A stretch of DNA of 64,000 nucleotides from Fidelibacterota bacterium (GTDB lineage Bacteria > Fidelibacterota > UBA8477 > JABMPR01), in assembly GCA_016844945.1 (NCBI GenBank), contig JAERTJ010000086.1, forward strand, positions 115,183 through 179,182, in the 5' to 3' direction. The notes under the pieces were generated by a model, which saw nothing but the letters and a program-made list of their open reading frames with translations, ran no database searches and was not told where the DNA came from. The position numbers were made by a program, and so were the translations under genes. Below are positions 1 to 64,000 of this stretch, piece by piece; position 1 is the first letter of the stretch, and every line of letters begins with the position of its first letter.

Positions 1-1
1 G

Positions 2-1888
2 CTGGAGATGTTCACAGCAATCCAGATTTTTCCAAGAGTGACAGGAATCCTGATTCAGCTTGTCCTGGCGACCATTCTAGTCATCAGTGGTAGTGGTTAC
101 TACCGACGGGGATTTCAACATCTCATCTTGCGTGTACCAAACATGGATTCCCTGGTGGCACTGGGTACCGGGTCAGCATATTTGTATTCAATCATTTCCA
201 CAATGAACCTGATCCAGGGATTCGAGATTGAAGGGTTTACGACCCTCTACTTTGAGGCAGCTGGTACGATTTTGCTCTTTATCACCTTCGGGAAATGGTT
301 AGAGGCACTGGCACGGGGCAAAACAACTGAGGCATTAACGGGACTCATGGATCAAATGCCTACTGAAGCTGAAGTAAAACGTGATGGTAAATGGGTTATG
401 TTAGGTCTTGACCAGGTCATAATAGGTGATGAGGTCAGGGTCAATCCACATACAAGAATTCCAGTAGACGGTGTCGTGTTAGCAGGCAGGAGTAGCACTG
501 ATGAATCTTCCATTAGTGGTGAATCAATTCCTGTTGAGAAAGAGGAAGGCAGTTCTGTCATTGGAGCCAGTCTGAACCTTCAGTCTGGAATGGTTATCCG
601 GGCTGAGAAAATTGGGCGTGAGTCCATGTTTGGCCAAATCATCACTCTGGTAGAATCAGCTCAACTTAAAAAACCAGAAATCCAAAAACTAGTCGATAAA
701 ATCGCAGCAGTCTTTGTTCCCATCGTTTTGAGTCTTGCACTTCTAAGTGGACTGGTCTGGTTGCTGCTGGGTTTTGGAATCACTTTCGCCATCAATGTTA
801 TGATATCAGTGATGATTATTGCCTGTCCATGTGCGCTGGGACTTGCAACACCAACGGCTTTGGTGGTTGGTAGTGGAATCGCGGCACGGGGTGGCATTCT
901 CATTAAATCTGCAGATGCTTTCCAGCAATTAAGTAAGGTGGATATCATGGTGTTCGATAAAACAGGCACTTTAACCACAGCTGATCCACAAGTTGTGGGA
1001 TGCTTCCCTGTGGATACTACGGGATATTTTAGTCTGGCTATGGGCTTGGAAGAAAAGAGTCAACATCCCCTTGCCAGGGCATTGCTCAAACACGGTACAA
1101 AACTGGGGCTCCAGGCAACAGAAATGGAGAATGTAACTGAACAGCCCGGTTCAGGGATTCAAGGCTATCATGAGCAATCCTGTTTTCATTTTCGTCGGCT
1201 GAATCCAGATGAAGATCTACCAGAAGATTTTTCCAAGGTCTCACAATCATATGATGAAAAAGGGTTTACTACTTCGGGTATTTTTTCCGATGACAATATT
1301 CTAGGGCTCATCGCTTTTTCCGATATCATTAAACCGGAGGGTAAAAGTGTTGTGCGTGCATTGAGGAACCGAGGTGTTGAATCCTATTTACTATCAGGGG
1401 ATAAGCCTAAAACGGCTGCTCGGATCGCTAAAGAAGCTGGAATCGATAATTTCCAGGCACAAGTGTTACCTGCGGATAAACATGATGAGGTAAAATCTCT
1501 ACAGAACCAGAGCAAGATTGTAGGCATGCTAGGTGATGGTATCAATGATGCACCTGCATTGACAGTGGCGGATATTGGAATTTCATTTAAAGGCAGTACA
1601 GATATTGCAATCAATGCTGCAGACATCATCCTGCTGAATGATTCACTGAATCATGTGGTATACGCCCATCGTATTGCACAGGCAACCATGGGTAAAATTC
1701 GTCAAAATTTATTCTGGGCATTTATCTATAACCTGGCTGGAATTCCCATTGCCATGGGCGTGTTATTTCCATTTACAGGGATGCTGCTAAACCCAATGTT
1801 CGCAGGGTTGGCAATGGCATTTTCGTCCGTTTCAGTCGTCAGTAACACCTTGCTTCTCCGGCAAAAGAATTATTTCACAAAGTTATGA
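2..1888 (+). CDS. copA: Heavy-metal (Cu+) translocating P1B-type ATPase, 5' end outside window
   Basis: CPCALGLATP, DKTGT, SGES, HP, GDGINDAPAL, YN and MAFSS motifs; frame open from the window start, N-terminal metal-binding domains not present in the window. Confidence 0.9.
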   Translation: MEMFTAIQIFPRVTGILIQLVLATILVISGSGYYRRGFQHLILRVPNMDSLVALGTGSAYLYSIISTMNLIQGFEIEGFTTLYFEAAGTILLFITFGKWLEALARGKTTEALTGLMDQMPTEAEVKRDGKWVMLGLDQVIIGDEVRVNPHTRIPVDGVVLAGRSSTDESSISGESIPVEKEEGSSVIGASLNLQSGMVIRAEKIGRESMFGQIITLVESAQLKKPEIQKLVDKIAAVFVPIVLSLALLSGLVWLLLGFGITFAINVMISVMIIACPCALGLATPTALVVGSGIAARGGILIKSADAFQQLSKVDIMVFDKTGTLTTADPQVVGCFPVDTTGYFSLAMGLEEKSQHPLARALLKHGTKLGLQATEMENVTEQPGSGIQGYHEQSCFHFRRLNPDEDLPEDFSKVSQSYDEKGFTTSGIFSDDNILGLIAFSDIIKPEGKSVVRALRNRGVESYLLSGDKPKTAARIAKEAGIDNFQAQVLPADKHDEVKSLQNQSKIVGMLGDGINDAPALTVADIGISFKGSTDIAINAADIILLNDSLNHVVYAHRIAQATMGKIRQNLFWAFIYNLAGIPIAMGVLFPFTGMLLNPMFAGLAMAFSSVSVVSNTLLLRQKNYFTKL

Positions 1889-1891
1889 TAC

Positions 1892-1919
1892 AAAAAAAGG
1901 GTCCCGAGGGACCCTTTTT
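1892..1919. terminator. Bidirectional intrinsic terminator
   Basis: A7-GGGTCC-CGAG-GGACCC-T5 between convergent genes. Confidence 0.85.
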
Positions 1920-1939
1920 CACAACTTCTAATTGAATTA

Positions 1940-2260
1940 CTAGTTCGGCATATTTCCTGGTTTGGGATGCATTCCTGGAAAAGCCATCGGATCAGGCATC
2001 CTGATCTCTCCGTGTTCAGTTTCGTATTTGGTAATGTTTTGTTCGAGAGCTCTCAGAAGCGCTTTAGTATGACTGGGGGTCATGATAACGCGCGATTGTA
2101 CATTTGCTTTCGGAGAACCAGGCATCACACGCACAAAGTCCATGACAAATTCAGCCGCAGAGTGTGTAATGATCGCCAGGTTTGCATATTCTCCATCAGC
2201 GACCTTTTCATTGACTTGAATTTGTATCTGTTGTGCAGGTTTATTTTTTTTTGGTTCCAT
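1940..2260 (-). CDS. DUF3467 family protein
   Basis: GEYANLAIITHSAAEFVMDF and SRVIMTPSHTKALLRALEQNI match my recollection of the family. Confidence 0.8.
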   Translation of the reverse strand: MEPKKNKPAQQIQIQVNEKVADGEYANLAIITHSAAEFVMDFVRVMPGSPKANVQSRVIMTPSHTKALLRALEQNITKYETEHGEIRMPDPMAFPGMHPKPGNMPN

Positions 2261-2292
2261 TTTTTATTTCCTTCGAAGGGTGGTGCCTAAGA

Positions 2293-2634
2293 TTAAGACT
2301 GCCAGGGTTTATTTCTGGAGAGATTGGGGTTATCTTCCCCCCACTCTTCTTCAGTATGATCGGGATCCTTATCCCAGTCAATCTCTGCAGCTTGTGTATC
2401 AGGGAGATCCTGATCATCAAAATCAGATTCTTCAAATCTTAAGTATTCATCGCCATACACAGATTCATCAAAAAAGTCGATATCTTCTACGATTTCCGCT
2501 ACCATAAGGAATTCCAGGAAATCCATATACTTTTTATTTTTAAGATTCGTTGCACAGTGTGGACAGACGAGAGATTTAGCTAATTTCTCCTCTGAAAGTT
2601 CTTCACCACAATTCGGGCATACAATATCTTCCAT
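2293..2634 (-). CDS. Hypothetical protein, Zn-ribbon N-terminus and acidic C-terminus
   Basis: CPNC and CPHC pairs; D/E-rich tail; GAGGG upstream of ATG. Confidence 0.7.
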   Translation of the reverse strand: MEDIVCPNCGEELSEEKLAKSLVCPHCATNLKNKKYMDFLEFLMVAEIVEDIDFFDESVYGDEYLRFEESDFDDQDLPDTQAAEIDWDKDPDHTEEEWGEDNPNLSRNKPWQS

Positions 2635-2800
2635 TATACCCTCACATTAATAGGTTGATAATTCCAATGGTTCATAAAGCGCGCAAATGTAGTCGGTGAC
2701 ATAGGGGGTGCCAAGAGGTTTTTAAAACCGCTAAATTTGCTAGGAAAATCATGTGCAGACGATATATTGCAACAATTAAAGCATTATTTGAAGGGTTAAA

Positions 2801-3196
2801 ATGGCGGCAAAAAAGTTCAACAAAACGACACTTAAGAAGTTCAAAGAGCTACTTATGGACGAGCGTAATCGTATTGCTGAAGACTTGGATTATCAGAAAA
2901 GTGAATTAAATAAAACAATTACTGATAGTGCCGGAGAGCTCTCGTCTGCAACCTACCACATGGCTGACGTTGGGACAGATATGGCTGAGAGAGAGAAAAC
3001 TAGTTTGTTCGCACATAGACAGGCTAAATACCTTAGCGATGTTGATGAAGCTCTGGAAAGAGTGGATGAAGAGACCTATGGTGTTTGTATCATTTGTGGC
3101 GAACTCATCGAAGAAGGTCGCCTGGTCGCAGCTCCCATCGCCAAGTACCACGTATCATGTAAAGAGACTCAGAACCAGCGTAATCACAATCAATAA
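2801..3196 (+). CDS. TraR/DksA family transcription factor
   Basis: Coiled coil with HMADVGTD tip, ALERVDEETYGVCIICGELI...RL zinc-finger region. Confidence 0.85.
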   Translation: MAAKKFNKTTLKKFKELLMDERNRIAEDLDYQKSELNKTITDSAGELSSATYHMADVGTDMAEREKTSLFAHRQAKYLSDVDEALERVDEETYGVCIICGELIEEGRLVAAPIAKYHVSCKETQNQRNHNQ

Positions 3197-3214
3197 GTGC
3201 GGTATATCACGCTA

Positions 3215-3712
3215 CTACTTCATCTCAAGTAAAGCAATCAGGTTTAAAATATTTTTTTCATAGAACCCACTCTCGCTCTGGGAGTAGATCACGTTTAAAT
3301 CAGATTTCTCATCCCCAAACCCAATTTTTAGCGAAATATTTAGTTCCCCGATCAATTTTACTAACCGAGAGCCTGGATCAGGTTCCAGCTGCAGCAAGAT
3401 GTCAGGATTAAAGCCCACAATCTTACTCTGTATGTCGACCCTTATTTCTGAATTCGGAGCATAGTTCATCTCCTCATAAACATGCTGGATATTCAATTCA
3501 GAACGTTCTGAATCTTTAGGAACCAGGAGCAGGTATTCAAACTGTTCAGGGAGATTGTACATGCGCTGCAAGGCGTAGCGGGCAATTCTCAACCATTCAG
3601 GTTTTTCTGGATAAATAATTGCAATCCGTTGAATGGTCTGAAATCTTTCCTGAAAACTGTATGGATTTTGTGGTGTTGGTTTTTTGGTTGGTATTAGTCT
3701 CATAAGGAGCAT
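3215..3712 (-). CDS. Hypothetical protein
   Basis: 165-aa ORF filling the gap; alpha/beta pattern (NPDILLQL, LKIGF); no firm family. Confidence 0.6.
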   Translation of the reverse strand: MLLMRLIPTKKPTPQNPYSFQERFQTIQRIAIIYPEKPEWLRIARYALQRMYNLPEQFEYLLLVPKDSERSELNIQHVYEEMNYAPNSEIRVDIQSKIVGFNPDILLQLEPDPGSRLVKLIGELNISLKIGFGDEKSDLNVIYSQSESGFYEKNILNLIALLEMK

Positions 3713-3886
3713 GATTTAATTGAAATCACAGACAGAAACAATCCCCTATTTGATTTTCAAGTCATCATTTCTCAATTTGTCCTCCCAATAATTCTTACAA
3801 TTTATCCAGATCTGAGCGCTCCATCACGGGTGCATAAAATTGACATATTTTTCGCCTGAATAATCATTGCATCATCTGCGAGAAAA

Positions 3887-6019
3887 ATGAATTTATGCAC
3901 CATGTTTCGAACCAGCTTATACAGTCTTCTATTCATCTCTACCCTCCTGGCTCAGGACTATCGTTGGCCCATCAGAGCCTCACAAAGTTTATCTGCAACC
4001 TTCTGTGAGTATCGGTCCGGGCATCTACATGCCGGTATAGATATCAAGACCTGGGGAGAGATGGAAGTACCCTGCCTGGCGATTGGGAATGGTTACATTG
4101 AAAAAGTTCTGGTAGGCTACAATGGCTACGGGCGCGGTCTCATTCTACGCCTGGAGGATGGTAGCCAGGCAGTATACGGTCATCTCGAGCAATTCACTCC
4201 CCTCATCGAGCGAAGAATTCTCACCCAACAGCTAGAACTCGAGAGATATTCTATGCGAATGGAGTTTTCACCAGATGAATATCCTGTGACTGCTGGACAA
4301 ATCATTGGGTATAGTGGGACATCTGGTACAGAGCACCCCCATCTTCATTTTGAGATTTGGGATTCGCTAAGGACTGTCCTGAATCCACAACTGTTTTACC
4401 CTGGGATCAAAGATACTAAACGACCTATCATGGATGAAGCCTTGCTCTTACCAGATAGTGAGAACAGCAGAATTAATGAGAGCCGATTTCCCCTTATCAT
4501 CGATTTTCATGCACCTATTGAACCCGTGGCGATTACTGGTCCGATTCGTGTAGCTATAAATGCCCATGATCGAGCGGATGGCACCTTTAATAAGTATAAT
4601 GTTTATTCAGCTGAGGCACAGATTAATGACTCACTTGTCTTTAAACGCCAGTTCGACCAGAGTTCTAATCGTCTCATGGATGAGGTTGACCATATCTACC
4701 CTGGCATGCGGGGTCGCAGAGGCTGGCGCTTCATGTCACTATTCAATAAAGAAGCAGAGAAAAGTGTTCCCTTTTCACCTCCTGGGATGCATGGTATTAT
4801 TGCACCTGCAGGAATCTCAAGCCTGACGTTGAGAGTTGCCGATATTCATGGTAACGAGACCAGCCGAAATATTGTAACTCATGAGGAAATTCATGACACC
4901 TGGGAACTCAAGCAAGATGAGAGCAATTTCATTCTAACCCGCCACTATCCTCAAAATGGATATGAGAAAGTACAATTTTTTACCGGTGATAATTCTTTCA
5001 TCCCCATATCAGAAACCCTTTACCGACTCCGTTCCACAACCTGGGTTTTGTCAAACAGTTATGCTGAAACGGGTATCCGTGCCCTGGGAACCTCCAGTGT
5101 AAATACCAAGTGGATCGTACCTCCTGCTGATCAAGGTTTGCCTGTCCTGGACTACTCCTGGTCCAGATTGGAGGGAGGTTATGTGCTCAGACTGGAAAGT
5201 GAAGAGCCCTATATTTTTCCCATCACTTACTCCCTGGTGTTTGGTGACAGTTTGATTTCAGGAGAAATGAGGCAAACCTCCCCAACGCATGCAGAAACCG
5301 ATATTCACCCACTTCACATCCGGGGACAGGCAGAGCGCCTGGAATTTTTACGAGGCTCCGATTTGACAGCGTACATGGAAATTGATTCCTCCCGGGTTTT
5401 GCCTCCTCAAGAAAGCAAGTCGTTCTTGATCGATGAACTCGATGTTCAGATTCGAGCAAGCAATCAGGGTTTAAACAAGATCTTTTTCACAACAGATACA
5501 ACAGCATCTGAATTTGAGGGACGAACAGTTCTTGGCGTTAAAATTGGTGTTTTAGGGGATACATCCAACGCCTTCCTCGCTGAACTTACTTATGAGAATC
5601 TGGACTCCTCCTATTCAATATTTTCCCCAGGAAAAAAGAAAAGATGGAGAAAAGTTTGGAATGCTGATACTTCAGGAGCTTTCAAGTTAATTCTCCAACA
5701 AGGGGCTACTCTTTTTGCGCTCCAGGACAACCGCGGACCTGTGGTCAAACCAAACAGCTCCTATTCAAAGGTAAACCGAGGTCAACGTCTGGTTTTTAAG
5801 ATTCTTGACAACACTGGGATTGTCTCCTACCCGCGCTCAGGGATCAGGGCGTTTATAGATGATGATCTATTTTTTCCTGACTACAACCCTTTGAGGAAAG
5901 AATTGTCTTTCCACATCCCGGGTAGAATAAAATCAGGTCCCCATGTATTCAAATTTTCAATCGAAGACCAGTCCGGGAATACCACGAATTACTCTCGACG
6001 AATCAATGTGATAGGATAA
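3887..6019 (+). CDS. Secreted M23 family metallopeptidase with long C-terminal extension
   Basis: Signal peptide, HAGID, YGHL and HPHLHFE zinc motifs; start may be ATG at 3902. Confidence 0.85.
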   Translation: MNLCTMFRTSLYSLLFISTLLAQDYRWPIRASQSLSATFCEYRSGHLHAGIDIKTWGEMEVPCLAIGNGYIEKVLVGYNGYGRGLILRLEDGSQAVYGHLEQFTPLIERRILTQQLELERYSMRMEFSPDEYPVTAGQIIGYSGTSGTEHPHLHFEIWDSLRTVLNPQLFYPGIKDTKRPIMDEALLLPDSENSRINESRFPLIIDFHAPIEPVAITGPIRVAINAHDRADGTFNKYNVYSAEAQINDSLVFKRQFDQSSNRLMDEVDHIYPGMRGRRGWRFMSLFNKEAEKSVPFSPPGMHGIIAPAGISSLTLRVADIHGNETSRNIVTHEEIHDTWELKQDESNFILTRHYPQNGYEKVQFFTGDNSFIPISETLYRLRSTTWVLSNSYAETGIRALGTSSVNTKWIVPPADQGLPVLDYSWSRLEGGYVLRLESEEPYIFPITYSLVFGDSLISGEMRQTSPTHAETDIHPLHIRGQAERLEFLRGSDLTAYMEIDSSRVLPPQESKSFLIDELDVQIRASNQGLNKIFFTTDTTASEFEGRTVLGVKIGVLGDTSNAFLAELTYENLDSSYSIFSPGKKKRWRKVWNADTSGAFKLILQQGATLFALQDNRGPVVKPNSSYSKVNRGQRLVFKILDNTGIVSYPRSGIRAFIDDDLFFPDYNPLRKELSFHIPGRIKSGPHVFKFSIEDQSGNTTNYSRRINVIG

Positions 6020-6020
6020 A

Positions 6021-6656
6021 ATGTTTATCCCTTTAAAGGATACGAACCCAGCGCTTCGAAAACCCCTGATCACTTACGGTTTAATCCTTACGAATATCAT
6101 TTTCTACCTTTTGAGTTATGTCTATCATTTCAACAGTCTGGTCTTCTCAAAAACGGTTTTCCTGAATGATCTATTGGTAGCAGTACCCACCCTATTCACC
6201 TACCAATTTCTTCATGGGGGGTGGAGCCACCTCCTATTCAACATGCTCTTTCTTTATATATTTGGGGATAATATTGAAGGGTCACTGGGCAGGAGATTCT
6301 TTTTAGTTTTTTACCTCATTTGCGGGATAGGAGCGGCTCTTTCTGAAGTGTATTTGGATCCCTATTTTGGTCTGGACGGACCTGGTCTCCTTATCGGTGC
6401 ATCAGGCTCAATTTCTGGTGTACTCGCGGCGTATGCACTGAGATATCCTAAGGCTAAAATTCTTACCTGGACAATTTTCATCCTCTTCCTGGAAATACGA
6501 GCAGTCTGGTTTATTGGAATCTGGATTGCCATGCAATTTTTATTCGAAATACTGACACCTAACGGCGGTACAGCTTATATTGCACACATCGGTGGTTTTA
6601 TTACAGGATTGGTTGTTTATAGCATCTATCACAGATATCAATTAAGCAGGATTTAA
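6021..6656 (+). CDS. Rhomboid family intramembrane serine protease
   Basis: FLHGGWSHLLFNMLFL, GASGS catalytic Ser, AHIGG catalytic His. Confidence 0.92.
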   Translation: MFIPLKDTNPALRKPLITYGLILTNIIFYLLSYVYHFNSLVFSKTVFLNDLLVAVPTLFTYQFLHGGWSHLLFNMLFLYIFGDNIEGSLGRRFFLVFYLICGIGAALSEVYLDPYFGLDGPGLLIGASGSISGVLAAYALRYPKAKILTWTIFILFLEIRAVWFIGIWIAMQFLFEILTPNGGTAYIAHIGGFITGLVVYSIYHRYQLSRI

Positions 6657-7045
6657 TGACGAAAAACAAACTCATTGAAGTTGCTCAGGAAGCCCGAAAA
6701 AAGGCATACGCAAAGTATTCAGATTTTTTTGTGGGTGCAGCTGTCCTGACTGATTCAGGTAAAATTTTTCCTGGATGTAATGTTGAAAATGCCAGTTATA
6801 GTCTCACCATCTGTGCTGAACGAACAGCTCTCCATTCAGCCATTGTAGCCGGGGAGAGAAAATTCACGCATCTGGTTGTTGCCACCGAAAATGGTGTAAG
6901 CCCCTGTGGTGCCTGTCGTCAGGTCATCTGGGAGCTGTGTGGGGATATCCCTATCACCATAGTCGATGAGAAAGGTGTGTGTACCGAAACACGATCATCA
7001 ACACTACTACCACTTGCATTTGACCAGAACGATCTCAATAATTGA
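6656..7045 (+). CDS. cdd: Cytidine deaminase (homotetrameric type)
   Basis: GCNVENASY, CAERTA, PCGACRQ; TAATG overlap with the rhomboid gene. Confidence 0.95.
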   Translation: MTKNKLIEVAQEARKKAYAKYSDFFVGAAVLTDSGKIFPGCNVENASYSLTICAERTALHSAIVAGERKFTHLVVATENGVSPCGACRQVIWELCGDIPITIVDEKGVCTETRSSTLLPLAFDQNDLNN

Positions 7046-7085
7046 GCACCTGCCTAAAAATTAATTTCAGGAGAATTCTATCACC

Positions 7086-7649
7086 ATGGAGCATTTAACG
7101 CCCCACCACTCCGGCTGGATTGAAGTCATTACCGGTTCCATGTTCAGCGGCAAAACCGAGGAACTTATACGCAGACTTCGACGGGCACAGATTGCTCGTC
7201 AACATGTTGCAATTTTTAAACCTGATATCGACAACCGGTTTAGTGAAGACCATATTGTTTCACACAGTCAGCAACAACTGGAGTCAACGAAGGTTAAAAC
7301 AGCCAAGGATATTCTCCAACTTGCTAAACATATGCAGGTTGTGGGAATTGATGAGACACAATTTTTTGACGATGACATTGTTGAAGTATGCCGAACACTT
7401 GCACGTCAGAAAAAACGCGTGATTGTTGCTGGACTAGAAAAAGACTATCGCGCACAACCCTTTGGTCCCATGCCTGAGCTAATAATAGATGCTGAATATG
7501 TGACTAAGAATCTGGCTATCTGCGTGGTGTGCGGAAACCCAGCAGGGTTCACACAGCGATTAAATAACACAGGGGACCAAATCTTGGTGGGTGAGGCTGA
7601 AGCCTATGAAGCCCGTTGTCGTAACTGCTATGAAGAACCTGAGGATTAG
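7086..7649 (+). CDS. tdk: Thymidine kinase
   Basis: [12 protein letters not shown]-loop, IDETQF, CVVC...CRNC zinc site. Confidence 0.95.
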
Positions 7650-7652
7650 ACT

Positions 7653-8870
7653 ATGCAAAGACTAACTGGATTATTGGGCATCGCTGCAATTCTGGGTATT
7701 GCCTATCTCATGTCAAACAATCGCAAATCAATCAATTTTCGTATTGTATACTGGGGGCTTGGGCTGCAAATCGCCTTCGCTATTTTCATTTTAGCTACTC
7801 CCATTGGCCAACCCTTATTTGAGTTTTTTGATAGGGGTGTTCGCAAACTATTGTCCTTCTCAGATGAGGGTGCTGAATTTCTGTTTAATGCTCTAGCCAT
7901 AGGTCCCGGGAATGATGGGAGTTTGGGCTTCTTTTTCGCATTTCAAATTCTGCCAACAATCATTTTCTTTTCAGCGTTCATGGCTATTCTTTATCATTTT
8001 GGTGTCATGCAGTTTATTGTCAAATATATCGCTCGAGGAATGCAGAAGTCCATGAAGACCAGTGGTTCAGAGACGTTATCTGCCTCAGCCAATATTTTTG
8101 TGGGCCAGACAGAAGCACCTCTGGTTATCAGACCCTTTGTAAAAACGATGACTAAAAGCGAGCTCATGGCTGTGATGACAGGAGGATTCGCAACAATGGC
8201 GGGGGGGGTGTTGGCAATCTATGCAAAATGGCTAGCCGATATACCTAACATTGCCGGACACCTCATGGCTGCTTCAGTGATGAGTGCCCCAGCAGCATTG
8301 GTACTCGCCAAGATCATTTATCCCGAAGTAGAAACCTCTCCCACCCAGGGTGATCTAAAATTGGAGATTGAGAAAACCAGCGGCAATGTCATGGAATCTA
8401 TTGCCAGAGGAACCGGTGATGGGATGCGCCTGGCTGCCAATGTTGGAGCCATGCTTATTGCCATCGTTGCCCTGGTTGCAGCAGCCAATTATGGACTGAG
8501 CTGGATCGGACTCAGTATTCAACAAGTTCTGGGCTGGGTATTCTCTCCCCTGGCCTTCCTAATGGGAGTCCCCTATGCCGATATTTTTACGGTTGGACAA
8601 CTCATGGGTGAGAAAATTGTACTTACTGAACTAGTTGCTTATGCCCATCTCCAGGAGATGTCTGGGGTATTGACTGAGAAATCAATGATTATTAGTTCAT
8701 ATGCCCTGTGCGGCTTTGCAAATTTTGCTTCTATTGGAATTCAGATTGGTGGAATTGGTGCTCTGGCTCCAGAAAGAAGGGGAGATCTTTCACAAGTCGC
8801 ACTGAAAGCCATGATTGGTGGAGCCCTGGCTTCGTGGCTAACTGCAACTGTGGCAGGAATTATGCTATAG
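7653..8870 (+). CDS. nupC: Concentrative nucleoside transporter (CNT/NupC family)
   Basis: LPTIIFFSA, ANIFVGQTEAPL, ALCGFANFASIGIQIGG. Confidence 0.92.
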   Translation: MQRLTGLLGIAAILGIAYLMSNNRKSINFRIVYWGLGLQIAFAIFILATPIGQPLFEFFDRGVRKLLSFSDEGAEFLFNALAIGPGNDGSLGFFFAFQILPTIIFFSAFMAILYHFGVMQFIVKYIARGMQKSMKTSGSETLSASANIFVGQTEAPLVIRPFVKTMTKSELMAVMTGGFATMAGGVLAIYAKWLADIPNIAGHLMAASVMSAPAALVLAKIIYPEVETSPTQGDLKLEIEKTSGNVMESIARGTGDGMRLAANVGAMLIAIVALVAAANYGLSWIGLSIQQVLGWVFSPLAFLMGVPYADIFTVGQLMGEKIVLTELVAYAHLQEMSGVLTEKSMIISSYALCGFANFASIGIQIGGIGALAPERRGDLSQVALKAMIGGALASWLTATVAGIML

Positions 8871-8942
8871 AATATGTTGTGTTATAATGAATGGCTAAAA
8901 GCCCATGCAATATTGATTACATAAATTTGGAGAAAGATTAGT

Positions 8943-9584
8943 ATGCGTATAATTCTTTTAGGACCTCCCGGTGCTGGTAAAGGCACCCAGGCTAAAATGA
9001 TTGTGAAGGATTTTAAAATTCGCCAATTATCGACAGGAGACCTCCTCCGTGAGAATCGTCGACAAGGAACTGACCTTGGTAAAGAGGCACAAAAATTCAT
9101 GGATGGTGGTGATCTGGTCCCTGACTCAGTGATTCTGGGTATGGTTGCAAAGGAGTTTAAAAAGCCTGAGCTCAAACCTGGTTATATTCTCGATGGATTC
9201 CCACGGACATGCCCTCAGGCAGATGGTCTGGACCAGCTCTTAAAGGATCAAGATCTGGCACTTGACCATGTTCTGGTTCTTGATGTTCCTGACTCAGAAT
9301 TGGTTCGTAGATTGACTGCCAGAAGAAGCTGTTCAGAATGCGGTCATATTTACAACCTGGTATTCAACCCACCCAAATCTGAAGGTGTGTGCGACCATGA
9401 CGGCAGTCCACTTGTTCATCGTTCTGATGATACAGAAGAAACCGTTGTGAATCGCCTGAAGGTTTACAAAGACCAAACACGACCATTGATAGATCACTAC
9501 AACCCGCAGGGGTTAGTTCGACTTATAGATGGGACGGGCAATGTGAAGGATATCTACGATTGTATCCTGAAAGTCTTGAAGTAA
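8943..9584 (+). CDS. adk: Adenylate kinase
   Basis: GPPGAGKGTQA, STGDLLR, LDGFPRT, zinc lid CSEC...CDHD. Confidence 0.95.
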   Translation: MRIILLGPPGAGKGTQAKMIVKDFKIRQLSTGDLLRENRRQGTDLGKEAQKFMDGGDLVPDSVILGMVAKEFKKPELKPGYILDGFPRTCPQADGLDQLLKDQDLALDHVLVLDVPDSELVRRLTARRSCSECGHIYNLVFNPPKSEGVCDHDGSPLVHRSDDTEETVVNRLKVYKDQTRPLIDHYNPQGLVRLIDGTGNVKDIYDCILKVLK

Positions 9585-9588
9585 AGCA

Positions 9589-10182
9589 ATGTACATCCTC
9601 GGGGTTACTGGAAATATTGGTTCGGGCAAGAGTAGTGTCAGTGAACGGCTGGCTTACCATGGTGCCTTTGTCTCACATTCCGATGCTCTGGCGAAAGAAA
9701 TTCTCCAGAGCAACCCCGGAATCATTGAACAGCTTTGCGCCCGCTTTGGAGATGACCTCCTTGATGCTTCAGGAATTCTTCAAAAACACCTACTCGCGGA
9801 AAGAGCTTTTGCAACCCGTGAGGATCAATTATTCCTGAACCATCTGATACACCCGGAGGTCAAAAAATCCACTCTGGAAGAGATCGAGCATTCTCGCGAC
9901 GAAGGATATTCGCTATTTGTCATCGATGCTCCCCTACTCTTTGAAGCCCATTTAGACAGTATCACGGATAGTGTACTCGTTGTTGTTGCGGATCGCATTT
10001 TTCGGGAAGGACGAGTTGAACGTCGTAGTCAGATAACAAAAGTGGATTTTGAAAGACGAGATGCTCTCCAAATGCCCAGAGAAGAAAAAATTCGGCGGGC
10101 TAATCATGTCATCGACAATGAAGGCACACTTGAAGAGCTATTAGAGAAAGCTGATATCTTTTTTCAGAAGCTTAAGTTTTAA
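9589..10182 (+). CDS. coaE: Dephospho-CoA kinase
   Basis: GVTGNIGSGKS, LIHPEV, DAPLLFE. Confidence 0.93.
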   Translation: MYILGVTGNIGSGKSSVSERLAYHGAFVSHSDALAKEILQSNPGIIEQLCARFGDDLLDASGILQKHLLAERAFATREDQLFLNHLIHPEVKKSTLEEIEHSRDEGYSLFVIDAPLLFEAHLDSITDSVLVVVADRIFREGRVERRSQITKVDFERRDALQMPREEKIRRANHVIDNEGTLEELLEKADIFFQKLKF

Positions 10183-11404
10183 GATACGAATGTAAACGAA
10201 TTGCATGATTATCAGTCATGCCAGCTACCCAATCACACACCATCCGCATTTTTTTATGCTCGGGGAGATTTTCAGACAAGCCAGTTGGTAAAGGCAGAAG
10301 CTCAAACACAGGTCGCTTTCCAAACACTGCATCCCGATAGTAAATAAACAGTTCTTCAAGAATTTCCACACCTGCTGATTCAGGGATTTTCACATACTGT
10401 GAGTTGTAAATCAAATTGTAATTGAGAGCCCGTAACGCCATAAGTTCAGCATGGGACTCTTCAGCCATTTCCAGCTGAAATTTGTAGCGAGGCACATCCA
10501 CAAACGGTTCAGGAATAGCCCTGATAGAAATGGAATAAATCCAACGTCCTATGAGACTGGCTATAAAACGAGACATGGGAATTTTATTGTCTAATACATC
10601 AGAGACTTCATTTTTAAGTGACTGATGAACATCAATTTTCTGATCATCCCAGAAAACTTGCACCTGTTCAGCAGTCAGCAAACTTTGTTTGACACCATCG
10701 AATAAATCAGAGGTCGTATAGGCAATGTCATCGGAAAGATCCATGATGGCGCACTCAATCGGTCTCACTTGAGTACCATGCTGAGTCAAGTCATCAAGCG
10801 TAGGATTTTCATGGACCCAGCTCAGAATTTCCCCCTGCTCTGGGTACAGAAATTTTGCTCCTCTGGGGGAATTCTCTTTCCCCACAATTTTATACTTGAG
10901 AATGCTATCCAGACAGGCCCGTGTAGCTTGCATTCCAGATTTCTCGTAGGCCCGTTTATCGCCGCGTACAATATCTGTCAGAATACGTAAGGATTGGGCA
11001 TTCCCCTCAAATCCTCCCCAATCATCCATAAGGTCATTGAGGCGTGATTCACCCTGGTGACCAATGGGTGGATTTCCTAAATCATGAGCCAGACAGGCTG
11101 CTTCAACCAGGGCTGAGTCAATCTGATAATCCGGAGTTAACAATTTGGAACTACGATTCAGGTAGTTTACAACAGACCGTCCGATCTGAGCCACTTCAAT
11201 GGAGTGCGTCAACCGGGTACGATACTGGTCTGATTGTCCTGTTACATAGACTTGCGTCTTTCCCTGGAGGCGTCTAAATGCAGTGGAGTGGATCACTCGA
11301 TCTCGATCAATTTCAAAGGCATTGCGATATTCATTCTCCGGCAGGTGACGCTCACCAAGAGATTCACAATCCCAGTCTGTATAGAATTTATTTTTTTGAG
11401 TCAT
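10172..11404 (-). CDS. dgt: Deoxyguanosinetriphosphate triphosphohydrolase (HD family)
   Basis: DRDRVIHSTAFRRLQGKTQV, RTRLTHSIEV, AHDLGNPP, FEGNAQ, DDIAY, AGMTD. Confidence 0.92.
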   Translation of the reverse strand: MTQKNKFYTDWDCESLGERHLPENEYRNAFEIDRDRVIHSTAFRRLQGKTQVYVTGQSDQYRTRLTHSIEVAQIGRSVVNYLNRSSKLLTPDYQIDSALVEAACLAHDLGNPPIGHQGESRLNDLMDDWGGFEGNAQSLRILTDIVRGDKRAYEKSGMQATRACLDSILKYKIVGKENSPRGAKFLYPEQGEILSWVHENPTLDDLTQHGTQVRPIECAIMDLSDDIAYTTSDLFDGVKQSLLTAEQVQVFWDDQKIDVHQSLKNEVSDVLDNKIPMSRFIASLIGRWIYSISIRAIPEPFVDVPRYKFQLEMAEESHAELMALRALNYNLIYNSQYVKIPESAGVEILEELFIYYRDAVFGKRPVFELLPLPTGLSENLPEHKKMRMVCDWVAGMTDNHAIRLHSYLKT

Positions 11405-11474
11405 TAATTCAAAATAAGCGGGAAATGAGTGACTAACAATTGATTAGAATGGATTTAGATAAATCTCAGGATTA

Positions 11475-12383
11475 CTATTTTCGTCTGGCTCTGGGATGAA
11501 AACTACTATGAACTTCTTTCAAATATGTACTGTCCAGGTGGGTGTAAATCTGTGTCGTAGAAATATCAACATGACCAAGCATTTCCTGGACGATTCTCAA
11601 GTCAGCCCCCCCTTCGAGAAGATGCGTCGCAAAAGAGTGGCGGAAGGTGTGAGGGCTCACCGGTTTATTAAGACCAACCGATTCAGCAAGTTTCTTAAGG
11701 ATAAACCAGATCCCCTTGCGCTGAAGGGGTCTACCCTTATTGTTCAAAAATAGTATCCCCTCATTAAAATAGCCTTTCTCTAATCCAGGTCGACTATGCT
11801 CGATATACTCCAGTAGCCACCGTTTTGCCTCACCGCCCAGGGGAACAACTCTTTCCTTATTGCCTTTTCCGCGAATCAGTATAAGGTCTTCATCCAGGAG
11901 TAATTGTTCAAGGGTCAAATTACATACTTCGGATACACGCATCCCTGCAGCGTACATGAGCTCAAACATGGCTCTGTCACGAACCCCAAGATGAGTATCA
12001 GTATTAATGGCATCCAGCAGTAGTTCAACATCTTCAAAGTTTAATATTTTGGGCAGACTTGCAGGGAGCTTCGGAGAATCCAGAAATTGAGTGGGATCAG
12101 TCTCAAGATGACCTTCCATGACCAGGAATTTATAGTAAGCCCTCAGGGAGGAGAAATGCCTGGCAACGCTGGTTTCAGCCAGTCCCCGCTGTTTAAGTGT
12201 TCGCGCATAGTCAATTAAAACTTGATGATCCACCTTATCAGGTCGATTGATTTTCTTCTCAGCAAGAAAAATCCAGAAATTGCTTAAATCATCCAGATAT
12301 GACTGTTGAGTATTCCTGGCAAGGTTGCGTTCAATGCGTAAGTAGTTCAGGAAATCCTGTAGGAATTGCTCAGATCGGCTCAT
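11475..12383 (-). CDS. xerD: Site-specific tyrosine recombinase XerD
   Basis: GMRVSE, GKGNKERVVP, SPHTFRHSFATHLLEGGADLR, LGH...TTQIYTH, ends HPRA. Confidence 0.9.
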   Translation of the reverse strand: MSRSEQFLQDFLNYLRIERNLARNTQQSYLDDLSNFWIFLAEKKINRPDKVDHQVLIDYARTLKQRGLAETSVARHFSSLRAYYKFLVMEGHLETDPTQFLDSPKLPASLPKILNFEDVELLLDAINTDTHLGVRDRAMFELMYAAGMRVSEVCNLTLEQLLLDEDLILIRGKGNKERVVPLGGEAKRWLLEYIEHSRPGLEKGYFNEGILFLNNKGRPLQRKGIWFILKKLAESVGLNKPVSPHTFRHSFATHLLEGGADLRIVQEMLGHVDISTTQIYTHLDSTYLKEVHSSFHPRARRK

Positions 12384-12397
12384 GGGAGAATATAAGC

Positions 12398-12432
12398 GAG
12401 TTAGGGGTTAGGGGTTAGGAGATAGGAGTTAG
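12398..12432 (+). repeat. Five tandem heptamers (GRG(T/A)TAG)
   Basis: GAGTTAG GGGTTAG GGGTTAG GAGATAG GAGTTAG. Confidence 0.8.
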
Positions 12433-12533
12433 AGGTTTGTCTTGCTGAGGCCGAACGCAGTGAGGGGACTCGAAGCATTCAATTTTACCCTACAGGTAAA
12501 AGTTACTGGTCGAGAGTGATTTGCATGGTACCA

Positions 12534-12618
12534 GTCATGGTGAGCACTGCGAAGAAGTTTGATCCTTTATGCAAATCTCGGCTATGGATCAAGACCCTTC
12601 ACTGGTGTTCAGGATGAC
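12534..12618. repeat. REP/BIME-like long inverted repeat
   Basis: GTCATGGTGAGCACTGCGAAG...TTGATCC pairs imperfectly with GGATCAA...CTTCACTGGTGTTCAGGATGAC. Confidence 0.6.
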
Positions 12619-12628
12619 TTGTGGAAAA

Positions 12629-13372
12629 CTAGGCTTTGTGGATTGCTTTGGCGAATTGTTCCATGAGGTGTGAGTTTTCAACATCCTCAAGCACATTCCC
12701 GGTAACAATGAATGAAGCGCCGGCTTGAACCAGAGTCTGAGCGACTTCCGGCGAATGGATACCACCGCCAACAATGATTGGAACATCTGTATACCGACTT
12801 ACTGCATGAGCCATCTGAGGAGTCACTGAATACTGTGCTCCACTACCAGCTTCGAGGTATATAAACTTGAATCCCAGGTAATCTGCTGCAAGTGCATGGG
12901 CTACTGCAATTTCATCCTTATCCCGGGGAATGGGTTTAGATCCACTGACAAACTCAGCAGTTGTCACTCTCCCACTCTCAATAATCATATATGCAGTTGC
13001 TATGGGTTCAATCCCTAGTTCTCTAACAACAGGAGCGGCCTGGACCTGATCACCAATGAGAAATTGCGGGTTTCGGCCACTAATCACAGAAAGGTAGAAA
13101 AGGGCATCTACATGTGGAGTAAGCTGATTGATGTTTCCGGGGAACAGAATAACGGGTAAAGTTGCTACTTCCTGAATAAGCTTCATCTTGCTCTGCACAC
13201 CTTCACCAAGAATCATTGAACTGCCTACCATGATTCCATCTGCGCCTGAGGTGTTAATTTTCTTAATAAAAGTTTCGACCTCATCGAGATTCCACCGATC
13301 GGGATCAACTAGGACTAGATAACCGGCGCCCTTGGTTGCCCTGGTTTCAAGCATTTGCTCATAGACACTCAC
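12629..13372 (-). CDS. Geranylgeranylglyceryl phosphate synthase, group II
   Basis: LVDPD, FPG, SGRNPQFLIG, YLEAGSGA, VGGGI, VTGN; ATGA overlap with gcvPA. Confidence 0.9.
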   Translation of the reverse strand: MSVYEQMLETRATKGAGYLVLVDPDRWNLDEVETFIKKINTSGADGIMVGSSMILGEGVQSKMKLIQEVATLPVILFPGNINQLTPHVDALFYLSVISGRNPQFLIGDQVQAAPVVRELGIEPIATAYMIIESGRVTTAEFVSGSKPIPRDKDEIAVAHALAADYLGFKFIYLEAGSGAQYSVTPQMAHAVSRYTDVPIIVGGGIHSPEVAQTLVQAGASFIVTGNVLEDVENSHLMEQFAKAIHKA

Positions 13373-14712
13373 GCAGAATATCCTTTCAGGAATTCAACAA
13401 GCCCATCCATTTCAGTTTTGCTTCGCTTTTCAGTGACAGCGATGAGGATTTGATTGTCAGACTCACCTTTGAATTGACTCAAAGAGATTCCTGGGAAGAA
13501 TCCAGCCCTAGCCCCAGCTCCAACAAGTGATTTAGCTTGACCAGGCACTTCAACTACGAACTCATTGAAAAAATATTTTGTCTTGGTTGTATACCCATCA
13601 AGATTATTGATAGCCTCAGCCAGATAATGTGCCTTCTGCGTACAGAGCTCAGCAACTCGTTTCAAACCGTTCCGACCGAGCGTCGACATATAAATACAAG
13701 CCGCCAATGCGTTCAAACCCTGATTCGTACATATATTTGAAGTAGCTTTTTCTCTTCGAATGTCCTGTTCCCGCGTTCGTAAGACCATGACAAAGGCTCG
13801 GTTCCCATGGACATCGATACTTTCCCCTGCAATTCTACCTGGGACTTTACGTATGAGAGGGGTTTTGACTGCCATAAAACCGAGGTAGGGTCCTCCAAAA
13901 CTCATGTGATTCCCCAGACTCTGCCCTTCACCCACGGCAATATCCACACCTTGTTTCCCTGGTGCTTCCAGTAGATTCAAACTAATGGGGTTAACCACAG
14001 CAATGAGCAAGGTTTTGGGATCAGCAATGCTGGCTTTTATCGATGACAGATCCTCAAGACCACCGTAAAAATTGGGATTCTGGATGACAACGCCAGCTAT
14101 ATCTGAATCAAGTTTATCACTAAGAGCATCAAAACTGGTTACCCCTTCAGCAAGGTCTACGAACTCGAATTCAAGACCCTGATGGTGGGCATAAGTAATT
14201 GCTACATCGATATATACGGGGTTGACACTTTTTGAAATAAGAATCTTTTTTCTACGAGTGTGCCGACTGGCCAAAAGACAAGCTTCAGCCATAGCACTGG
14301 CACCATCGTACATTGAACTGTTTGCCAGATCCATCCCTGTAAGTTCACACATCATGGATTGATACTCATACATGGCTTGCAAGGTCCCCTGCGAAACCTC
14401 AGCCTGATAGGGCGTGTAAGCCGTATAGAACTCTGAGCGACTGATCAGTACGTCAACGACATGGGGAATGAAGTGATCATAACTGCCTCCTCCCAGAAAA
14501 GAAACATGAGTAGCTGTACTGGCATCCCTGGAAAGCATCTGCATGACATCGGATTTATGCTCAAACTCTGACTTTGCTTCAGGTAATGGTAAATCACCTC
14601 TAAAGCGTAAAGCCTTTGGAATTGCCTCAAGCAGCTCTTCAAAAGAAGCGATACCTACTTCATTTAATAGTTTGAGTTGTTCTTCTTCCGTGTTGGGTAT
14701 GTACTGGTGCAT
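13369..14712 (-). CDS. gcvPA: Glycine dehydrogenase subunit A
   Basis: EFYTAYTPYQAEVSQGTLQ, SMYDGASA, TREQDIRREKATSNICTNQ; start moved to MHQYIP behind AGGAG. Confidence 0.95.
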   Translation of the reverse strand: MHQYIPNTEEEQLKLLNEVGIASFEELLEAIPKALRFRGDLPLPEAKSEFEHKSDVMQMLSRDASTATHVSFLGGGSYDHFIPHVVDVLISRSEFYTAYTPYQAEVSQGTLQAMYEYQSMMCELTGMDLANSSMYDGASAMAEACLLASRHTRRKKILISKSVNPVYIDVAITYAHHQGLEFEFVDLAEGVTSFDALSDKLDSDIAGVVIQNPNFYGGLEDLSSIKASIADPKTLLIAVVNPISLNLLEAPGKQGVDIAVGEGQSLGNHMSFGGPYLGFMAVKTPLIRKVPGRIAGESIDVHGNRAFVMVLRTREQDIRREKATSNICTNQGLNALAACIYMSTLGRNGLKRVAELCTQKAHYLAEAINNLDGYTTKTKYFFNEFVVEVPGQAKSLVGAGARAGFFPGISLSQFKGESDNQILIAVTEKRSKTEMDGLVEFLKGYSA

Positions 14713-14722
14713 GATTCTCCTA

Positions 14723-15100
14723 TTAGGAAATACTTGAAGTGTATTCCTCTGCACTCATAAAACTATCTAATTCTGCACTATCAGAAATGGTGACTTTGAG
14801 AATCCATCCCTCACCATAAGCATCCTGATTGATCAATTCAGAATCATCTTCTAATTTTTCATTTACTTCATTGATACTACCACTCAATGGTAAAAAGACA
14901 TCGGCTACTGTCTTGACTGCTTCAATAGTTGCAGCGACATCACCTTTTTCAAAGTCTTCTCCCACGCTTGGCAATTCGACAAAAACAACATCGCCAAGTT
15001 CCCCCTGGGCATAGTCAGTGATTCCGATAGTAGCTACATCACCTTCAATGCGAATCCATTCATGGTCACTGGTATACTTGAGATCTGCAGGTACATTCAT
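14723..15100 (-). CDS. gcvH: Glycine cleavage system H protein
   Basis: DHEW, GITDYAQGELGDVVFVELP, EAVKT lipoyl-Lys. Confidence 0.96.
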   Translation of the reverse strand: MNVPADLKYTSDHEWIRIEGDVATIGITDYAQGELGDVVFVELPSVGEDFEKGDVAATIEAVKTVADVFLPLSGSINEVNEKLEDDSELINQDAYGEGWILKVTISDSAELDSFMSAEEYTSSIS

Positions 15101-15165
15101 TTTTTAATTCTCCTTGATGAGATTGTTACATCACACTTTCAAAAATTTAATATGTCCTAAACAGC

Positions 15166-15200
15166 AAAAATCCCGCCGAATCTTGGATTCAAAGCGGGAT
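15166..15200 (-). terminator. Intrinsic terminator after accC
   Basis: Minus strand ATCCCGC...GCGGGAT stem followed by TTTT. Confidence 0.65.
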
Positions 15201-15229
15201 AATTTAACTGGTAATTAAGAGGGCTCCTC

Positions 15230-16588
15230 TCATTGTGCGCGATCTGGGTCAAATTTAAATGATTCCAGGAAATGTGTATCAAAATTGCCCTTTCGAACCT
15301 TCTCGTCCTCAAGCAGTTGGATATGAAATGGAATCGTCGTCTTTGGTCCTTCGATGATAAATTCTCTCAAGGCACCCAGCATGCGATCAATAGCTTCCTC
15401 TCTGTTGGGACCATGCACCACCAATTTGGCTAGCATAGAATCGTAATGAGGAGGAATTTGATACCCGCTATAAATATGACTGTCCACACGAATGCCTCGA
15501 CCACCGGGAAAATGTACACTTTCAATGAACAGTGGTGATGGCCTGAAGTTTTTTGCTGGATCTTCAGCATTGATACGACATTCAATGGAATGTCCACGTA
15601 ACTTCAATTTCCCCAACCAATCAGGTAATTTTTCTCCTGCATGACAGGCAATCTGTTCTTTGACGATATCTACGCCACTCACTTCTTCAGAGACAGTGTG
15701 TTCAACCTGGATACGTGTATTCATTTCCATGAAATAAAATTTGCCATGCTTATCCAGCAAAAATTCAATGGTCCCGGCACCCACGTAGTTTACACGTTTG
15801 GCTCCGGCTACAGCAGCAACACCCATTTCATGTCGTAACTCCTCAGAAACGACGGGGGAGGGAGATTCTTCTAAAAGTTTTTGATGGCGTCTCTGAATCG
15901 AACATTCGCGTTCTCCCAAGGAATAGATATTGCCGTGGGAATCACCAAGAAGTTGAACCTCAATATGCCTGGGGTTCTCAATGTATTTTTCAAGATAAAG
16001 ACCATCATTGCCAAATGCCGTACCGGATTCAGCCTGTGCCATGCCATAAAACATGGCAACATCTTCACCTCTGTAAACCACACGCATTCCTCGTCCACCA
16101 CCACCGGCAGTTGCCTTCAGAATGACAGGATAACCCATCTCATCAGCCATTGTTCTGGCTTCTTCAGCAGAAGTCAGAATACCCTGGCTTCCAGGGATAA
16201 CAGGGACCCCGGCAGCCTTCATTGTTTCCTTGGCAGAAGCCTTGTCACCCATGGAATTAATCATGTCCCCATCGGGACCAATAAAATCGATATCATGATT
16301 TTTGCACATGTCTGCAAAATCTGCATTTTCAGCAAGAAATCCGTAACCAGGATGAATGGCATCTGCATTAGTCACTTCTGCAGCAGTCAGAATAGCCTGA
16401 GTATTCAAATAACTCAGATTTGACGGACCTGGTCCAATGCACACAGCTTCATCAGCAAATTTTGTGTGAAGGGATAACTCATCAGCCTCGGAAAAAACGG
16501 CGACACTCTTAATACCCATCTCTCGACAGGCACGAATGACCCGCAGGGCTATTTCACCACGATTTGCAATGAGAATTTTTTTATACAT
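15230..16588 (-). CDS. accC: Acetyl-CoA carboxylase biotin carboxylase
   Basis: [38 protein letters not shown]. Confidence 0.96.
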
Positions 16589-16597
16589 GCGGTTTTA

Positions 16598-17041
16598 TCA
16601 GGGTTCGATGAGGAATAGAGTCTGGCCATATTCGACAGGTTGGGCATTCTCAATCTGTATATCAAGAATAACACCAGATACTTCAGCCTCAACTTCATTC
16701 ATTATTTTCATGGCTTCGATAATGCAGAGTGTATCACCTTTGCTCACGTGATCCCCAACCTTAACAAAGGGATCCACATCAGGACCTGGAGAGCGATAGA
16801 AAGTACCAACCATGGGAGACTTGATGGCCTGTCCCTGGAGTGAACTTTCTTCCTCTGCCTCAACAGCGGGAGCAGGTGCAGCTGCTTGTGGTGCAGCCTG
16901 GGTCGCCCCTGAATTCTGGACAACAACACTGTTACCCTGCCTGGAAACCCGAATCTTTTTGCCCCAACGTCCAACCTCAATCTCCGAGATGGTGGATTGC
17001 TCAAGTAGAGCGATGAGTTGTTCTATGTCTTTAGTATTCAA
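16598..17041 (-). CDS. accB: Biotin carboxyl carrier protein
   Basis: [19 protein letters not shown] biotinylation motif. Confidence 0.96.
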
Positions 17042-17054
17042 AATAAATGTTCTC

Positions 17055-17618
17055 CTAAACCCTCACACGTTCGAGATAATCCCCCGTACGAGTATCAACC
17101 TTGACCTTGTCACCAATATTCAAGAATAGGGGGACCGTCACTTTTAAACCTGTCTCAAGAAAAGCTGGTTTGGATCCACCGGTAGCTGTGTCGCCACGAA
17201 GACCTGGATCTGTTTCTTTAATCTCCAGAATGACATGGGGTGCCACCTCAACATCAACTGGAGTAGTATCACGGAACAGAACTTTTATGATGTCATTCTC
17301 TTTTAAATAATCTTTCACAGATTCCATGAGCTCAGCATCGATGGCAATCTGCTCATAGGTTTCATTGTCCATGATATGATAGTGGGATTCGTCAGAATAG
17401 AGATACGTCATTTCATTAGCAAGCAGTTTGACATCATCGATTTTTTCACCGGATCTGAACGTTTGCTCAATGACCTGACCACCGGGAATTTTCTTTAATT
17501 TTGTTCTGACAAAGGCATTACCCTTGCCTGGTTTAACATGAAGAAATTCAACGACTTTCCAAAGATTGCCATTGAATTCCATTACCAGATTGTTTTTTAT
17601 ATCAGATGTGCTACCCAT
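17055..17618 (-). CDS. efp: Elongation factor P
   Basis: [34 protein letters not shown]. Confidence 0.96.
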
Positions 17619-17819
17619 AATTGTTGACCATACTCCTTCTTAAGTGGCGCGAAGTTAACCGGGGGCTGAAATCATGGCAAACTTTTTATCCTTGTGTTGT
17701 TCCAGTTTGGCATGTGAGATATGCTCGATATCCAACAATGAAACCTCAATGGATGTTATCTATTCCCAGACCTTTTTCAGCCTTTTTCCTCTTGCCTTAC
17801 CAACTCCTGAATCCTATTA

Positions 17820-19454
17820 ATGGCTATGGAATTTTTGATCAACATATTACCGGATAAATGGCTTGAAACACTCCCCTTTATAGGTCTCTACGCTGAGAGT
17901 CATTTTAGATTCCGTATCCCTTTTAGCCGCTATTTCAAAAAGGAACCAGAACTCATCTTTGATACACCCTGGCGGTTGGAGCCAGGACTTGATCCGATCA
18001 TTTTTTTGGTGATTAAAGATGCCCATCAATATCCAATTATTTTAGATGGTGTGGAAATCGAGGTCTATCATAAGGGTCAAATGATCGGAGTCCGGAAATG
18101 GTCATTGGACGAAAATATCCAGGAGCGGCAGACACACCGAGAATTCAGACTCACTGATATTGAAGTTCCAAATGGTGAAATTGAAATAATCCCAAAGCTA
18201 AAGTATCATGTGGATGGAAAAGTTAAAAACCTGGTTGTTGACAATTATTCTCTAATTGAAAAACTACCCTTGAGAATTACAAAGGGAGTCCATGGGTTAC
18301 CAGGCCTGAAGGGCTGGCTTTCAGGTGATACCCACTTGCATAGTTCACTTACATCAGACCAAATCGAATTTGGTGCATCCCTGGAGCAGACGCGCGCTTG
18401 CGCTCAACTGGTAGGAATGGATTTCATAACTGCCACTGATCACTCCTATGATCTTGATGACATGCCAGAAAACTATATGGAAAATGATCCAGATCTTAAA
18501 AAGTGGACTGAGAGCAGGCAGGCGATAGCTCATATGAATCAAGAACATCCAATCCCTATCATTCCTGGCGAGGAAATCAGTGTTGCAAATTCACGTGGTT
18601 CTACGGTTCATTTCCTTCACTTTAATGACCCGGTTTATTTCCCTGGGAATGGCGATAGTGGGGAGAACTGGCCACAGGTGAGATCTCAATTATCCATTGA
18701 TGAGATCCTTGCGAAGCGGAGCACAAATACTGTTTCTGTGGGGGCTCACACGGTTTATAAATTTCCATGGCTCCAGCGGCTACTTTTAAACCGAGGCTGG
18801 TGGGAACCCCAAGACCATGATAATCCAGAGTTAGATGGTGTACAAATTTTATGTGGTACACCAGCCTCGGGCTCATTCCACGAGTCACGACAGCATTGGA
18901 TTGAAGCCCTCTTAAGGGGGAAACAACTTGGTGTTTTTGGTGGAAGTGATGGACACGGCAATTTCAATCGAAACTGGCATGTAAAATTGCCCGTTTGGTC
19001 ATTAGGGATTCATGAGGATCAAATTTTTGCCCAGTCAAGAACCTTGTTACGAAGTGATTCAACACAGAATAGCGATCTGATCGCTGCGATGAAAAACAGA
19101 CGTTCCGCCCTTTCTACTGGACCCGTTGGCGAGCTGCTCGTGACATCTGCAAATTGTGTTGCAGGCATCGGGGATACCCTCACCATTAAACCAGGTGAAA
19201 AATTAAAAGTCTCCATCAGAGGTATGAGTACAGCAGAATTCGGTAAACATATGGATGTATCCCTATTTTCCGGTAATCTGGAAACACAGGAAGAAAGTCT
19301 CTATTTTCACCAAACCAACCATACAGATGAGTTCAGTATTGAATTGGATTATGAAGGAAGTTCGAATGCCTATCTTCGCCTGGAAATCACCAGTGAAGGT
19401 TCACGCTGGCCTGGTGTCTACATATCTAGTCCTATCTGGCTAAACTTAGAGTGA
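17820..19454 (+). CDS. PHP-domain metallohydrolase (CehA/McbA-like)
   Basis: GDTHLHS, TDH, PGEE, GAH and GSDGH PHP motifs; start may be 17826. Confidence 0.75.
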   Translation: MAMEFLINILPDKWLETLPFIGLYAESHFRFRIPFSRYFKKEPELIFDTPWRLEPGLDPIIFLVIKDAHQYPIILDGVEIEVYHKGQMIGVRKWSLDENIQERQTHREFRLTDIEVPNGEIEIIPKLKYHVDGKVKNLVVDNYSLIEKLPLRITKGVHGLPGLKGWLSGDTHLHSSLTSDQIEFGASLEQTRACAQLVGMDFITATDHSYDLDDMPENYMENDPDLKKWTESRQAIAHMNQEHPIPIIPGEEISVANSRGSTVHFLHFNDPVYFPGNGDSGENWPQVRSQLSIDEILAKRSTNTVSVGAHTVYKFPWLQRLLLNRGWWEPQDHDNPELDGVQILCGTPASGSFHESRQHWIEALLRGKQLGVFGGSDGHGNFNRNWHVKLPVWSLGIHEDQIFAQSRTLLRSDSTQNSDLIAAMKNRRSALSTGPVGELLVTSANCVAGIGDTLTIKPGEKLKVSIRGMSTAEFGKHMDVSLFSGNLETQEESLYFHQTNHTDEFSIELDYEGSSNAYLRLEITSEGSRWPGVYISSPIWLNLE

Positions 19455-19485
19455 TGCATACTCCACCTCATTTCAGAAGATCCTT

Positions 19486-19935
19486 ATGAAACAATACCTT
19501 ATACTCGCGCTCTCCCTGATATTCATGCAAACAATCATGGCAAATGATCCCCCAGGAGATACGGTTGATCTGGTGGTCACAGTTAGTGAAATAAAATCCG
19601 AACAGGGTGGACAATTGATTATTGCACTTTTCCAGGGATCAGATACCTGGTTAACTCCTGATGGTGATGTTGCCAGTTTCGTCACTCCTGTTACAGATCA
19701 AAGCGAGGTTCAGACTACTTTCCATGGGTTACCGCTGGATCAGGAATTCGCGATTTCTGTGGTCCACGATAAGAATAGCAATAACAAAATGGATTTCCGC
19801 TGGCTCCCTCCCGGTCCTGCAGAGGGTATTGGTGTTTCAAACAATACAATGAGAATGGGTCCTCCTGAATTCCAACCTGCGGTGATAAACATGCAGGGAA
19901 GTCCAACTTTTATCACCATCCCCCTCCAGTATTAA
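19486..19935 (+). CDS. DUF2141 family secreted protein
   Basis: Signal peptide; AISVVHDKNSNNKMD...EGIGVSNN...GPPEF. Confidence 0.82.
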   Translation: MKQYLILALSLIFMQTIMANDPPGDTVDLVVTVSEIKSEQGGQLIIALFQGSDTWLTPDGDVASFVTPVTDQSEVQTTFHGLPLDQEFAISVVHDKNSNNKMDFRWLPPGPAEGIGVSNNTMRMGPPEFQPAVINMQGSPTFITIPLQY

Positions 19936-20007
19936 CAACAGCAGGTACCTACCAGTAATGGGTACATGGCTTCATATAGCATTAACTGTATCTGGTTGTA
20001 TTTACGC

Positions 20008-20036
20008 TTGCCTTCAAGTGTTGATTATACTATACT
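20008..20036 (+). promoter_or_regulatory. Sigma70-type promoter
   Basis: TTGCCT-N17-TATACT upstream of the 20148 gene. Confidence 0.55.
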
Positions 20037-20147
20037 TAAACTCTTTCCACTATCTAGTATTGATGTACTTTATTTTCTCAGGAATCCCCATTGTGCTTCG
20101 AGAATGTTGATAATAGCCAATAAGCTTATAAACCAAGGAGGTACAGG

Positions 20148-20540
20148 ATGTACAAGATCGATAGAACAGGATATGGGTTCAAGCTCACATTTTCAGATTT
20201 TATCCAGGCTGATGAGATGAAAAAATGGGTCGGGGAGGCTACAACGGTACTAGCTGGAGCTCCCGCAAAGTTTGGCATATTTGTAGATATGCGTGAACTG
20301 AAGCCACTTCCCCCAGAGGCACAGGCAGAAATGCAAGTGGGTCAAAAATTATTCAAAGAAAAAGGCATGGAACGTTCTGTAGTGATTGTTAACAGCGGAA
20401 TAACAAAAATGCAGTTTCAGAGAATTGCCAAGGAAACTGGAATCTATAATTGGGAACGTTACATTGATGCTTCATCAGTTTCAAACTGGGAGCAGATTGG
20501 TGTCGATTGGATTAGCCGCGGTGTAGATCCAGACCAATAA
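20148..20540 (+). CDS. Hypothetical protein, possible STAS/SEC14 (SpoIIAA-like) fold
   Basis: Strong AAGGAGG RBS; FGIFVDMRELKP and ERSVVIV pattern. Confidence 0.7.
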   Translation: MYKIDRTGYGFKLTFSDFIQADEMKKWVGEATTVLAGAPAKFGIFVDMRELKPLPPEAQAEMQVGQKLFKEKGMERSVVIVNSGITKMQFQRIAKETGIYNWERYIDASSVSNWEQIGVDWISRGVDPDQ

Positions 20541-20652
20541 TTCTTACTTTGGAGTGAGATCATACTGAGGTCTTCCACATAAAATGGAAATTCCCCTAAT
20601 GCGGATAAATCATACTGCCGGGGGATTTTTTTTATTGGGGGATCTTGCATAA

Positions 20653-21507
20653 TTAATTCTTGTTCGCTTGTCGAACTTGTCGCTCCATCTCCTTCCACTC
20701 TCCAGGTGACAAAACATCCAGAAAATTGAATTCCCCTGCACCTTTGAGCCATTCTCCTCCATCAATGGTAACAGTCTCTCCATTAATATATTGGGATTGA
20801 TCAGATACCAGAAATACAGCCAGATTTGCTAATTCAATATGATCACCAACCCTATTCAAAGGGATTCTCTCGATAAATTTTTCTTCTAGACCAGGTGGTA
20901 ATAACCTATTCCAGGCTCCTTCGGTTGGAAAAGGACCCGGTGCTATGGCATTCATGGTGATACCATACTTTGCCCATTCCACAGCCAGACTTCTGGTCAA
21001 GGTTTGAACCCCGGATTTTGCAATAGCAGACGGCACAACAAAACCTGACCCGGTGGAGGCATAGGTTGTCACAATATTAAGGACGCGGGCGATTTGTTGT
21101 TTCTGGATCCAGTGTTTACCAAAAGCCAACGTTGTGTTGTAAGAACCTTTTAGGACAATATCTGTAATGACATCGAAAGCTTTATGACTCAGTGCTTCAG
21201 TGGGGCTGACAAAATTTCCAGCAGCATTATTTAACAAAACATCGACTTGTCCAAAGGTATCTACGCATCTACCTAAGGCGTTCTCTACTTCCTTGTAATT
21301 GCGGACATCCAGCGCTATGGGCAGAACGTCTCCTCCCGTTTCAGAGATCAGTTCTCGGGCAGTATTTTCCAGCACATCAAGTTTACGGCTGGCAATCACC
21401 AAATTTGCTCCCAGCTCCAGGAAGCGTTTACCCATGGATCTCCCGAGTCCAGTACCTCCACCTGTAATAAATATTGTCTTTCCTTTGAGTAAATCTTTTT
21501 GGAACAT
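20653..21507 (-). CDS. SDR oxidoreductase, 2,4-dienoyl-CoA reductase-like
   Basis: TGGGTGLG, NNAAGNF, SAIAKSG, NAIAPGPFPT; start moved to MFQKDLL behind AAGGAG. Confidence 0.88.
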   Translation of the reverse strand: MFQKDLLKGKTIFITGGGTGLGRSMGKRFLELGANLVIASRKLDVLENTARELISETGGDVLPIALDVRNYKEVENALGRCVDTFGQVDVLLNNAAGNFVSPTEALSHKAFDVITDIVLKGSYNTTLAFGKHWIQKQQIARVLNIVTTYASTGSGFVVPSAIAKSGVQTLTRSLAVEWAKYGITMNAIAPGPFPTEGAWNRLLPPGLEEKFIERIPLNRVGDHIELANLAVFLVSDQSQYINGETVTIDGGEWLKGAGEFNFLDVLSPGEWKEMERQVRQANKN

Positions 21508-21605
21508 GGTGAAATCTCCTTTGACGTAACCTGTCTTGCCACTTGAGGTGAAACAAGAATTATTCACGGGAATCTATTGACATATGCTAATAGCAAGTTA
21601 AGTTG

Positions 21606-21627
21606 CTTTGTTTTTTAAAGTACTTTA
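21606..21627. promoter_or_regulatory. Putative operator palindrome
   Basis: CTTTG-N6-AAAG overlapping the perfect palindrome TAAAGTACTTTA (21616-21627). Confidence 0.45.
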
Positions 21628-21652
21628 TAACTCGACTGGAGTGTTTAAGATT

Positions 21653-22261
21653 ATGCACAAAGATATTGATCAACATGAAGCTAAAGAACAGCTCGACTTA
21701 ATCCGATCCATCATGGATGATGGACAGAAGGTTATTGCCGACAATGGCGAAGGTTTTATCGTCTGGGGTACCCTCATCCTTACCGCTGGCTTTGGTTCAG
21801 TCCTCCTCCACTACCTTAATCTGCAGTTCCTGCAGGGATGGACCTATGTACTTATGGTCAGCCTGGGCTGGATTTATATGTTTACCATCAACCGTTCACG
21901 GGAAAAGTGTGTGGTTGGGAATGCGTTCACCAGAAAAATTCTAAATTCTATCTGGACCTCCGTACTCCTGACCATGACAATCCTGGGATTTATTGGAGCA
22001 ATATCAGGTACCATCGACATACACCGCATTACTGCAGTTCTATATACCGTTGTGGGAATTGCTTATTTCATGCAAGGCATCATCAGTGGCAAGACCTGGG
22101 TCAGAAATCTTGGTTTTGGTTGGTGGGCAGGTTCAATCCCTCTGTTCTTTCTGACCGACATCGCTGCTGGAATTCTAGCTGCAGCCATGATGATTGGCTT
22201 ACAAATCATTCCTGGAATCATCTTTCATCGCCAATGGAAGGCGCAATTTGCACAGGATTAA
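21653..22261 (+). CDS. Multi-pass membrane protein
   Basis: About 6 hydrophobic helices; GGAG before ATG 21653. Confidence 0.75.
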   Translation: MHKDIDQHEAKEQLDLIRSIMDDGQKVIADNGEGFIVWGTLILTAGFGSVLLHYLNLQFLQGWTYVLMVSLGWIYMFTINRSREKCVVGNAFTRKILNSIWTSVLLTMTILGFIGAISGTIDIHRITAVLYTVVGIAYFMQGIISGKTWVRNLGFGWWAGSIPLFFLTDIAAGILAAAMMIGLQIIPGIIFHRQWKAQFAQD

Positions 22262-22263
22262 AC

Positions 22264-22575
22264 ATGAATGATTTTGACTATCAACAAATTGATGATTTGA
22301 TCCATTCCCGGATTCGGCTGGCTGTTATGGCAGCCCTGGCTTCCATGGGACCTGCCAGTTTTTCACTGATCAAAGAAAGTGTGGGAGCCACAGATGGAAA
22401 TCTGAGCGTTCACATCAGGAAGCTGGAAGATGCAGGGTATGTGAGTGTAGACAAATCTTTTATCAATCGTAAACCTGTGAGTATCTACAATCTCACTCCA
22501 GAAGGCAAAGCGGCACTTGCAACTTATGTTCAATATTTAGAAAACTTATTACCAATGAGCGACAAGAAGGTCTAA
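22264..22575 (+). CDS. Winged-helix transcriptional regulator (HTH_34/ArsR-like)
   Basis: IHSRIRLAVM, TDGNLSVHIRKLEDAGY; real start MNDF at 22264. Confidence 0.88.
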   Translation: MNDFDYQQIDDLIHSRIRLAVMAALASMGPASFSLIKESVGATDGNLSVHIRKLEDAGYVSVDKSFINRKPVSIYNLTPEGKAALATYVQYLENLLPMSDKKV

Positions 22576-22578
22576 CAA

Positions 22579-25035
22579 ATGAATAAATCTATTCTTACTC
22601 TTATTTTCCTTACACTATGTACACCTCTGCTTCAGGCTTCCCCTGGTGAAACTATTGAAGGCATGATCATTGATCGTGATACTCAACACCCACTCCCTGG
22701 CGCTAACGTCATTATTGAAGGAACCCATTTAGGTGCAGCTACTAATGTTGACGGGAGGTTTACAATCCAGAATGTCCCTGCCGGTAGTTATTCGGTAAAA
22801 GTCCACATGATAGGGTACAAATCACAAGCACGTGCCAACATCCACGCCCTCCTTAATCGCGCCACAACCCTTAACATGGCACTGGAACCAACCACGCTCT
22901 CTGGATCAGATGTGATTGTCACTGCAGGCTATTTCGAGAGTGTTAAGGATGCCGCCACCAGTGTTCGGAGTGTTGACTTTGAAGAGATTCGATCTGATCC
23001 CGTTGGAGCGTACGACATCCTGAGCATGATGCAATCACTCCCATCTGTTGTATCAGGAGCCGATCAGACCAATGAGATCATCGTACGAGGAGGATCACCT
23101 GGGGAGAACCTGTTTGTCATGGATCATCTGGATATTCCCTACCCCGTACATTATCCTGAACAGGGAGCCGGTGGTGGTCCGGTTACCATGGTGAACACTG
23201 ATTTTATTGAAAAAATAGATTTCTTTGCAGGTTCATTTCCAGCACGCTATGGGGATAAGCTTTCATCCGTCATGGATGTAAGTGTCCGAGAAGGAAGTCG
23301 TGAGAGTCGGGAAACAAAGGTGAGCTTTGATATGGCTGGATTTGGTGCCAGTTTTGAAGGACCTATTACACCAAACAGTTCCTATCTTTTTTCAATAAAA
23401 CGCTCATTTCTTGATTTTATCATTCAACAGAGCGGTCTCATGGCAATTCCCAAATACTGGACTTTCCAAGGAAAGGTTGCCTATGATTTGAGTCCTAAGG
23501 AAAAGATTTACCTCAATTATCTCGGTGGAATTGATGCCATTGATATTGTTGGTGAGGATAGTCCACAGCAACGCAATGCCGAAAATGTGGGTTACAAAAG
23601 CCAACAACACACCCTTGGGATCACTTATAAAAATCTATTCTCCAAGCAAGGTTATGTGCTTGCCTCATTGGCTCAGAATTTCGTAGAAATGGATATTGAT
23701 GCTTTCCGCGTAACAGATGAAGGGGAGCATGATTCATTTTACCGCGGGTTGAGCATCGAGAAGGAGCTCATTTTCAAAGCGGATATGGTTTATAAGTTTA
23801 CACCCTCCTTTGAATTCTCAGCAGGTGTAAAGACTATTCGAGCACCCAACACCTGGGACTATGCATGGCATAGCGATGAATTGAAGCTGTATGGATATTC
23901 CCATGACACAACTTTAGTCCCTGCACTTCCCATTTCAGTGGACGAATTTTATGCACATTATCTTGGGGATACGACTGCTATAGTTGTTCCGCTCAGAACC
24001 CTTGATACCATCGAGTCAGCAGACTCAAGTATTGCTCATACATATAACTCTGGTGGGATACATGCCCAAATTCGGTGGAAGGCAACCCAACTGACTGAAC
24101 TCACTCTAGGTGGACGTGCTGAGTACAACGCATATCTGGAGCGGTCTAATTTTTCACCTCGAATAAATCTCTCTCAACAATTGTTTCACAACGTCAAGAC
24201 CAACCTTGCCCTGGGACGTTACTTCCAGGCACCCTTCTATGCCCTGCTCATGGCTGAAGGAGACATAGGCAGGGAGTTGGATTTTTATTATGCGGATCAG
24301 GTCGCACTGGGTGTTGAATATCTGCCGCGGGAAGATGTGCGAATCACCCTGGAGGTGTTTAATAAATCTTTTCATGATATGCCCCGTCAGGAAGTCTTTT
24401 CAGATACAGCCAACAGAGACAGCCTGAGTCACTATGCCAATATTGGGGCGGGGCGCTCACGTGGTCTGGAATTTTTTGTTCAGAAGAAATTCTCGCATAA
24501 CTGGTATGGTTCCTTCAGCTATAGTCATTCTGTCTCTGAAGGTCTTGATCCAAGGTATGAAGAAGAAACTTACTACCCCTGGGATTATGATTATCGCGAT
24601 GTGGTCAGTCTGGTTGGTGGATACAAAATTAGATACATGGATTATGATTGGTATCAAAACTACAAAGAGACCCTATTCGCCTCCTTCACATCCTGGTTAC
24701 CCATAGCCCCATCTGATGAATATGAAATCAGTTTTCGATTCAGATATTCAGGCGGTAAACCTTTCACCCCAAAAATATATGATCACAATGTACGACGCTG
24801 GTACGTCAACACGGATGCTTATAATACTGAACGCATGGAGGAGTATATTCGATTTGATATCATGCTCCTGCAACGCTTCTATTATGAGAAAATGAACCTG
24901 GTTGCGTTCTGGGATATAATGAATGTCTTTAATCGAGATAACCCCTGGGATTATGTCTATAATGAGGATGGCACCAAGGATATTGCGCTGCAATTCAAGA
25001 CTTTTCCCATCGGTGGAGTGACACTGGAGTTTTAG
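22579..25035 (+). CDS. TonB-dependent receptor
   Basis: Signal peptide, carboxypeptidase-regulatory N-domain (LPGANV), plug (VRGGSPGEN, FPARYGDKLSSV), C-terminal LEF. Confidence 0.9.
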   Translation: MNKSILTLIFLTLCTPLLQASPGETIEGMIIDRDTQHPLPGANVIIEGTHLGAATNVDGRFTIQNVPAGSYSVKVHMIGYKSQARANIHALLNRATTLNMALEPTTLSGSDVIVTAGYFESVKDAATSVRSVDFEEIRSDPVGAYDILSMMQSLPSVVSGADQTNEIIVRGGSPGENLFVMDHLDIPYPVHYPEQGAGGGPVTMVNTDFIEKIDFFAGSFPARYGDKLSSVMDVSVREGSRESRETKVSFDMAGFGASFEGPITPNSSYLFSIKRSFLDFIIQQSGLMAIPKYWTFQGKVAYDLSPKEKIYLNYLGGIDAIDIVGEDSPQQRNAENVGYKSQQHTLGITYKNLFSKQGYVLASLAQNFVEMDIDAFRVTDEGEHDSFYRGLSIEKELIFKADMVYKFTPSFEFSAGVKTIRAPNTWDYAWHSDELKLYGYSHDTTLVPALPISVDEFYAHYLGDTTAIVVPLRTLDTIESADSSIAHTYNSGGIHAQIRWKATQLTELTLGGRAEYNAYLERSNFSPRINLSQQLFHNVKTNLALGRYFQAPFYALLMAEGDIGRELDFYYADQVALGVEYLPREDVRITLEVFNKSFHDMPRQEVFSDTANRDSLSHYANIGAGRSRGLEFFVQKKFSHNWYGSFSYSHSVSEGLDPRYEEETYYPWDYDYRDVVSLVGGYKIRYMDYDWYQNYKETLFASFTSWLPIAPSDEYEISFRFRYSGGKPFTPKIYDHNVRRWYVNTDAYNTERMEEYIRFDIMLLQRFYYEKMNLVAFWDIMNVFNRDNPWDYVYNEDGTKDIALQFKTFPIGGVTLEF

Positions 25036-25084
25036 TAAGAAGATTAAAAGCCACTGATTTTGCTTTAGGGAGATGCTTTTTAGC

Positions 25085-25112
25085 CACGGATCCTCACAGA
25101 TAAAACACGGAT
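25085..25112 (+). repeat. Three CACRGAT direct repeats
   Basis: CACGGAT, CACAGAT, CACGGAT at 10 and 11 bp spacing. Confidence 0.5.
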
Positions 25113-25136
25113 TGAACTAGCTTCGGTTCCCTACTA

Positions 25137-25169
25137 AACCTTACGAAGGTTTAAAACCTTCGTAAGGTT
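25137..25169. repeat. Nested palindromic REP-like element
   Basis: AACCTTACGAAGGTTT-A-AAACCTTCGTAAGGTT, perfect 16-bp arms, each arm itself a hairpin. Confidence 0.8.
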
Positions 25170-25241
25170 CTTACACATATTTCAATTCAATAAAAAAATA
25201 GCATACAATATTTTTTGCATTCAGGCGTCTGTAAGGGTAAG

Positions 25242-25823
25242 ATGCAAAATGCCATTTCCATATCGACACCAACAAAAATGAAAGTTCGTAATCATAAGAT
25301 TGCCGCCATTGTAGCTGAAGCCCGAAGCTGGCTCCTGGAGTCTGTGCGATCCCGAGTACCAAGGTTTGAAGATGCTGAAGATATTGTTCAGGATGTCCTT
25401 CATCAATTCACAGGCACCTATGATCAGATTCGCAACCTTGAAGCAAGCTCAGCCTGGTTGTATCGGGCTGCCAGCAACCGGATAAGCGACTTCTATCGTA
25501 AGCGGTCTAGAACCATTGAGGGCACAAACCGGGATGCTGTGAGACCATCAGGAGACGAAGACAACCTTCTTGACAATATCCTGGCTGATACGGAATCAAC
25601 ACCAGAGCGACAGTTTGATCTGGAAGAATTGGAGCAACGACTAGAATCTGCCATAGATTCTCTACCTGTAGCACAGCAGGAAGTGTTTATCTGGCATGAA
25701 ATAGAAGGTCTCAGTTTCAAAGATATCTCAACCCTGACGGGTGACTCTGTGAACACTCTACTTTCCAGGAAAAGATATGCTGTAATGGCTTTGCGAAAAA
25801 AACTACAAGACTTGAACATATAA
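25242..25823 (+). CDS. ECF RNA polymerase sigma factor
   Basis: DAEDIVQDV, AWLYRAASNRISDFYR, EGLSFKDIS...VNTLLSRKRYA; start could be 25278. Confidence 0.9.
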   Translation: MQNAISISTPTKMKVRNHKIAAIVAEARSWLLESVRSRVPRFEDAEDIVQDVLHQFTGTYDQIRNLEASSAWLYRAASNRISDFYRKRSRTIEGTNRDAVRPSGDEDNLLDNILADTESTPERQFDLEELEQRLESAIDSLPVAQQEVFIWHEIEGLSFKDISTLTGDSVNTLLSRKRYAVMALRKKLQDLNI

Positions 25824-25839
25824 TTGAAAGGAATAAGAC

Positions 25840-26154
25840 ATGTGTAAACCAAAACCAGGAAAAATCATTGGAATTGGACTCTTTGTCATTGTTGCAATTT
25901 TTGGATTTGCCGCTGTCACCATGCTCCTATGGAACTGGTTGATCCCAACATTGTTTAGTGGTCCAGTGATCACATATTGGCAGGCCATGGGTCTACTGGT
26001 TCTCTCAAAACTGCTATTTTCTGGTGGCTCAAGAGGTCATAGATCGCATCATCACAAATCACCTCATGGCTGGAAATCACACCTTAGGGAACGCGTTGAA
26101 GTAGATACAGCCCCACAGAAGCGTAGTGATAATGGTGAAGAACTGAATCAATAA
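25840..26154 (+). CDS. Small membrane protein with His-rich tail (possible anti-sigma partner)
   Basis: LLWNWLIPTLF...ITYWQAMGLLVLSKLLF; GHRSHHHKSPH. Confidence 0.75.
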   Translation: MCKPKPGKIIGIGLFVIVAIFGFAAVTMLLWNWLIPTLFSGPVITYWQAMGLLVLSKLLFSGGSRGHRSHHHKSPHGWKSHLRERVEVDTAPQKRSDNGEELNQ

Positions 26155-26166
26155 GGGATATTATTT

Positions 26167-26610
26167 ATGAATAAATTGAAATTACATAAACGTACGGGAA
26201 TTGCCATTCTGATTATTGCAGGTATGCTGGGTATCATGGCTTGTGGTTCCCACCACGGACATCATGGCAAGCATGGGGAGCGATTTTTAAAGAAGGCGAC
26301 CCGAAAACTGGATTTGACCGTAGAACAAAGTGCCCTTCTACAACAGGTCGTTAAAACAGCAGAAGATTTTAAAGGAGAGTTCAATACAGAACATGAAAAT
26401 TTGAGCGAACCTTTTAAAACCAACCTGTCACAACCAGAGCTAAATCTTGACCAATTGAATCAACATTTTGAAGACCTGGAATCAAAGCTCCATGCATTCC
26501 GAAAAGATATTCTGGGAAAGTACGCTGAATTTCATTCAAGTCTTGATCAGGATCAACGTACAAGAATTGTTGGGATGCTCGAAAAAATGGAAAAACGCCA
26601 TAAGCAATAG
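26167..26610 (+). CDS. Spy/CpxP/heavy-metal-binding-like periplasmic lipoprotein
   Basis: Lipobox IMAC, LDLTVEQ and LDQDQR motifs, His-rich N-terminus. Confidence 0.75.
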   Translation: MNKLKLHKRTGIAILIIAGMLGIMACGSHHGHHGKHGERFLKKATRKLDLTVEQSALLQQVVKTAEDFKGEFNTEHENLSEPFKTNLSQPELNLDQLNQHFEDLESKLHAFRKDILGKYAEFHSSLDQDQRTRIVGMLEKMEKRHKQ

Positions 26611-26628
26611 TTCGTACGGGTTTAGCAC

Positions 26629-26659
26629 AAAAAAAAGACCGGTTGCCCGGTCTTTTTTT
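26629..26659. terminator. Bidirectional intrinsic terminator
   Basis: A8-GACCGG-TTGC-CCGGTC-T7. Confidence 0.88.
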
Positions 26660-26680
26660 ATATGTTCAGTATGTGATGAC

Positions 26681-28324
26681 TCACTTGTAGTATTCGTCCA
26701 AATAATCCTGAACCATTCTGGTGCCTGTATACTGGACACCGGTTTTAATGGATTCGCGGATCATATTGAGCCACTTGGTCTGGTCATCATAGTAAGTCGG
26801 GATAACTTGTTCTTCCAGCAAGCGGTAAAGATGATCTGCATCAGCTGCATCATTGGCATTTTCTGCATCACCGATTGCCCAGCCATTCACGCCATCTTCA
26901 CAAGCTTCTGCCCACCACCCATCCAGAATGGATAAGTTAGGGACACCGTTTAGAGTGGCTTTCATACCAGAAGTCCCAGATGCCTCATTGGGTCGAAGCG
27001 GTGTATTGAGCCAAACATCTACACCTGCGGTGATCAGATTTCCCAACCACATGTTATAATTTTCAAGGAAGATGATCTTGACGTCTCCAAGTAATTCCTT
27101 CGCCTGAAGTACGATGTCTCGGAGTATCTCCTTACCGTGATCATCTCTTGGGTGCGCTTTTCCTGCAAAAACAAACTGAACCTTGCCTTTTGCTATTTTG
27201 ACTAAGCGTTCCTTGTCATGGAAGATCAGGCGTGCGCGCTTGTACTCGGCAGCTCGCCTGGCAAACCCGATGGTCAGGGTTTTATTTGTAAGTGCACGTT
27301 GAGACTGAGAATTTGCATAGTCCAGAAGGAATTTTTTCTGTCCACGTTTAGCAAATAGCAACTCTTCATCAGGCACAGAGTCAACTTCCAGTAATCTTTG
27401 AGGATTTTCACGCCAACCAGGTAAGTTCCGATCAAAGACTTCTCTAAAAATCTTGCCCACCCAATAACGGTGGAATACACCGTTGGTCACATGACCTATT
27501 TTAAATTTTGGGAACTGCTCACGAGCGACTACACCGTGGAGATCAGACACGCCATTAGCGCTACGACTGAAGTAAAGACCCAATTCGGTCATATGAACCC
27601 GTCCATTCAGCACCATGGAGGGTAGATTTAATCCAGAAGGCAGCAAATCACCGATGAGACGCTTGACTCTATCCACAGCAAAATGATCATGACCAGCAGG
27701 AACAGGCGTGTGAGTGGTAAAATGGCAACGTTTCCGTACTTTATCTTCATCTCCTCCAAACTCACTTAACAATTCGAGAGTCAGAAATGAACAATGACCT
27801 TCATTCATATGATAGGTAGAAAAATCTTTGTATCCCAGCTTACGCAAGGCACGTACACCTGCAAAACCCAGAACAGCTTCCTGAAGGATACGATGGTCTT
27901 TGCCACCAGAATAAAGCCTCAGGGTTATATTCCGGTCATCAGAGTGATTCAGGTCTACATCTGTGTCCAGCAACAAGATGTCAATGGGTGTGCCTTTAAT
28001 ACCCTCAAAGGTGTATTTCCAGACCTGTACATGTACTTCACGTCCCCGCAATGTGAGGGTGATAGTTCCATCCAGCTTTTCCAGAAGGGGATCAGGTTCA
28101 AACCGAGGATAATTTTCAGTTTGATTCCCATCCTCATCCATTCTTTGTTTGAAATATCCCTCTTTGTACATCAGGGTCACTGCGACCATGTTTACATCGA
28201 GATCTGCGGCAGCCTTGATATGGTCACCTGCTAATATTCCAAGTCCCCCACTATATGTGTGCAGACTGGGTGAAATTCCAATTTCTGCACTGAAATAGGC
28301 TACAGTGGCTTGATCGTTTGACAT
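26681..28324 (-). CDS. glgP: Alpha-glucan (glycogen/maltodextrin) phosphorylase, short form
   Basis: YSGGLGILAGD, HMNEGH, FARRAAEYKR, EASGTSGMKA PLP site. Confidence 0.93.
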   Translation of the reverse strand: MSNDQATVAYFSAEIGISPSLHTYSGGLGILAGDHIKAAADLDVNMVAVTLMYKEGYFKQRMDEDGNQTENYPRFEPDPLLEKLDGTITLTLRGREVHVQVWKYTFEGIKGTPIDILLLDTDVDLNHSDDRNITLRLYSGGKDHRILQEAVLGFAGVRALRKLGYKDFSTYHMNEGHCSFLTLELLSEFGGDEDKVRKRCHFTTHTPVPAGHDHFAVDRVKRLIGDLLPSGLNLPSMVLNGRVHMTELGLYFSRSANGVSDLHGVVAREQFPKFKIGHVTNGVFHRYWVGKIFREVFDRNLPGWRENPQRLLEVDSVPDEELLFAKRGQKKFLLDYANSQSQRALTNKTLTIGFARRAAEYKRARLIFHDKERLVKIAKGKVQFVFAGKAHPRDDHGKEILRDIVLQAKELLGDVKIIFLENYNMWLGNLITAGVDVWLNTPLRPNEASGTSGMKATLNGVPNLSILDGWWAEACEDGVNGWAIGDAENANDAADADHLYRLLEEQVIPTYYDDQTKWLNMIRESIKTGVQYTGTRMVQDYLDEYYK

Positions 28325-28337
28325 TTATTCCTCGTAT

Positions 28338-30410
28338 TTAAGATTTGAATTTAGTGATGCTCAGAAGGATATCGATTTCGAATGATTCCCCTGGGTTAAG
28401 ATTTAACTGCCAGTGTGGCAATAAAGCTGATGCTTGATAGACGCGTTCGAATCCTGCTTCAGACATTGAAATGGTCTCAATGGGTGAGCGCCATAACTGG
28501 CTACTCTCTGAGAACTGAAGATTGATTTTAAAGTTATCCCACTCATTGACCAAGCTCACGTCCTCAATATCCGGGTCATCACCCTGGGAATTAAGGCTGC
28601 CGCTGTTCACGCCATTCAGTAGATAGTATCGGTCAGGTGAATTACCACCTAACAAGCCAAAATTGAATTCCAGTCCATAGCTTTGATTTACCGTTGATTC
28701 GCCGGCGTTTTCAACACTCACTTTTATTGCTAATTGATTGTCATGCAATTCAACGGTTTTATGAATATTCAATGTGGCAGATTCGCTGACAGCCTGACTT
28801 TGGATAGACACACCTGCTTCGTCTTGAGCCACACGGCTTGATTTGCTTGTAAAATTTTCTTCCAGGGTACCTCGATAGTGAGCATCCTGGGTTTGATCTG
28901 CTGAGAAAATGTGATCTATGAGACCATGACGTCTATATTGATCAACAAATAACTTATCCTGAAGTCCATCTTCTTTGGTTAAGACGATATCATGAATGGA
29001 TCCACCGGAAGCCTGGTTCTGGCTGGCATGAGCAAGCTTTTCGTGGTAGTGTTCGGAGTAACGCTGGACGTAATTTGTAACATTAAAATTTGAGGGTAGC
29101 CAGTCAATTTCTCGGATATGCCCCTGATCGGCAGATAGAAATACCTGCACATTATTACTCCTAAGCCTGTACTCACTTATCCCATCGCTATCCAGATCAG
29201 TCAGACCAGGAAAAACACCACCTGCTTCTACAAATGCTTCTTCAGCTTTGAGGAGGTGCTCATAGATTGCGTGTCTCAAATGAGGTAGATAGAGTCCACC
29301 AAATACGCCATGCCAATATGCACAATTGCACTGGGCTCTATACAAGTCGTCTCGAAGCGACTCAGGTATTCCACCTTTGCTCTCGAGTTGATGGAGATTT
29401 ATGGAGAGAAATTGTACACGCTTCTGCATCCAATTGGATTCTGGATACTTGGTAAAAAAGTTGCGCCACATCCCGCCTTTGATAAAGGGGCGACTTTGCT
29501 CTCCTTTTCCCTGTGAATTTAGATCGTGGACCAGGTGATCCATCTGTCGTCCCAGATTCGTAGGAAGTGTCCACTGGGACATTTCAAAATATGAAGAAGT
29601 GGGGAGATAGACCAGGTCTCTGGGAGCGTGACTCTCATGATATTGCTTAAATGTCGTGGTGCTCAACCAGTCCTGGTTCTCAGTTAATAGTGTAAAAAAT
29701 CTTTCCAGCCATTTTTGGCCGTATACAGTTTCCCAGGTTCCTGGCCAGATTCCAAACTTTTCACCATCATCAGCCATGACAATCAGGTTGTCAGCAGAAT
29801 CAGTTGCATAACTTCTGAGGATATCTATGGCTTGTTGTGGGTCCTCAAAGGGCATGGCATAGCGCATTTTCTGAGATATGGGAAAAACGCTAAGAACTTT
29901 ACCTTCCTGCTCAGTGTTGTAATATCCTCCCAAATCATTGGGGTCGACACCTGATGTGAGGAAGTGATAATCATCAACAACCATATAGTCTATATCAGAT
30001 TTACTGAGGCTCTGTGCCAGATGGGGTTCCCAAACACGCTCAGTGAGCCAGTTCCCCTTGACTTCATACCCCAAACGATCCTTTGCCCAGGCATTCATTT
30101 TCTGAATTTGCCCGACACGATCTGCCTCAGGAATCATGGCAAGAATGGGTTCATAGAACCCACCACCAATGACCTCAATATTGCCTCTTTCAACCAGTTT
30201 CTTAAACAGGTCAAGGACATCAGGTCGATGGATTTCCAGCCATTCAATCAAAGATCCACTAAAGTGAAATGCCATGCTGATATGAGGAAACTTGTCTAAT
30301 ACCTGAAGAAATGGTAAATAGGACTTGTCACATGCATGATGAAAGACATCATCAAAATTGCCAACAGGCTGGTGGTTATGAATTCCAAAAATGAACTGGA
30401 CTTTTTTCAT
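28338..30410 (-). CDS. GH57 4-alpha-glucanotransferase/alpha-amylase
   Basis: HNHQPVGN, WLTERVWEP, DDGEKFGIWP, QCNCAYWHGVFGGLYLPHLR. Confidence 0.9.
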   Translation of the reverse strand: MKKVQFIFGIHNHQPVGNFDDVFHHACDKSYLPFLQVLDKFPHISMAFHFSGSLIEWLEIHRPDVLDLFKKLVERGNIEVIGGGFYEPILAMIPEADRVGQIQKMNAWAKDRLGYEVKGNWLTERVWEPHLAQSLSKSDIDYMVVDDYHFLTSGVDPNDLGGYYNTEQEGKVLSVFPISQKMRYAMPFEDPQQAIDILRSYATDSADNLIVMADDGEKFGIWPGTWETVYGQKWLERFFTLLTENQDWLSTTTFKQYHESHAPRDLVYLPTSSYFEMSQWTLPTNLGRQMDHLVHDLNSQGKGEQSRPFIKGGMWRNFFTKYPESNWMQKRVQFLSINLHQLESKGGIPESLRDDLYRAQCNCAYWHGVFGGLYLPHLRHAIYEHLLKAEEAFVEAGGVFPGLTDLDSDGISEYRLRSNNVQVFLSADQGHIREIDWLPSNFNVTNYVQRYSEHYHEKLAHASQNQASGGSIHDIVLTKEDGLQDKLFVDQYRRHGLIDHIFSADQTQDAHYRGTLEENFTSKSSRVAQDEAGVSIQSQAVSESATLNIHKTVELHDNQLAIKVSVENAGESTVNQSYGLEFNFGLLGGNSPDRYYLLNGVNSGSLNSQGDDPDIEDVSLVNEWDNFKINLQFSESSQLWRSPIETISMSEAGFERVYQASALLPHWQLNLNPGESFEIDILLSITKFKS

Positions 30411-30464
30411 TATTCGAGGTTCCGGATTATGCACGGGTTTAAACGTAAAGTTCTAATAGACAAC

Positions 30465-30492
30465 AGAGCCGACTGCATTCACAGCCGGCTCT
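30465..30492 (-). terminator. Stem-loop after gap (weak terminator or stabiliser)
   Basis: AGAGCCGACTG...CAGCCGGCTCT with only a weak U tract. Confidence 0.5.
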
Positions 30493-30513
30493 ATTTATCA
30501 ACAAAGGGTTATT

Positions 30514-31515
30514 TTACATACCCTTGAACAAATTGATCAGGTCAACAACGCGGTTGGAATAGCCCCATTCGTTGTCATACCAGTTCAGTGTCTTGACGAT
30601 ACGGTTTCCAACAACTCGAGTATATGATGCATCATAAATTGAGGAGTATGGATTTCCGATGATATCAGAGGAAACAAGGTGATTCTCGTTATACTCTAAG
30701 ACATTCTTCAGACGATCGGTTGCTGTGGCTTCGCGAACAGCGGCATTGATATCTTCAACACTGACATTGCGATTAACTTCAACAATCAAATCAACAACAG
30801 AACCATCAGCGACAGGTACACGAGCAGCGATACCATCCAGTTTTCCCTTGAGTTCAGGAAGAACTTTTCCAACGGCGCGGGCTGCACCTGTTGTGGTTGG
30901 AATGATGTTCTCTGCAGCAGCACGGCTACGACGCCAGTCTGAGTGAGGTACATCCGCCAGACGCTGGTCATTTGTATATGCATGTGTGGTTGTCATAACA
31001 CCTTCAACGATACCAAATGCATCATTGAGAACCTTGGCCATTGGAGCCAGACAGTTTGTTGTACAACTGGCGTTGGAAACAATACGATGTTCTGGTTTCA
31101 GACCATCCTCGTTTACACCAAGTACAACGGTGTAATCTACATCATCCTTAGAAGGAACGGTGAGAATCACACGTTTGGCGCCAGCATCTAAATGAGCAGT
31201 CAATGCTTCTTTAGTTCTGAAAACACCTGTTGCTTCAATAACAACATCGATGTCAAGGTCAGCCCAGGGTAAATCACCAGGGTTGCGTTCACTCAACATT
31301 TTAACAGTATCATTTGAGGTATGGAGAACATCACCTTCAAAACGAACGTTCTTATCTCCAAATCCACCCATGACAGTATCATATTTCAGTAGATAGCCAA
31401 GCGCTTCATGATCGAACAGATCATTGATAGCTACGACATTGATATCGTCACGTTTATCTAAAATACGGAATACGGAACGACCGATACGCCCGAATCCATT
31501 AATGGCTACTCTCAT
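30514..31515 (-). CDS. gap: Type I glyceraldehyde-3-phosphate dehydrogenase
   Basis: GFGRIGR, NASCTTNCLAP, THAYT, TTGAA, RVP, WYDNEWGYS all intact; GGAGG RBS. Confidence 0.95.
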   Translation of the reverse strand: MRVAINGFGRIGRSVFRILDKRDDINVVAINDLFDHEALGYLLKYDTVMGGFGDKNVRFEGDVLHTSNDTVKMLSERNPGDLPWADLDIDVVIEATGVFRTKEALTAHLDAGAKRVILTVPSKDDVDYTVVLGVNEDGLKPEHRIVSNASCTTNCLAPMAKVLNDAFGIVEGVMTTTHAYTNDQRLADVPHSDWRRSRAAAENIIPTTTGAARAVGKVLPELKGKLDGIAARVPVADGSVVDLIVEVNRNVSVEDINAAVREATATDRLKNVLEYNENHLVSSDIIGNPYSSIYDASYTRVVGNRIVKTLNWYDNEWGYSNRVVDLINLFKGM

Positions 31516-32531
31516 GCAGCACCTCCTTCCACCCCGAGCTTAGCATAAGCAAGGGCTAGATCTACCAATCTCCCGGCCTGGCCGAGACTATTATCATACC
31601 AGCTAAGGGTTTTAACCATGCGTTTGCTTGATTTCATCGTACCCTTGGTGTCAAAAAGTAGAGAATGTGCGTTTCCAATAACATCACTTGAAACGATTGG
31701 ATCTTCTGTTACTTCAATATATCCTGCTAATGCACCACCAGCAGCCTTGCGCATGGCTTCATTAACTTCTTCGATTGTGGAGTCACCTTTGGTAAGCACG
31801 CAGGTCAAATCGAGGAGTGATCCCATAGGAACAGGTACATTCAGGGCTGAACCTTCGATTTTGCCTTCAAAGCGAGGTAGGATCTGTTCCATCCAGTATG
31901 GACTGATATTGACATTTGGAATGATGTTTTCTGCGGCAGAACGACTACGTCTAAAATCTGCTGCGGCAGTATCACGTAGGGGTTGATCACTGGTATATGC
32001 ATGGATAGTGGTCATCATGGCGTGTTCCACACCAAAAGCCTTATCCAGTGTATCCAGCATCATGGCCAACGCGTTGGTCGTGGCAGATGCAGCGGAAACA
32101 ATTTTATCACTGGCTTCCATGGTGTCTTCATTGACACCCATGACAATCACGCGATCAATATTATCCTGTGGCAATGAACCAAGGATCACACGTTTTGCAC
32201 CAGAATTCAAGTGTGCCTGCAGGGCTTCACGTGTGCGATATTTGTGGGTTGAATCAATAACAACATCCACATCAAAAGCATCCCAGGGAACATCTTTTGG
32301 CTCAACACCATGTATCAGGCGAGCTTTCTGATCACCAACGACCAGGAAGTTTCCTTCCAGGCTGGCATCAACTGGATCTCGTCCATCTGTTTTTAGCAAG
32401 TAGTGCAGAATATCGGTGCGACCGATATCGCTAATTGCAACAACTTCCATTTCAGGCTGGTTAAGGCTTAAGCGGTAGACATCTCTACCAATCTCACCAA
32501 ATCCCATCAGCCCGATTCTAATCTTACTCAT
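31512..32531 (-). CDS. GAPDH-like protein lacking catalytic Cys (probable pseudo-enzyme)
   Basis: Full-length GAPDH homology but SAASATTNAL, GFGEIGR, NVNISP, NVP and WYDNSLGQ; GGAGG RBS before ATG 32531. Confidence 0.88.
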   Translation of the reverse strand: MSKIRIGLMGFGEIGRDVYRLSLNQPEMEVVAISDIGRTDILHYLLKTDGRDPVDASLEGNFLVVGDQKARLIHGVEPKDVPWDAFDVDVVIDSTHKYRTREALQAHLNSGAKRVILGSLPQDNIDRVIVMGVNEDTMEASDKIVSAASATTNALAMMLDTLDKAFGVEHAMMTTIHAYTSDQPLRDTAAADFRRSRSAAENIIPNVNISPYWMEQILPRFEGKIEGSALNVPVPMGSLLDLTCVLTKGDSTIEEVNEAMRKAAGGALAGYIEVTEDPIVSSDVIGNAHSLLFDTKGTMKSSKRMVKTLSWYDNSLGQAGRLVDLALAYAKLGVEGGAA

Positions 32532-32602
32532 AGAATGTGCCTCCATTTCGATCCCGTTTGTGGGGGGAACGATTGTTTAAAGGTTAGATAAATATTCAAA
32601 GG

Positions 32603-33436
32603 TCATTTCTTCTTAAAGTGAATAACAGCTTCATGATCTTCACTGAGAAGATCATCCAGATTATGGATTTCACCATGGAGCATTTCCGCGATGACAGCAC
32701 CTAAGTCAAGATCATAGCGCTGTCCAAATAGGGTTAAATCAAGAATTATATAATTTAGGGCGATAGCTACAATGGCAGAATTTCTGGTCCAGGCTACCTT
32801 GTTGGTGGGCATCATTTCAACACCGCCCAATAGTGCGGAATCATGATCAACAACCAATAAGATTTTACTACTCCAAACATCTTCAAGCCGTTGGCTATCC
32901 AGGTTGTAGGCAAACACTGTCCCAATATCAGTCGGTACATCGCAGAACGAGAATATGACAATATCAACACCGCGCTTCTCTGCGTCCATGAGATCGGTGT
33001 ACAATTTTTGGTACTCTGTCAGCCAGATGGATAGATAAATGGATTTGTCAGCATTTTTGATCATGTGCCTGGCGCGATCAATCATGCTGTCATATCCGCG
33101 GATATTCCAGAGATCACCAACTTCAAGGTCTGTATTCACATTTTTCAAGGAATCCTTGAGTGTGTCGAGGTTGGTGGTAAAGTTGGTTTCCAGAACGTTG
33201 AATAAATGATCTGGTGGTAGTGGTATATAGCGTGTTGGATTAGAGTCCACACAACTGACCATTCCTGTACTTTCCAGACGCTTCAGAATTTCATAAATTG
33301 CTGAACGAGGAATCCCTGATTTTCCACTGATTTCATATCCTGTAGCTGGATTATTTTGCAATAAGCTAAGGTAAGTTTTAGCCTCGTTGGATGTGAATCC
33401 GAATGATTTGAGAGCGGGGAGTAGCTTTTCGTTCAT
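32603..33436 (-). CDS. TrmB family transcriptional regulator
   Basis: FGFTSNEAKTYLSLL...ATGYEISGKSGIPRSAIYEILKRL wHTH plus C-terminal effector domain. Confidence 0.9.
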   Translation of the reverse strand: MNEKLLPALKSFGFTSNEAKTYLSLLQNNPATGYEISGKSGIPRSAIYEILKRLESTGMVSCVDSNPTRYIPLPPDHLFNVLETNFTTNLDTLKDSLKNVNTDLEVGDLWNIRGYDSMIDRARHMIKNADKSIYLSIWLTEYQKLYTDLMDAEKRGVDIVIFSFCDVPTDIGTVFAYNLDSQRLEDVWSSKILLVVDHDSALLGGVEMMPTNKVAWTRNSAIVAIALNYIILDLTLFGQRYDLDLGAVIAEMLHGEIHNLDDLLSEDHEAVIHFKKK

Positions 33437-33455
33437 TAGCGTGTCTCATTCCTTA

Positions 33456-33479
33456 GTTACGTCCTAATATATTCGTAAC
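33456..33479. promoter_or_regulatory. Putative TrmB operator overlapping -10
   Basis: GTTACG-N12-CGTAAC inverted repeat enclosing minus-strand TATATT. Confidence 0.5.
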
Positions 33480-33584
33480 ATAAGGCAGGCATAGTATTTT
33501 TTAACCGGTTAAAAAAATTCTTCAAATGCAGCAGCCAATTCCTTTTCCTTTCATAGCTGTAGGGCTTGCAATACATTTCTTGCC

Positions 33585-35858
33585 ATGAAAAAATTGATCT
33601 ACCTTATCACCCACTTCCCCAAGACAATAATATTACTTAATCTGCTCGTTATTGCTCTATTAGCCCTACCCATATATAGGATAAACATTAATCCAGATTT
33701 ACAGGCTCTCATTCCTGCTGATGACCCGGATGTCATACGCATGGAGGAATTGGAAGAAGAATTCGGTGGATTAGATGTTATCCTCATCAGCTTTCATACT
33801 GAGGATGTCTTTGCCCCGGAAGCTCTAAAGGTGATCGATGACCTGACCTATGAGTTGGAGGGATTGCCCCACCTGGATCAAGTCATAAGCCTGACCAACT
33901 ATGAAGCTACGCTCAGTGATGAAGAGTCCATGACTGTGGATACCTTCATCCAGGAGTTTCCTCAGACTCAGGCAGAGAGTGATTCAATTGCAGTAGCAGC
34001 AAATTCAGATCCCATGTTAGGTCGGTTACTGGTATCAGCAAATAGGACCTATACGGCTCTTATGATCTTTAGTGATGTGGATGCAGACGAAGTATCCACT
34101 GTTGATACCTTGCATGCAATTCTACGCCCCTATCAGGAGCAGGGGTATGATTTGAAGCTGGGTGGCATGCCTGTCATCAGGTCTCAGATCTCTGAAGATA
34201 TAGGACACGATACAACCACATTTATCCCGGCTGGAATGGTTCTCATCGCTTTGTTGCTCTACTTTAGTTTCCGCTCTCGCCGTGGCGTAATATTACCGCT
34301 CCTGGTGGTTCTGCTATCCATTTTAGGGACTTTAGGTCTTATGGCATGGATGGGGCTCATGTTATCAGTCATCTCCAGTATCATGCCGATCATGCTAATC
34401 GCTGTGGCCAGTGCCTATGGTATACACATTATCACCCGCTACTTTGAAGATTGTGCCAGCATGGATGAATCCGCAGATAGTAAGGCAGTGGTAGCCAGTG
34501 TAATCGAACATATGCTGCGTCCCCTTTTCCTGGCTGGATTAACTACGGTTATTGGTTTCATGTCATTGCTTTCCCACATTTTACCCGCATCCAGAGAAGT
34601 CGGGGTACTCACTGCCTTTGGTGTAGCATTGGCGTTTGGGTTATCTATCACATTTATTCCTGCTGTGCTCGTCCTTTCTCATAAACCCAGCCTTATCCGA
34701 CAGAGTAAAAACACAACCAATAGATTACTTTCTAGAATTCTCGTCTGGGTTGGGCGTCTGGTGTTCAACAGAAGAGGGGTCATCATTGTCGGTTTTGTGG
34801 TGCTCACCATTGTATCTGCTATCGGTATTCCTTCCGTGGAGCTGGATAGCAATCCCCTTAATTACTATGGACCAGAATCCTCTGTCCGAGTTATTAACAA
34901 CATCATTGACGAGCATTTTGGTGGTAGTACGACTATGTCAATTGTTCTGGAAGGTGATATCAAATCACCAGAAGTTCTTAATCAAATTGATCAGATCCAA
35001 AATTTTCTTGAAGGACGTGAGGGTGTTGGCTATACACTGGCGATCACAGATTTTATCAAACTAATGAACCAGTCCATGAATGGTGGGGATCCAGATTATT
35101 ACACCATACCTGACACCCGTGAGCTGGTCTCACAATATCTCCTACTCTATTCCTGGGAGTCCAGTGATGGTTATCTGGATACCTATGTGGATTATGATTA
35201 CCGGAATGCTCAAGTTGTGGTTCGATTGAATACCATGGATGTTTATTACATGGTAGATCTACAGAAAGAGTTGGATAACTACCTCGATGAAAATATCCAT
35301 GTGGACAATCAGCCTAAAAGTGAAGGCTATGCCGTCCTGTTAGGAAATTTGATGCCAATGATGGTCAAAGGTCAAATTCGGAGTCTGGTACTATCGGTCT
35401 TTCTGGCTGCTCTGGTCACAGGTCTTGTTTTTAGATCTTTTTCTGCGGCGCTAATCAGCGCAATGCCTCTTGCTTTCGCTATCGCCGGGGTATTTGGTTT
35501 AATGGGATACATGTCTATTTATTTGAATACAGCCACCTCAATGCTCAGTTCCATCATGATTGGAATTGGTATCGATTATACCCTTCACTTCCTGTTCAGA
35601 TTCAGGACTGAAATTCGCAGGGGGTTATGCGATGAGGAAGCCATCGTAACAACCCTGAGCACCACGGGACAGGGTATCATCATTAATGGTTTCTCCGTTA
35701 TCGTAGGATTTGCTGTGTGCATGTTATCCACGTTTATTCCGATCTACTTTTTTGGTTGGCTGATTGCCGTATCCATATTTATGTGTTTGATTGCTGCATT
35801 GACGCTGCTCCCCCTCGTCATTGTCCTCACCCGCCCCAAATTCATTTATAATAGATAG
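33585..35858 (+). CDS. MMPL/RND family transporter
   Basis: Two repeats of TM plus periplasmic loop; AGLTTVIGF, GIGIDYTLH. Confidence 0.9.
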   Translation: MKKLIYLITHFPKTIILLNLLVIALLALPIYRININPDLQALIPADDPDVIRMEELEEEFGGLDVILISFHTEDVFAPEALKVIDDLTYELEGLPHLDQVISLTNYEATLSDEESMTVDTFIQEFPQTQAESDSIAVAANSDPMLGRLLVSANRTYTALMIFSDVDADEVSTVDTLHAILRPYQEQGYDLKLGGMPVIRSQISEDIGHDTTTFIPAGMVLIALLLYFSFRSRRGVILPLLVVLLSILGTLGLMAWMGLMLSVISSIMPIMLIAVASAYGIHIITRYFEDCASMDESADSKAVVASVIEHMLRPLFLAGLTTVIGFMSLLSHILPASREVGVLTAFGVALAFGLSITFIPAVLVLSHKPSLIRQSKNTTNRLLSRILVWVGRLVFNRRGVIIVGFVVLTIVSAIGIPSVELDSNPLNYYGPESSVRVINNIIDEHFGGSTTMSIVLEGDIKSPEVLNQIDQIQNFLEGREGVGYTLAITDFIKLMNQSMNGGDPDYYTIPDTRELVSQYLLLYSWESSDGYLDTYVDYDYRNAQVVVRLNTMDVYYMVDLQKELDNYLDENIHVDNQPKSEGYAVLLGNLMPMMVKGQIRSLVLSVFLAALVTGLVFRSFSAALISAMPLAFAIAGVFGLMGYMSIYLNTATSMLSSIMIGIGIDYTLHFLFRFRTEIRRGLCDEEAIVTTLSTTGQGIIINGFSVIVGFAVCMLSTFIPIYFFGWLIAVSIFMCLIAALTLLPLVIVLTRPKFIYNR

Positions 35859-35888
35859 AATTCTTTAGCTACAGGCTGGAGTAACCTA

Positions 35889-35921
35889 AACCTTGCGCAG
35901 GATTGAAACCTTCTCAAGGCT
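35889..35921. repeat. Degenerate copy of the 25137 nested palindrome
   Basis: AACCTTGCGCAGGATTGAAACCTTCTCAAGGCT, 26/33 identical. Confidence 0.6.
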
Positions 35922-36012
35922 TCACCACAAGATGTTTGGCATGGAGGCTAAGCCTTCCTGCTGTACCTAACCTGGCCAGTGTAGGTGAATCGAAGCCTAT
36001 GATCCGGTATTT

Positions 36013-36037
36013 GGACATTTCGATGAACTCGATGTTC
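36013..36037 (-). repeat. REP-like element
   Basis: Reverse complement GAACATCGAGTTCATCGAAATGTCC is 21/25 identical to 53805-53829. Confidence 0.6.
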
Positions 36038-36103
36038 GGGGGAGAATGAACCAAGCATTGGTTGAGGTTCCTCGAAATCAAAAACTGGCTGGCAAAGTTT
36101 TTC

Positions 36104-36161
36104 TTGATTGGGGGAGTAAATTTTCCTAGATTGGAAACGTATGAAACAGAAAACGTTTCCA
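36104..36161 (+). promoter_or_regulatory. tetR promoter and operator
   Basis: TTGATT-N17-TAGATT ending 8 nt before ATG; TGGAAACGT-N12-ACGTTTCCA inverted repeat spanning the start codon. Confidence 0.65.
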
Positions 36162-36770
36162 TCGACCCCTGACACAACTACCCCTGAAGGTCCTATTCTG
36201 GAGCACGGTCTTGATATGATATTCCGGGAAGGAGTTCGCGGTTTTACTGTGGAATCTCTCGCCAAAGATCTTGCCATGAGCAAGAAGACAATCTACAAAT
36301 TCTTTCCCACCAAAGAGATTCTCATACAAACCATTTTTCAATACATCACTACTGTCATTGCCAAAAAATTTCAAAAGATCCATAAACTGGAAATCAACCC
36401 ATTGGATAAATTTGACACGGCGATCAATGAAATCGTGAAGACATTGAACCGTGTATCCATAGCCAAAATCAGCGAGCTTAAGGTGAGATATCCGCAGGTC
36501 TGGAGAGAAATAGAAGCCTTTAGACTTGCCCGGAGAGATGATTTTCTAACCATTTTCAAAGAAGCTCAACGACAGGGATATGTCCGGGATGAAATAGATC
36601 TTGAACTTACTTCCCTCATCTTTATGCAGATCATAAATGATGTTTTCCAACCTGAATTTTTTATACAACATCAGATTGGACTCAAAGAAACCCTGCTGGC
36701 CTATAAAAATATTTTTTTACGGGGGATCATCACTGAAAAGGGTCTAAAACACATAGAGGATAAAATATGA
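36141..36770 (+). CDS. TetR/AcrR family regulator
   Basis: FTVESLAKDLAMSKKTIYKFFPTKE HTH. Confidence 0.92.
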   Translation: MKQKTFPSTPDTTTPEGPILEHGLDMIFREGVRGFTVESLAKDLAMSKKTIYKFFPTKEILIQTIFQYITTVIAKKFQKIHKLEINPLDKFDTAINEIVKTLNRVSIAKISELKVRYPQVWREIEAFRLARRDDFLTIFKEAQRQGYVRDEIDLELTSLIFMQIINDVFQPEFFIQHQIGLKETLLAYKNIFLRGIITEKGLKHIEDKI

Positions 36771-39067
36771 AACAGTGGTTTATCAATCAGTCTGTAGAAA
36801 ACCCAAAAAGAAGTATACTTCTTACCGTTCTTATCACCCTGTTAATGGGTACAGGGCTCATGCATTTCACTGTAGAAGATGATTTCATGAAGATGCTGCC
36901 CCAGGATATCCCTTCCATGGTCACACTAAATGAGTTGAAGGATGAGTTTGGCAGCACAGACCTCATGTTTCTGGGCTTTGGAATTCGTGGCGACGACGTC
37001 TTGACTTCCAAGAATCTGGCTACCCTCTGGGATGTGGCATACGAATTGGAGGAGATCGAATATGTGGATGAGATCATGTGCATCTCTACCACTGATAAGA
37101 TGGAAAGTGTGGATGGATTTCTGGAGGTGATGCCCCTTCAGGAATACCGTGATCTCTCAGCGGAGGAGGTTGCAGCGCTCAGGACTTATCTTGATGAAAA
37201 CTCAAAAATTAAAACACGGAACATCGGTGAGAAGGGTGACTACTTCAATGTGATTATTCGACCTAATATTGGTGCGAAAAATGATGTATTGGTGAGTGAG
37301 ATGGAGGCCATTGCAGATAAATACCTGAGCGACTATGATGTCCATTGGGGTGGGCAGGCATATCTTACTGGGGCTCTACCCGTCATGATACGGAATGATG
37401 TCATGGGTCTCATGCGGGTCGGTTTAATCGGTATGTTACTGATCCTTCTGTTCAGTTTCAGGAATGTACCGGCTGTCCTGGGTGTGCTGGCAACCATTAT
37501 CCTTTCACTTGTGTTTATGCTGGGTTTCAATGGCTGGATGATGAAACTTACCGGGTCTGATAAATTTATGTTCGGCATCCTGAATACCTCCATGCCCATC
37601 ATCCTCTTGACTATAGCTAACTCTTACGGGGTTCATGTTGTCACTAAATTCTTCAGGAAGATGCGGACCAACAAGGATTCCCGGGCAGCCGTAAGAGACA
37701 CACTCAGCTCCCTGATTCTGCCAATCTACCTCACTGCGCTCACAACTGTGGCTGCTTTTCTGTGTATGGTCTTTGCACCTCTGGAACCGCTTTTTGGCTA
37801 CGGTTTTGTTATCTCATCGGGAATTTTGTGGGCCTGGATACTCTCTACCATGTTCCTCCCCTCTATTCTGGTACTGAAAAAGTGGAAACCAGATTCAGCT
37901 GCTGTCTCACACCCAAGTCATTTCGAAAGATTCGTCATCGTTTTTGGTGAACAGGTCATCAAACGCCCCAAGACCGTCCTTATAGGCGGTGCCATTGTGA
38001 TCATGATTGGTATTCTTGGAATATTCAAGCTCAACATTGAAGTAAACATGAAAGCCTTCTTCAAACCGGAAAACCCCATTCGTCAAAGTCTTGAGTTTAT
38101 GGATAATGAGATGACTGGTACCATGGATCTTCAGCTGCTTATCAATGCTGATCTCAAATCCCCAGAGACACTCACGAGGATGGCTAGTATTCAGGAATTC
38201 ATGGAAGCTCATGAATCGGTGACTCTGTCTATCTCAATCGCAGATGTGATCAAGCAGATGCATCGTATGGTCAATGATGATGATCCAGCCTTTGAAACCA
38301 TTCCAGATACACGGGATAAAGTGAATAACCTGTTCACAATGTACTCCATGTCTGGTGATCCTGAGGATTTCAGTTCCCTGGTCGACTATGATTATGAGAA
38401 GGGTCTAGCGACCTCTATGATGAGATCCATATCAACATCCGAAATTGTCGTACTGGTTGAGGAGATTGAAGCATTTCTCCAGCAAGACGATTACAAGGAT
38501 CTGAATATCACCATCACTGGTCTACTTATTGTCTTCAGGGATCTGGTTGCACTGATCATCCAGAGCTCTTTTATCAGCATTCTCGCTTCCATTCTGATAA
38601 TTGCCCTTATTGCTGGTTACTTCTTCAAACATTGGCTCTGGGGTTTGCTAGCCGTTGTGCCTCTCAGCTCAGCCGTAATTCTGAACTTTGGACTCATGGG
38701 TATATTTGGCGTAGATTTAAATCATGTTACTGCCCTCCTGTCAGCCATAATCATCGGTGTCGGTGTAGATTTCGCCATCCATTATATTAGTCAGTTCAGA
38801 ACCCACCTGAATCGTCACGGACTGGATGGTAAGTTAAGCACAGAGACAATGCGTGATGTAGGATTCCCTGTAATTCTGGATGCTGCATCCAACATGGCTT
38901 TTGGTGCGCTGCTATTCTCAGTGTTTATCCCCATGATACATATGGGTGGATTAATGGTGTTCGCCATGGTCTCGACTTCGACTGCGACCCTCACATTGTT
39001 GGCGATTTTGTTGGAACTGAATAAAAAACGTCTGGCCCGTATTGAAGGTATTATGGTCCCTGAATAA
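36767..39067 (+). CDS. MMPL/RND family transporter
   Basis: Same architecture as 33585; TALTTVAAF, GVGVDFAIH; ATGA overlap with tetR. Confidence 0.9.
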   Translation: MKQWFINQSVENPKRSILLTVLITLLMGTGLMHFTVEDDFMKMLPQDIPSMVTLNELKDEFGSTDLMFLGFGIRGDDVLTSKNLATLWDVAYELEEIEYVDEIMCISTTDKMESVDGFLEVMPLQEYRDLSAEEVAALRTYLDENSKIKTRNIGEKGDYFNVIIRPNIGAKNDVLVSEMEAIADKYLSDYDVHWGGQAYLTGALPVMIRNDVMGLMRVGLIGMLLILLFSFRNVPAVLGVLATIILSLVFMLGFNGWMMKLTGSDKFMFGILNTSMPIILLTIANSYGVHVVTKFFRKMRTNKDSRAAVRDTLSSLILPIYLTALTTVAAFLCMVFAPLEPLFGYGFVISSGILWAWILSTMFLPSILVLKKWKPDSAAVSHPSHFERFVIVFGEQVIKRPKTVLIGGAIVIMIGILGIFKLNIEVNMKAFFKPENPIRQSLEFMDNEMTGTMDLQLLINADLKSPETLTRMASIQEFMEAHESVTLSISIADVIKQMHRMVNDDDPAFETIPDTRDKVNNLFTMYSMSGDPEDFSSLVDYDYEKGLATSMMRSISTSEIVVLVEEIEAFLQQDDYKDLNITITGLLIVFRDLVALIIQSSFISILASILIIALIAGYFFKHWLWGLLAVVPLSSAVILNFGLMGIFGVDLNHVTALLSAIIIGVGVDFAIHYISQFRTHLNRHGLDGKLSTETMRDVGFPVILDAASNMAFGALLFSVFIPMIHMGGLMVFAMVSTSTATLTLLAILLELNKKRLARIEGIMVPE

Positions 39068-39094
39068 ATAATTAATCAACAGAAGGATTATGAT

Positions 39095-39859
39095 ATGAAA
39101 TTAACAACAAGAACACTCCTGTATGGGCTGTTATTCATTCTCCCATTGAGCATTTTTGCTGAAACAGGCTATGAGCTAGCCAAAGCCATGGAAGATAAAG
39201 CTGCACCAAAAGATATGAAATCCAACATGACCATGGTGCTGACGAACAAGAAAGGAAAAACCAGGGAATCGACCATTCGATCCATTTCTGCAGATGATAA
39301 CCGGAAACAGATTATCTGGTTTCTGGCTCCAGCAGATGATAAAGGTGTCGCTTTTCTAAAGATTGAGCACCTGGATAAGGATGATGAGATGCGACTCTGG
39401 CTCCCGGCCTTCAAGAAAGTTCGCCGCATATCTTCAAAGAAAAAGGCTGATTCGTTTATGGGCTCAGATCTGAGCTATGAGGATATGACATCGAGAGAAC
39501 TGGATGAATACACCTATGAAATCCTGGGCGAGAAAACCATCGATGGTGTAGCCTGTCACATTCTGCAGAGCACACCTAAGCCTGGTGTAACTAGAACCTA
39601 TAAACGCTTTGTTACCTATGTTAGCAAGGCGGATCTGGTTGCCATTCTGGATGAAGCTTATGATACACGTGACAAACTGTTAAAGCGACGCGTCATGAAA
39701 TACCAAAAGAGTAAATCTTATGATCTTCCCACCGAAATCTATGTGGAAAACGTACAGAAGAAGACCAACACAAGACTGACTTTCAGTAGTCAAGAAGTAG
39801 ACACGGGTGTAAAAGCAGATCTCTTCCAGGAAAAGAACCTAAAACGAATGCCCAAATAA
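39095..39859 (+). CDS. Outer-membrane lipoprotein-sorting (LolA-like) protein
   Basis: FLAPADDKGVAFL, WLPAFKKVRRI, SFMGSDLSYED. Confidence 0.88.
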   Translation: MKLTTRTLLYGLLFILPLSIFAETGYELAKAMEDKAAPKDMKSNMTMVLTNKKGKTRESTIRSISADDNRKQIIWFLAPADDKGVAFLKIEHLDKDDEMRLWLPAFKKVRRISSKKKADSFMGSDLSYEDMTSRELDEYTYEILGEKTIDGVACHILQSTPKPGVTRTYKRFVTYVSKADLVAILDEAYDTRDKLLKRRVMKYQKSKSYDLPTEIYVENVQKKTNTRLTFSSQEVDTGVKADLFQEKNLKRMPK

Positions 39860-39891
39860 GTCAGATGTATCTAGTGGAAAAGGATTTCAGC

Positions 39892-41268
39892 ATGAACAAG
39901 ATATTCTCACTCATACTGCCCTTCATCATATTGCTTCCTCTTGGTCTGAGTGGTCAGATCAATCTCTCAGGGGAGGTTACGCCTGGTGCCATGCTACGGA
40001 TTAGTGATGGTTCCCTCATCGATTTGCCATTCAGGGTTGGAACCCTTTCGGCAGGATATGCGTTTGGTGATTTTGAGCTCAACACCACAACCTCCATTGA
40101 GTCCCGCTGGATAGATCCTGAATTCTCCGAGGATATGCTTCAGTTCAGAGAGGCTTATCTCATGTGGTATCCTGCTTTCGGTGAAGTCAAACTGGGAAAA
40201 ATGATACACGCCTGGGGCGCTGCCGATGCCAACAACCCAACTGATAACCTATCACCCTACGATTATTACTATATGTTTCTTGCTGGCACAGATAGAAAAC
40301 TCGGAACTTTTAGTATAGTTGGAAAAGCTTACTTCGGTGATGTTCAGCTTGAGGTCATCGCTATCCCTGAGTTTGAATCCAACCGTCTTCCTCTGGATGA
40401 GCCAGATTTCCCCATCCAGCTTCCAGTTCCTCCAGGTGCTCGTTATTGGATGCCTGAAAATGAATTTGAAATTGGTGCCAGAATTCAATATGCCCTGGGG
40501 ATTGGAGACATTTCTGCTTCTTACTTTAGGGGTCATGACCGATCTTTTTCACCGGCTGGTATGCTAGTTAATGTTTCACCCGTTTTCGTGGGGGAGGAGC
40601 CAAGCTTTACACACCAGCTAACCTACAGAAAGACAGATGTAATCGGTCTCGATGCCGTTTTATTTCCAGGTAATTGGACATTACGCGGAGAGTTCGCCTA
40701 CTTCCTATCCAAAACACCTGAGATTGATTTTGATATGTCGAGGATCACTTATGATGCAAAATATTTACAGTCTGTGATTCAGGCAGAATATTCCTTTTCA
40801 AATAATGTGCAGCTCATGGGGCAGTACATCAACACGAACTATATCTCCACTGAATCTGACTTGATACCTGGAAGTGGAATGATCACTGCTCAAACTACTT
40901 TGCAGGATCCAAACAGTCCCTTACCGGATTCAATCCGGATTCCAATGTTGGCTCAGCTTGGTAGTTTTGGTGTACCAGAATTTTCAGCAGGGATGGGAAC
41001 ACCTTTTGGTCTGATTTCTGATCAGGTCGTGGTGCTATCTACCATGGTGACAACACTGGATAATGATCTGGAACTAGGTGCCATGTTCATGATCAATTTG
41101 GCTGAAACAGGATACATGACGAACCTGAATTCAAGCTATACCCTATGGGAAGGTTTAAATTTGGATGCCACCCTCTCCTATTTCATAGGTGGAGATGAAG
41201 AAGATAACAAATTCAAGCAGCTCGAAGATTTCTCCAACCTAAATTTAGGACTCACGGTGAACTTTTAA
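39892..41268 (+). CDS. Outer-membrane beta-barrel protein (DUF1302-like)
   Basis: Signal peptide, QFREAY, LGKMIHAWGAAD..NPTD, C-terminal LTVNF. Confidence 0.72.
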   Translation: MNKIFSLILPFIILLPLGLSGQINLSGEVTPGAMLRISDGSLIDLPFRVGTLSAGYAFGDFELNTTTSIESRWIDPEFSEDMLQFREAYLMWYPAFGEVKLGKMIHAWGAADANNPTDNLSPYDYYYMFLAGTDRKLGTFSIVGKAYFGDVQLEVIAIPEFESNRLPLDEPDFPIQLPVPPGARYWMPENEFEIGARIQYALGIGDISASYFRGHDRSFSPAGMLVNVSPVFVGEEPSFTHQLTYRKTDVIGLDAVLFPGNWTLRGEFAYFLSKTPEIDFDMSRITYDAKYLQSVIQAEYSFSNNVQLMGQYINTNYISTESDLIPGSGMITAQTTLQDPNSPLPDSIRIPMLAQLGSFGVPEFSAGMGTPFGLISDQVVVLSTMVTTLDNDLELGAMFMINLAETGYMTNLNSSYTLWEGLNLDATLSYFIGGDEEDNKFKQLEDFSNLNLGLTVNF

Positions 41269-41283
41269 TTATATTTAGCCACG

Positions 41284-42198
41284 ATGAATCGTTTTGATAA
41301 AAAGTACAACCGAATTGCTCGTGGGATTTCACCCATTGATCTCACCAGCAATTTTTCGCAAGAAGACCTGAGCTGGGACGATTTTTTTACAGATCGCTCC
41401 AGCTCAAACACGACTCAACTTTTTCTAGGTAAATATTCGAAGGATGGAATCAAATTCATCATGGATCGCTTTGGTCTGGCAAGACAGGCCAGGCATCTGG
41501 GAATCAGGCACCCTTCAGTAGAAATTGACACAACGGATCCATACCGACATCGACTTATCATCTATAACGGTCGAGAGCGGGATAGAGACCACATTATTAT
41601 GGAATTTGTCGCGAGGTATCAACATCTCACACCAAAAGATATTGATGTTGAAAATGAATATACAAATCAGCTCAAAGTTTTAATGGTTGAGTGGTTACTA
41701 CTCCAGAATCCCAAATCGAAATTCACCCATCGAAGACCCAGGTTACCCGGTCAGATTCATCCAGGATTAGGATTGGGCGATCAACTTTTTGCACTTTTTA
41801 CCATCATGGGACGACACTTAAAAGTAGATGGGATTATTAATGTGCCAGAGTACTATCATACCGGGCTCTTATTTAGCAAACGGTTTGTGTTTTTGAGTCC
41901 TTTTGTACAGGCTCAAGTACTTCAGGTCGCGCAAGATTTGTGGAAAAAATACAGGTTGGCTGTCATTGCCTGGGCAAGTGCTACAGGCAGCATCAAAAAC
42001 CAGGAAACTGGAGAAATCCTTTCCTGGCAACCCCGCCGTCAGATTATTCCAATTCGGAGCCAACTCAGGCAATACTTCAAATCCGAGGATTATGTGGCAA
42101 TTGCAGGTGGGTTAAGTGATAAAAAGATTTATACCCTGGATGAGCCAAGGTTGCGTGAGGCGCTATCCAAGATGGATGAGCCACCCTTCCAGTTTTAG
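41284..42198 (+). CDS. Conserved hypothetical protein
   Basis: VEWLLLQNP...RPRLPGQIHPGLGL...PEYYHTG; no signal peptide. Confidence 0.7.
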   Translation: MNRFDKKYNRIARGISPIDLTSNFSQEDLSWDDFFTDRSSSNTTQLFLGKYSKDGIKFIMDRFGLARQARHLGIRHPSVEIDTTDPYRHRLIIYNGRERDRDHIIMEFVARYQHLTPKDIDVENEYTNQLKVLMVEWLLLQNPKSKFTHRRPRLPGQIHPGLGLGDQLFALFTIMGRHLKVDGIINVPEYYHTGLLFSKRFVFLSPFVQAQVLQVAQDLWKKYRLAVIAWASATGSIKNQETGEILSWQPRRQIIPIRSQLRQYFKSEDYVAIAGGLSDKKIYTLDEPRLREALSKMDEPPFQF

Positions 42199-42223
42199 TT
42201 TGTGTTGTTAATAAATCTTCTGA

Positions 42224-42400
42224 TTAAGGCAATTTTACGACAGAAGATTCCCAACTAGTTTTCTCGATTTCTGAATTTCCCCGCGTGACATTAGCCGGTA
42301 AAAACCTTACCAGTACGATAGATGCCACAAGCACCAAAAGGGTCAGAAGAACCTGTGTTGATGCAGTTTTTTTCTGTTTTTCCACCCGAAACGACTTCAT
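42224..42400 (-). CDS. Small single-TM protein (58 aa, absent from ORF track)
   Basis: ATGA overlap with the upstream TatT-like stop; MKSFRVEKQKKTASTQVLLTLLVLVASIVLVRFLP...; fills the gap. Confidence 0.55.
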   Translation of the reverse strand: MKSFRVEKQKKTASTQVLLTLLVLVASIVLVRFLPANVTRGNSEIEKTSWESSVVKLP

Positions 42401-43257
42401 AGATTAAACCAGTTTTCCTTTTCAGCTTTGATCATTAATCTTTCAGCTAGTTCCTTTTCAGCCATGTTCTCAGGATAATAACTAAGGGACTGATTGGGAG
42501 TTGCGGTGACGACTTTAGTTAAGAGTTCGTAAAATAAATTTTTATCTTTTGCCAGTGGACAATAGTACTGGGCCATTAAGGTATAATTGCCCAGGTATTC
42601 TGGTGAAAGGGATATAGCTTTTTCAAAGGACAGGCGAATAGCTTCTAGATCAGTTTGGGATTGAGGGTCCCGAGCAAGGAGGGCTCCTTTATATCTAAAA
42701 TATGCCCCATGGTAATAGGATGAGTCTAAATCATGAATGTGTTCCAGGGTTGTCCAGATCAATTCACGTTTGCCCAGCCGTACCAGTGTTCCTTTAGTGC
42801 TGAGCCACTGCCCATGATTGGCCATTCCCCAATAGAGAGCATCCACGGAGTTGAGATCTAAACCACGGACTGCCATTGATTCCTCACCTGTTGAGAATAA
42901 CAGATTTCTATAATCGCTATTTTGTTTCAGGATAGTCTGGCTGGTCTCATACCCTAGCATAAACAGGCTATCTCTAACCTGGGATGAGTGGTGTAGATAT
43001 TGTGCACAATAATAGTAGGCCTTTGAAAGTTTAGCCCAGATTTCCAGCGACGAGGAATCAGATTCAGCGAGTTGCTTGTAAGCCATTAAGGAACTTTTGG
43101 CATTTAGAGTATCTGCCCTCAGCTCCCAAAGGCTATCTGCTGTGTTTAGTGTAACCGCTTCAGAGAGTGTTGGTGTATCAGGTGTTATGGGGATATTGCT
43201 AGAAGTACACGCAAGGAATATTGCAGTAATACTGATAAATATTAGACGTTGCACCAC
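42397..43257 (-). CDS. TPR lipoprotein, TRAP transporter TatT-like
   Basis: Lipobox FLAC; ALYWG, SYYHGA, AISLSPEYL..Y..MAQYY, YPEN. Confidence 0.7.
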   Translation of the reverse strand: MVQRLIFISITAIFLACTSSNIPITPDTPTLSEAVTLNTADSLWELRADTLNAKSSLMAYKQLAESDSSSLEIWAKLSKAYYYCAQYLHHSSQVRDSLFMLGYETSQTILKQNSDYRNLLFSTGEESMAVRGLDLNSVDALYWGMANHGQWLSTKGTLVRLGKRELIWTTLEHIHDLDSSYYHGAYFRYKGALLARDPQSQTDLEAIRLSFEKAISLSPEYLGNYTLMAQYYCPLAKDKNLFYELLTKVVTATPNQSLSYYPENMAEKELAERLMIKAEKENWFNL

Positions 43258-43442
43258 TTTTGTGACTTCCCTTTATGAGTAATTATACTCTCATCCTCAA
43301 AAACGGCCAAATATAGCTTCCATGAATTCGGTATTACAAATGTTGTTTCACGCAAATATAAATCATTCAGGGATAAAATACCATACGATCCACGGGGAGA
43401 ATGTTCTGGGAACCCAGAAAAACTGAGTGAAGGACTTTATCC

Positions 43443-45701
43443 TTATTCGCCAACTATTATTTTTTCAATGAGTTGAATAAGATCCCTGATATCAATTTCA
43501 GAATCACCATTCAGGTCAGATATCTCATGAGTTTCAGCATCGAGTTCAGTATTGTCTAAAATGTTTTCCAGGAGTATAACTGCATCGGCAATATTGACTT
43601 GACCATCCCGATTAAGATCACCACTATGAAAGCCAATTCCCCAGCCAAGCACACTGAGGTTATCGATGCTCATACCCTCACCTTCAAAATAATTATCGCT
43701 CATAAGCCGAAACCCCACTAGGACTGAGGGTGATCCTGAAAACTGAGTCAGGGAAACTTCCTCGTGAATCCAGGTCTGAGTTCCATGATATCCTGGTTCT
43801 CCAAAAGGCTGAACGGTGCTTCCATTCCCCAGGACTGTGTGTAGTCCCGGAAGGGGTACCCAGGTCACCCCCTCATCATCAGAAGCCAATACCTGACAGA
43901 AATCATAATAGATTTCAATATCCCAACTTGCATCAAACACCAATTTTGGTGTCGAATACCCTCTAAGGTCTATGGGATCATTCAACGTAACCATTGATGT
44001 ATTTAGAGGTGGGTAATCACCGAAGGGAGAGTCGGTCATAGCCAGGGTTCCTCCAAAGGCTGATGTTGTGGTCCCCCACTCATCTGAATTCCATAACTCT
44101 AACCCGGCTTCAAAATCATCTAAAAATAGTGTGTCCGCTATTCCCACATTCCAGAAAAAGGTATCCGACTGAATGATGTAGTTACCTTTTTCAATTGAAA
44201 GAACTAACTGAGCCAGCGCCCCTGAGGGAGCGGTAATTTCAAAGGTTAGATCATCTATTACAGGATTGAGGCTGGTTTGGGGAGCCAACCCACTTAAATC
44301 AAAACTGGTCACAGAGGGAATAAGACTGCTATCCGGTGAGCTCAAGTAGAGGGTTGTATTTAGTGTTTCAAAACCTAAACCTTTATTCCTTACCACCAGG
44401 TCTCCAGTAAGTACATCACCCTCCTCTGGAATATCTGGTATGTTTAACTCAAAGGTTTCTATCTGGATCCACCCTCCAGCACAACCAGCCAGGTGAGTAT
44501 TCATACTCATATTGCTTTGCGCCAACTCGAATATCACATCAGAGCTGGGCCAAAAGCCGCCTTGAGCCCAGGCACCTACTTCAGGGGTAAAATTGATGAT
44601 ACCCAATTCACCGAACATATAGTCAACCGCATCACCATTCACCAGATAACCCACGGTTTCAGCACCCGTTCCAAATAGATAGTTATTATCTAGCACCAGA
44701 TCCTGACCCATCTCACTATAAATTTCAGCATCTGGAGTTGGGAGTTCCTGAGTTGGATTGTAGCCATAGGGTCTGATCAGCAGATTACCATAGCTGTGAT
44801 AATTGAAAACCGTTTGAAAATCATTTGAGAGGACAAAGTCTCTCAATGCCTGTGTCTCAGGTTCAGAGAAGGAAGATTCACCGCGATAGGTGACAGAACA
44901 AGAATCTGGACTGGATCCCGTATCATCATATCCCCAATGGAACCCCCAGTTGCGATTGAGGTCCACACCGGGAGAACTTGAACATCCCGGACGTCGATTC
45001 TTACGGTGCAGGCCACCCCCCTCTGGATAGGTGAGTTCATTATAAGCATAACCATCAGGGTTGACGACCGGGATAAACCAGATTTCCCTTTCATCAACCA
45101 GGTAGCTAATGACCGGGTCTGTCCCATAGTTTTCGGCTAACTCCATTGCAAAATACATCAGTGTCATCATGGCAGCGGGTTCCCGTGCATGGATAAGTGA
45201 GTTATAGAGAACCTCTGGCTCAGCTTCATCAATGTCAGGGTTGTCAGAAATTTTAAATGCCCAGATATCCCGCCCTTCATAGCTCTCACCAATACTTGTT
45301 TTGGCTGAGACAATGTGTGGGAATTCAACATGAAGTGTATCCATGGTGGCGATAATTTCATCCAGGGTTAAATAGCCACCCATGCTCCCGAATTCCAAAT
45401 CTCTTACCGCGCCCTGGCTAAGATGTGTAGCATAATGAGCGCTCATATCCAGGATGATATCCTCTGGTGTGTACCCTCGATCCATAAGAACTTCTTTTTC
45501 GCTCTGGGCGACGATAGCATCAATATACACACCACGCCTGATGTTCATGGCTTCAGGATCGAGCCCCAATACTTGAAGTTCTTGTAGTGTAACATCCGTA
45601 TTCCCAGTCCAGATGCGTATCTGATCATATTGCTCAAGACCCAGAGCAACCTGACATCCCAGGATCCAGATGAGTATCAATGTTATCATACATCGTTGCA
45701 T
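43443..45701 (-). CDS. M14 zinc carboxypeptidase (CPT-like) with C-terminal dockerin-like domain
   Basis: HAREP, VNPDG, RKNRR, GVDLNRNW, NYHSYG; duplicated GDLNRDG/SDLNGDS tail. Confidence 0.9.
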   Translation of the reverse strand: MQRCMITLILIWILGCQVALGLEQYDQIRIWTGNTDVTLQELQVLGLDPEAMNIRRGVYIDAIVAQSEKEVLMDRGYTPEDIILDMSAHYATHLSQGAVRDLEFGSMGGYLTLDEIIATMDTLHVEFPHIVSAKTSIGESYEGRDIWAFKISDNPDIDEAEPEVLYNSLIHAREPAAMMTLMYFAMELAENYGTDPVISYLVDEREIWFIPVVNPDGYAYNELTYPEGGGLHRKNRRPGCSSSPGVDLNRNWGFHWGYDDTGSSPDSCSVTYRGESSFSEPETQALRDFVLSNDFQTVFNYHSYGNLLIRPYGYNPTQELPTPDAEIYSEMGQDLVLDNNYLFGTGAETVGYLVNGDAVDYMFGELGIINFTPEVGAWAQGGFWPSSDVIFELAQSNMSMNTHLAGCAGGWIQIETFELNIPDIPEEGDVLTGDLVVRNKGLGFETLNTTLYLSSPDSSLIPSVTSFDLSGLAPQTSLNPVIDDLTFEITAPSGALAQLVLSIEKGNYIIQSDTFFWNVGIADTLFLDDFEAGLELWNSDEWGTTTSAFGGTLAMTDSPFGDYPPLNTSMVTLNDPIDLRGYSTPKLVFDASWDIEIYYDFCQVLASDDEGVTWVPLPGLHTVLGNGSTVQPFGEPGYHGTQTWIHEEVSLTQFSGSPSVLVGFRLMSDNYFEGEGMSIDNLSVLGWGIGFHSGDLNRDGQVNIADAVILLENILDNTELDAETHEISDLNGDSEIDIRDLIQLIEKIIVGE

Positions 45702-45719
45702 ATTTATCCCATCAAATCC

Positions 45720-48659
45720 TTAATTGCTAATGGTAAAAACCCAGGGATTTGCGGAGAGTCGATTGACCCATGCTCCATCCTCATATCTCATCATGCTGAG
45801 TTCCAGTTTTACTTTTACCGGTCTGAATATAGTTGATGCCCAACTTGTACGTGCCCATGTGGGTTTATACGTCAGGGCAAATCCAAGATCACTTACTGTT
45901 TTCCAATGACTTCCATCCTGAGAATACTGACCCACATCGAAGAACATTCCAAAATCAAGTGTATTGGGCACATATGAAACAGATCGCAGGAGAATATCTG
46001 TATTGTTTGACCAGATAAAATTTGCAGATATATCCAGAGAATCAGAATACCCACGCATCCTGCCCCCCCCTTTGAGATAGTAACGTGAACCAAAGATTTC
46101 AGCATTCTCGATGTTGTGCAGAGAACTTGCCATACGATTTAAGTAGACGCTTCTAATGTCCTGGGAAGCCAGGCGGCTTTTTATCATATCCGGTGTTGCA
46201 CCATAATTGGTCAAAAGATTCATACGATTGTTGATATTGAAGTAGGGATAATAACGCTTCCAATTGCTCATAAGAGATATCTGGCTAAAATCTTCACCAT
46301 ATCCCCCCAAACCCCGGGGAGAGGTATAAGCATTCATCGTAAAACCATAATCTCCACCCAAGAGGTCATTTTGATAATCATACTGAATGCCTAGCCGTGT
46401 AAAATCAACTCTATCAGCAGGATTCAAATTTGCATGAGATGCATCCGTCTTTTCCAATCTTAGGGTTAAATAATGAATGGGATTTGCCCAGAACCTCTTG
46501 GCCCAATTCAGTTCGTATGCCAGGAATACATGGGTCATTGAACGCCAGACTTTAGCCTCTCCAAATGCAGTCGCTTTAAATGGCAAACCTATCTGCAATT
46601 TTTTGAAAGATACTGAAACATCGGGATTTCCTGATCCCAGATTATGATCAAGTTCAGTCATTAAGTAATTGCCCGTGTTACGATAGACACGTTTAATCTG
46701 GACGCCTAACCCAGTTCCAGCCAGATCGCTGTAGCCAAACCTGGGTTTCCACAGGTAGAGATTTCTATCATCAGGATAGGCATCCCAGCCTTTGTAATTA
46801 TATCGCCAGGCTCGTTCTCTCTGTGAGCTGTTATTCCGACGGTCCACATCAAAGAATACATTGTCGGGATCGAGGATCACATAATCCGGTCTGAAATCTG
46901 ATTCGATTGCAACACTTCCCCTAGAGCGAAACCGAAATTCCTCTACCGTGGCTGAGGCTGTCTCACCATGCTTACCGAAGACCGTAGCTGACATGGGAAC
47001 AAACATACCCCCTAAATTATCCATATTCACCATAGTTGTGAAATGATCCTGGTCATGTTCCTTAACCTGCCAGTCACTCAATTTATAATCTACATAATGG
47101 GTGGTATGGAGCCATTGATCAAAAAACCAATCCAATTCTTCACCACTGGCATCTTCCATTGCTTTGATAAATCTGGCCTCGTTAACATGCTTTAGCGCCC
47201 ATCTAGAATAGTAGAGGCGCATCCCCATGAGAAAGCGTTCTTCACCCAGATAGTTCTTGAGCATATCCAGCATGATACTGGCTTTGTCATACACATTATC
47301 GCGATATGAAGCATAGCTACTAAAGTTATAACTACGGGTAGCAATTGGTTCATTGGCACATGAGGTCATGAATCGAATCACAGGCTTAAGCGCCGCCTCC
47401 TGATACATTTGCCGGGGGAGATTATCATGCTCGAATTGGGTAATGTTATTTCTTGTGATATCATATCCATTATCGGGATAGTGGTGCTCTTTATACCAGC
47501 GGGTCTGAAAAGAGGTAAAGCCTTCATCCATCCAGGCATCATCTAATTCATCATTCCCTAGAATTGCGTAGAACCAATTATGACCAATTTCATGTACAGT
47601 GAGGCTTTCACTTTCTGAGGCATCCATGATCAGCATGGGATATTCCATTCCCCCACTCAGTAATGCTTTGGTGACAGTCATTTGGGGCCAGGGATACATC
47701 CCAAATTTTTCAGATAGCCATTGAATAGCTGATTTACCGTATTCGACCACATCTTTGGTCCATTGCTTACCAACCTGGGTCGTGTATAAAACATGAATCT
47801 CTACATCTTTCCAGAATCCATTTTCATAGACAAAGTCAGGAGAACATAGCCAGGCGAAATCATGGACATTTTCGGCAACAAAAGTGACTTGCCGTCTATC
47901 TGCACTATCCAATCCTGCCAGATACTTTCCCCGATCCTCGCGAAACTCTGCGACCCATTCATCCCAATTTCTGGATGTGTCTACACTTACATCTGACCAG
48001 CCAGGATCTCCATCACTGACAACCCCGGTTGCACCAACCACTTGCTCCATGGGTAAATCCATTTTCACCCTGAAATTGCCAATTTCACCATAGAATTCAC
48101 CCCAATCACCAAAGGGATCATCATGCCAGCCATTCTCATCATAGACTACAAATTTTGGATACCACTGAGCAAAATCGAACTGTTGCGCTTTCCAACCTGA
48201 ACGATCAATATGTGGATGTATAATCGACTTCCAGTCCAGATGAAATTGAAGCGTATCGCCTGGGGCCAGGTCATTTTTCAATTGAATATCGAGGATCGTA
48301 TCATCACGAATGGTAAAGTCGAGTTCTACTGAATCAACCGTGGCTTTTGCGACCTTGATACCTGTCCAACCTTTGTCCATGTCGATAGATTCATTATAAT
48401 CATATTCCCATACTTCCTGAGCAATAGTACCTTCATTAAAGGCATTATGGTATAAGTGCATGAGCATTTGATGGAGTGTATCTGGAGAATGATTGACGTA
48501 TATCAGATCCGAAGTTCCAGTGAGTATCTTCTTTTCCGTATCAAGGATAATATCCATATCATACTCGACCCATTGTTGCCAATATTGACCGAATCCCGAT
48601 CCAAAAATTAGGAGGAAAATGAGAACGACTTTACTGGATGTGCGATTCAGTGATACCAT
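45720..48659 (-). CDS. Secreted M1 family aminopeptidase
   Basis: YWQQ, AQWYPK, GGMEYP, HEIGH-x18-E, YDKAS. Confidence 0.9.
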   Translation of the reverse strand: MVSLNRTSSKVVLIFLLIFGSGFGQYWQQWVEYDMDIILDTEKKILTGTSDLIYVNHSPDTLHQMLMHLYHNAFNEGTIAQEVWEYDYNESIDMDKGWTGIKVAKATVDSVELDFTIRDDTILDIQLKNDLAPGDTLQFHLDWKSIIHPHIDRSGWKAQQFDFAQWYPKFVVYDENGWHDDPFGDWGEFYGEIGNFRVKMDLPMEQVVGATGVVSDGDPGWSDVSVDTSRNWDEWVAEFREDRGKYLAGLDSADRRQVTFVAENVHDFAWLCSPDFVYENGFWKDVEIHVLYTTQVGKQWTKDVVEYGKSAIQWLSEKFGMYPWPQMTVTKALLSGGMEYPMLIMDASESESLTVHEIGHNWFYAILGNDELDDAWMDEGFTSFQTRWYKEHHYPDNGYDITRNNITQFEHDNLPRQMYQEAALKPVIRFMTSCANEPIATRSYNFSSYASYRDNVYDKASIMLDMLKNYLGEERFLMGMRLYYSRWALKHVNEARFIKAMEDASGEELDWFFDQWLHTTHYVDYKLSDWQVKEHDQDHFTTMVNMDNLGGMFVPMSATVFGKHGETASATVEEFRFRSRGSVAIESDFRPDYVILDPDNVFFDVDRRNNSSQRERAWRYNYKGWDAYPDDRNLYLWKPRFGYSDLAGTGLGVQIKRVYRNTGNYLMTELDHNLGSGNPDVSVSFKKLQIGLPFKATAFGEAKVWRSMTHVFLAYELNWAKRFWANPIHYLTLRLEKTDASHANLNPADRVDFTRLGIQYDYQNDLLGGDYGFTMNAYTSPRGLGGYGEDFSQISLMSNWKRYYPYFNINNRMNLLTNYGATPDMIKSRLASQDIRSVYLNRMASSLHNIENAEIFGSRYYLKGGGRMRGYSDSLDISANFIWSNNTDILLRSVSYVPNTLDFGMFFDVGQYSQDGSHWKTVSDLGFALTYKPTWARTSWASTIFRPVKVKLELSMMRYEDGAWVNRLSANPWVFTISN

Positions 48660-48727
48660 AGTTAAATCCCCTGGATAGTCCGCTTCACAGATAATTGCAA
48701 TAAGGTGATAAGGTAGCTGGTTTTTTA

Positions 48728-48774
48728 CTGATTATGGAGTAAAAACGCTAACAAATGTCTTTCTCCATAATCAG
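48728..48774. other. 12-bp perfect inverted repeat (mRNA hairpin)
   Basis: CTGATTATGGAG-N23-CTCCATAATCAG between aspS and the M1 gene; no U tract in the transcribed direction. Confidence 0.55.
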
Positions 48775-48804
48775 CATACGGGTACAAACTCCCTGGTGAG
48801 AATC

Positions 48805-50574
48805 CTACTCGATGAGTTTGATGTGCAGTTCTTTTAGCTGTTGTGCATCCACATTGGACGGGGCCTCATCCATGAGTGATGATGCTGAAGTCGTTTTTGG
48901 AAATGCTATGACGTCTCTGATATTTTCAGTGCCAGCCAAAATCATGATCAATCGGTCAAAACCAAATGCAATCCCACCGTGAGGTGGTGCACCATATTTG
49001 AACGCCTTCAATAGAAAACCAAATCGTGCCTGTGCTTCTTCCTCATCCATCCCGATGAGTTCAAACATGCGACTCTGCATATCCCGGGTGTGAATCCTGA
49101 TTGATCCACCGGCAACCTCATATCCATTGATAACCAGATCATAAGCCCGTGCACGTACTTTGCCAGGATCAGTCTGCATTAATTCGACATCTTCAGGATG
49201 TGGTGATGTAAACGGATGATGCATAGCGATATAGCGCTTGCTGTCCTCATCCCAATCCAGAAGAGGGAAATCAAGAACAAACAGAGGCTTTATCACCCCT
49301 TCAGGGATCAAGTTCTCTCGTTTCGCCAACTCAAGACGCAAAGCTCCCAGTGCTTGCAATGTTTTCGCCTCAGTATCTGAAACAAAAAAGAGGATATCAT
49401 TATGTTTTAGGTCTAATTCGCCTACGATTTCGGCTTGCAAGTCCTCGGGGAAAAATTTACTTATCCCCGCGCTGAATTTGCTCTGGTCCATTTTTACAAA
49501 CGCCAGACCTTTTAATCCATAATAGGTTCTTAACCAGTCTGTAAGACCATCAGTCACTTTACGGGAGTATTTGTCAGCGGCATTTTTAAGCACCAAGGCC
49601 TTGATCCTTCCGCCATTGGCAAGGTTATCCTTGAAGACACCAAATTCAGTTTTTTTTGCATAATCAGCGAACTCTACCAGAGGTAATTCAAATCGAATAT
49701 CTGGCTTATCGCTGCCGTACATTTCCATGGCATCAGAATACTTCATTGTGGGGAAAACTTCAGGCAGTTCGTAATCCAGAATATCCTTGAACATCCCCCG
49801 TGTTACCCGTGTCGCCAGACCCAGCACATCTTCCTGATCCACGAAAGACATTTCGATATCAATCTGGGTGAACTCGGGTTGCCGGTCTGCTCGTAAATCT
49901 TCATCACGGAAACATTTGACAATCTGGAAGTACTTATCGTACCCCGCTATCATCAGGAGCTGTTTATATGTCTGAGGAGATTGGGGGAGTGCATAGAAGC
50001 GCCCTTTGTGGATACGACTTGGTACTAGATAATCCCTTGCACCTTCAGGAGTAGATTTCATGAGAACAGGTGTTTCGAACTCCATGAAGCCTTCAGCATT
50101 CAGTCGGCTACGGGCACTCTGATAGGTTTTTGAGCGCAGGGCCATGAAAGATTGTAATTCCTGTGTACGCAATTCTAGATAACGATACTCCAGGCGAAGA
50201 TCTTCACTGCCACTTTCACGGTCAGAGACCAGAAATGGTAAGGGCTGAGCCTCATTAAGAACTTCCAATTCAGAAACGATCACTTCAATGGAACCAGTAG
50301 GCATATTGGGATTTACATTTCCTTCCGGACGCGCCTGTACAGTCCCTTTGACTGCGATGACATCTTCCATTCCCAGTCTTTTCGCCCGGGCTGCCATATC
50401 TTCATCAAGATCAGGATTGAAAGTTACCTGTGTTTTACCATATCTATCGCGTAAATCGAGAAAGATGACACCACCGTGATCACGGTTCTTTGCAATCCAT
50501 CCATTAAGGACGACTTCCTGGTTCACATTCTCGGTTGTAAGTTGACCACAGGTCACTGTTCTTTTCAATCGCAT
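48805..50574 (-). CDS. aspS: Aspartate--tRNA ligase
   Basis: RDHGG, STPEGARDYLVP, LPQSPQ, CFRDEDLRADRQPEFTQ, GAPPHGG. Confidence 0.97.
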   Translation of the reverse strand: MRLKRTVTCGQLTTENVNQEVVLNGWIAKNRDHGGVIFLDLRDRYGKTQVTFNPDLDEDMAARAKRLGMEDVIAVKGTVQARPEGNVNPNMPTGSIEVIVSELEVLNEAQPLPFLVSDRESGSEDLRLEYRYLELRTQELQSFMALRSKTYQSARSRLNAEGFMEFETPVLMKSTPEGARDYLVPSRIHKGRFYALPQSPQTYKQLLMIAGYDKYFQIVKCFRDEDLRADRQPEFTQIDIEMSFVDQEDVLGLATRVTRGMFKDILDYELPEVFPTMKYSDAMEMYGSDKPDIRFELPLVEFADYAKKTEFGVFKDNLANGGRIKALVLKNAADKYSRKVTDGLTDWLRTYYGLKGLAFVKMDQSKFSAGISKFFPEDLQAEIVGELDLKHNDILFFVSDTEAKTLQALGALRLELAKRENLIPEGVIKPLFVLDFPLLDWDEDSKRYIAMHHPFTSPHPEDVELMQTDPGKVRARAYDLVINGYEVAGGSIRIHTRDMQSRMFELIGMDEEEAQARFGFLLKAFKYGAPPHGGIAFGFDRLIMILAGTENIRDVIAFPKTTSASSLMDEAPSNVDAQQLKELHIKLIE

Positions 50575-50670
50575 ATTCGCTCCATATTTTAAAATCGGGG
50601 CAATGTAATCCCTGATGCGGGCACATCAATAACTGACATTTGTGAAGTTGTTTAAATCTGGGGATAGCGA

Positions 50671-51069
50671 CTAATTACGTCTGAGTCTCTGAATAAGGGG
50701 TAAAACATCTTCCTGCTCCTTCTGGAGAGGCTGGGAATCATCAACCCACTGTTGTTTCTCTTCTACCACAGGTGATGGTTCAGGAATCTCTGGATAAGTC
50801 TCTTCTTCTGATTCGAGATCTGGTTCCAGGGACTCAGATTGAGGTTCTACTGTTTCATTAAACATGTTGCCTCTACCCAGAATCAGCCAGTTGAAGTCTA
50901 GATCATATTCTTCAGAGAGGGGCACGAGTTTGGTACATTTGATTTCCCGTTCTCCCATTTCCCAGTAAATAATTGTTCTTTTGCCAAGCCCACACAGGCT
51001 TGCGACTTCCCTCTGGGTTAGACCTACAGCAGCTCTGAATTCTCTCAATCTATCTGCAACTGATGACAT
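50671..51069 (-). CDS. XRE family HTH regulator with acidic tail
   Basis: RLREFR..GLTQREVA..WEMGER, DFNWLILGRG; GAGG RBS. Confidence 0.85.
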   Translation of the reverse strand: MSSVADRLREFRAAVGLTQREVASLCGLGKRTIIYWEMGEREIKCTKLVPLSEEYDLDFNWLILGRGNMFNETVEPQSESLEPDLESEEETYPEIPEPSPVVEEKQQWVDDSQPLQKEQEDVLPLIQRLRRN

Positions 51070-51164
51070 GATTCCTCATTTCTTGAACTGCAATAATATG
51101 CACCTCGAATCGTCTAAAATAAAAGTCAAAAGATCAGGATTTTGATAACTGTTTCCTTGATGAT

Positions 51165-51198
51165 CAACTCAGTCTTAAAAATCACAACTCAGGCTTAA
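51165..51198. promoter_or_regulatory. Direct repeat, putative regulator site
   Basis: CAACTCAGTCTTAA and CAACTCAGGCTTAA, 20-bp period. Confidence 0.5.
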
Positions 51199-51263
51199 TT
51201 TACAAAAGCATGTCCGCTGGAATTTTATTATGAATCGCGAGATCAACTTTCCATATTCGCCCG

Positions 51264-53783
51264 ATGAAATTCAAAGCTCTCATGTTCCTATTCCTGCTGT
51301 TCCTGGTGTCTGTCAGCACAGTTCTCTCAGAACAATCTATCAATGGGTTTATTCGTGAGGACAAGACTGGTGAGCCTCTCCCCTATGCCAACATCATCTT
51401 ACCTGATCTCAACCGCGGTGCTACTTCAAACACTGAAGGTTATTTTGTGATTAGTGATGTACCGGTTGGTTCTCACAAGCTGGTGGTTTCAATCATCGGA
51501 TATAGCCCTGAAGAACACCTTGTACAACTCCCGGTCGATATGAATTTGCGTCTCGACCTGCGACTTGTACAGGCAGTGATTGAAGGTCAGTCCATTGAAG
51601 TCAGTGCAGAACGGGAAAAATTTAAGGAGCTGGTGAGCACAAGTACGGTCACACTTGACCGGAGAGCTATCGAGGTGGCACCATCTTTTGTTGAAGCTGA
51701 TGTGTTCCGAGCGCTTCAACTTCTTCCAGGTGTTCAATCACTCAATGATTTCTCATCAGCACTCTATGTCCGTGGTTCCACGCCTGACCAGAACTTAATT
51801 ATGCTAGATGGCATCACCGTTTACAACCCCATGCATCTCGGAGGTGTTTTTTCAACATTTAATACTGATGCCATCAAAGAGGCGGAATTCCATGCGGGTG
51901 GGTTTCCTGCCCGGTATGGTGGACGATTAGGCTCCATTCTGAATGTCGTTAACCGTGAAGGCAATACTGAAGAGATGAGTGGCAGTGCAAACATCTCTCT
52001 GATTTCAAGTAAAGCCCTTGTCGAAGGACCATTACCCACCGGCGATTCAGAAACCTTAAAAGGATCCTGGATGCTTGCCGGTCGCCGTACATACTTTGAT
52101 CTCATTGCCAATACGGGATGGAAATATTTAATAAAACCGACACTTGATCCAGATGAGCAGGAAAATGCCCCAGATAATATTATGCCCTATTACTTCTATG
52201 ATTTCCAGGGCAAATTGAATCTGGATATTGGTTCGGATCATCGCCTGACCTGGAGTTCATTTTATGGTGATGATGTCCTTTACTGGAACTATGATTATAG
52301 CTATTCCTCAGAAGAGGATAATTATGCCTATGAATCAATTGATTCAGATTACAACTATGAGAACGAAGAGAGCAATACCTTCGATTGGCGTTGGGGGAAT
52401 TTTACCAATAGCCTGAGCTGGCGCTGGATCATCAATCCCAAGTTGATTGCACGCACGGCTATTGCCAACAGTCGATTTCGTTTTGAAGTTGATTTTGATT
52501 TTGATGACCAGGGCCGTTCCCATAGTCCGATGGATACCAACACCTGGGCATCTAATTATGGCTTTGATCTGTTTGACCGTATTAATGACAAGAGTTTTGA
52601 GACTTCTCTAACCTGGCTATATAGTGATAAACATAAAATTTCTTCAGGCTTACAACTCAAACGGGTTCATTTCAATCTGGGAATGATTATTGGAATGGAG
52701 GAATCTACTGAGGACTATCACAACACATTTCTTGACACCCTGATGTGGATGGAGTCCAGACCTACTGAAAGTGCCTTCTACATCCAGGACCAATGGGAGG
52801 TCAATTCATTACTCTCTGTGCAGAGTGGGTTTAGAATTGCCGGATATTCTCTACATGATAAAACCTACATGGAACCGCGATTAGGTCTAAAATATTTTCT
52901 GACTGAAAACTTGTCCCTTAAGGCTTCTGCCGGTCGCTATCACCAATTCTTGACAGTTGCTAATCCTCCGGATGAGAATCTGAGGTTTCTGGATATCTGG
53001 TTTGGAGTTCCAGATGATAGACTGGCTCCACGTTCAGATCATTTTATCATGGGTGCTGAGTATCTTACCAACACTGACATCCTCCTGCGTATGGAAGGCT
53101 ATCATAAATCTTTCGATAATCTGCTGACCCTAAAACCGACAGAATTACTCACAGTTGCTGATGACGGAACTATTCATCTGGATCCGTTCAATGAATTTTG
53201 GGATACTGATGCTTATGCAAATGGCCTGGAAATTCTGGTGAAAAAGCTTTCGGGAAAAGTTCGAGGTTGGGCAGGTTATACCTATGCCGTCACTCAGAGA
53301 AAATATGAAGGGCAAGACTGGTATTACCCGAAGTATGATCGTACACATACACTTAATGTTGTTGCCGATTGGGCACTTTCCAAAAAACTGCACTTTAGCA
53401 CCGCTATTACCTATTCTGGTGGGAATCCATACACGGCTGTGATCGGGCGATCAGAGTCCTATCAGGACAATCAGTGGTCCACAAACAATCAATGGAATGT
53501 ATGGCCGAATTATCTTTATGGTGAGCGTAACGCCGCCCGTTATCCCGGATATTTCAGATGGGATGTCAGTTTTAAGAGAAAAGCTCCCTTTCGGAATGGC
53601 TCCTGGGAATGGTATTTCCAGATTTTAAATGTGACAAACCATTTGAATACCTTTAGTTATATCTATAGACAAAATGAAGATTTTAATTTTGAAACGGGTG
53701 AAATCACGAACAAAGGGGTTCAACGATTTGGCATACCCATGTTTCCATTCTTTCCAACTTTTGGGGTGAAATTTGAATTCTAA
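51264..53783 (+). CDS. TonB-dependent receptor
   Basis: GEPLPYANI, LQLLPGV, VRGSTPDQN, FPARYGGRLGS, C-terminal FEF. Confidence 0.92.
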   Translation: MKFKALMFLFLLFLVSVSTVLSEQSINGFIREDKTGEPLPYANIILPDLNRGATSNTEGYFVISDVPVGSHKLVVSIIGYSPEEHLVQLPVDMNLRLDLRLVQAVIEGQSIEVSAEREKFKELVSTSTVTLDRRAIEVAPSFVEADVFRALQLLPGVQSLNDFSSALYVRGSTPDQNLIMLDGITVYNPMHLGGVFSTFNTDAIKEAEFHAGGFPARYGGRLGSILNVVNREGNTEEMSGSANISLISSKALVEGPLPTGDSETLKGSWMLAGRRTYFDLIANTGWKYLIKPTLDPDEQENAPDNIMPYYFYDFQGKLNLDIGSDHRLTWSSFYGDDVLYWNYDYSYSSEEDNYAYESIDSDYNYENEESNTFDWRWGNFTNSLSWRWIINPKLIARTAIANSRFRFEVDFDFDDQGRSHSPMDTNTWASNYGFDLFDRINDKSFETSLTWLYSDKHKISSGLQLKRVHFNLGMIIGMEESTEDYHNTFLDTLMWMESRPTESAFYIQDQWEVNSLLSVQSGFRIAGYSLHDKTYMEPRLGLKYFLTENLSLKASAGRYHQFLTVANPPDENLRFLDIWFGVPDDRLAPRSDHFIMGAEYLTNTDILLRMEGYHKSFDNLLTLKPTELLTVADDGTIHLDPFNEFWDTDAYANGLEILVKKLSGKVRGWAGYTYAVTQRKYEGQDWYYPKYDRTHTLNVVADWALSKKLHFSTAITYSGGNPYTAVIGRSESYQDNQWSTNNQWNVWPNYLYGERNAARYPGYFRWDVSFKRKAPFRNGSWEWYFQILNVTNHLNTFSYIYRQNEDFNFETGEITNKGVQRFGIPMFPFFPTFGVKFEF

Positions 53784-54831
53784 ATTCTCACAACCCTCTC
53801 CTCCGGACATTGAGCTCGTCGAAATGTCCACAAGCCATAGAAAAATCCTTGGATTACTCAATGCTATAAACCTCAGGCACGAGAGACAGGTTGTGTCATC
53901 TAGATACCCAGGACCGCTTCATATTCTGAAACCTGCGATCCTACTCCTCGTGCTCCTCTTGATAACCTCATGTGGGAATTGGGGTTGGGAATCCATTGAA
54001 ACAGATAATGAAGAAAAGTTAAACGTCTTCGGATTAATCAGTCTTGATGGGGACCTTGAAAGCTTTGTAGTTGTTCACAAAACCCTGGAAACCTCAGGTC
54101 CTGATCAAATAAAAGTCGGTGAAGATAGCTGGGGAAATCCAATTTATGAATCTCTGTATGTAGTTAAGGATGCTCACGTGCTTATCTCTGATGGTGTCAA
54201 TGAATATGTTTTCGAGAGGAGTCCTACACCTGCGGGATCAGAGGATGATTATAGATGGTATGGTGATATTGATAGTGATCCTGGTATATATAAAAACACT
54301 GACAATACATTTACACCTCATTCGAATACGGAGTACACATTAAGAGTAACCACGCCTGCAGGTCTCGAATTACAGGGCTCGACGCAAACGCCACCCTACC
54401 CCCAGATCAATGAATATGCATTGCCGGATACAGTTTCCATCCGTGAATTGTTTAAAGTTCAATGGCATCAAGGCGGTGACTGGGCATCCACCATCGTAAC
54501 GGAGAAGCTGGTACGACAGGACGAATTCATTTGTGGTTTAGAGCAGTATGGGATCAATCAACCCGGGGATACCAGTTGGACCTCAAGTGTCCAATCCTGG
54601 TGTTATGAGTATGAGCCTGATCCAGGCGCTACGGCAAGAATGAAAATTCGCCTACGCTTTCACGATGAAAATTATTACAACTATTTCCTGGCTTCCGAGG
54701 ATGAGGCAGGTGAGATTTCCAACATTCTGATCGGAGAGGGTGGGGTTGGAAAGGCTGAAGGCGTTACAGGAGGTTTTGGTGTTTTCGGTGCCATCAGTAG
54801 TGATTATACCATGCGAATTGCAATCCCCTGA
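53773..54831 (+). CDS. DUF4249-like lipoprotein
   Basis: Lipobox ITSC, C-terminal GGFGVFGA, directly after a TonB receptor; start uncertain. Confidence 0.72.
   Translation: MNSKFSQPSPPDIELVEMSTSHRKILGLLNAINLRHERQVVSSRYPGPLHILKPAILLLVLLLITSCGNWGWESIETDNEEKLNVFGLISLDGDLESFVVVHKTLETSGPDQIKVGEDSWGNPIYESLYVVKDAHVLISDGVNEYVFERSPTPAGSEDDYRWYGDIDSDPGIYKNTDNTFTPHSNTEYTLRVTTPAGLELQGSTQTPPYPQINEYALPDTVSIRELFKVQWHQGGDWASTIVTEKLVRQDEFICGLEQYGINQPGDTSWTSSVQSWCYEYEPDPGATARMKIRLRFHDENYYNYFLASEDEAGEISNILIGEGGVGKAEGVTGGFGVFGAISSDYTMRIAIP
53805..53829 (+). repeat. REP-like palindrome
   Basis: GGACATTGAGCTCGTCGAAATGTCC with GGACATT/AATGTCC arms. Confidence 0.6.
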
Positions 54832-54833
54832 TT

Positions 54834-56762
54834 CTATTTCAAGTAAACGACTTTGGAATGAGCATATATGCTTGAGTTGGTACTCGACTCACTGAAGCCA
54901 ACCTGGATCAGGTATACACCAGATTCAACGGATTGACCACTGCTATCCTTTCCCTTCCAGATGAAATCAAATGGCTCCTTTGCGAGATTCGATTGAAGTT
55001 TTTCAAGAATCAATTCGCCTCGTAAACTGTATATCTGGATACTTAGATTGCCTGGTTGCGGGATATCCACCTTGATGGTTGTCTGGGGGTTAAAAGGATT
55101 TGGATAATGATCCACATTTAATGTTGTTTGAGGCAACACTGGTTCGATGTCAGTCGCAGAAATGTTGATACTGGTTGAGTCCAGAACAATGGGCGCCAGG
55201 TTCATCTGATCATAATAAGATTGAAACTCTATAACTTCCGGCATGTCGTGTTCGAATAGGTCCTGAGCAAAACGCGGTGCTATGGTCTGGTAATTCATTT
55301 TGGCAGTGATCATGTAGTTCGATTGTGGATTCAGATTTGAAATCAGATAGTGTACTTTATCCATACCCGTGCCTTCAACCGAGCCATCCCTGTTAAAATC
55401 AATATCCCCCTGGGCAAGACCAATAATTGCAGTTGAATCTACAGCAACACCCATGGAAGTATAGCCTAGAGGAGGAATCCGATTATCCTTCAGATATCCT
55501 GCGATCCTGAGGAGTGTATAGGTTTTGGCTCCATTGAGATCTGAGGGGATGTTTTGATAAATTTGAACCTGGTCTTCTGAGTCAATCAATTGATGGTGAG
55601 GTTCATATCCTTCATCCAAACCAACAATCTCACCTGATGCATCCCAGGCACCTGAATGAAACTGCACAATTCCGCTCTCATCCATGACTTTGAGTTCAAG
55701 CCAGGCACGTCTGCTGGGATAGGCTGTGGGGAACTTGTGACCACTTAGATTTTCAACATTTAGAGACACTGTCAATAGATCATCGCCTTCACTCCAGGCA
55801 GCTGAGAGGTCGAGATGAACTGAATGGTTTTGGAGCATATCCATCGTTCTTGATATACTTGAATCAAAATGGGCAGTACTGGCAGTAACCTCAAGTTCTG
55901 AGCTAAAATCACGCAACATGCGGAGCATAAATACATTTCCACCAACAAACTCATGCGTATGCAGCGGATTTCTATCATTCAACCAGGGTGGACGATTAGC
56001 GATCGCAATATTTTCCTCTATCGCTGGCATGTGACAGGTCTGACACTCGATACCCTGCTCAGGGTATACGCTATTCAACCATTCAAGGTAGGGCACCTGC
56101 TCCGGTGCTTCTCCAGCAATTTGTCCGTCGTCATCAACGTAAGGAGTAAACAGGGTATGACAGGTCGCACACATCTCTGAGCTCGAGACATGATCACTGA
56201 ATTCAGGTCTATAGTTAATCATGTTGATCATAGGACCTGTGACGGGGTTCTCGAAGGGCCCATAGATTTTTCGCTCATCACCAATGCTGTAATGCCCGGA
56301 GAAGCTCTCACCCTGACCCAGATTCTGATCCTGAATTTGGTGGCAGCCAGCACAACTCACTCCATCCATCGCCAGAGGATCGATCAACATTTCAGAAATG
56401 GTATAACTTTCACTCCCTGTCAAGATAGCCTCGGTTCGTCCCATCGGGGCATGGCAGGTCGAGCATTTGTCTTCAATTATCGATTGCAGTTCAGGATGTG
56501 CTGAAATCTCAGCCTGAACTTTTGCCTGCCAGAGGGGGTCTTTGGCAGAGTTTGCCATCATGGTTGACCGCCACCAGCTGGCCTGTGATACATTCTGTCC
56601 CTGGTTATCAACCAATGCTCCGGGATTGGGGTCACCCTGACTATGGCACGTTGCACAGGATCCTGAACCCACAAATAAGGTCGATGAACCAGTGGGTAAA
56701 GCCTGAGCAGCCAGCCCGGATGTTAGTAATAAAGCAATAATTTGTATGCGAACCTTTTTCAT
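54834..56762 (-). CDS. Pentaheme c-type cytochrome with T9SS type-A/FlgD-Ig C-terminal domain
   Basis: Signal peptide; CATCH, CSTCH, CAGCH, CATCH, CQTCH; YPNPFNP...WKGKD...SGVY...KVVYLK. Confidence 0.88.
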   Translation of the reverse strand: MKKVRIQIIALLLTSGLAAQALPTGSSTLFVGSGSCATCHSQGDPNPGALVDNQGQNVSQASWWRSTMMANSAKDPLWQAKVQAEISAHPELQSIIEDKCSTCHAPMGRTEAILTGSESYTISEMLIDPLAMDGVSCAGCHQIQDQNLGQGESFSGHYSIGDERKIYGPFENPVTGPMINMINYRPEFSDHVSSSEMCATCHTLFTPYVDDDGQIAGEAPEQVPYLEWLNSVYPEQGIECQTCHMPAIEENIAIANRPPWLNDRNPLHTHEFVGGNVFMLRMLRDFSSELEVTASTAHFDSSISRTMDMLQNHSVHLDLSAAWSEGDDLLTVSLNVENLSGHKFPTAYPSRRAWLELKVMDESGIVQFHSGAWDASGEIVGLDEGYEPHHQLIDSEDQVQIYQNIPSDLNGAKTYTLLRIAGYLKDNRIPPLGYTSMGVAVDSTAIIGLAQGDIDFNRDGSVEGTGMDKVHYLISNLNPQSNYMITAKMNYQTIAPRFAQDLFEHDMPEVIEFQSYYDQMNLAPIVLDSTSINISATDIEPVLPQTTLNVDHYPNPFNPQTTIKVDIPQPGNLSIQIYSLRGELILEKLQSNLAKEPFDFIWKGKDSSGQSVESGVYLIQVGFSESSTNSSIYAHSKVVYLK

Positions 56763-56869
56763 CAATCACTTCTTTTCAAGTTTCATCGCCTCGTTGAAAA
56801 TCAACTGCCCCAACAAATGTCAGGGCAATTGATACAGGGAGGAAGTCCCTTCACAGGGACAGTTAACTT

Positions 56870-57358
56870 TTATGGACGACCCATTCTACCCGGGCGATTC
56901 TCTCTGCGACCGGAATTTCTTCCACCACGGTCACCTTGATCTTGACGAGGTCCACGATTTCCACGGGGTCCAAACTCATGCTGATCAAATACAATTTGCT
57001 GGTCAGGGGTTAAAAGTGCTCTGATCTCTCCGCGATGTGAATTCATTAATGCATCCATGGCAGTCCGGTTGGCAGCAATTGCAGCTTCCAATTCGGCGAT
57101 TCTCTCAGCATCAGGATTGTCACTACGATTAAGCTCACGCAATTCTCTTTCCAGGGATCGGGTTGTCTGGCGAATTTCCTGCATGGCAGGTTGCATGGCA
57201 TCCCGAAGCTCGGTAATGGCTTGCATTTGTTCAGTAGTGAGGTTTAAGTTTTCATCCCAGGTTAATTGTCTACCCCCTCCCCGACGACCCTGTGACAGGG
57301 CGATGGAGGCAGTAAGTATGATCAACAATAGTATTCTAAATTTCATTCTTAACTCCAT
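56870..57358 (-). CDS. Spy/CpxP/ZraP-like periplasmic protein
   Basis: Signal peptide, LNLTTEQ and LLTPDQ motifs, RG-rich ends; TAATG overlap with upstream gene. Confidence 0.85.
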   Translation of the reverse strand: MELRMKFRILLLIILTASIALSQGRRGGGRQLTWDENLNLTTEQMQAITELRDAMQPAMQEIRQTTRSLERELRELNRSDNPDAERIAELEAAIAANRTAMDALMNSHRGEIRALLTPDQQIVFDQHEFGPRGNRGPRQDQGDRGGRNSGRRENRPGRMGRP

Positions 57359-58521
57359 TAATTATTAATATTTAAAGTAACACTGTAATTTCTACTTGCA
57401 TAATCATATAGCGGGTCATTCGAGCTATTTACGGTCCAACCGCTATTAAGGACCAGCTCAATTCCAGGAACCCACATATTGACAGATCTATCCAGAATTA
57501 CACTCCAATTAAATTGAACACTCATGTTTTCATCTGATCGATCGATCCCCAGATCAACATAAGCTTCATCCTCGATGACATACTCCTGATTCTCAAAATC
57601 AAAGGCATAAACTGGAACATCTAGATAATCCTTTCCGCGTAGCGAATAGGATAGCTTCAAAGTGTTTCTGGTATTCATTTTATAATTGAGTCGAAATGAG
57701 GTTGAAGCACCTGTCCATCTGAAGCGATCGATAAACGGGTTGTTGATTGCATCCTGCCAATTGAGTAGGCTGGCTGAGTCATTGAGGAGGGATTGGTAAC
57801 CTAACCATCCGGTGAATCCCATTTTTTGACCGATTGACTGGCTCACGCGAAGTTCAGATCTCAATAATTGATTATCAGGAATTTGTTCCACATCATAGCT
57901 GTCGATCCAGAAATTCTGAAAGGCAATAGAATTTCTGAGGTTGATTGATGTCCGGGTCTGGAAGGACTGGTTGTAGGTAAGGTACAATTCATGATCTGTA
58001 TTTGATGCTTCTTCAACTTCTTCAAACTGATTGAAATTCAAGTCGTACCCTGAAATGATCAGCTGTGTGGTTTTGAAGTAGTGCTTCCATTTTAAATAGA
58101 GCCCATATCCGTTGCTATTGAAATAACTATAGTCATCATGATAGCGATTCAGAAATGCATACAACCCACCATAGATCTGATTGTCCTGGATGTCCAGATA
58201 GCGCAGTTGCACACCGACTTCTCCATCGTTGGAGGAATATTGAGCATAAGGATATATCTGCATGTGGGATACATCTACATATGCCCGTAATTTATCGCTG
58301 AGGATTGAGCTGAATGTGAATGAGCTGGTTCCATATGAAGCATCGTCAAGCAACTTGCTTCCCAGAAGATAATCTGCATTCCCGATTACGTTATCAAAGG
58401 TGAATGAATTATCACCAGCCTTTACTTCAACAGATGTAAAAGCAACGAGCAGAAATAGATTTGCCAGGATCGACCTTAGAAGTGTGTCTATCATTCTGTG
58501 ATTTCTGGTTTCCATTGGCAA
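57358..58521 (-). CDS. Probable outer-membrane beta-barrel protein
   Basis: Signal-like segment, alternating aromatic strands, ends NSSNDPLYDY...YSVTLNINN. Confidence 0.65.
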   Translation of the reverse strand: MPMETRNHRMIDTLLRSILANLFLLVAFTSVEVKAGDNSFTFDNVIGNADYLLGSKLLDDASYGTSSFTFSSILSDKLRAYVDVSHMQIYPYAQYSSNDGEVGVQLRYLDIQDNQIYGGLYAFLNRYHDDYSYFNSNGYGLYLKWKHYFKTTQLIISGYDLNFNQFEEVEEASNTDHELYLTYNQSFQTRTSINLRNSIAFQNFWIDSYDVEQIPDNQLLRSELRVSQSIGQKMGFTGWLGYQSLLNDSASLLNWQDAINNPFIDRFRWTGASTSFRLNYKMNTRNTLKLSYSLRGKDYLDVPVYAFDFENQEYVIEDEAYVDLGIDRSDENMSVQFNWSVILDRSVNMWVPGIELVLNSGWTVNSSNDPLYDYASRNYSVTLNINN

Positions 58522-58578
58522 GATATCCTATTGACCTCTATTTGACTTCACAATATACAATTGGATTATCTACAGTCA

Positions 58579-58600
58579 GGGGAGGATTTGCATCCTCCCC
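58579..58600. other. Intercistronic GC-rich hairpin without U tract
   Basis: GGGGAGGAT-TTGC-ATCCTCCCC. Confidence 0.6.
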
Positions 58601-58616
58601 AACCGTATTTCATTAT

Positions 58617-59228
58617 TTAGTTTACGCTTTTTACCCGGTTTTGTTGTTCAGCGCGAGCACCTGGGTCTCGGCTAAATTCACCTGGGCCAGGTCGAACACC
58701 ACGTCCCCCACGACCAGGTCTGTCACCTTCGCCACCGCGACGTCCACCGCGACGATCATCTCCAAACCTGCCATCTTCAGGACGTACATAGTCTTCATCA
58801 GCATAATTTGGGATACCATCACCGTCATCATCTGGGGCATTATCGTTATAACCATCACCATCTTCATCGATAAATTCACCACCACCATGACGTCCACCTC
58901 GGCCATCTTCTGGACGTACATAGTCCTCATCGTAGCGGTTTGGGATACCATCACCATCATCATCTGGGGCGTTATCATTGTAGCCATCACCATTTTCATC
59001 AACGAAGTTGGGATGCACATAATCTTCATCAGCATAATTAGGAATGCCATCACCATCATCATCTGGCGCGTTGTCATTGTAGCCATCACCGTTTTCATCA
59101 ACGAAACCACCGCCAGGACCATTGCCACCAAAGCCATTTCCTGGTCCCTGAGCATACACTGGACTGGCAATTGCGAACAGACTCATTGCTGCTAACATCA
59201 CCAGAAGTGTCATCAGATTCTTTTTCAT
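58617..59228 (-). CDS. Secreted protein with three acidic Ca-binding-type repeats
   Basis: AAGGAG RBS, signal peptide, three copies of F(V/I)DE(N/D)GDGYNDNAPDDDGDGIPNxxDEDYVxP, RG-rich tail. Confidence 0.85.
   Translation of the reverse strand: MKKNLMTLLVMLAAMSLFAIASPVYAQGPGNGFGGNGPGGGFVDENGDGYNDNAPDDDGDGIPNYADEDYVHPNFVDENGDGYNDNAPDDDGDGIPNRYDEDYVRPEDGRGGRHGGGEFIDEDGDGYNDNAPDDDGDGIPNYADEDYVRPEDGRFGDDRRGGRRGGEGDRPGRGGRGVRPGPGEFSRDPGARAEQQNRVKSVN
58779..59105 (-). repeat. Intragenic triple repeat
   Basis: Units start at 59105, 59006 and 58874 (periods 99 and 132 nt), many synonymous differences. Confidence 0.85.
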
Positions 59229-59285
59229 TTTGATTCTCCTTATCTTGGTTTGTCTTTTTTCACTCATAACAGTTGCCCCTCATAG

Positions 59286-59301
59286 TCCAATTGCTATGCC
59301 A
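59286..59301 (-). promoter_or_regulatory. Sigma54-like -24/-12 promoter
   Basis: TGGCATAGCAATTGGA versus consensus TGGCACGNNNNTTGCW; -12 reads TTGG. Confidence 0.6.
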
Positions 59302-59390
59302 GAGATTCCCAGGAGAAATTTAATCGTTATATCATACTGTTATTATTGTATTAACACATTCTTGTTTAGTGAACAGGAGAGAAGAATTTT

Positions 59391-59425
59391 TCGACAAAAT
59401 GGGGTGAGTTCGACAATATTGTCGA
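59391..59425. promoter_or_regulatory. Putative enhancer (UAS) for the sigma54 activator
   Basis: Perfect palindrome TCGACAATATTGTCGA (59410-59425) and half-site TCGACAAAAT (59391). Confidence 0.62.
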
Positions 59426-59450
59426 GAAATATACGAATAAATCATCATGT

Positions 59451-59504
59451 GTCATCTCGAGCGGATCCAAGAGATATTTATCCCTCGACTAGGATCGGCA
59501 TGAC
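59451..59504. repeat. REP-like inverted pair
   Basis: GTCATCTCGAGCGGATCCAAGAGAT ... ATCCCTCGACTAGGATCGGCATGAC. Confidence 0.6.
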
Positions 59505-59538
59505 GATTGGAAGGCTTATTTCGGAGGTATGCTAGAAA

Positions 59539-60870
59539 TTATTTAAGATGATATTTCTGGAGTTTGTAACGCAGAACGCGCTCGCTGACACCTAATCTTC
59601 GAGCACATTCACTTTGATTCCCATTTGATTCAGTAAGGGTTCTCCTTATGAGATCAGCCTCCAGGTCACCCACTGATGATTTAAGTTTCCCAGATGGTTT
59701 TGACTGTTGTTTGGGTTGAGGCAAATTCAACCCATCGGGTAAAATCTCGGGTGCTTCACATAATAAGACGGCTCGTTCGATGAGATTTCCCAATTCACGA
59801 ACATTTCCAGGGAACTGATACCCTTTGAGTACCGCCATCGCTGCTTCTGAAAACTTTAATCCGGAACGGCTTTCTCGGTGAGAATATTTCTGGAGGAAGT
59901 GATTTGTGAGAAGCTCGATATCACTTCGACGCTCTCGAAGTGGTGGAATGTGCAAATTTATGACATTGAGTCGATAGTATAAATCTTCCCTGAACTCACC
60001 TAGCTCGATAGCATGTTCCAAATCTACATTAGTAGCAGCAATCACACGAACATCAGAGGTATATACTATATTTTCACCGATCCGTTGAAACTCCCCACTC
60101 TGTAGAAATCTCAACAACTTGGTTTGCATCTCCATAGGTAGGTCGCCGATTTCATCCAGGAACAAGGTGCCGCCATCTGCTTCTTCAAACCGTCCTGTTC
60201 TGGATGCCGTTGCCCCTGTAAAGGCACCCTTTTCATGACCAAACAATTCACTTTCTATAAGATGGCTGGGCAGTGCTGCACAATTCACTGCGACCATAGC
60301 CTTACTTGATCTTGGTGAATGTTTGTGAATATGGTCAGCCAGGACTTCCTTACCCACACCAGTCTCTCCGGTAATAAGGACTGTTACCTGACTGGAGGCT
60401 ACCCTTGTTGCCTGCTTGATAATGGTTAGCATTGCAGGATCTTCAGCGAGATAGTCTGAATCCCCCATTAAATCAGAATTTGTCGTGTCGTGCTCCCCTC
60501 GTCTTTCAGCCAGATGAGCTTCAATTCCCTTGATGAGACTTTCAAGCTGATCAAGATCAACGGGTTTTGTGAGAAAATCCCAAGCTCCGGACTTCATGGC
60601 ATTAACAGCGATGTCAACAGTTCCAAATGCTGTGATCAAGACAAGGATGGTTCCCGGGTGGCGTGATTTCACCTCGTTCAAAAGATCTACACCTGTCATA
60701 TATGGCATTTTGTAATCTGACAGAACAATGTCCACCTGATAGTTGTGCATATGAGCCAAAGCAGTCTGTGCAGAGTCTGCGGTGCTCACATCATAGCCGA
60801 TCTTTTCCAGGAATCCCGCCAATGATTCACGCTGCAACTGTTCATCATCAACAATCAATAATTTGGTCAT
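59539..60870 (-). CDS. Sigma54-dependent response regulator (NtrC/ZraR family)
   Basis: REC (VDDE, SDYKMP), GETGVGKE, GAFTGA, FLDEIG, FREDLYYRL, Fis HTH. Confidence 0.95.
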   Translation of the reverse strand: MTKLLIVDDEQLQRESLAGFLEKIGYDVSTADSAQTALAHMHNYQVDIVLSDYKMPYMTGVDLLNEVKSRHPGTILVLITAFGTVDIAVNAMKSGAWDFLTKPVDLDQLESLIKGIEAHLAERRGEHDTTNSDLMGDSDYLAEDPAMLTIIKQATRVASSQVTVLITGETGVGKEVLADHIHKHSPRSSKAMVAVNCAALPSHLIESELFGHEKGAFTGATASRTGRFEEADGGTLFLDEIGDLPMEMQTKLLRFLQSGEFQRIGENIVYTSDVRVIAATNVDLEHAIELGEFREDLYYRLNVINLHIPPLRERRSDIELLTNHFLQKYSHRESRSGLKFSEAAMAVLKGYQFPGNVRELGNLIERAVLLCEAPEILPDGLNLPQPKQQSKPSGKLKSSVGDLEADLIRRTLTESNGNQSECARRLGVSERVLRYKLQKYHLK

Positions 60871-62579
60871 TGTCTCACCGGTATTTTGATTTCAATATTT
60901 GTTCCTGAGTTAACCACACTCTCCACATCCAGACTTCCCTGATGATCAGCGATGATTTTATGGGTAAGAGCCAAACCAACCCCAGTGCCCATGTCTTTGG
61001 TGGTGTAGTATAAATCGAATATACGGCTAAGCTGATCTGCTTCGATACCACTTCCGCTATCCCTGACAGATATAACAATCTTATCCCCTGATTTTCTACC
61101 AATCATTCGCACTGTATCGCCAGTTTCGCAAGCATCCAGAGCATTTTTAACCAGATTGGAGATTGCCTGTTTTAAATATTCAGTATCAGCCTCGAATCGG
61201 ATAGATTCACTCTCCACCAGGAGTGTCACATTCTGATCCATAGCTTGAGATTGGTAGAGCTCTTTGATCTGCCTCAACACCTCTCCCAAATTTAGCTCTG
61301 AATAATTCAAGGGAGTTGGTCGTGTGTATTCCAGAAAATCCTGAAGAGAATCATTAATTCGTCCAATCTCAGACACCATAGTACCTGTTAGAGATAGGTA
61401 GTCCTCAGAATCAGTTTTTGGTTCAAACTCACGTTTCAGGCGTTGGGCTACAATCCCGATTGCATTGAGTGGGTTGCGAATCTCATGAGCCACCCCAGCA
61501 GCCAGTTCACCCATAGCCGCCTGTTTCTCACGCATACGGTTAAGTTTTTCCAGCTGATGAACTTCGGCTTCAATCCGCTGCTTCTCCCGCTCCAGCAGAG
61601 CGGCGTTTTGCCGAGAAATAAGAAAGATCAGAATGGCAAATGCCAGGAGGGTAAGCAGGGTCGTGCGCACCAGAATTTGATATATGATTTGCCCTCGAAG
61701 ATTGACCAGAGTATCGTCTTCAAAGCCAATGCGAACTTCACCGACATCAGTACCAAAGAATACGGGACGAACCACTTCAAGCAGTGTGGTGTCAGCAATA
61801 TTCACTTCATACAGGATGTCAGCCAGAGGTGTACGCGACCAGCTATCGTCAATCTTCACGCCATTCTTTGATACGAAATATGGCTCATGGCTATCAAGGG
61901 ATAATTGGAGATATTTTAGTCCCTTCACATGTAGGAGGTCTTCCAGGGCAGATTCCATTTCGGTCAAATAGCGAAAATCTTCAGCAGCTTCTACAGAGAG
62001 CTGACATGTGATAGCCCCCCCGCGGCTCCTAGGTATGGCAACCAGAAATTGCTCATCCTCAAGAAATTCATTTCCAATGATATCATCTTGATCATCAATA
62101 CCAAAAATGATTACATCCTGTTTATTGTTCAGAATAGGTTCAAGCTTTTCTTTGACCCATACATTTTCTGAAACATCACTGGGGTCAACACCCTTTGATA
62201 ATTTTCCAACTGATCGTTCGATGTTACCATCACTATCGAAGGTGGTCACTTCAAGAATGGTGTCATCATTCACCAGCTCATCCAGATCCTGTTTTGACAA
62301 TGCCTGCTCTGAATCCATGTGATTGAGGAGTGTCAAAAGGTCTATTGCCCTGTCAACATATGCATATTTGAGCTCTTCAGTGAGATAAGCCTGGCCACTG
62401 CCACTCTGAGCAATGACCGCTGCAGTCATGGCTGCCTGGTCCTGGATAAGTTGAAGCAACTCACGATATCTAGATTTATACTCAAGATAGGTTGACAGGA
62501 AGAGAATGCCCAGCACACCAAGGTAAAGCAAGATATACCATGGTTTAAGTCTGAGTAGTTTTTTTGCTGGTTTCAGCAA
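60867..62579 (-). CDS. Sensor histidine kinase
   Basis: Two TMs around a large periplasmic domain, AHEIRNPL, NLVKNA, DSGSG, GTGVGL; ATGA overlap with the regulator. Confidence 0.93.
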   Translation of the reverse strand: MLKPAKKLLRLKPWYILLYLGVLGILFLSTYLEYKSRYRELLQLIQDQAAMTAAVIAQSGSGQAYLTEELKYAYVDRAIDLLTLLNHMDSEQALSKQDLDELVNDDTILEVTTFDSDGNIERSVGKLSKGVDPSDVSENVWVKEKLEPILNNKQDVIIFGIDDQDDIIGNEFLEDEQFLVAIPRSRGGAITCQLSVEAAEDFRYLTEMESALEDLLHVKGLKYLQLSLDSHEPYFVSKNGVKIDDSWSRTPLADILYEVNIADTTLLEVVRPVFFGTDVGEVRIGFEDDTLVNLRGQIIYQILVRTTLLTLLAFAILIFLISRQNAALLEREKQRIEAEVHQLEKLNRMREKQAAMGELAAGVAHEIRNPLNAIGIVAQRLKREFEPKTDSEDYLSLTGTMVSEIGRINDSLQDFLEYTRPTPLNYSELNLGEVLRQIKELYQSQAMDQNVTLLVESESIRFEADTEYLKQAISNLVKNALDACETGDTVRMIGRKSGDKIVISVRDSGSGIEADQLSRIFDLYYTTKDMGTGVGLALTHKIIADHQGSLDVESVVNSGTNIEIKIPVRQ

Positions 62580-62595
62580 TGGAGTCCTCTACGAA

Positions 62596-63639
62596 TTAAC
62601 CCAGGACATCCCAGGCATGCTGCAATAGTCTCTCTGTTGTATCAAAACTAACACAGGCATCTGTGATGGAGACCCCGTAGTCCAGCAGACTCAGATCTTC
62701 TGGTATCTTTTGATTCCCTTCAAACAGATTACTCTCCAGCATCATCCCGATCAGCGCACGGTTTCCTGCTACCCGCTGTGAGAGAATACTATTCCAGACC
62801 TTTTCCTGTTGTTCGAATTTCTTACCGGAGTTGGCATGTGAACAATCCACCATGATAGCCTGGTGTAGGTCATTCATTTCCATTCTCTGTGATGTCTCGA
62901 GGATGCTGCCGGGTTCATAGTTTGGCCGGGTTTCTCCTCCCCGGAGAATGATATGTCCTAATTTATTCCCTGTGGTTTCAACGACAGCAATTTGCCCATC
63001 TTGATCAACTCCAATAAAGTGATGGGGGTGACGGGCACTCACCATGGCATCAATAGCCACCTGTAAACTACCTGTGGTGCTATTTTTAAAGCCAACTGGC
63101 ATGGAAAGACCTGAAGCCATCTGCCTATGAGTCTGACTCTCCGTAGTTCGGGCTCCAATGGCGGACCATGAGACAAGATCATCAATGTACTGCGGTGTAA
63201 TGGGGTCCAGGAATTCAGTACCAGCTGGTACTCCCATATCATTAATGGCTGCCAGGAGTTTTCGTCCACGTCTCAAGCCTTCATCTATAAGATAGCTTCC
63301 ATCCAGATTTGGATCATAGGTTAACCCCTTCCACCCGATGGTAGTTCTCGGCTTTTCAAAATAGACACGCATGACAATAAATATTCTGTCTTCATACTTC
63401 GAGCGAAGGGCATTCAAGCGATTTGCATACTCCAAAGCAGCTTTAGGATCATGAATTGAACAGGGTCCGGCAATCACGAGGAGTCGTTTGTCCTTTCCTT
63501 CAAGGATATCGTTAATGGCCTCACGTGCTTCAATCACTGTCCTATTGGCATTTTCAGTGACGGGAAATTCATCTTTCAATGCTCTGGGTGAAGAGAGAGG
63601 ATAAAATCCTTTAATGTGTAGATCTTGTGTCATTTTCAT
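62596..63639 (-). CDS. aroG: 3-deoxy-7-phosphoheptulonate synthase, class I (AroG/F/H type)
   Basis: [41 protein letters not shown]. Confidence 0.9.
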
Positions 63640-63728
63640 AGGCGTGGTCTTCAGTATTATTTATTTCAATTCAGCAATGGAATCTAATTAAAAGTAAGGT
63701 CAGGATTGAACAAAGATTCCATTTCAAT

Positions 63729-63756
63729 AAAAATGCCCCGGAAAACCGGGGCATTT
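63729..63756 (-). terminator. Intrinsic terminator after atpC
   Basis: AAATGCCCCGG-AAAA-CCGGGGCATTT with U tract on the minus strand. Confidence 0.82.
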
Positions 63757-63780
63757 CTGGATTTTATTTAAATGAGTAGA

Positions 63781-63999
63781 TTATTTCTTCTCTGCCACCT
63801 TCATTCGGTTCATTGATCTTTCCAGAGCTCTCATAGCCCGCAACTCATCAATCATTTCATCCTGTTTCTTCGCCAGGTTCTCCTTTGCACGATCATAGGC
63901 TGCCTGGGCGCGAGATAAATCGATATCCGTCCCCTGCTCAGCGGATTCAACCAGGAGTTGGACACCCTCCGAAGTAATTTCAGCATAGCCTTTGGTAGC
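63781..63999 (-). CDS. atpC: ATP synthase F1 epsilon subunit, 3' part
   Basis: Hand translation ...GYAEITSEGVQLLVESAEQGTDIDLSRAQAAYDRAK...ALERSMNRMKVAEKK*; absent from ORF track. Confidence 0.9.
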   Translation of the reverse strand, partial: ATKGYAEITSEGVQLLVESAEQGTDIDLSRAQAAYDRAKENLAKKQDEMIDELRAMRALERSMNRMKVAEKK

Positions 64000-64000
64000 G

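Follow-up and report, generated by a model that had tools for sequence, protein, structure and literature searches.

Few enzymes have been studied as intensively as GAPDH, which textbooks present as a homotetramer built from four copies of a single active subunit. The window analyzed here, a stretch of 64,000 nucleotides of DNA from a marine Fidelibacterota bacterium, carries a gene for a GAPDH paralogue that has lost its catalytic residues and whose stop codon overlaps the start codon of an intact gap gene. The occurrence of this overlapping pair in about 200 species across many phyla suggests an undescribed two-subunit form of the textbook enzyme, in which the upstream gene product probably joins a hetero-oligomeric GAPDH as a subunit without catalytic function, although there are no binding, activity or expression data that bear on this assignment.

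Catalytic residues are lost from the upstream protein of an overlapping pair

The two GAPDH-family open reading frames are located on the minus strand, with the upstream frame extending from 32546 or 32531 to 31512 and the downstream gap from 31515 to 30514 (Table 1). The sequence-only reading of this locus had described tandem full-length GAPDH homologues with an ATGA overlap and a GGAGG ribosome binding site inside the first gene, and all of these elements were seen where it had placed them. The ATG of gap (31515..31513) overlaps the TGA of the upstream gene (31514..31512), and the GGAGG preceding gap falls within the upstream gene, where GGA GGT specifies the C-terminal Gly-Gly pair. The longer version of the upstream frame, from 32546, begins within the ribosome binding site of the ATG at 32531. 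The latter was adopted as the start because homologues of 338 amino acids possess the N-terminus M-x-K-I-R-I-G and because this ATG has a GGAGG of its own. Scanning of the locus for promoters and terminators revealed sites that were no more numerous than in shuffled sequence.

Table 1. Positions of the gene pair, its translation signals and the altered codons in the window
Feature	Position	Strand	Remarks
Upstream GAPDH-like gene without catalytic residues	31512..32531	-	339 aa + stop; Gp_dh_N and Gp_dh_C
Canonical type I gap	30514..31515	-	333 aa; SNASCTTNC, His176, Arg195, TTTGAA, Arg231, WYDNEWGY
ATGA overlap of upstream stop and gap start	31512..31515	-	Translational coupling; plus-strand letters 'tcat'
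GGAGG Shine-Dalgarno sequence of gap	31522..31526	-	6 nt before gap ATG
GGAGG Shine-Dalgarno sequence of upstream gene	32540..32544	-	8 nt before ATG at 32531
GCC (Ala) codon at catalytic Cys149 position	32082..32084	-	Cys in 0/78 aligned family members
GCG (Ala) codon at Cys153 position	32070..32072	-	Codon reading
AAT (Asn) codon at Arg231 position	31839..31841	-	Asn in 78/78 family members

The upstream protein and the neighboring gap product share 43% identity across 327 residues (E 8e-91) and both carry the Gp_dh_N and Gp_dh_C domains, with the former matching PF00044 at 71.5 bits and PF02800 at 153.2 bits. Whereas the gap product scored 435 bits with the NCBIfam GAPDH-I model (TIGR01534), the upstream protein attained 291.1 bits and so did not reach the cut-off of 367.2 bits; it also was under the cut-off for all 11 NCBIfam families among the matches listed. 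The Epd and ArsJ-associated GAPDH families show full-length homology to the upstream protein, which scored far under the cut-offs for both (243 versus 539 and 229 versus 450, respectively). As far as is known, members of these two families retain the catalytic cysteine.

The SNASCTTNC motif of the gap product is SAASATTNA in the upstream protein, with Ala150 at the position of Cys149 and Ala154 at that of Cys153. Furthermore, GFGRIGR is replaced by GFGEIGR, the phosphate loop TTTGAA by NVNISP, RVP by NVP such that Asn231 substitutes for Arg231, and WYDNEWGY by WYDNSLGQ. The HAYT motif, the S-loop RRSRSAAENIIP and IVSSD are retained. Every substitution and retained motif listed in the sequence-only reading is present in the window sequences, and its doubt that a single read error could be responsible was upheld: the GCC and GCG codons each are at least two changes from TGY, and the absence of Cys149 and presence of Asn231 in 78/78 aligned family members exclude chance or read error.

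Residue states across the upstream family

Residue states were counted in 78 aligned upstream copies, which constitute the sub-clade of the window, and in their 78 partner gap products. Position 149 is occupied by Ala in 52 upstream copies, Ser in 24, and Pro and Gly in one each, but never by Cys; Arg231 is exchanged for Asn and Gly209 is replaced in all 78. In contrast, Cys149, Gly209 and Arg231 all are present in every one of the partner gap products. His176, Ser148 and Thr150 are invariant in the upstream copies (78/78), and Thr179 and Arg195 each are found in 74/78. Among the residues of the NAD site, Gly7, Gly9 and an acidic residue (Asp or Glu) at position 32 are universal (78/78), Gly12 is present in 48/78, and conservation is relaxed at the nicotinamide-holding positions (Asn313 in 33/78, Tyr317 in 0/78). 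The binding of NAD by the upstream protein is uncertain as the third Rossmann glycine is gone in 30/78 members, but the adenosine part of NAD(H) may still bind since Gly7 and Gly9, the first two Rossmann glycines, persist along with the acidic residue 32; no binding data are available on this point.

Retention of the cysteine in close homologues, which would have spoken against the sequence-only reading, was not seen: Cys149 is retained in none of the 120 closest database relatives of the upstream protein and in none of the 78 aligned copies. In the wider upstream clade, 14/106 members still have Cys149. All 14 of these proteins lack Gly209, 13 also lack Arg231, and all possess His176. As the members that keep Cys149 already are without Gly209, the phosphate site seems, from the sequences alone, to have been lost before the cysteine, with loss of the latter following in several lineages.

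An active upstream enzyme with altered chemistry, in which Ser148 would act with His176 or the Cys149 retained in some lineages would be used, is improbable, and little credence can be given to its acting on a substrate that is different or lacks the phosphate, or to hydrolysis of 1,3-bisphosphoglycerate as its reaction. The invariance of Ser148, Thr150 and His176 within the sub-clade of the window would accord with retained chemistry, as would the uniform, non-random Asn231 and the coexistence of Cys149 and His176 in the 14/106 clade members. However, position 149 varies not only within the sub-clade (Ala, Ser, Pro, Gly) but also elsewhere in the clade, where Ile, Ser, Pro, Asn and Val were found in the copies from scan 2 (n = 65). 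Moreover, His176 is changed to Lys in 15/65 of the latter copies, the nicotinamide-holding residues are relaxed as described above, and the entire upstream clade has no catalytic set in common.

The S-loop also was considered in relation to cofactor choice. The idea that an S-loop without Pro188 opens the cofactor pocket of the partner to NADP was dropped as a general mechanism: 57/89 upstream copies have Pro188 and just 22 have Ala at this position, which makes the idea sub-clade-specific at best.

Conservation, adjacency and phylogeny of the pair

The sequence-only reading had interpreted the upstream gene as a conserved pseudo-enzyme, an interpretation that would be undermined by frameshift decay in close homologues or by a lack of co-occurrence with gap. 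Neither was observed. The median pairwise dN/dS among nine Marinimicrobia sequences was 0.042 for the upstream gene (35/36 pairs usable) and 0.032 for gap (33/36), revealing purifying selection on the former. The upstream frame was open in 80/80 loci from scan 1, with no frameshifted copy among them. A full canonical gap was positioned directly downstream on the same strand in 77 of these loci, and the N-terminus of gap was present in the other three which end at a contig edge; thus, gap directly follows the copy without cysteine in 80/80 loci. Together with the missing catalytic residues, these features bear out the pseudo-enzyme interpretation. A decaying, functionless duplicate or a sequencing or assembly artefact might be invoked from the loss of the residues for GAPDH chemistry, but already is contradicted and is scarcely conceivable in view of the open frames and the dN/dS of ~0.04, the 52–92% identity of upstream proteins across many phyla, their placement in one deep clade, and codon changes that are not explicable as single read errors.

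Three scans yielded 200 distinct pairs of upstream gene and gap under 17 phylum labels, and an upstream-type copy without gap was found in none of the scans. The two genes of a pair are overlapping or abutting in 162 cases among the 200, separated by 1–5 nt in 30, and more distant in eight. The overlap is of 4 nt in 132/200 distinct pairs, as well as in 68/77 scan 1 loci, and a Shine-Dalgarno-like tetramer is located 3–20 nt upstream of gap in 188/200. The remaining neighbor genes are variable, with the largest neighbor cluster present in 25/77 loci. A second profile search of 201 genomes returned the same places as the earlier profile search and no new carriers. The pair provides the only PF02800 matches in 6/10 genomes checked, including a genome of 1.1 Mb. 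Two double-GAPDH open reading frames of ~675 amino acids, each with an upstream-type half and a canonical half, were noted among 18 longer proteins and were rejected as natural fusions. The upstream half of these frames can be aligned only as far as approximately residue 245, beyond which comes an Arg-rich non-homologous stretch, and this gives them the appearance of frameshift read-through, and no convincing natural fusion was found among the 18 longer hits.

All 89 upstream copies that were placed in a FastTree phylogeny of 300 rows fell on one side of a branch with support of 100, and the upstream clade was recovered with SH-aLRT values of 100 under both LG+G4 and LG+C20 (IQ-TREE, 80 rows). 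The grouping of copies into sub-clades is repeated between the upstream tree and the downstream one. The 89 partner gap products formed one bipartition in the FastTree analysis (support 94), but only 22/26 remained together in the mixture-model tree (support 83). Thus, the monophyly of the partner gap products is not robust.

Predicted complex and comparison with known systems

In the favored model the two genes would share a bicistronic message with translational coupling, and the upstream protein most likely would assemble with canonical GAPDH, probably as an alpha2beta2 tetramer of GAPDH architecture. Catalysis would be performed by the gap-encoded subunits only, and the dead subunit, which keeps the GAPDH fold, S-loop and dimer interface, would serve as a structural or regulatory partner. 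That the two proteins bind, in what stoichiometry and with what consequence, if any, for activity is inferred, and translationally coupled genes can also encode proteins that do not interact.

Modeling of the heterodimer gave an ipSAE of 0.77 (0.77, 0.80, and 0.76 in three runs) compared to 0.00 for the best control, with at least 97% of contacts shared between runs and a partner pLDDT of at least 90. This mark was reached by 58/80 solved complexes and by 2/110 mismatched pairs. However, the score does not distinguish hetero- from homo-oligomers and may only echo the solved GAPDH homotetramers, and the model therefore does not establish physical association. The AlphaFold2 monomer model of the upstream protein displayed pLDDT values <50 only in the S-loop (180–202) and the C-terminal tail (335–339), a pattern consistent with an element that is ordered upon assembly. 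The predicted interface of the upstream protein is conserved: entropy was 0.79 at its 46 positions compared to 1.39 at the other 293 (p = 3e-5), and across the whole clade conservation of at least 90% was reached at 18/46 interface positions versus 35/293 elsewhere (Fisher p = 2e-5). As the conserved interface residues mostly are identical in the upstream protein and the gap product, this pattern is equally compatible with homo-oligomers of each protein. The partner gap product has only four clade-specific signature positions, none of which is in the predicted interface, and so nothing marks it as incapable of forming homotetramers.

These interface data, in which the residues match ordinary GAPDH homo-oligomers and the partner bears no interface-specific signature, also would suit a stand-alone, non-catalytic homo-oligomer of the upstream protein that moonlights in NAD(H) or metabolite sensing or in nucleic acid binding, and that is co-regulated with gap without being bound to its product. 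The conserved fold, first two Rossmann glycines and acidic residue 32 are compatible with such a role. Nevertheless, it is an unlikely one: the two genes stay together, with coupled stop and start codons, in the 200 distinct loci, no upstream-type copy devoid of gap was found, the 1.1-Mb genome retains both genes, and the putative ligand site varies within the clade at both His176 and Arg195 (in the copies from scan 2, H176K in 15/65 and Arg195 replaced in 40/65). Within the hetero-oligomer model, the further possibility can be advanced only tentatively that the GAPDH of carrier lineages is an obligate alpha2beta2 complex, in which the dead subunit either is needed for assembly or activity in the manner of a prozyme, or fixes half-of-the-sites behavior and sets redox or cofactor control.

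The upstream protein shares the two-domain fold of the type I GAPDH homotetramer of Geobacillus stearothermophilus (PDB 1gd1; engineered C149A variant, 1npt), and has the S-loop, His176 and dimer-interface residues in common with canonical type I GAPDH. In contrast to the latter, it naturally lacks Cys149, Cys153, the phosphate-loop Thr-Gly and Arg231, and always precedes a second, intact gap. Its best PDB matches, at about 253–257 bits, are ordinary or engineered GAPDHs, and a sequence search disclosed no natural member of the upstream clade in the PDB (~257 bits at best versus the 360–640 bits of family members in BLASTP with the upstream protein as query). The chloroplast A2B2 GAPDH of land plants is a heterotetramer of the paralogous subunits GapA and GapB (10.1101/2021.11.21.469434, PMC11025378) and in this respect resembles the complex proposed here. 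Both plant subunits are catalytic, whereas one subunit of the window pair is dead. GapB is set apart by its C-terminal extension, which bears a Cys pair and is redox-sensitive; the upstream protein instead lacks the catalytic Cys and ends in a short tail, AKLGVEGGAA, without Cys. Trypanosomatid 'prozymes' are catalytically dead paralogues that heterodimerize with and activate AdoMetDC (PMC6221367), and are similar insofar as a dead paralogue is under selection beside an active relative. They differ in belonging to another enzyme family, in being eukaryotic and in not being operon-encoded, and there are no data on activation of the gap product by the dead copy. A natural bacterial GAPDH partner without the cysteine was not found described in the open-access full-text literature (supplements excluded) or in the PDB, nor is such a dead subunit mentioned in the accessible portion of a review of the GapDH superfamily (PMC12041015).

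If the favored model is correct, a conserved dead paralogue that always is co-translated would add a class of subunit to GAPDH and would be a bacterial, operon-encoded counterpart to the eukaryotic prozymes. Carriers of the pair include the abundant marine Marinimicrobia and Actinomarinales as well as a cultured organism, Exilibacterium tricleocarpae R142. Were the obligate alpha2beta2 complex to be confirmed, an undescribed heteromeric GAPDH would run central glycolysis and gluconeogenesis under 17 phylum labels, since 6/10 genomes examined have no GAPDH besides the pair. The annotation of gap would change, as the upstream copies presently are labeled as GAPDH, 'aldehyde dehydrogenase' or hypothetical, and this labeling inflates the number of GAPDH copies counted when the metabolism of uncultured marine and sediment bacteria is reconstructed. 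The pair also would offer a natural system in which to study half-of-the-sites reactivity and cooperativity in GAPDH.

Organization of the gene pair

Two GAPDH homologues lie in tandem in the window, an upstream paralogue without the catalytic Cys149 (the dead copy) and a canonical gap directly downstream. The sequence-only reading had described an ATGA overlap and an internal GGAGG for this pair, and both are present on the minus strand, as are all of the substitutions that it named; the dead copy reads GCC and GCG where the two Cys codons would stand. The names of its close relatives assign the source organism to Marinimicrobia. The start of the upstream gene was placed at 32531 because homologues (338 aa) begin M-x-K-I-R-I-G and a GGAGG stands 8 nt ahead of this ATG.

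Features of the gene pair and its neighbors in the window
Feature	Position	Strand	Remarks
TrmB-family sugar regulator	33436..32603	minus	upstream neighbor of the dead copy
Upstream GAPDH-family ORF	32546..31512	minus	longest reading frame
Upstream gene, preferred start	ATG at 32531	minus	339 aa; GGAGG 8 nt ahead and homologue N-termini
GGAGG ahead of gap	31526..31522	minus	6 nt before gap ATG, within terminal Gly-Gly codons of upstream gene
ATGA stop/start overlap of dead copy and gap	31515..31512	minus	sequence
Downstream gap	31515..30514	minus	333 aa
GH57 alpha-amylase/4-alpha-glucanotransferase	30434..28338	minus	gene after gap
Alpha-glucan phosphorylase	28324..26681	minus	gene after GH57

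Both proteins possess Gp_dh_N and Gp_dh_C domains and share 43% identity across 327 residues. The window gap exceeds the NCBIfam GAPDH-I equivalog cut-off (435 vs. 367 bits); the dead copy falls below it (291 vs. 367 bits) and reaches the cut-off of no other NCBIfam family. No natural member of the dead-copy family was found in the PDB, where GAPDHs of G. stearothermophilus, ordinary or engineered, match best (about 257 bits). The same-strand run that holds the pair (26681-33436) looks like a cluster for glucan breakdown and glycolysis. The window assembly, which is 90.7% complete with 6% contamination, carries two further GAPDH fragments at the ends of contigs C175 (locus L002) and C33 (locus L004). 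A canonical C-terminal fragment of 219 aa has 56% identity to the window gap, and a fragment of 104 aa has about 48% identity to each window protein; they may represent a second gap or contamination.

Conservation of the dead copy and its adjacency to gap

The expectation that close homologues would keep the Cys-less motif was borne out: of 7582 significant database matches the best 120, with 56-100% identity to the dead copy, all lack the catalytic Cys (114 read by pattern, 6 by eye). Residue states were compared in an alignment of 78 upstream copies and their 78 partner gaps. Position 149 is Ala in 52 upstream copies, Ser in 24, and Pro and Gly in one each, and is Cys in all partner gaps. 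Position 231 is Asn in 78/78 upstream copies vs. Arg in 78/78 partners, and Gly209 is substituted in every aligned upstream copy. Ser148, Thr150 and His176 are retained throughout (78/78), and Thr179 and Arg195 in 74/78 each. Residues G7, G9 and the acidic residue 32 likewise are invariably present (78/78), the third Rossmann glycine is found in only 48/78, and the nicotinamide-side residues are relaxed, Asn313 being retained in 33/78 and Tyr317 in none. A repurposed enzyme, a reading which has to accommodate both the retained and the relaxed positions, is considered improbable.

Median pairwise dN/dS among nine Marinimicrobia sequences was 0.042 for the dead copy (35/36 pairs usable) and 0.032 for gap (33/36 pairs). 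The values are rough because dS is about 1.3, near saturation. Despite this, the dead copy is clearly constrained, and the possibility that it is a functionless relic, on which the same values bear, is given almost no weight.

A family profile was scanned against species-representative genomes, giving 599 matched stretches with 452 relatives among them, and the 80 best loci were retained. In 77 of these the gene directly downstream on the same strand is a canonical gap with 68-95% identity to that of the window; in the remaining three the contigs end early with the gap N-terminus still present. The proposal that the Cys-less copy always sits upstream of gap thus holds in this set. The two genes overlap by 4 nt at 68 of the 77 junctions and by 1 nt at five (the other four being -10, +2, +2, and +15), and a GGAGG-like sequence precedes gap at nearly all of them. 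No further neighbor gene is conserved: the largest neighbor cluster is present in 25/77 loci, and the TrmB and GH57 neighbors of the window each occur in only nine, all closer relatives. As flanking genes also lie on the opposite strand in several loci, the pair alone is the conserved unit. SD-led initiation is known to be little used in Bacteroidota. Bacteroidales/Bacteroidota loci (L018-L070) have a strong AAAGGAGGT Shine-Dalgarno sequence roughly 7 nt ahead of the gap start codon, within Lys-Gly-Gly codons of the upstream gene; coupling, or transfer of the operon, may account for this nucleotide-level constraint (GGA GGN).

Ten genomes to which the loci led were searched with PF02800, and the pair was the only match in six: G001 (Binatia), G003 and G004 (Fidelibacterota), G206 (Acidimicrobiia), G208 (Acidobacteriota), and the 1.1-Mb G209 (Actinomarinales). 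Between one and four further GAPDHs are present in each of the remaining genomes. Within the phylum of the window, 120 of 201 sampled genomes gave a match at E <= 1e-95; 32 of these, counted by hand, showed only a gap-level match (about 1e-96 to 1e-103), leaving the dead copy in 88/201. It occurs in most genomes of families f1 (22/25) and f19 (19/20) of this sample and was not found in f6 (0/33), f9 (0/30), or f11 (0/13); a second profile (A5) added no carriers. A single gap in 27/33 genomes of family f6 scores like partner gaps (E about 1e-100 with profile A2 and about 1e-117 with A5), and the upstream gene may have been lost secondarily there.

The wider clade and the likely order of residue losses

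Cys149 is absent from 21 of 127 near-full-length 50%-identity representatives related to the dead copy. Two groups of these Cys149-less representatives served as seeds for further scans, which gave 65 and 72 additional tandem pairs, recorded under Acidobacteriota, Actinomycetota (Acidimicrobiia, Actinomarinales), Thermodesulfobacteriota, Planctomycetota, further Marinimicrobia, and others. With duplicates taken out, the three scans comprise 200 distinct pairs; 17 phylum labels are named among them, and for MAGs some labels may be wrong. The genes overlap or abut in 162 pairs, are 1-5 nt apart in 30 and further apart in eight, and an SD-like tetramer precedes gap in 188. Scan loci without a pair were canonical-only matches, too short or cut by a contig end, or broken; L165, L167, L168, L171, L173, and three Bacillaceae loci were rejected as pair carriers as they hold canonical gaps only. 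In two long-read MAG records (L147, L172) frame breaks fragment the downstream gap and, in L172, also interrupt the upstream copy, which could be assembly indel errors or real breaks. Database proteins P0121 (2089 aa) and P0157 (1455 aa) contain several GAPDH units in tandem, the former with four catalytic motifs in which Cys is present.

In a 300-row FastTree phylogeny one bipartition (support 100) unites all 89 upstream copies with 16 Cys-less representatives and P0146, a protein with Cys149 retained and Ser in place of Arg231; another (support 94) unites all 89 downstream partners with four representatives. An 80-row IQ-TREE analysis gathered the 26 upstream copies on the same side of a branch (SH-aLRT 100) under both LG+G4 and a C20 mixture, the latter as a quick tree. 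The partner gaps were less clear there (a clade of 22/26, support 83), and partner gaps may be hidden among the representatives whose context is unknown. Cys149 is kept in 14 of the 106 upstream-clade members; Gly209 is gone from all 14 and Arg231 from 13, locus L115 alone retaining the latter. Elsewhere in the clade His176 is changed to Lys in 15/65 copies and Arg195 is replaced in 40/65. The likely order is an old duplication followed by loss of the substrate-phosphate site, with the other catalytic residues decaying independently thereafter. Four Cys149-less representatives (P0155, P0187, P0225, P0265) fall outside the upstream clade among canonical GAPDHs, with Arg231 kept in the first three and Ser in P0265; these may be independent cysteine losses or errors.

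Inferred association of the dead copy with gap

The heterodimer was modeled from paired alignments A2 and A3 in three runs with three controls. The ipSAE was 0.77 (runs 0.77, 0.80, and 0.76) vs. 0.00 for the best control, with contact agreement of at least 97% and partner pLDDT of at least 90; the mark used is passed by 58/80 solved complexes and 2/110 mismatched pairs. The model thus passed its controls, but because it reproduces the large interface of sheet and S-loop that GAPDH dimers are known for, the pass may only mirror likeness to solved homotetramers. The AF2 monomer of the dead copy has a mean pLDDT of 87.9, with values below 50 confined to the S-loop (180-202) and C-terminal tail (335-339).

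Predicted interface positions of the dead copy are more conserved than the rest (entropy 0.79 vs. 1.39, p = 3e-5), which was not the case for those of gap (0.63 vs. 0.81, p = 0.45), and 18/46 interface positions in the upstream clade are at least 90% conserved vs. 35/293 elsewhere. Several findings speak against an obligate complex: most of the conserved interface residues are identical in the two proteins, the four clade-specific partner-gap positions (M49, V120, A187, V189) lie outside the predicted interface in the cofactor and S-loop region, and no credible natural fusion of the two was found among 18 longer proteins. A stand-alone non-catalytic protein is considered unlikely; no solitary upstream-type copy occurred among the loci of the three scans.

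No description of such a non-catalytic GAPDH subunit was found in the open-access full-text literature, in passages of a 2025 superfamily review (PMC12041015), in NCBIfam, or in the PDB. The dead GAPDH paralogue upstream of gap is real. All of the available comparative tests, conservation and adjacency included, support the proposal of a conserved pseudo-enzyme that partners gap; on balance, the dead copy and gap probably form a hetero-oligomer, both binding and effect being inferred.

Follow-up and report, generated by a model that had tools for sequence, protein, structure and literature searches.

The locus studied here raises a simple question: do six co-oriented genes on the minus strand of a marine Marinimicrobia genome, which encode in order a sensor histidine kinase (HK), a response regulator (RR), a secreted repeat protein (REP), an outer-membrane barrel (BAR), a periplasmic LTXXQ protein (SPY) and a pentaheme cytochrome (CYT), work as one unit, and at what? 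They lie in a stretch of 64,000 nucleotides, hereafter called the window, whose relevant features are collected in Table 1. An initial annotation had described the six genes as a single module, with a palindromic enhancer, a -24/-12-like box and hairpins. All of these are indeed present, the reading frames lying at the coordinates of Table 1, and the paper searches that we made turned up no description of the module members or of their combination, which the annotation had taken to be undescribed. What has to be redrawn is the extent of the unit: HK, RR, REP and BAR form a conserved core, SPY is a lineage-specific addition to it, and CYT is a neighbour found in one subclade only. We give an even chance to the reading in which the genes constitute a two-component envelope operon under sigma-54 control, followed by a cytochrome gene that stands apart from it. 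For the REP/BAR/SPY operon, which recurs in several related phyla, we infer a Zra/Cpx-like envelope or cation response.

Table 1. Genes, regulatory sequences and RNA elements of the locus, in the order of transcription.
Feature	Position	Strand	Description
HK	60867-62579	-	Sensor histidine kinase, 570 aa; HisKA and HATPase_c; two TM segments
RR	59539-60870	-	NtrC-family sigma-54 enhancer-binding response regulator, 443 aa; REC, Sigma54_activat/AAA+ with GAFTGA, Fis-type HTH (HTH_8)
Upstream activating sequence	59391-59425	.	Perfect palindrome TCGACAATATTGTCGA at 59410-59425; third half-site TGTCGA at 59391-59396
Sigma-54 type -24/-12 promoter	59286-59301	-	TGGCAT-N5-TTGG = TGGCATAGCAATTGGA
REP	58617-59228 (ORF 58617-59267)	-	Secreted Asp/Gly-rich protein, 203 aa; signal peptide, three D-x-D-G-D-G double-loop repeats, Arg/Gly-rich tail
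Stem-loop directly 3' of REP	58571-58607	-	GGGGAGGAU..AUCCUCCCC; without U tract
BAR	57358-58521	-	16-strand outer-membrane beta-barrel, 387 aa, unnamed family
SPY	56870-57358	-	Periplasmic LTXXQ (Spy/CpxP/ZraP-family) protein; two LTXXQ motifs, Arg/Gly-rich tail
3' element of the operon	56797-56860	-	Hairpin 1, 56845-56860; single-stranded conserved UUCCUCCCUGU, 56834-56844; hairpin 2, 56800-56833; UUUU, 56797-56800
CYT	54834-56765	-	Pentaheme c-type cytochrome, c552/ExtKL (PHC) family; beta-sandwich domain and T9SS C-terminal sorting domain

The core (kinase, NtrC-type sigma-54 regulator, REP and BAR) was found in 64 of the 301 Marinisomatota genomes searched, and the BAR family in 27 of the 104 genera of this phylum. 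Records of Ignavibacteriota, Calditrichota and KSB1 contain the core or the BAR family too, “Bacteroidetes” records the BAR family, and HK and RR are co-inherited with REP and BAR across Marinisomatota, Ignavibacteriota, Calditrichota and KSB1. Within the genus, 18 of the 22 other genomes carry BAR; flanking genes were examined in all 18 loci, in three of which contig ends remove the kinase and/or the regulator. Farther away, of 39 distant loci, 33 carry a REP-like ORF no more than 1.5 kb ahead of BAR (37 if 3.5 kb on the downstream side are counted too), in some cases with overlapping stop and start codons, and a sigma-54 regulator adjoins in most of these loci where the contig permits. Judged from such neighbourhoods, REP and BAR are the invariant partners of the module.

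The regulatory signals ahead of the first exported gene are also real. The box is kept in 20/20 orthologous RR-to-REP spacers, and the full palindrome TCGACA-N4-TGTCGA, which occurs a single time in the 4.73-Mb assembly, in 15/20 close loci, between -103 and -135 relative to the -24 element of the box; in the window, the distance is about 125 bp, both signals standing ahead of REP. Among the distant loci, 19 of 39 have a box within 150 nt upstream of the REP-like ORF, a density of 2.33 per kb against 0.051 per kb overall (an enrichment of about 46-fold), and seven have the same palindrome, placed 84-128 nt upstream of the box in the five where a box was detected. Aligned in this way, box and palindrome are conserved beyond what chance would give, and rpoN is present in the genome. 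One point speaks against the reading that we prefer: the -12 element of the box is GG rather than the canonical GC.

The genes of the presumed sensor and regulator overlap by 4 bp. Between its two TM segments, HK has a periplasmic part of about 265 aa without a Pfam match, a domain of no known family; distant HK orthologues give weak matches to dCache_3 (E 0.0016-0.0076). Neither protein could be assigned to a named equivalog: HK scored 181.7 bits with the NCBIfam ZraS model against a cut-off of 479, and RR stayed below all cut-offs (AtoC 451 of 714, ZraR 386 of 760).

REP, which likely starts at the ATG at 59228 behind AAGGAG, contains three copies of the repeat F-[IV]-D-E-[ND]-G-D-G-Y-N-D-N-A-P-D-D-D-G-D-G-I-P-N..D-E-D-Y, the core of which is invariant in the 21 orthologues aligned. 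Copy number ranges from one to three across the orthologues listed, with three copies only in the proteins of the window and of locus L020, the latter outside the 21 aligned. Its relatives number at least 1548, none of them named, and a precomputed Pfam entry exists for one of the 120 listed; a profile search against the PDB finds nothing. The D-x-D-G-D-G motif does occur three times in what had been called a “Ca-repeat protein”; the calcium label, for its part, is a reading of this motif, and the Pfam family TSP3_bac is matched only at E 2.2. We regard REP as a putative cation binder, and it counts against our preferred reading that the motif is the one piece of evidence for this property. 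The hairpin named at 58579, without a U tract, is real as well and extends over 58571-58607: it folds with z = -6.34 (0/200 shuffles fold as well) and is present at the same place 3' of REP in 23/23 loci examined.

SPY likely starts at the ATG at 57346 and matches the LTXXQ family (PF07813) with 44.8 bits for a cut-off of 24.3; the Spy, CpxP and ZraP equivalog models were all tried and fall far below their cut-offs. The gene is missing from most distant loci, and for this reason the Zra/Cpx analogy may misdescribe the ancestral function, a further argument against the preferred reading. Behind SPY, the hairpin first seen at 56845, and described as lacking a U tract, is real too; a second, longer hairpin (56800-56833), overlapping a UUUU run, had been missed. 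An 80-nt element containing the 56845-56860 hairpin has z = -5.05 (0/200 shuffles), compensatory changes affect 9/15 predicted pairs, and the two-hairpin arrangement is found in loci with and without the cytochrome gene. By its structure, this 3' element is probably an intrinsic terminator and a candidate for a 3'UTR-derived small RNA.

Put together, these features suggest the following course of events. With its large periplasmic domain, HK would detect a signal in the periplasm or at the outer membrane and then phosphorylate RR, which would bind the palindrome and open the sigma-54 promoter, and REP, BAR and SPY would be transcribed. The stem-loop after REP may stabilise or attenuate the transcript, leaving REP in excess over BAR and SPY. 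REP would bind divalent or hard cations in the envelope, BAR could be its outer-membrane partner, either channel or translocon, and SPY may serve in the periplasm as a chaperone or feedback partner, like Spy, CpxP and ZraP. The whole would amount to an envelope cation/metal stress response that works like ZraPSR and is not a member of the ZraPSR system, a proposition that we hold about as probable as its opposite.

The barrel itself opens another possibility. BAR (likely start, ATG 58515) has no Pfam match and belongs to a family of 425 representatives at 50% identity; its AF2 model (pLDDT 83) has 16 strands, and the top three fold matches in the whole PDB are the 16-strand two-partner secretion (TpsB) transporters CdiB and FhaC (Z 20.5-21.8, rmsd 3.0-3.2), ahead of the best porin (Z 19.0). 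REP and BAR could therefore be an outer-membrane secretion pair, with BAR as the translocon, REP as abundant cargo sent to the surface or the medium and the two-component system switching the pair on; exported REP would then bind Ca2+ or capture metal as a matrix, a coat or a protein “metallophore”. Both propositions are tentative, and clearly less probable than the reading set out above. The site of REP action and the role of BAR are where the two differ. A secretion pair would agree with the usual position of REP directly upstream of BAR (33 of 39 distant loci), and with a conserved stem-loop after REP, as would suit a gene for an abundant product placed ahead of the gene for its machinery. 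PF04575 (Slam/type XI secretion barrel) is matched by 3/36 BAR family members (best E 3.3e-5) and by 19% of the members of one Atlas look-alike cluster. Slam-type barrels are encoded beside their cargo and near TonB-dependent receptors (PMC8406197), and the module has such a receptor at its flank in this genus and two other families. Against this stand the absence of a PF04575 match in the window's own BAR even at E 10, a modelled barrel that begins right after the signal peptide without POTRA or TPR domain, the lack of a TPS domain or lipobox in REP, and fold scores of porins, the polysaccharide exporters PgaA and AlgE just 2-4 Z units below the top matches.

Does the cytochrome belong to the operon, as was proposed at first? 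The translation of CYT has five CXXCH motifs, and its T9SS sorting domain (TIGR04183) scores 26.2 bits for a cut-off of 23. Its top Foldseek match is 5ZE8 (E 3.8e-9, TM 0.51 on the target), obtained with a model whose heme domain is poorly predicted (pLDDT below 50); the sequence match is weak (profile E 0.0015), and a G-H-x-x-P-T-x-x-P-x-R motif is common to CYT and the PHC family in the aligned stretch. The idea that all six genes are one unit under Zra-like control, in which the barrel and a surface pentaheme cytochrome serve extracellular electron transfer or mineral interaction, is unlikely in our view. It draws on the position of CYT directly behind the operon in 11 of the 19 genus genomes carrying the module, and chance adjacency would be uncommon, since multiheme genes occupy only about nine places in the 4.73 Mb of the genome. 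In the window, read-through into CYT is quite possible because the U tract consists of four U's and only 31 nt separate it from the CYT start. The PHC family also includes Geobacter ExtKL, encoded with the barrel ExtI and the small periplasmic ExtJ according to parts of two sources (10.1101/169086, PMC11976967).

The width of the barrel weighs against the six-gene unit: with 16 strands it is far slimmer than electron-transfer conduits, which have 21 to 26 (ExtI has 21 TM strands, 10.1101/169086). So does the distribution of CYT. This gene is present in 10 of the 22 other genomes of the genus, and eight genomes hold the five-gene core without it. CYT-bearing loci form one clade with one nested loss, which points to a single insertion event, and one copy is interrupted by stop codons. 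In a sister genus, the orthologue lies about 52 kb from the module of its own genome. The CYT family spans many phyla, and in 76 of the 80 loci kept, REP, BAR and SPY are absent within up to 9 kb; no neighbour gene shared among these loci was found. The conserved two-hairpin, terminator-like element precedes CYT, and between it and the CYT start a TAnnTT[AT]G-like motif, which we take to be a promoter consensus, occurs in 7/11 loci and may be CYT's own promoter. Given this distribution and this element, to speak of an expanded Zra-like system with an added surface redox protein goes too far: from its neighbourhoods, CYT looks like a neighbour gene outside the conserved core and a later add-on. 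It would have been inserted once, in one subclade of the genus, downstream of the terminator-like element, to be expressed most likely from its own promoter, or by weak read-through, and exported separately by its own route, the T9SS.

One has to consider as well that redox genes recur beside the core in other lineages, which the six-gene unit can also call upon. A DUF4405 heme-b membrane cytochrome, of a dedicated family of about 280 aa, stands beside BAR or SPY in 13/39 distant loci, which come from at least three phyla. The next gene on the same strand encodes a DUF2202 protein, presumably ferritin-like, in L123 and rubrerythrin in L131, and in L127 the next genes are those of a ferredoxin and of a polyferredoxin membrane protein; one Ignavibacteriales record has BAR and kinase separated by a tetraheme gene resembling PHC, and genes with 16-37 hemes are found nearby in Calditrichota and one other Marinisomatota family. 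A redox link of the module is possible on this evidence, and such neighbours fit a redox/iron role better than a plain chaperone response, which again counts against the preferred reading. According to 10.1101/2024.03.13.584918, DUF4405 proteins are heme-b-binding relatives of the ferrosome protein FezC. An iron/redox stress module, with REP as a buffer for Fe or Mn, BAR as the route by which the metal enters or leaves and a variable third partner that gives or takes electrons, is nevertheless the least probable of the explanations weighed here. Against it, these neighbours vary between loci, no member of that DUF4405 family was found in the window's own genome, and REP has no His- or Cys-rich sites, the one Cys conserved in most orthologues being missing in the window's copy. 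The part of the variable third partner would fall to the DUF4405 cytochrome b, to the ferritin-like protein or to rubrerythrin, and in the window to the PHC cytochrome.

How does the locus compare with known systems? With TpsB (FhaC, CdiB) and Slam barrels, it shares the 16-strand fold, an adjoining gene for a small secreted protein and faint PF04575 matches in 3/36 relatives; it departs from them in the POTRA, TPR, TPS and lipobox features mentioned above. DUF4405 proteins, known from flavinylation- and ferrosome-associated heme-b cytochromes, are frequent in the wider module (13/39), unlike in the window's module, which has none, the sub-family being absent from the assembly as searched. In Geobacter sulfurreducens, the ExtHIJKL system has a 21-strand barrel, ExtI, and a LysR-type regulator (10.1101/169086, in part). 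As there, the window has neighbouring genes for a barrel, a small periplasmic protein and a PHC-family pentaheme cytochrome; here, BAR has 16 strands, CYT comes after a terminator-like element and only one subclade shows the link. The PHC family includes Thermochromatium tepidum c552 (PDB 5ZE8), the function of which is unassigned according to PMC11976967, Geobacter ExtKL and GSU2801, and the cable-bacteria sPHC and lPHC. Like c552, CYT has five CXXCH motifs followed by a beta-sandwich domain; unlike it, CYT adds a T9SS sorting domain, implying surface display.

The mRNA of the LTXXQ protein CpxP gives rise, from its 3'UTR, to the small RNA CpxQ. The same order, an LTXXQ gene, then a conserved 5' hairpin, a single-stranded stretch and a terminator hairpin, is found here, in an element that has no Rfam match and no sequence likeness to CpxQ. 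Lastly, ZraS/ZraR/ZraP of Escherichia coli and Salmonella are a sigma-54 envelope and zinc stress system. The early description of the locus as Zra-like stands for the kinase, the sigma-54 regulator, the LTXXQ protein and the layout of enhancer and promoter; it fails in that no NCBIfam ZraS, ZraR or ZraP cut-off is reached, the three proteins scoring far below, and SPY is not constant. Unlike in Zra, the LTXXQ gene occupies the third place of the operon and is dispensable across lineages, SPY lacks a His-rich metal site, and the invariant partners REP and BAR have no place in the Zra system. As in Zra, a membrane kinase and an NtrC-type sigma-54 regulator would control a periplasmic LTXXQ protein, and a sister family has its kinase and regulator genes oriented divergently from REP-BAR-SPY, just as zraSR is from zraP.

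The best-supported reading of this stretch is an operon made of REP (the secreted repeat protein), BAR (the outer-membrane barrel) and SPY (the LTXXQ protein), which would be placed under sigma-54 two-component control and would represent a conserved, uncharacterised module of the FCB group. The six co-oriented genes described in the initial annotation are all present, on the minus strand; that they form one functional unit is not confirmed, SPY being accessory and CYT, the pentaheme cytochrome, probably reflecting the insertion of a gene of the PHC (pentaheme cytochrome c552/ExtKL) family behind a terminator-like element in one subclade. The window (contig C86, positions 115183-179182) belongs to a 4.73-Mb assembly of 234 contigs that is about 91% complete; the runs containing its DNA are seawater metagenomes only (two DNA runs from one study, no RNA run being among them), and the records of homologues bear the lineage names Candidatus Marinimicrobia or Neomarinimicrobiota.

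The kinase carries HisKA and HATPase_c domains; between two hydrophobic segments, it also has some 265 aa of periplasmic sequence, with no match in Pfam and nothing meaningful among PDB sequences. The regulator is an NtrC-family bacterial enhancer-binding protein, with a receiver domain (PF00072, 98.8 bits), a sigma-54 AAA+ domain (PF00158, 242.9 bits), a C-terminal helix-turn-helix (PF02954, HTH_8, 48.5 bits) and a GAFTGA motif in its sequence. REP has a signal peptide and linkers rich in Gly and Asn; its 30-residue unit, with two D-x-D-G-D-G loops, is present three times, and its tail is rich in Arg and Gly. SPY is a member of the LTXXQ (Spy/CpxP/ZraP) superfamily, as it reaches 44.8 bits with PF07813 for a gathering score of 24.3 and contains two LTXXQ motifs (LTTEQ and LTPDQ); its matches in the PDB are weak ones to CpxP and Spy.

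Several side observations concern REP and the immediate surroundings. The copy number of the repeat unit is 1, 2 or 3 among close relatives (loci L013-L036, aligned as orthologue set A5). A single C-terminal Cys in the form G-[DE]-C is found in 16 of 21 aligned proteins, or 17 when the G-S-C of the close locus L018 is counted, and the Cys lies a few residues earlier in L032-L034; the window's REP has G-E-F at this position and an Arg-rich tail where others are Gly/Asn-rich. Two ORFs overlapping REP in other frames arise merely from the richness of the repeat DNA in GAT and GGT; at related loci, such as the distant locus L120, an antisense ORF over REP can win in naive ORF picking. A CarboxypepD_reg-type TonB-dependent receptor gene and a DUF4249 gene are convergent to the module in all loci of the genus, and in two other families (L120 and L121) the module is likewise followed by TonB-dependent receptors.

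A palindrome and a -24/-12-like box had been reported ahead of the first exported gene, and both hold up when every related locus with regulator and REP co-oriented is compared (n = 20). The form TGGCAY-N5-TTG[GA] occurs in 20/20 of these regulator-REP spacers, and the full TCGACA-N4-TGTCGA in 15/20, at -103 to -135 of the box; an extra half-site is found about 20 bp beyond the palindrome in most of them. The DNA between these elements varies from locus to locus, so that the conserved elements amount to a phylogenetic footprint. The whole assembly contains the palindrome a single time. A sigma-54 promoter was taken to have GG at -24 and, spaced ten bases from it, GC at -12, ahead of the target gene and in a genome with rpoN; rpoN is encoded here and the -24 element conforms to the canonical form, whereas GG stands at -12 in place of GC. 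Genome-wide, 18 of the 25 matches to TGGCAY-N5-TTG[GC][AT] end in TTGG rather than TTGC, at least one of the matches (window 37035) being intragenic, which may point to a different -12 element in the sigma-54 promoters of this lineage. This second box at 37035 falls within an ORF of 766 aa and was taken as chance. Farther afield, 19 of 39 distant loci have a -24/-12-like box in the 150 nt ahead of a REP-like ORF, a density of 2.33 per kb as compared with 0.051 per kb over all the DNA scanned; the identical palindrome is found in seven of the 39, 84-128 nt upstream of the box where a box was detected.

Features of the module and its surroundings (window coordinates)
Feature	Position	Strand	Remark
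Six ORFs, kinase to CYT	54834-62579	-	
Palindrome TCGACAATATTGTCGA	59410-59425		Perfect; in the 271-bp spacer ahead of REP
Extra half-site TGTCGA	59391-59396		In the 271-bp spacer ahead of REP
Sigma-54-type box TGGCATAGCAATTGGA, TGGCAT-N5-TTGG	59286-59301		In the 271-bp spacer ahead of REP
REP start codon ATG	59228	-	Most likely start; AAGGAG ahead
ORF overlapping REP	58461-59195	+	244 aa
ORF overlapping REP	58631-59170	-	179 aa
Stem-loop after REP	58571-58607		z = -6.34
SPY 3' element	56797-56860	-	z = -5.05, for an 80-nt element
TonB-dependent receptor and DUF4249 genes	51264-54831	+	Convergent to the module

The extent of the module was assessed through BAR, whose family was traced by profile search, by a phylum-wide genome search and by a scan with one distant member; a single-protein BAR scan of genome contigs gave no match, and no stretch of a mixed BAR alignment was conserved enough for scanning. 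BAR is present in 18 of the 22 other genomes of the genus, and the order kinase, regulator, REP, BAR, SPY is kept in the fetched loci of the genus wherever the contig allows; in a sister family, REP-BAR-SPY and the kinase-regulator pair are arranged divergently. The family comprises 425 representatives at 50% identity (profile search, all-against-all) and is found in 64/301 genomes and 27/104 genera of the phylum, nearly always in single copy. The scan with the distant member added 19 loci to those of the phylum search, with record titles of Melioribacteraceae, Ignavibacteriales, Calditrichota (including Caldithrix abyssi), KSB1, Caldisericaceae and “Bacteroidetes” MAGs. An ORF with D-x-[DN]-G-D-G lies on the same strand within 1.5 kb upstream of BAR in 33 of the 39 distant loci (37 when 3.5 kb downstream of BAR is included), and a sigma-54 regulator, usually with a kinase too, adjoins in most of those that are uncut by a contig end. 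The LTXXQ gene being restricted to some of the Marinisomatota families, the core consists of the two-component system plus REP and BAR, and SPY is accessory. In four distant loci from Calditrichota and one Marinisomatota family (L146, L150, L122 and L137), the order is kinase, REP, BAR, regulator, second REP; with “output” genes interleaved among signalling genes in this way, REP and BAR may be involved in sensing.

Both hairpins without U tracts that the initial annotation had placed in the operon are real, and a second hairpin with a short U run had been missed. The stem-loop after REP has a counterpart at the same place in 23/23 loci examined. Downstream of SPY, two hairpins enclose a conserved single-stranded UUCCUCCCUGU, and the second enters UUUU; 9 of the 15 predicted pairs of this element show compensatory changes in a 19-sequence alignment. 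As it is found in loci with and without CYT, the element belongs to the end of the operon and not to CYT. Of the two marks of an intrinsic terminator, a GC-rich hairpin and a U run after it, the hairpin has the support of this covariation; the window's U run is UUUU only, its orthologues having longer T-rich tails, and a consensus terminator scan made no minus-strand call; Rfam gave no match over window 54000-63000 at E up to 1. In L013-L031, as in the window, a 5' hairpin is followed by the nearly invariant, anti-Shine-Dalgarno-like stretch and by a covarying, terminator-like hairpin, a layout that makes the SPY 3'UTR a candidate 3'UTR-derived small RNA. A search of the genome for the complement of the conserved stretch returned 24 sites of 10-13 nt, a few of them at ribosome-binding sites, and no clear target set.

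CYT combines five CXXCH motifs with a beta-sandwich region, modelled with confidence, and with a T9SS type A sorting domain (TIGR04183, 26.2 bits for a cut-off of 23); a PorU sortase is encoded on contig C92 (675 bits for a model cut-off of 420) along with many other tailed proteins elsewhere in the genome, and CYT is, by its sorting domain and this machinery, a T9SS type A cargo. It is also a member of the PHC family, with five CXXCH motifs followed by an immunoglobulin-like domain and a fold like that of 5ZE8 (Thermochromatium tepidum c552): this structure is the first Foldseek match of the CYT model (E 3.8e-9), the heme part of the model being of low confidence, and it is matched by the family profile at E 0.0015 through a shared G-H-x-x-P-T-x-x-P-x-R stretch. 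[quoted passage not shown] Residues 25-545 of CYT match 7583 proteins at E ≤ 0.001 among the 8000 candidates scored, and identities above 50% reach proteins named from Caldithrix, Calditrichaeota and Ignavibacteria. A genome scan for the family confirmed 572 loci, of which 80 were kept, with titles from Marinimicrobiota, Calditrichota, KSB1, Ignavibacteriota, Bacteroidota, Desulfobulbales, Sumerlaeota, Verrucomicrobiota, Acidobacteriota, Chromatiales and Aquificota. REP, BAR or SPY lie within flanks of up to 9 kb in four of these 80, all in the window's genus, and clustering of the neighbours of the 80 loci found no conserved partner.

The cytochrome is nevertheless syntenic with the module, as the initial annotation had supposed: its gene adjoins SPY in 10 of the 22 other genomes of the genus, one copy being interrupted by stops (at the close locus L022, G012:C2:90802-92695, the orthologue is in two pieces with TAG and TAA inside the first, a pseudogene or an assembly error). 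In eight genomes that carry the five-gene core, what comes straight after SPY is either DAHP synthase or the convergent pair of DUF4249 and TonB-receptor genes. In a regulator-plus-BAR tree of 20 loci, two truncated loci having been left out, the CYT loci form one clade with one nested locus devoid of CYT, and in the sister genus the CYT orthologue lies about 52 kb from the module of the same genome, on the same contig; the synteny is therefore real and corresponds to one insertion. A TAnnTT[AT]G-like motif, which may be an FCB-type promoter, stands between the tail of the terminator-like element and the CYT start in 7/11 loci. The corresponding spacer in the window is 31 nt long and has no such motif, so that read-through into CYT may occur at this locus. 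Being both a member of a widespread family and a local add-on, CYT is not a basis on which to annotate the module as an electron conduit.

What BAR and REP do can be approached from their predicted structures and their gene order. BAR has no Pfam match, even at E 10. Its AF2 model, built with 23 aligned relatives, is a 16-strand barrel (mean pLDDT 83), for which Foldseek returns the generic barrels OmpG, OprD, PgaA and AlgE (TM about 0.45-0.5). In a wide VIA-align search, the top hits are the 16-strand TpsB barrels CdiB and FhaC (Z 20.5-21.8, rmsd 3.0-3.2), porins coming below them at Z 18-19. BAR thus shares with the TpsB/Omp85 proteins a 16-strand barrel but not their periplasmic POTRA domains, as the barrel begins at about residue 38, after the signal helix; the model has no TPR domain either. 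PF04575 (Slam/type XI secretion) is matched at E ≤ 0.1 by 3 of 36 members of the BAR family (best 3.3e-5), the window's BAR giving no match and control genomes none either; in the ESM Atlas, a stored BAR homologue falls among unnamed clusters only, bar one with PF04575 in 19% of its members. These matches are leads to a possible role of BAR in carrying REP across the outer membrane, as such barrels are described in PMC8406197 as encoded beside their cargo; a predicted complex of BAR (35-387) with REP (28-203) scored 0.02 for a mark of 0.32, the fold of the partner being uncertain, and does not weigh on the question either way. REP has at least 1548 relatives, all unnamed, and its profile finds nothing meaningful among PDB sequences. 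Its likeness to TSP3 calcium-binding repeats is, we take it, at the level of the D-x-D-G-D-G motif only: PF18884 gives E 2.2 and 8.7 bits for a cut-off of 25, and neither PF18884 nor PF02412 identifies REP as a TSP3 protein. We infer a capacity of REP to bind calcium or metal from the Asp-Gly loops alone.

Redox genes next to the module are the other recurrent feature of its distant relatives. In many of these loci, an ORF of about 280 aa after BAR or SPY holds DUF4405 (E 1e-14 to 1e-19), and an HMM of five such proteins defines a sub-family present in 13 of the 39 (E 1e-93 or better), with no member in the window's own genome. DUF4405 proteins are shown in 10.1101/2024.03.13.584918 to bind heme b, and are proposed as electron carriers across the cytoplasmic membrane. 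Among the other adjoining genes, one is for a DUF2202 protein, one for a rubrerythrin, and a third for a ferredoxin, with a polyferredoxin membrane protein gene next after it. The window's genome has 20 ORFs with at least three CXXCH, in about nine places, and chance adjacency is therefore uncommon. The lineages are, however, few and related, and a redox or iron reading of the module is kept alive as a possibility. Large multiheme genes were also seen near the module in one other Marinisomatota family (L137, G212:C3) and in Calditrichota (L152 and L156): 12 to 37 CXXCH per ORF, or a PHC-like tetraheme, lie a few kb from REP-BAR in L137, L152, L156 and L142, the last of these (Ignavibacteriales) having the PHC-like tetraheme gene between BAR and the kinase. 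Elsewhere in the window's genome, two large multiheme cytochrome clusters, on contigs C11 (about 50-67 kb) and C198 (about 76-82 kb), contain ORFs with up to 18 and 30 CXXCH motifs, and both weak DUF4405 matches of this genome sit in the C11 cluster.

An ambitious reading, which we consider improbable as a whole, would join all these elements in one undescribed FCB-group system: a sigma-54 switch would command an abundant, secreted, polyanionic REP and a dedicated POTRA-less TpsB/Slam-like exporter, BAR; REP would capture a hard cation (Fe, Mn, Ca or rare earth) outside the cell or in the periplasm; interchangeable redox partners would process the metal (a DUF4405 cytochrome b in most lineages, the T9SS-displayed CYT here); the adjacent TonB-dependent receptor would take it up; and a small RNA similar to CpxQ, its seed being anti-Shine-Dalgarno, would moreover arise from the operon 3'UTR.

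The REP-BAR-SPY operon itself matters beyond this locus. Members of the Marinimicrobia (SAR406) and of related FCB lineages are abundant, for the most part have no cultures, and are scarcely known as to the biology of their envelope; what is now defined in them is a conserved regulatory unit whose putative operator, promoter and terminator can be read from the sequence, together with two large families, REP and BAR, unnamed in the sources consulted and linked to a single sigma-54 switch in four or more phylum-level groups. The carriers include, by record title, the cultivable genus Caldithrix, and reporter assays and metal-binding measurements can now put the signal-response pathway to the test. 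A tempting but excessive reading, in which the surface cytochrome is part of the module, is also corrected. Literature searches, with supplementary neighbourhood tables outside their scope, found no prior description of the combination, in agreement with what had been stated at first.

The resemblance to Zra, on which the initial annotation was built, stands in outline and not in the identity of the proteins. The window's module would work like ZraPSR and Cpx in its general scheme, but all three proteins fall short of the equivalog cut-offs: the kinase scores 181.7 bits with the ZraS model NF007688 (cut-off 479), over residues 284-569, the transmitter part, only; the regulator 385.9 bits with the ZraR model NF007689 (cut-off 760), the AtoC and NtrC models scoring higher and all remaining below their cut-offs; and SPY 16.9 bits with the ZraP model NF008584 (cut-off 200), the Spy and CpxP models giving 24.5 and 19.5. 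A further likeness concerns the 3' end: the small RNA CpxQ comes from the 3'UTR of cpxP, and the 3'UTR of SPY, itself an LTXXQ gene, recalls this layout.
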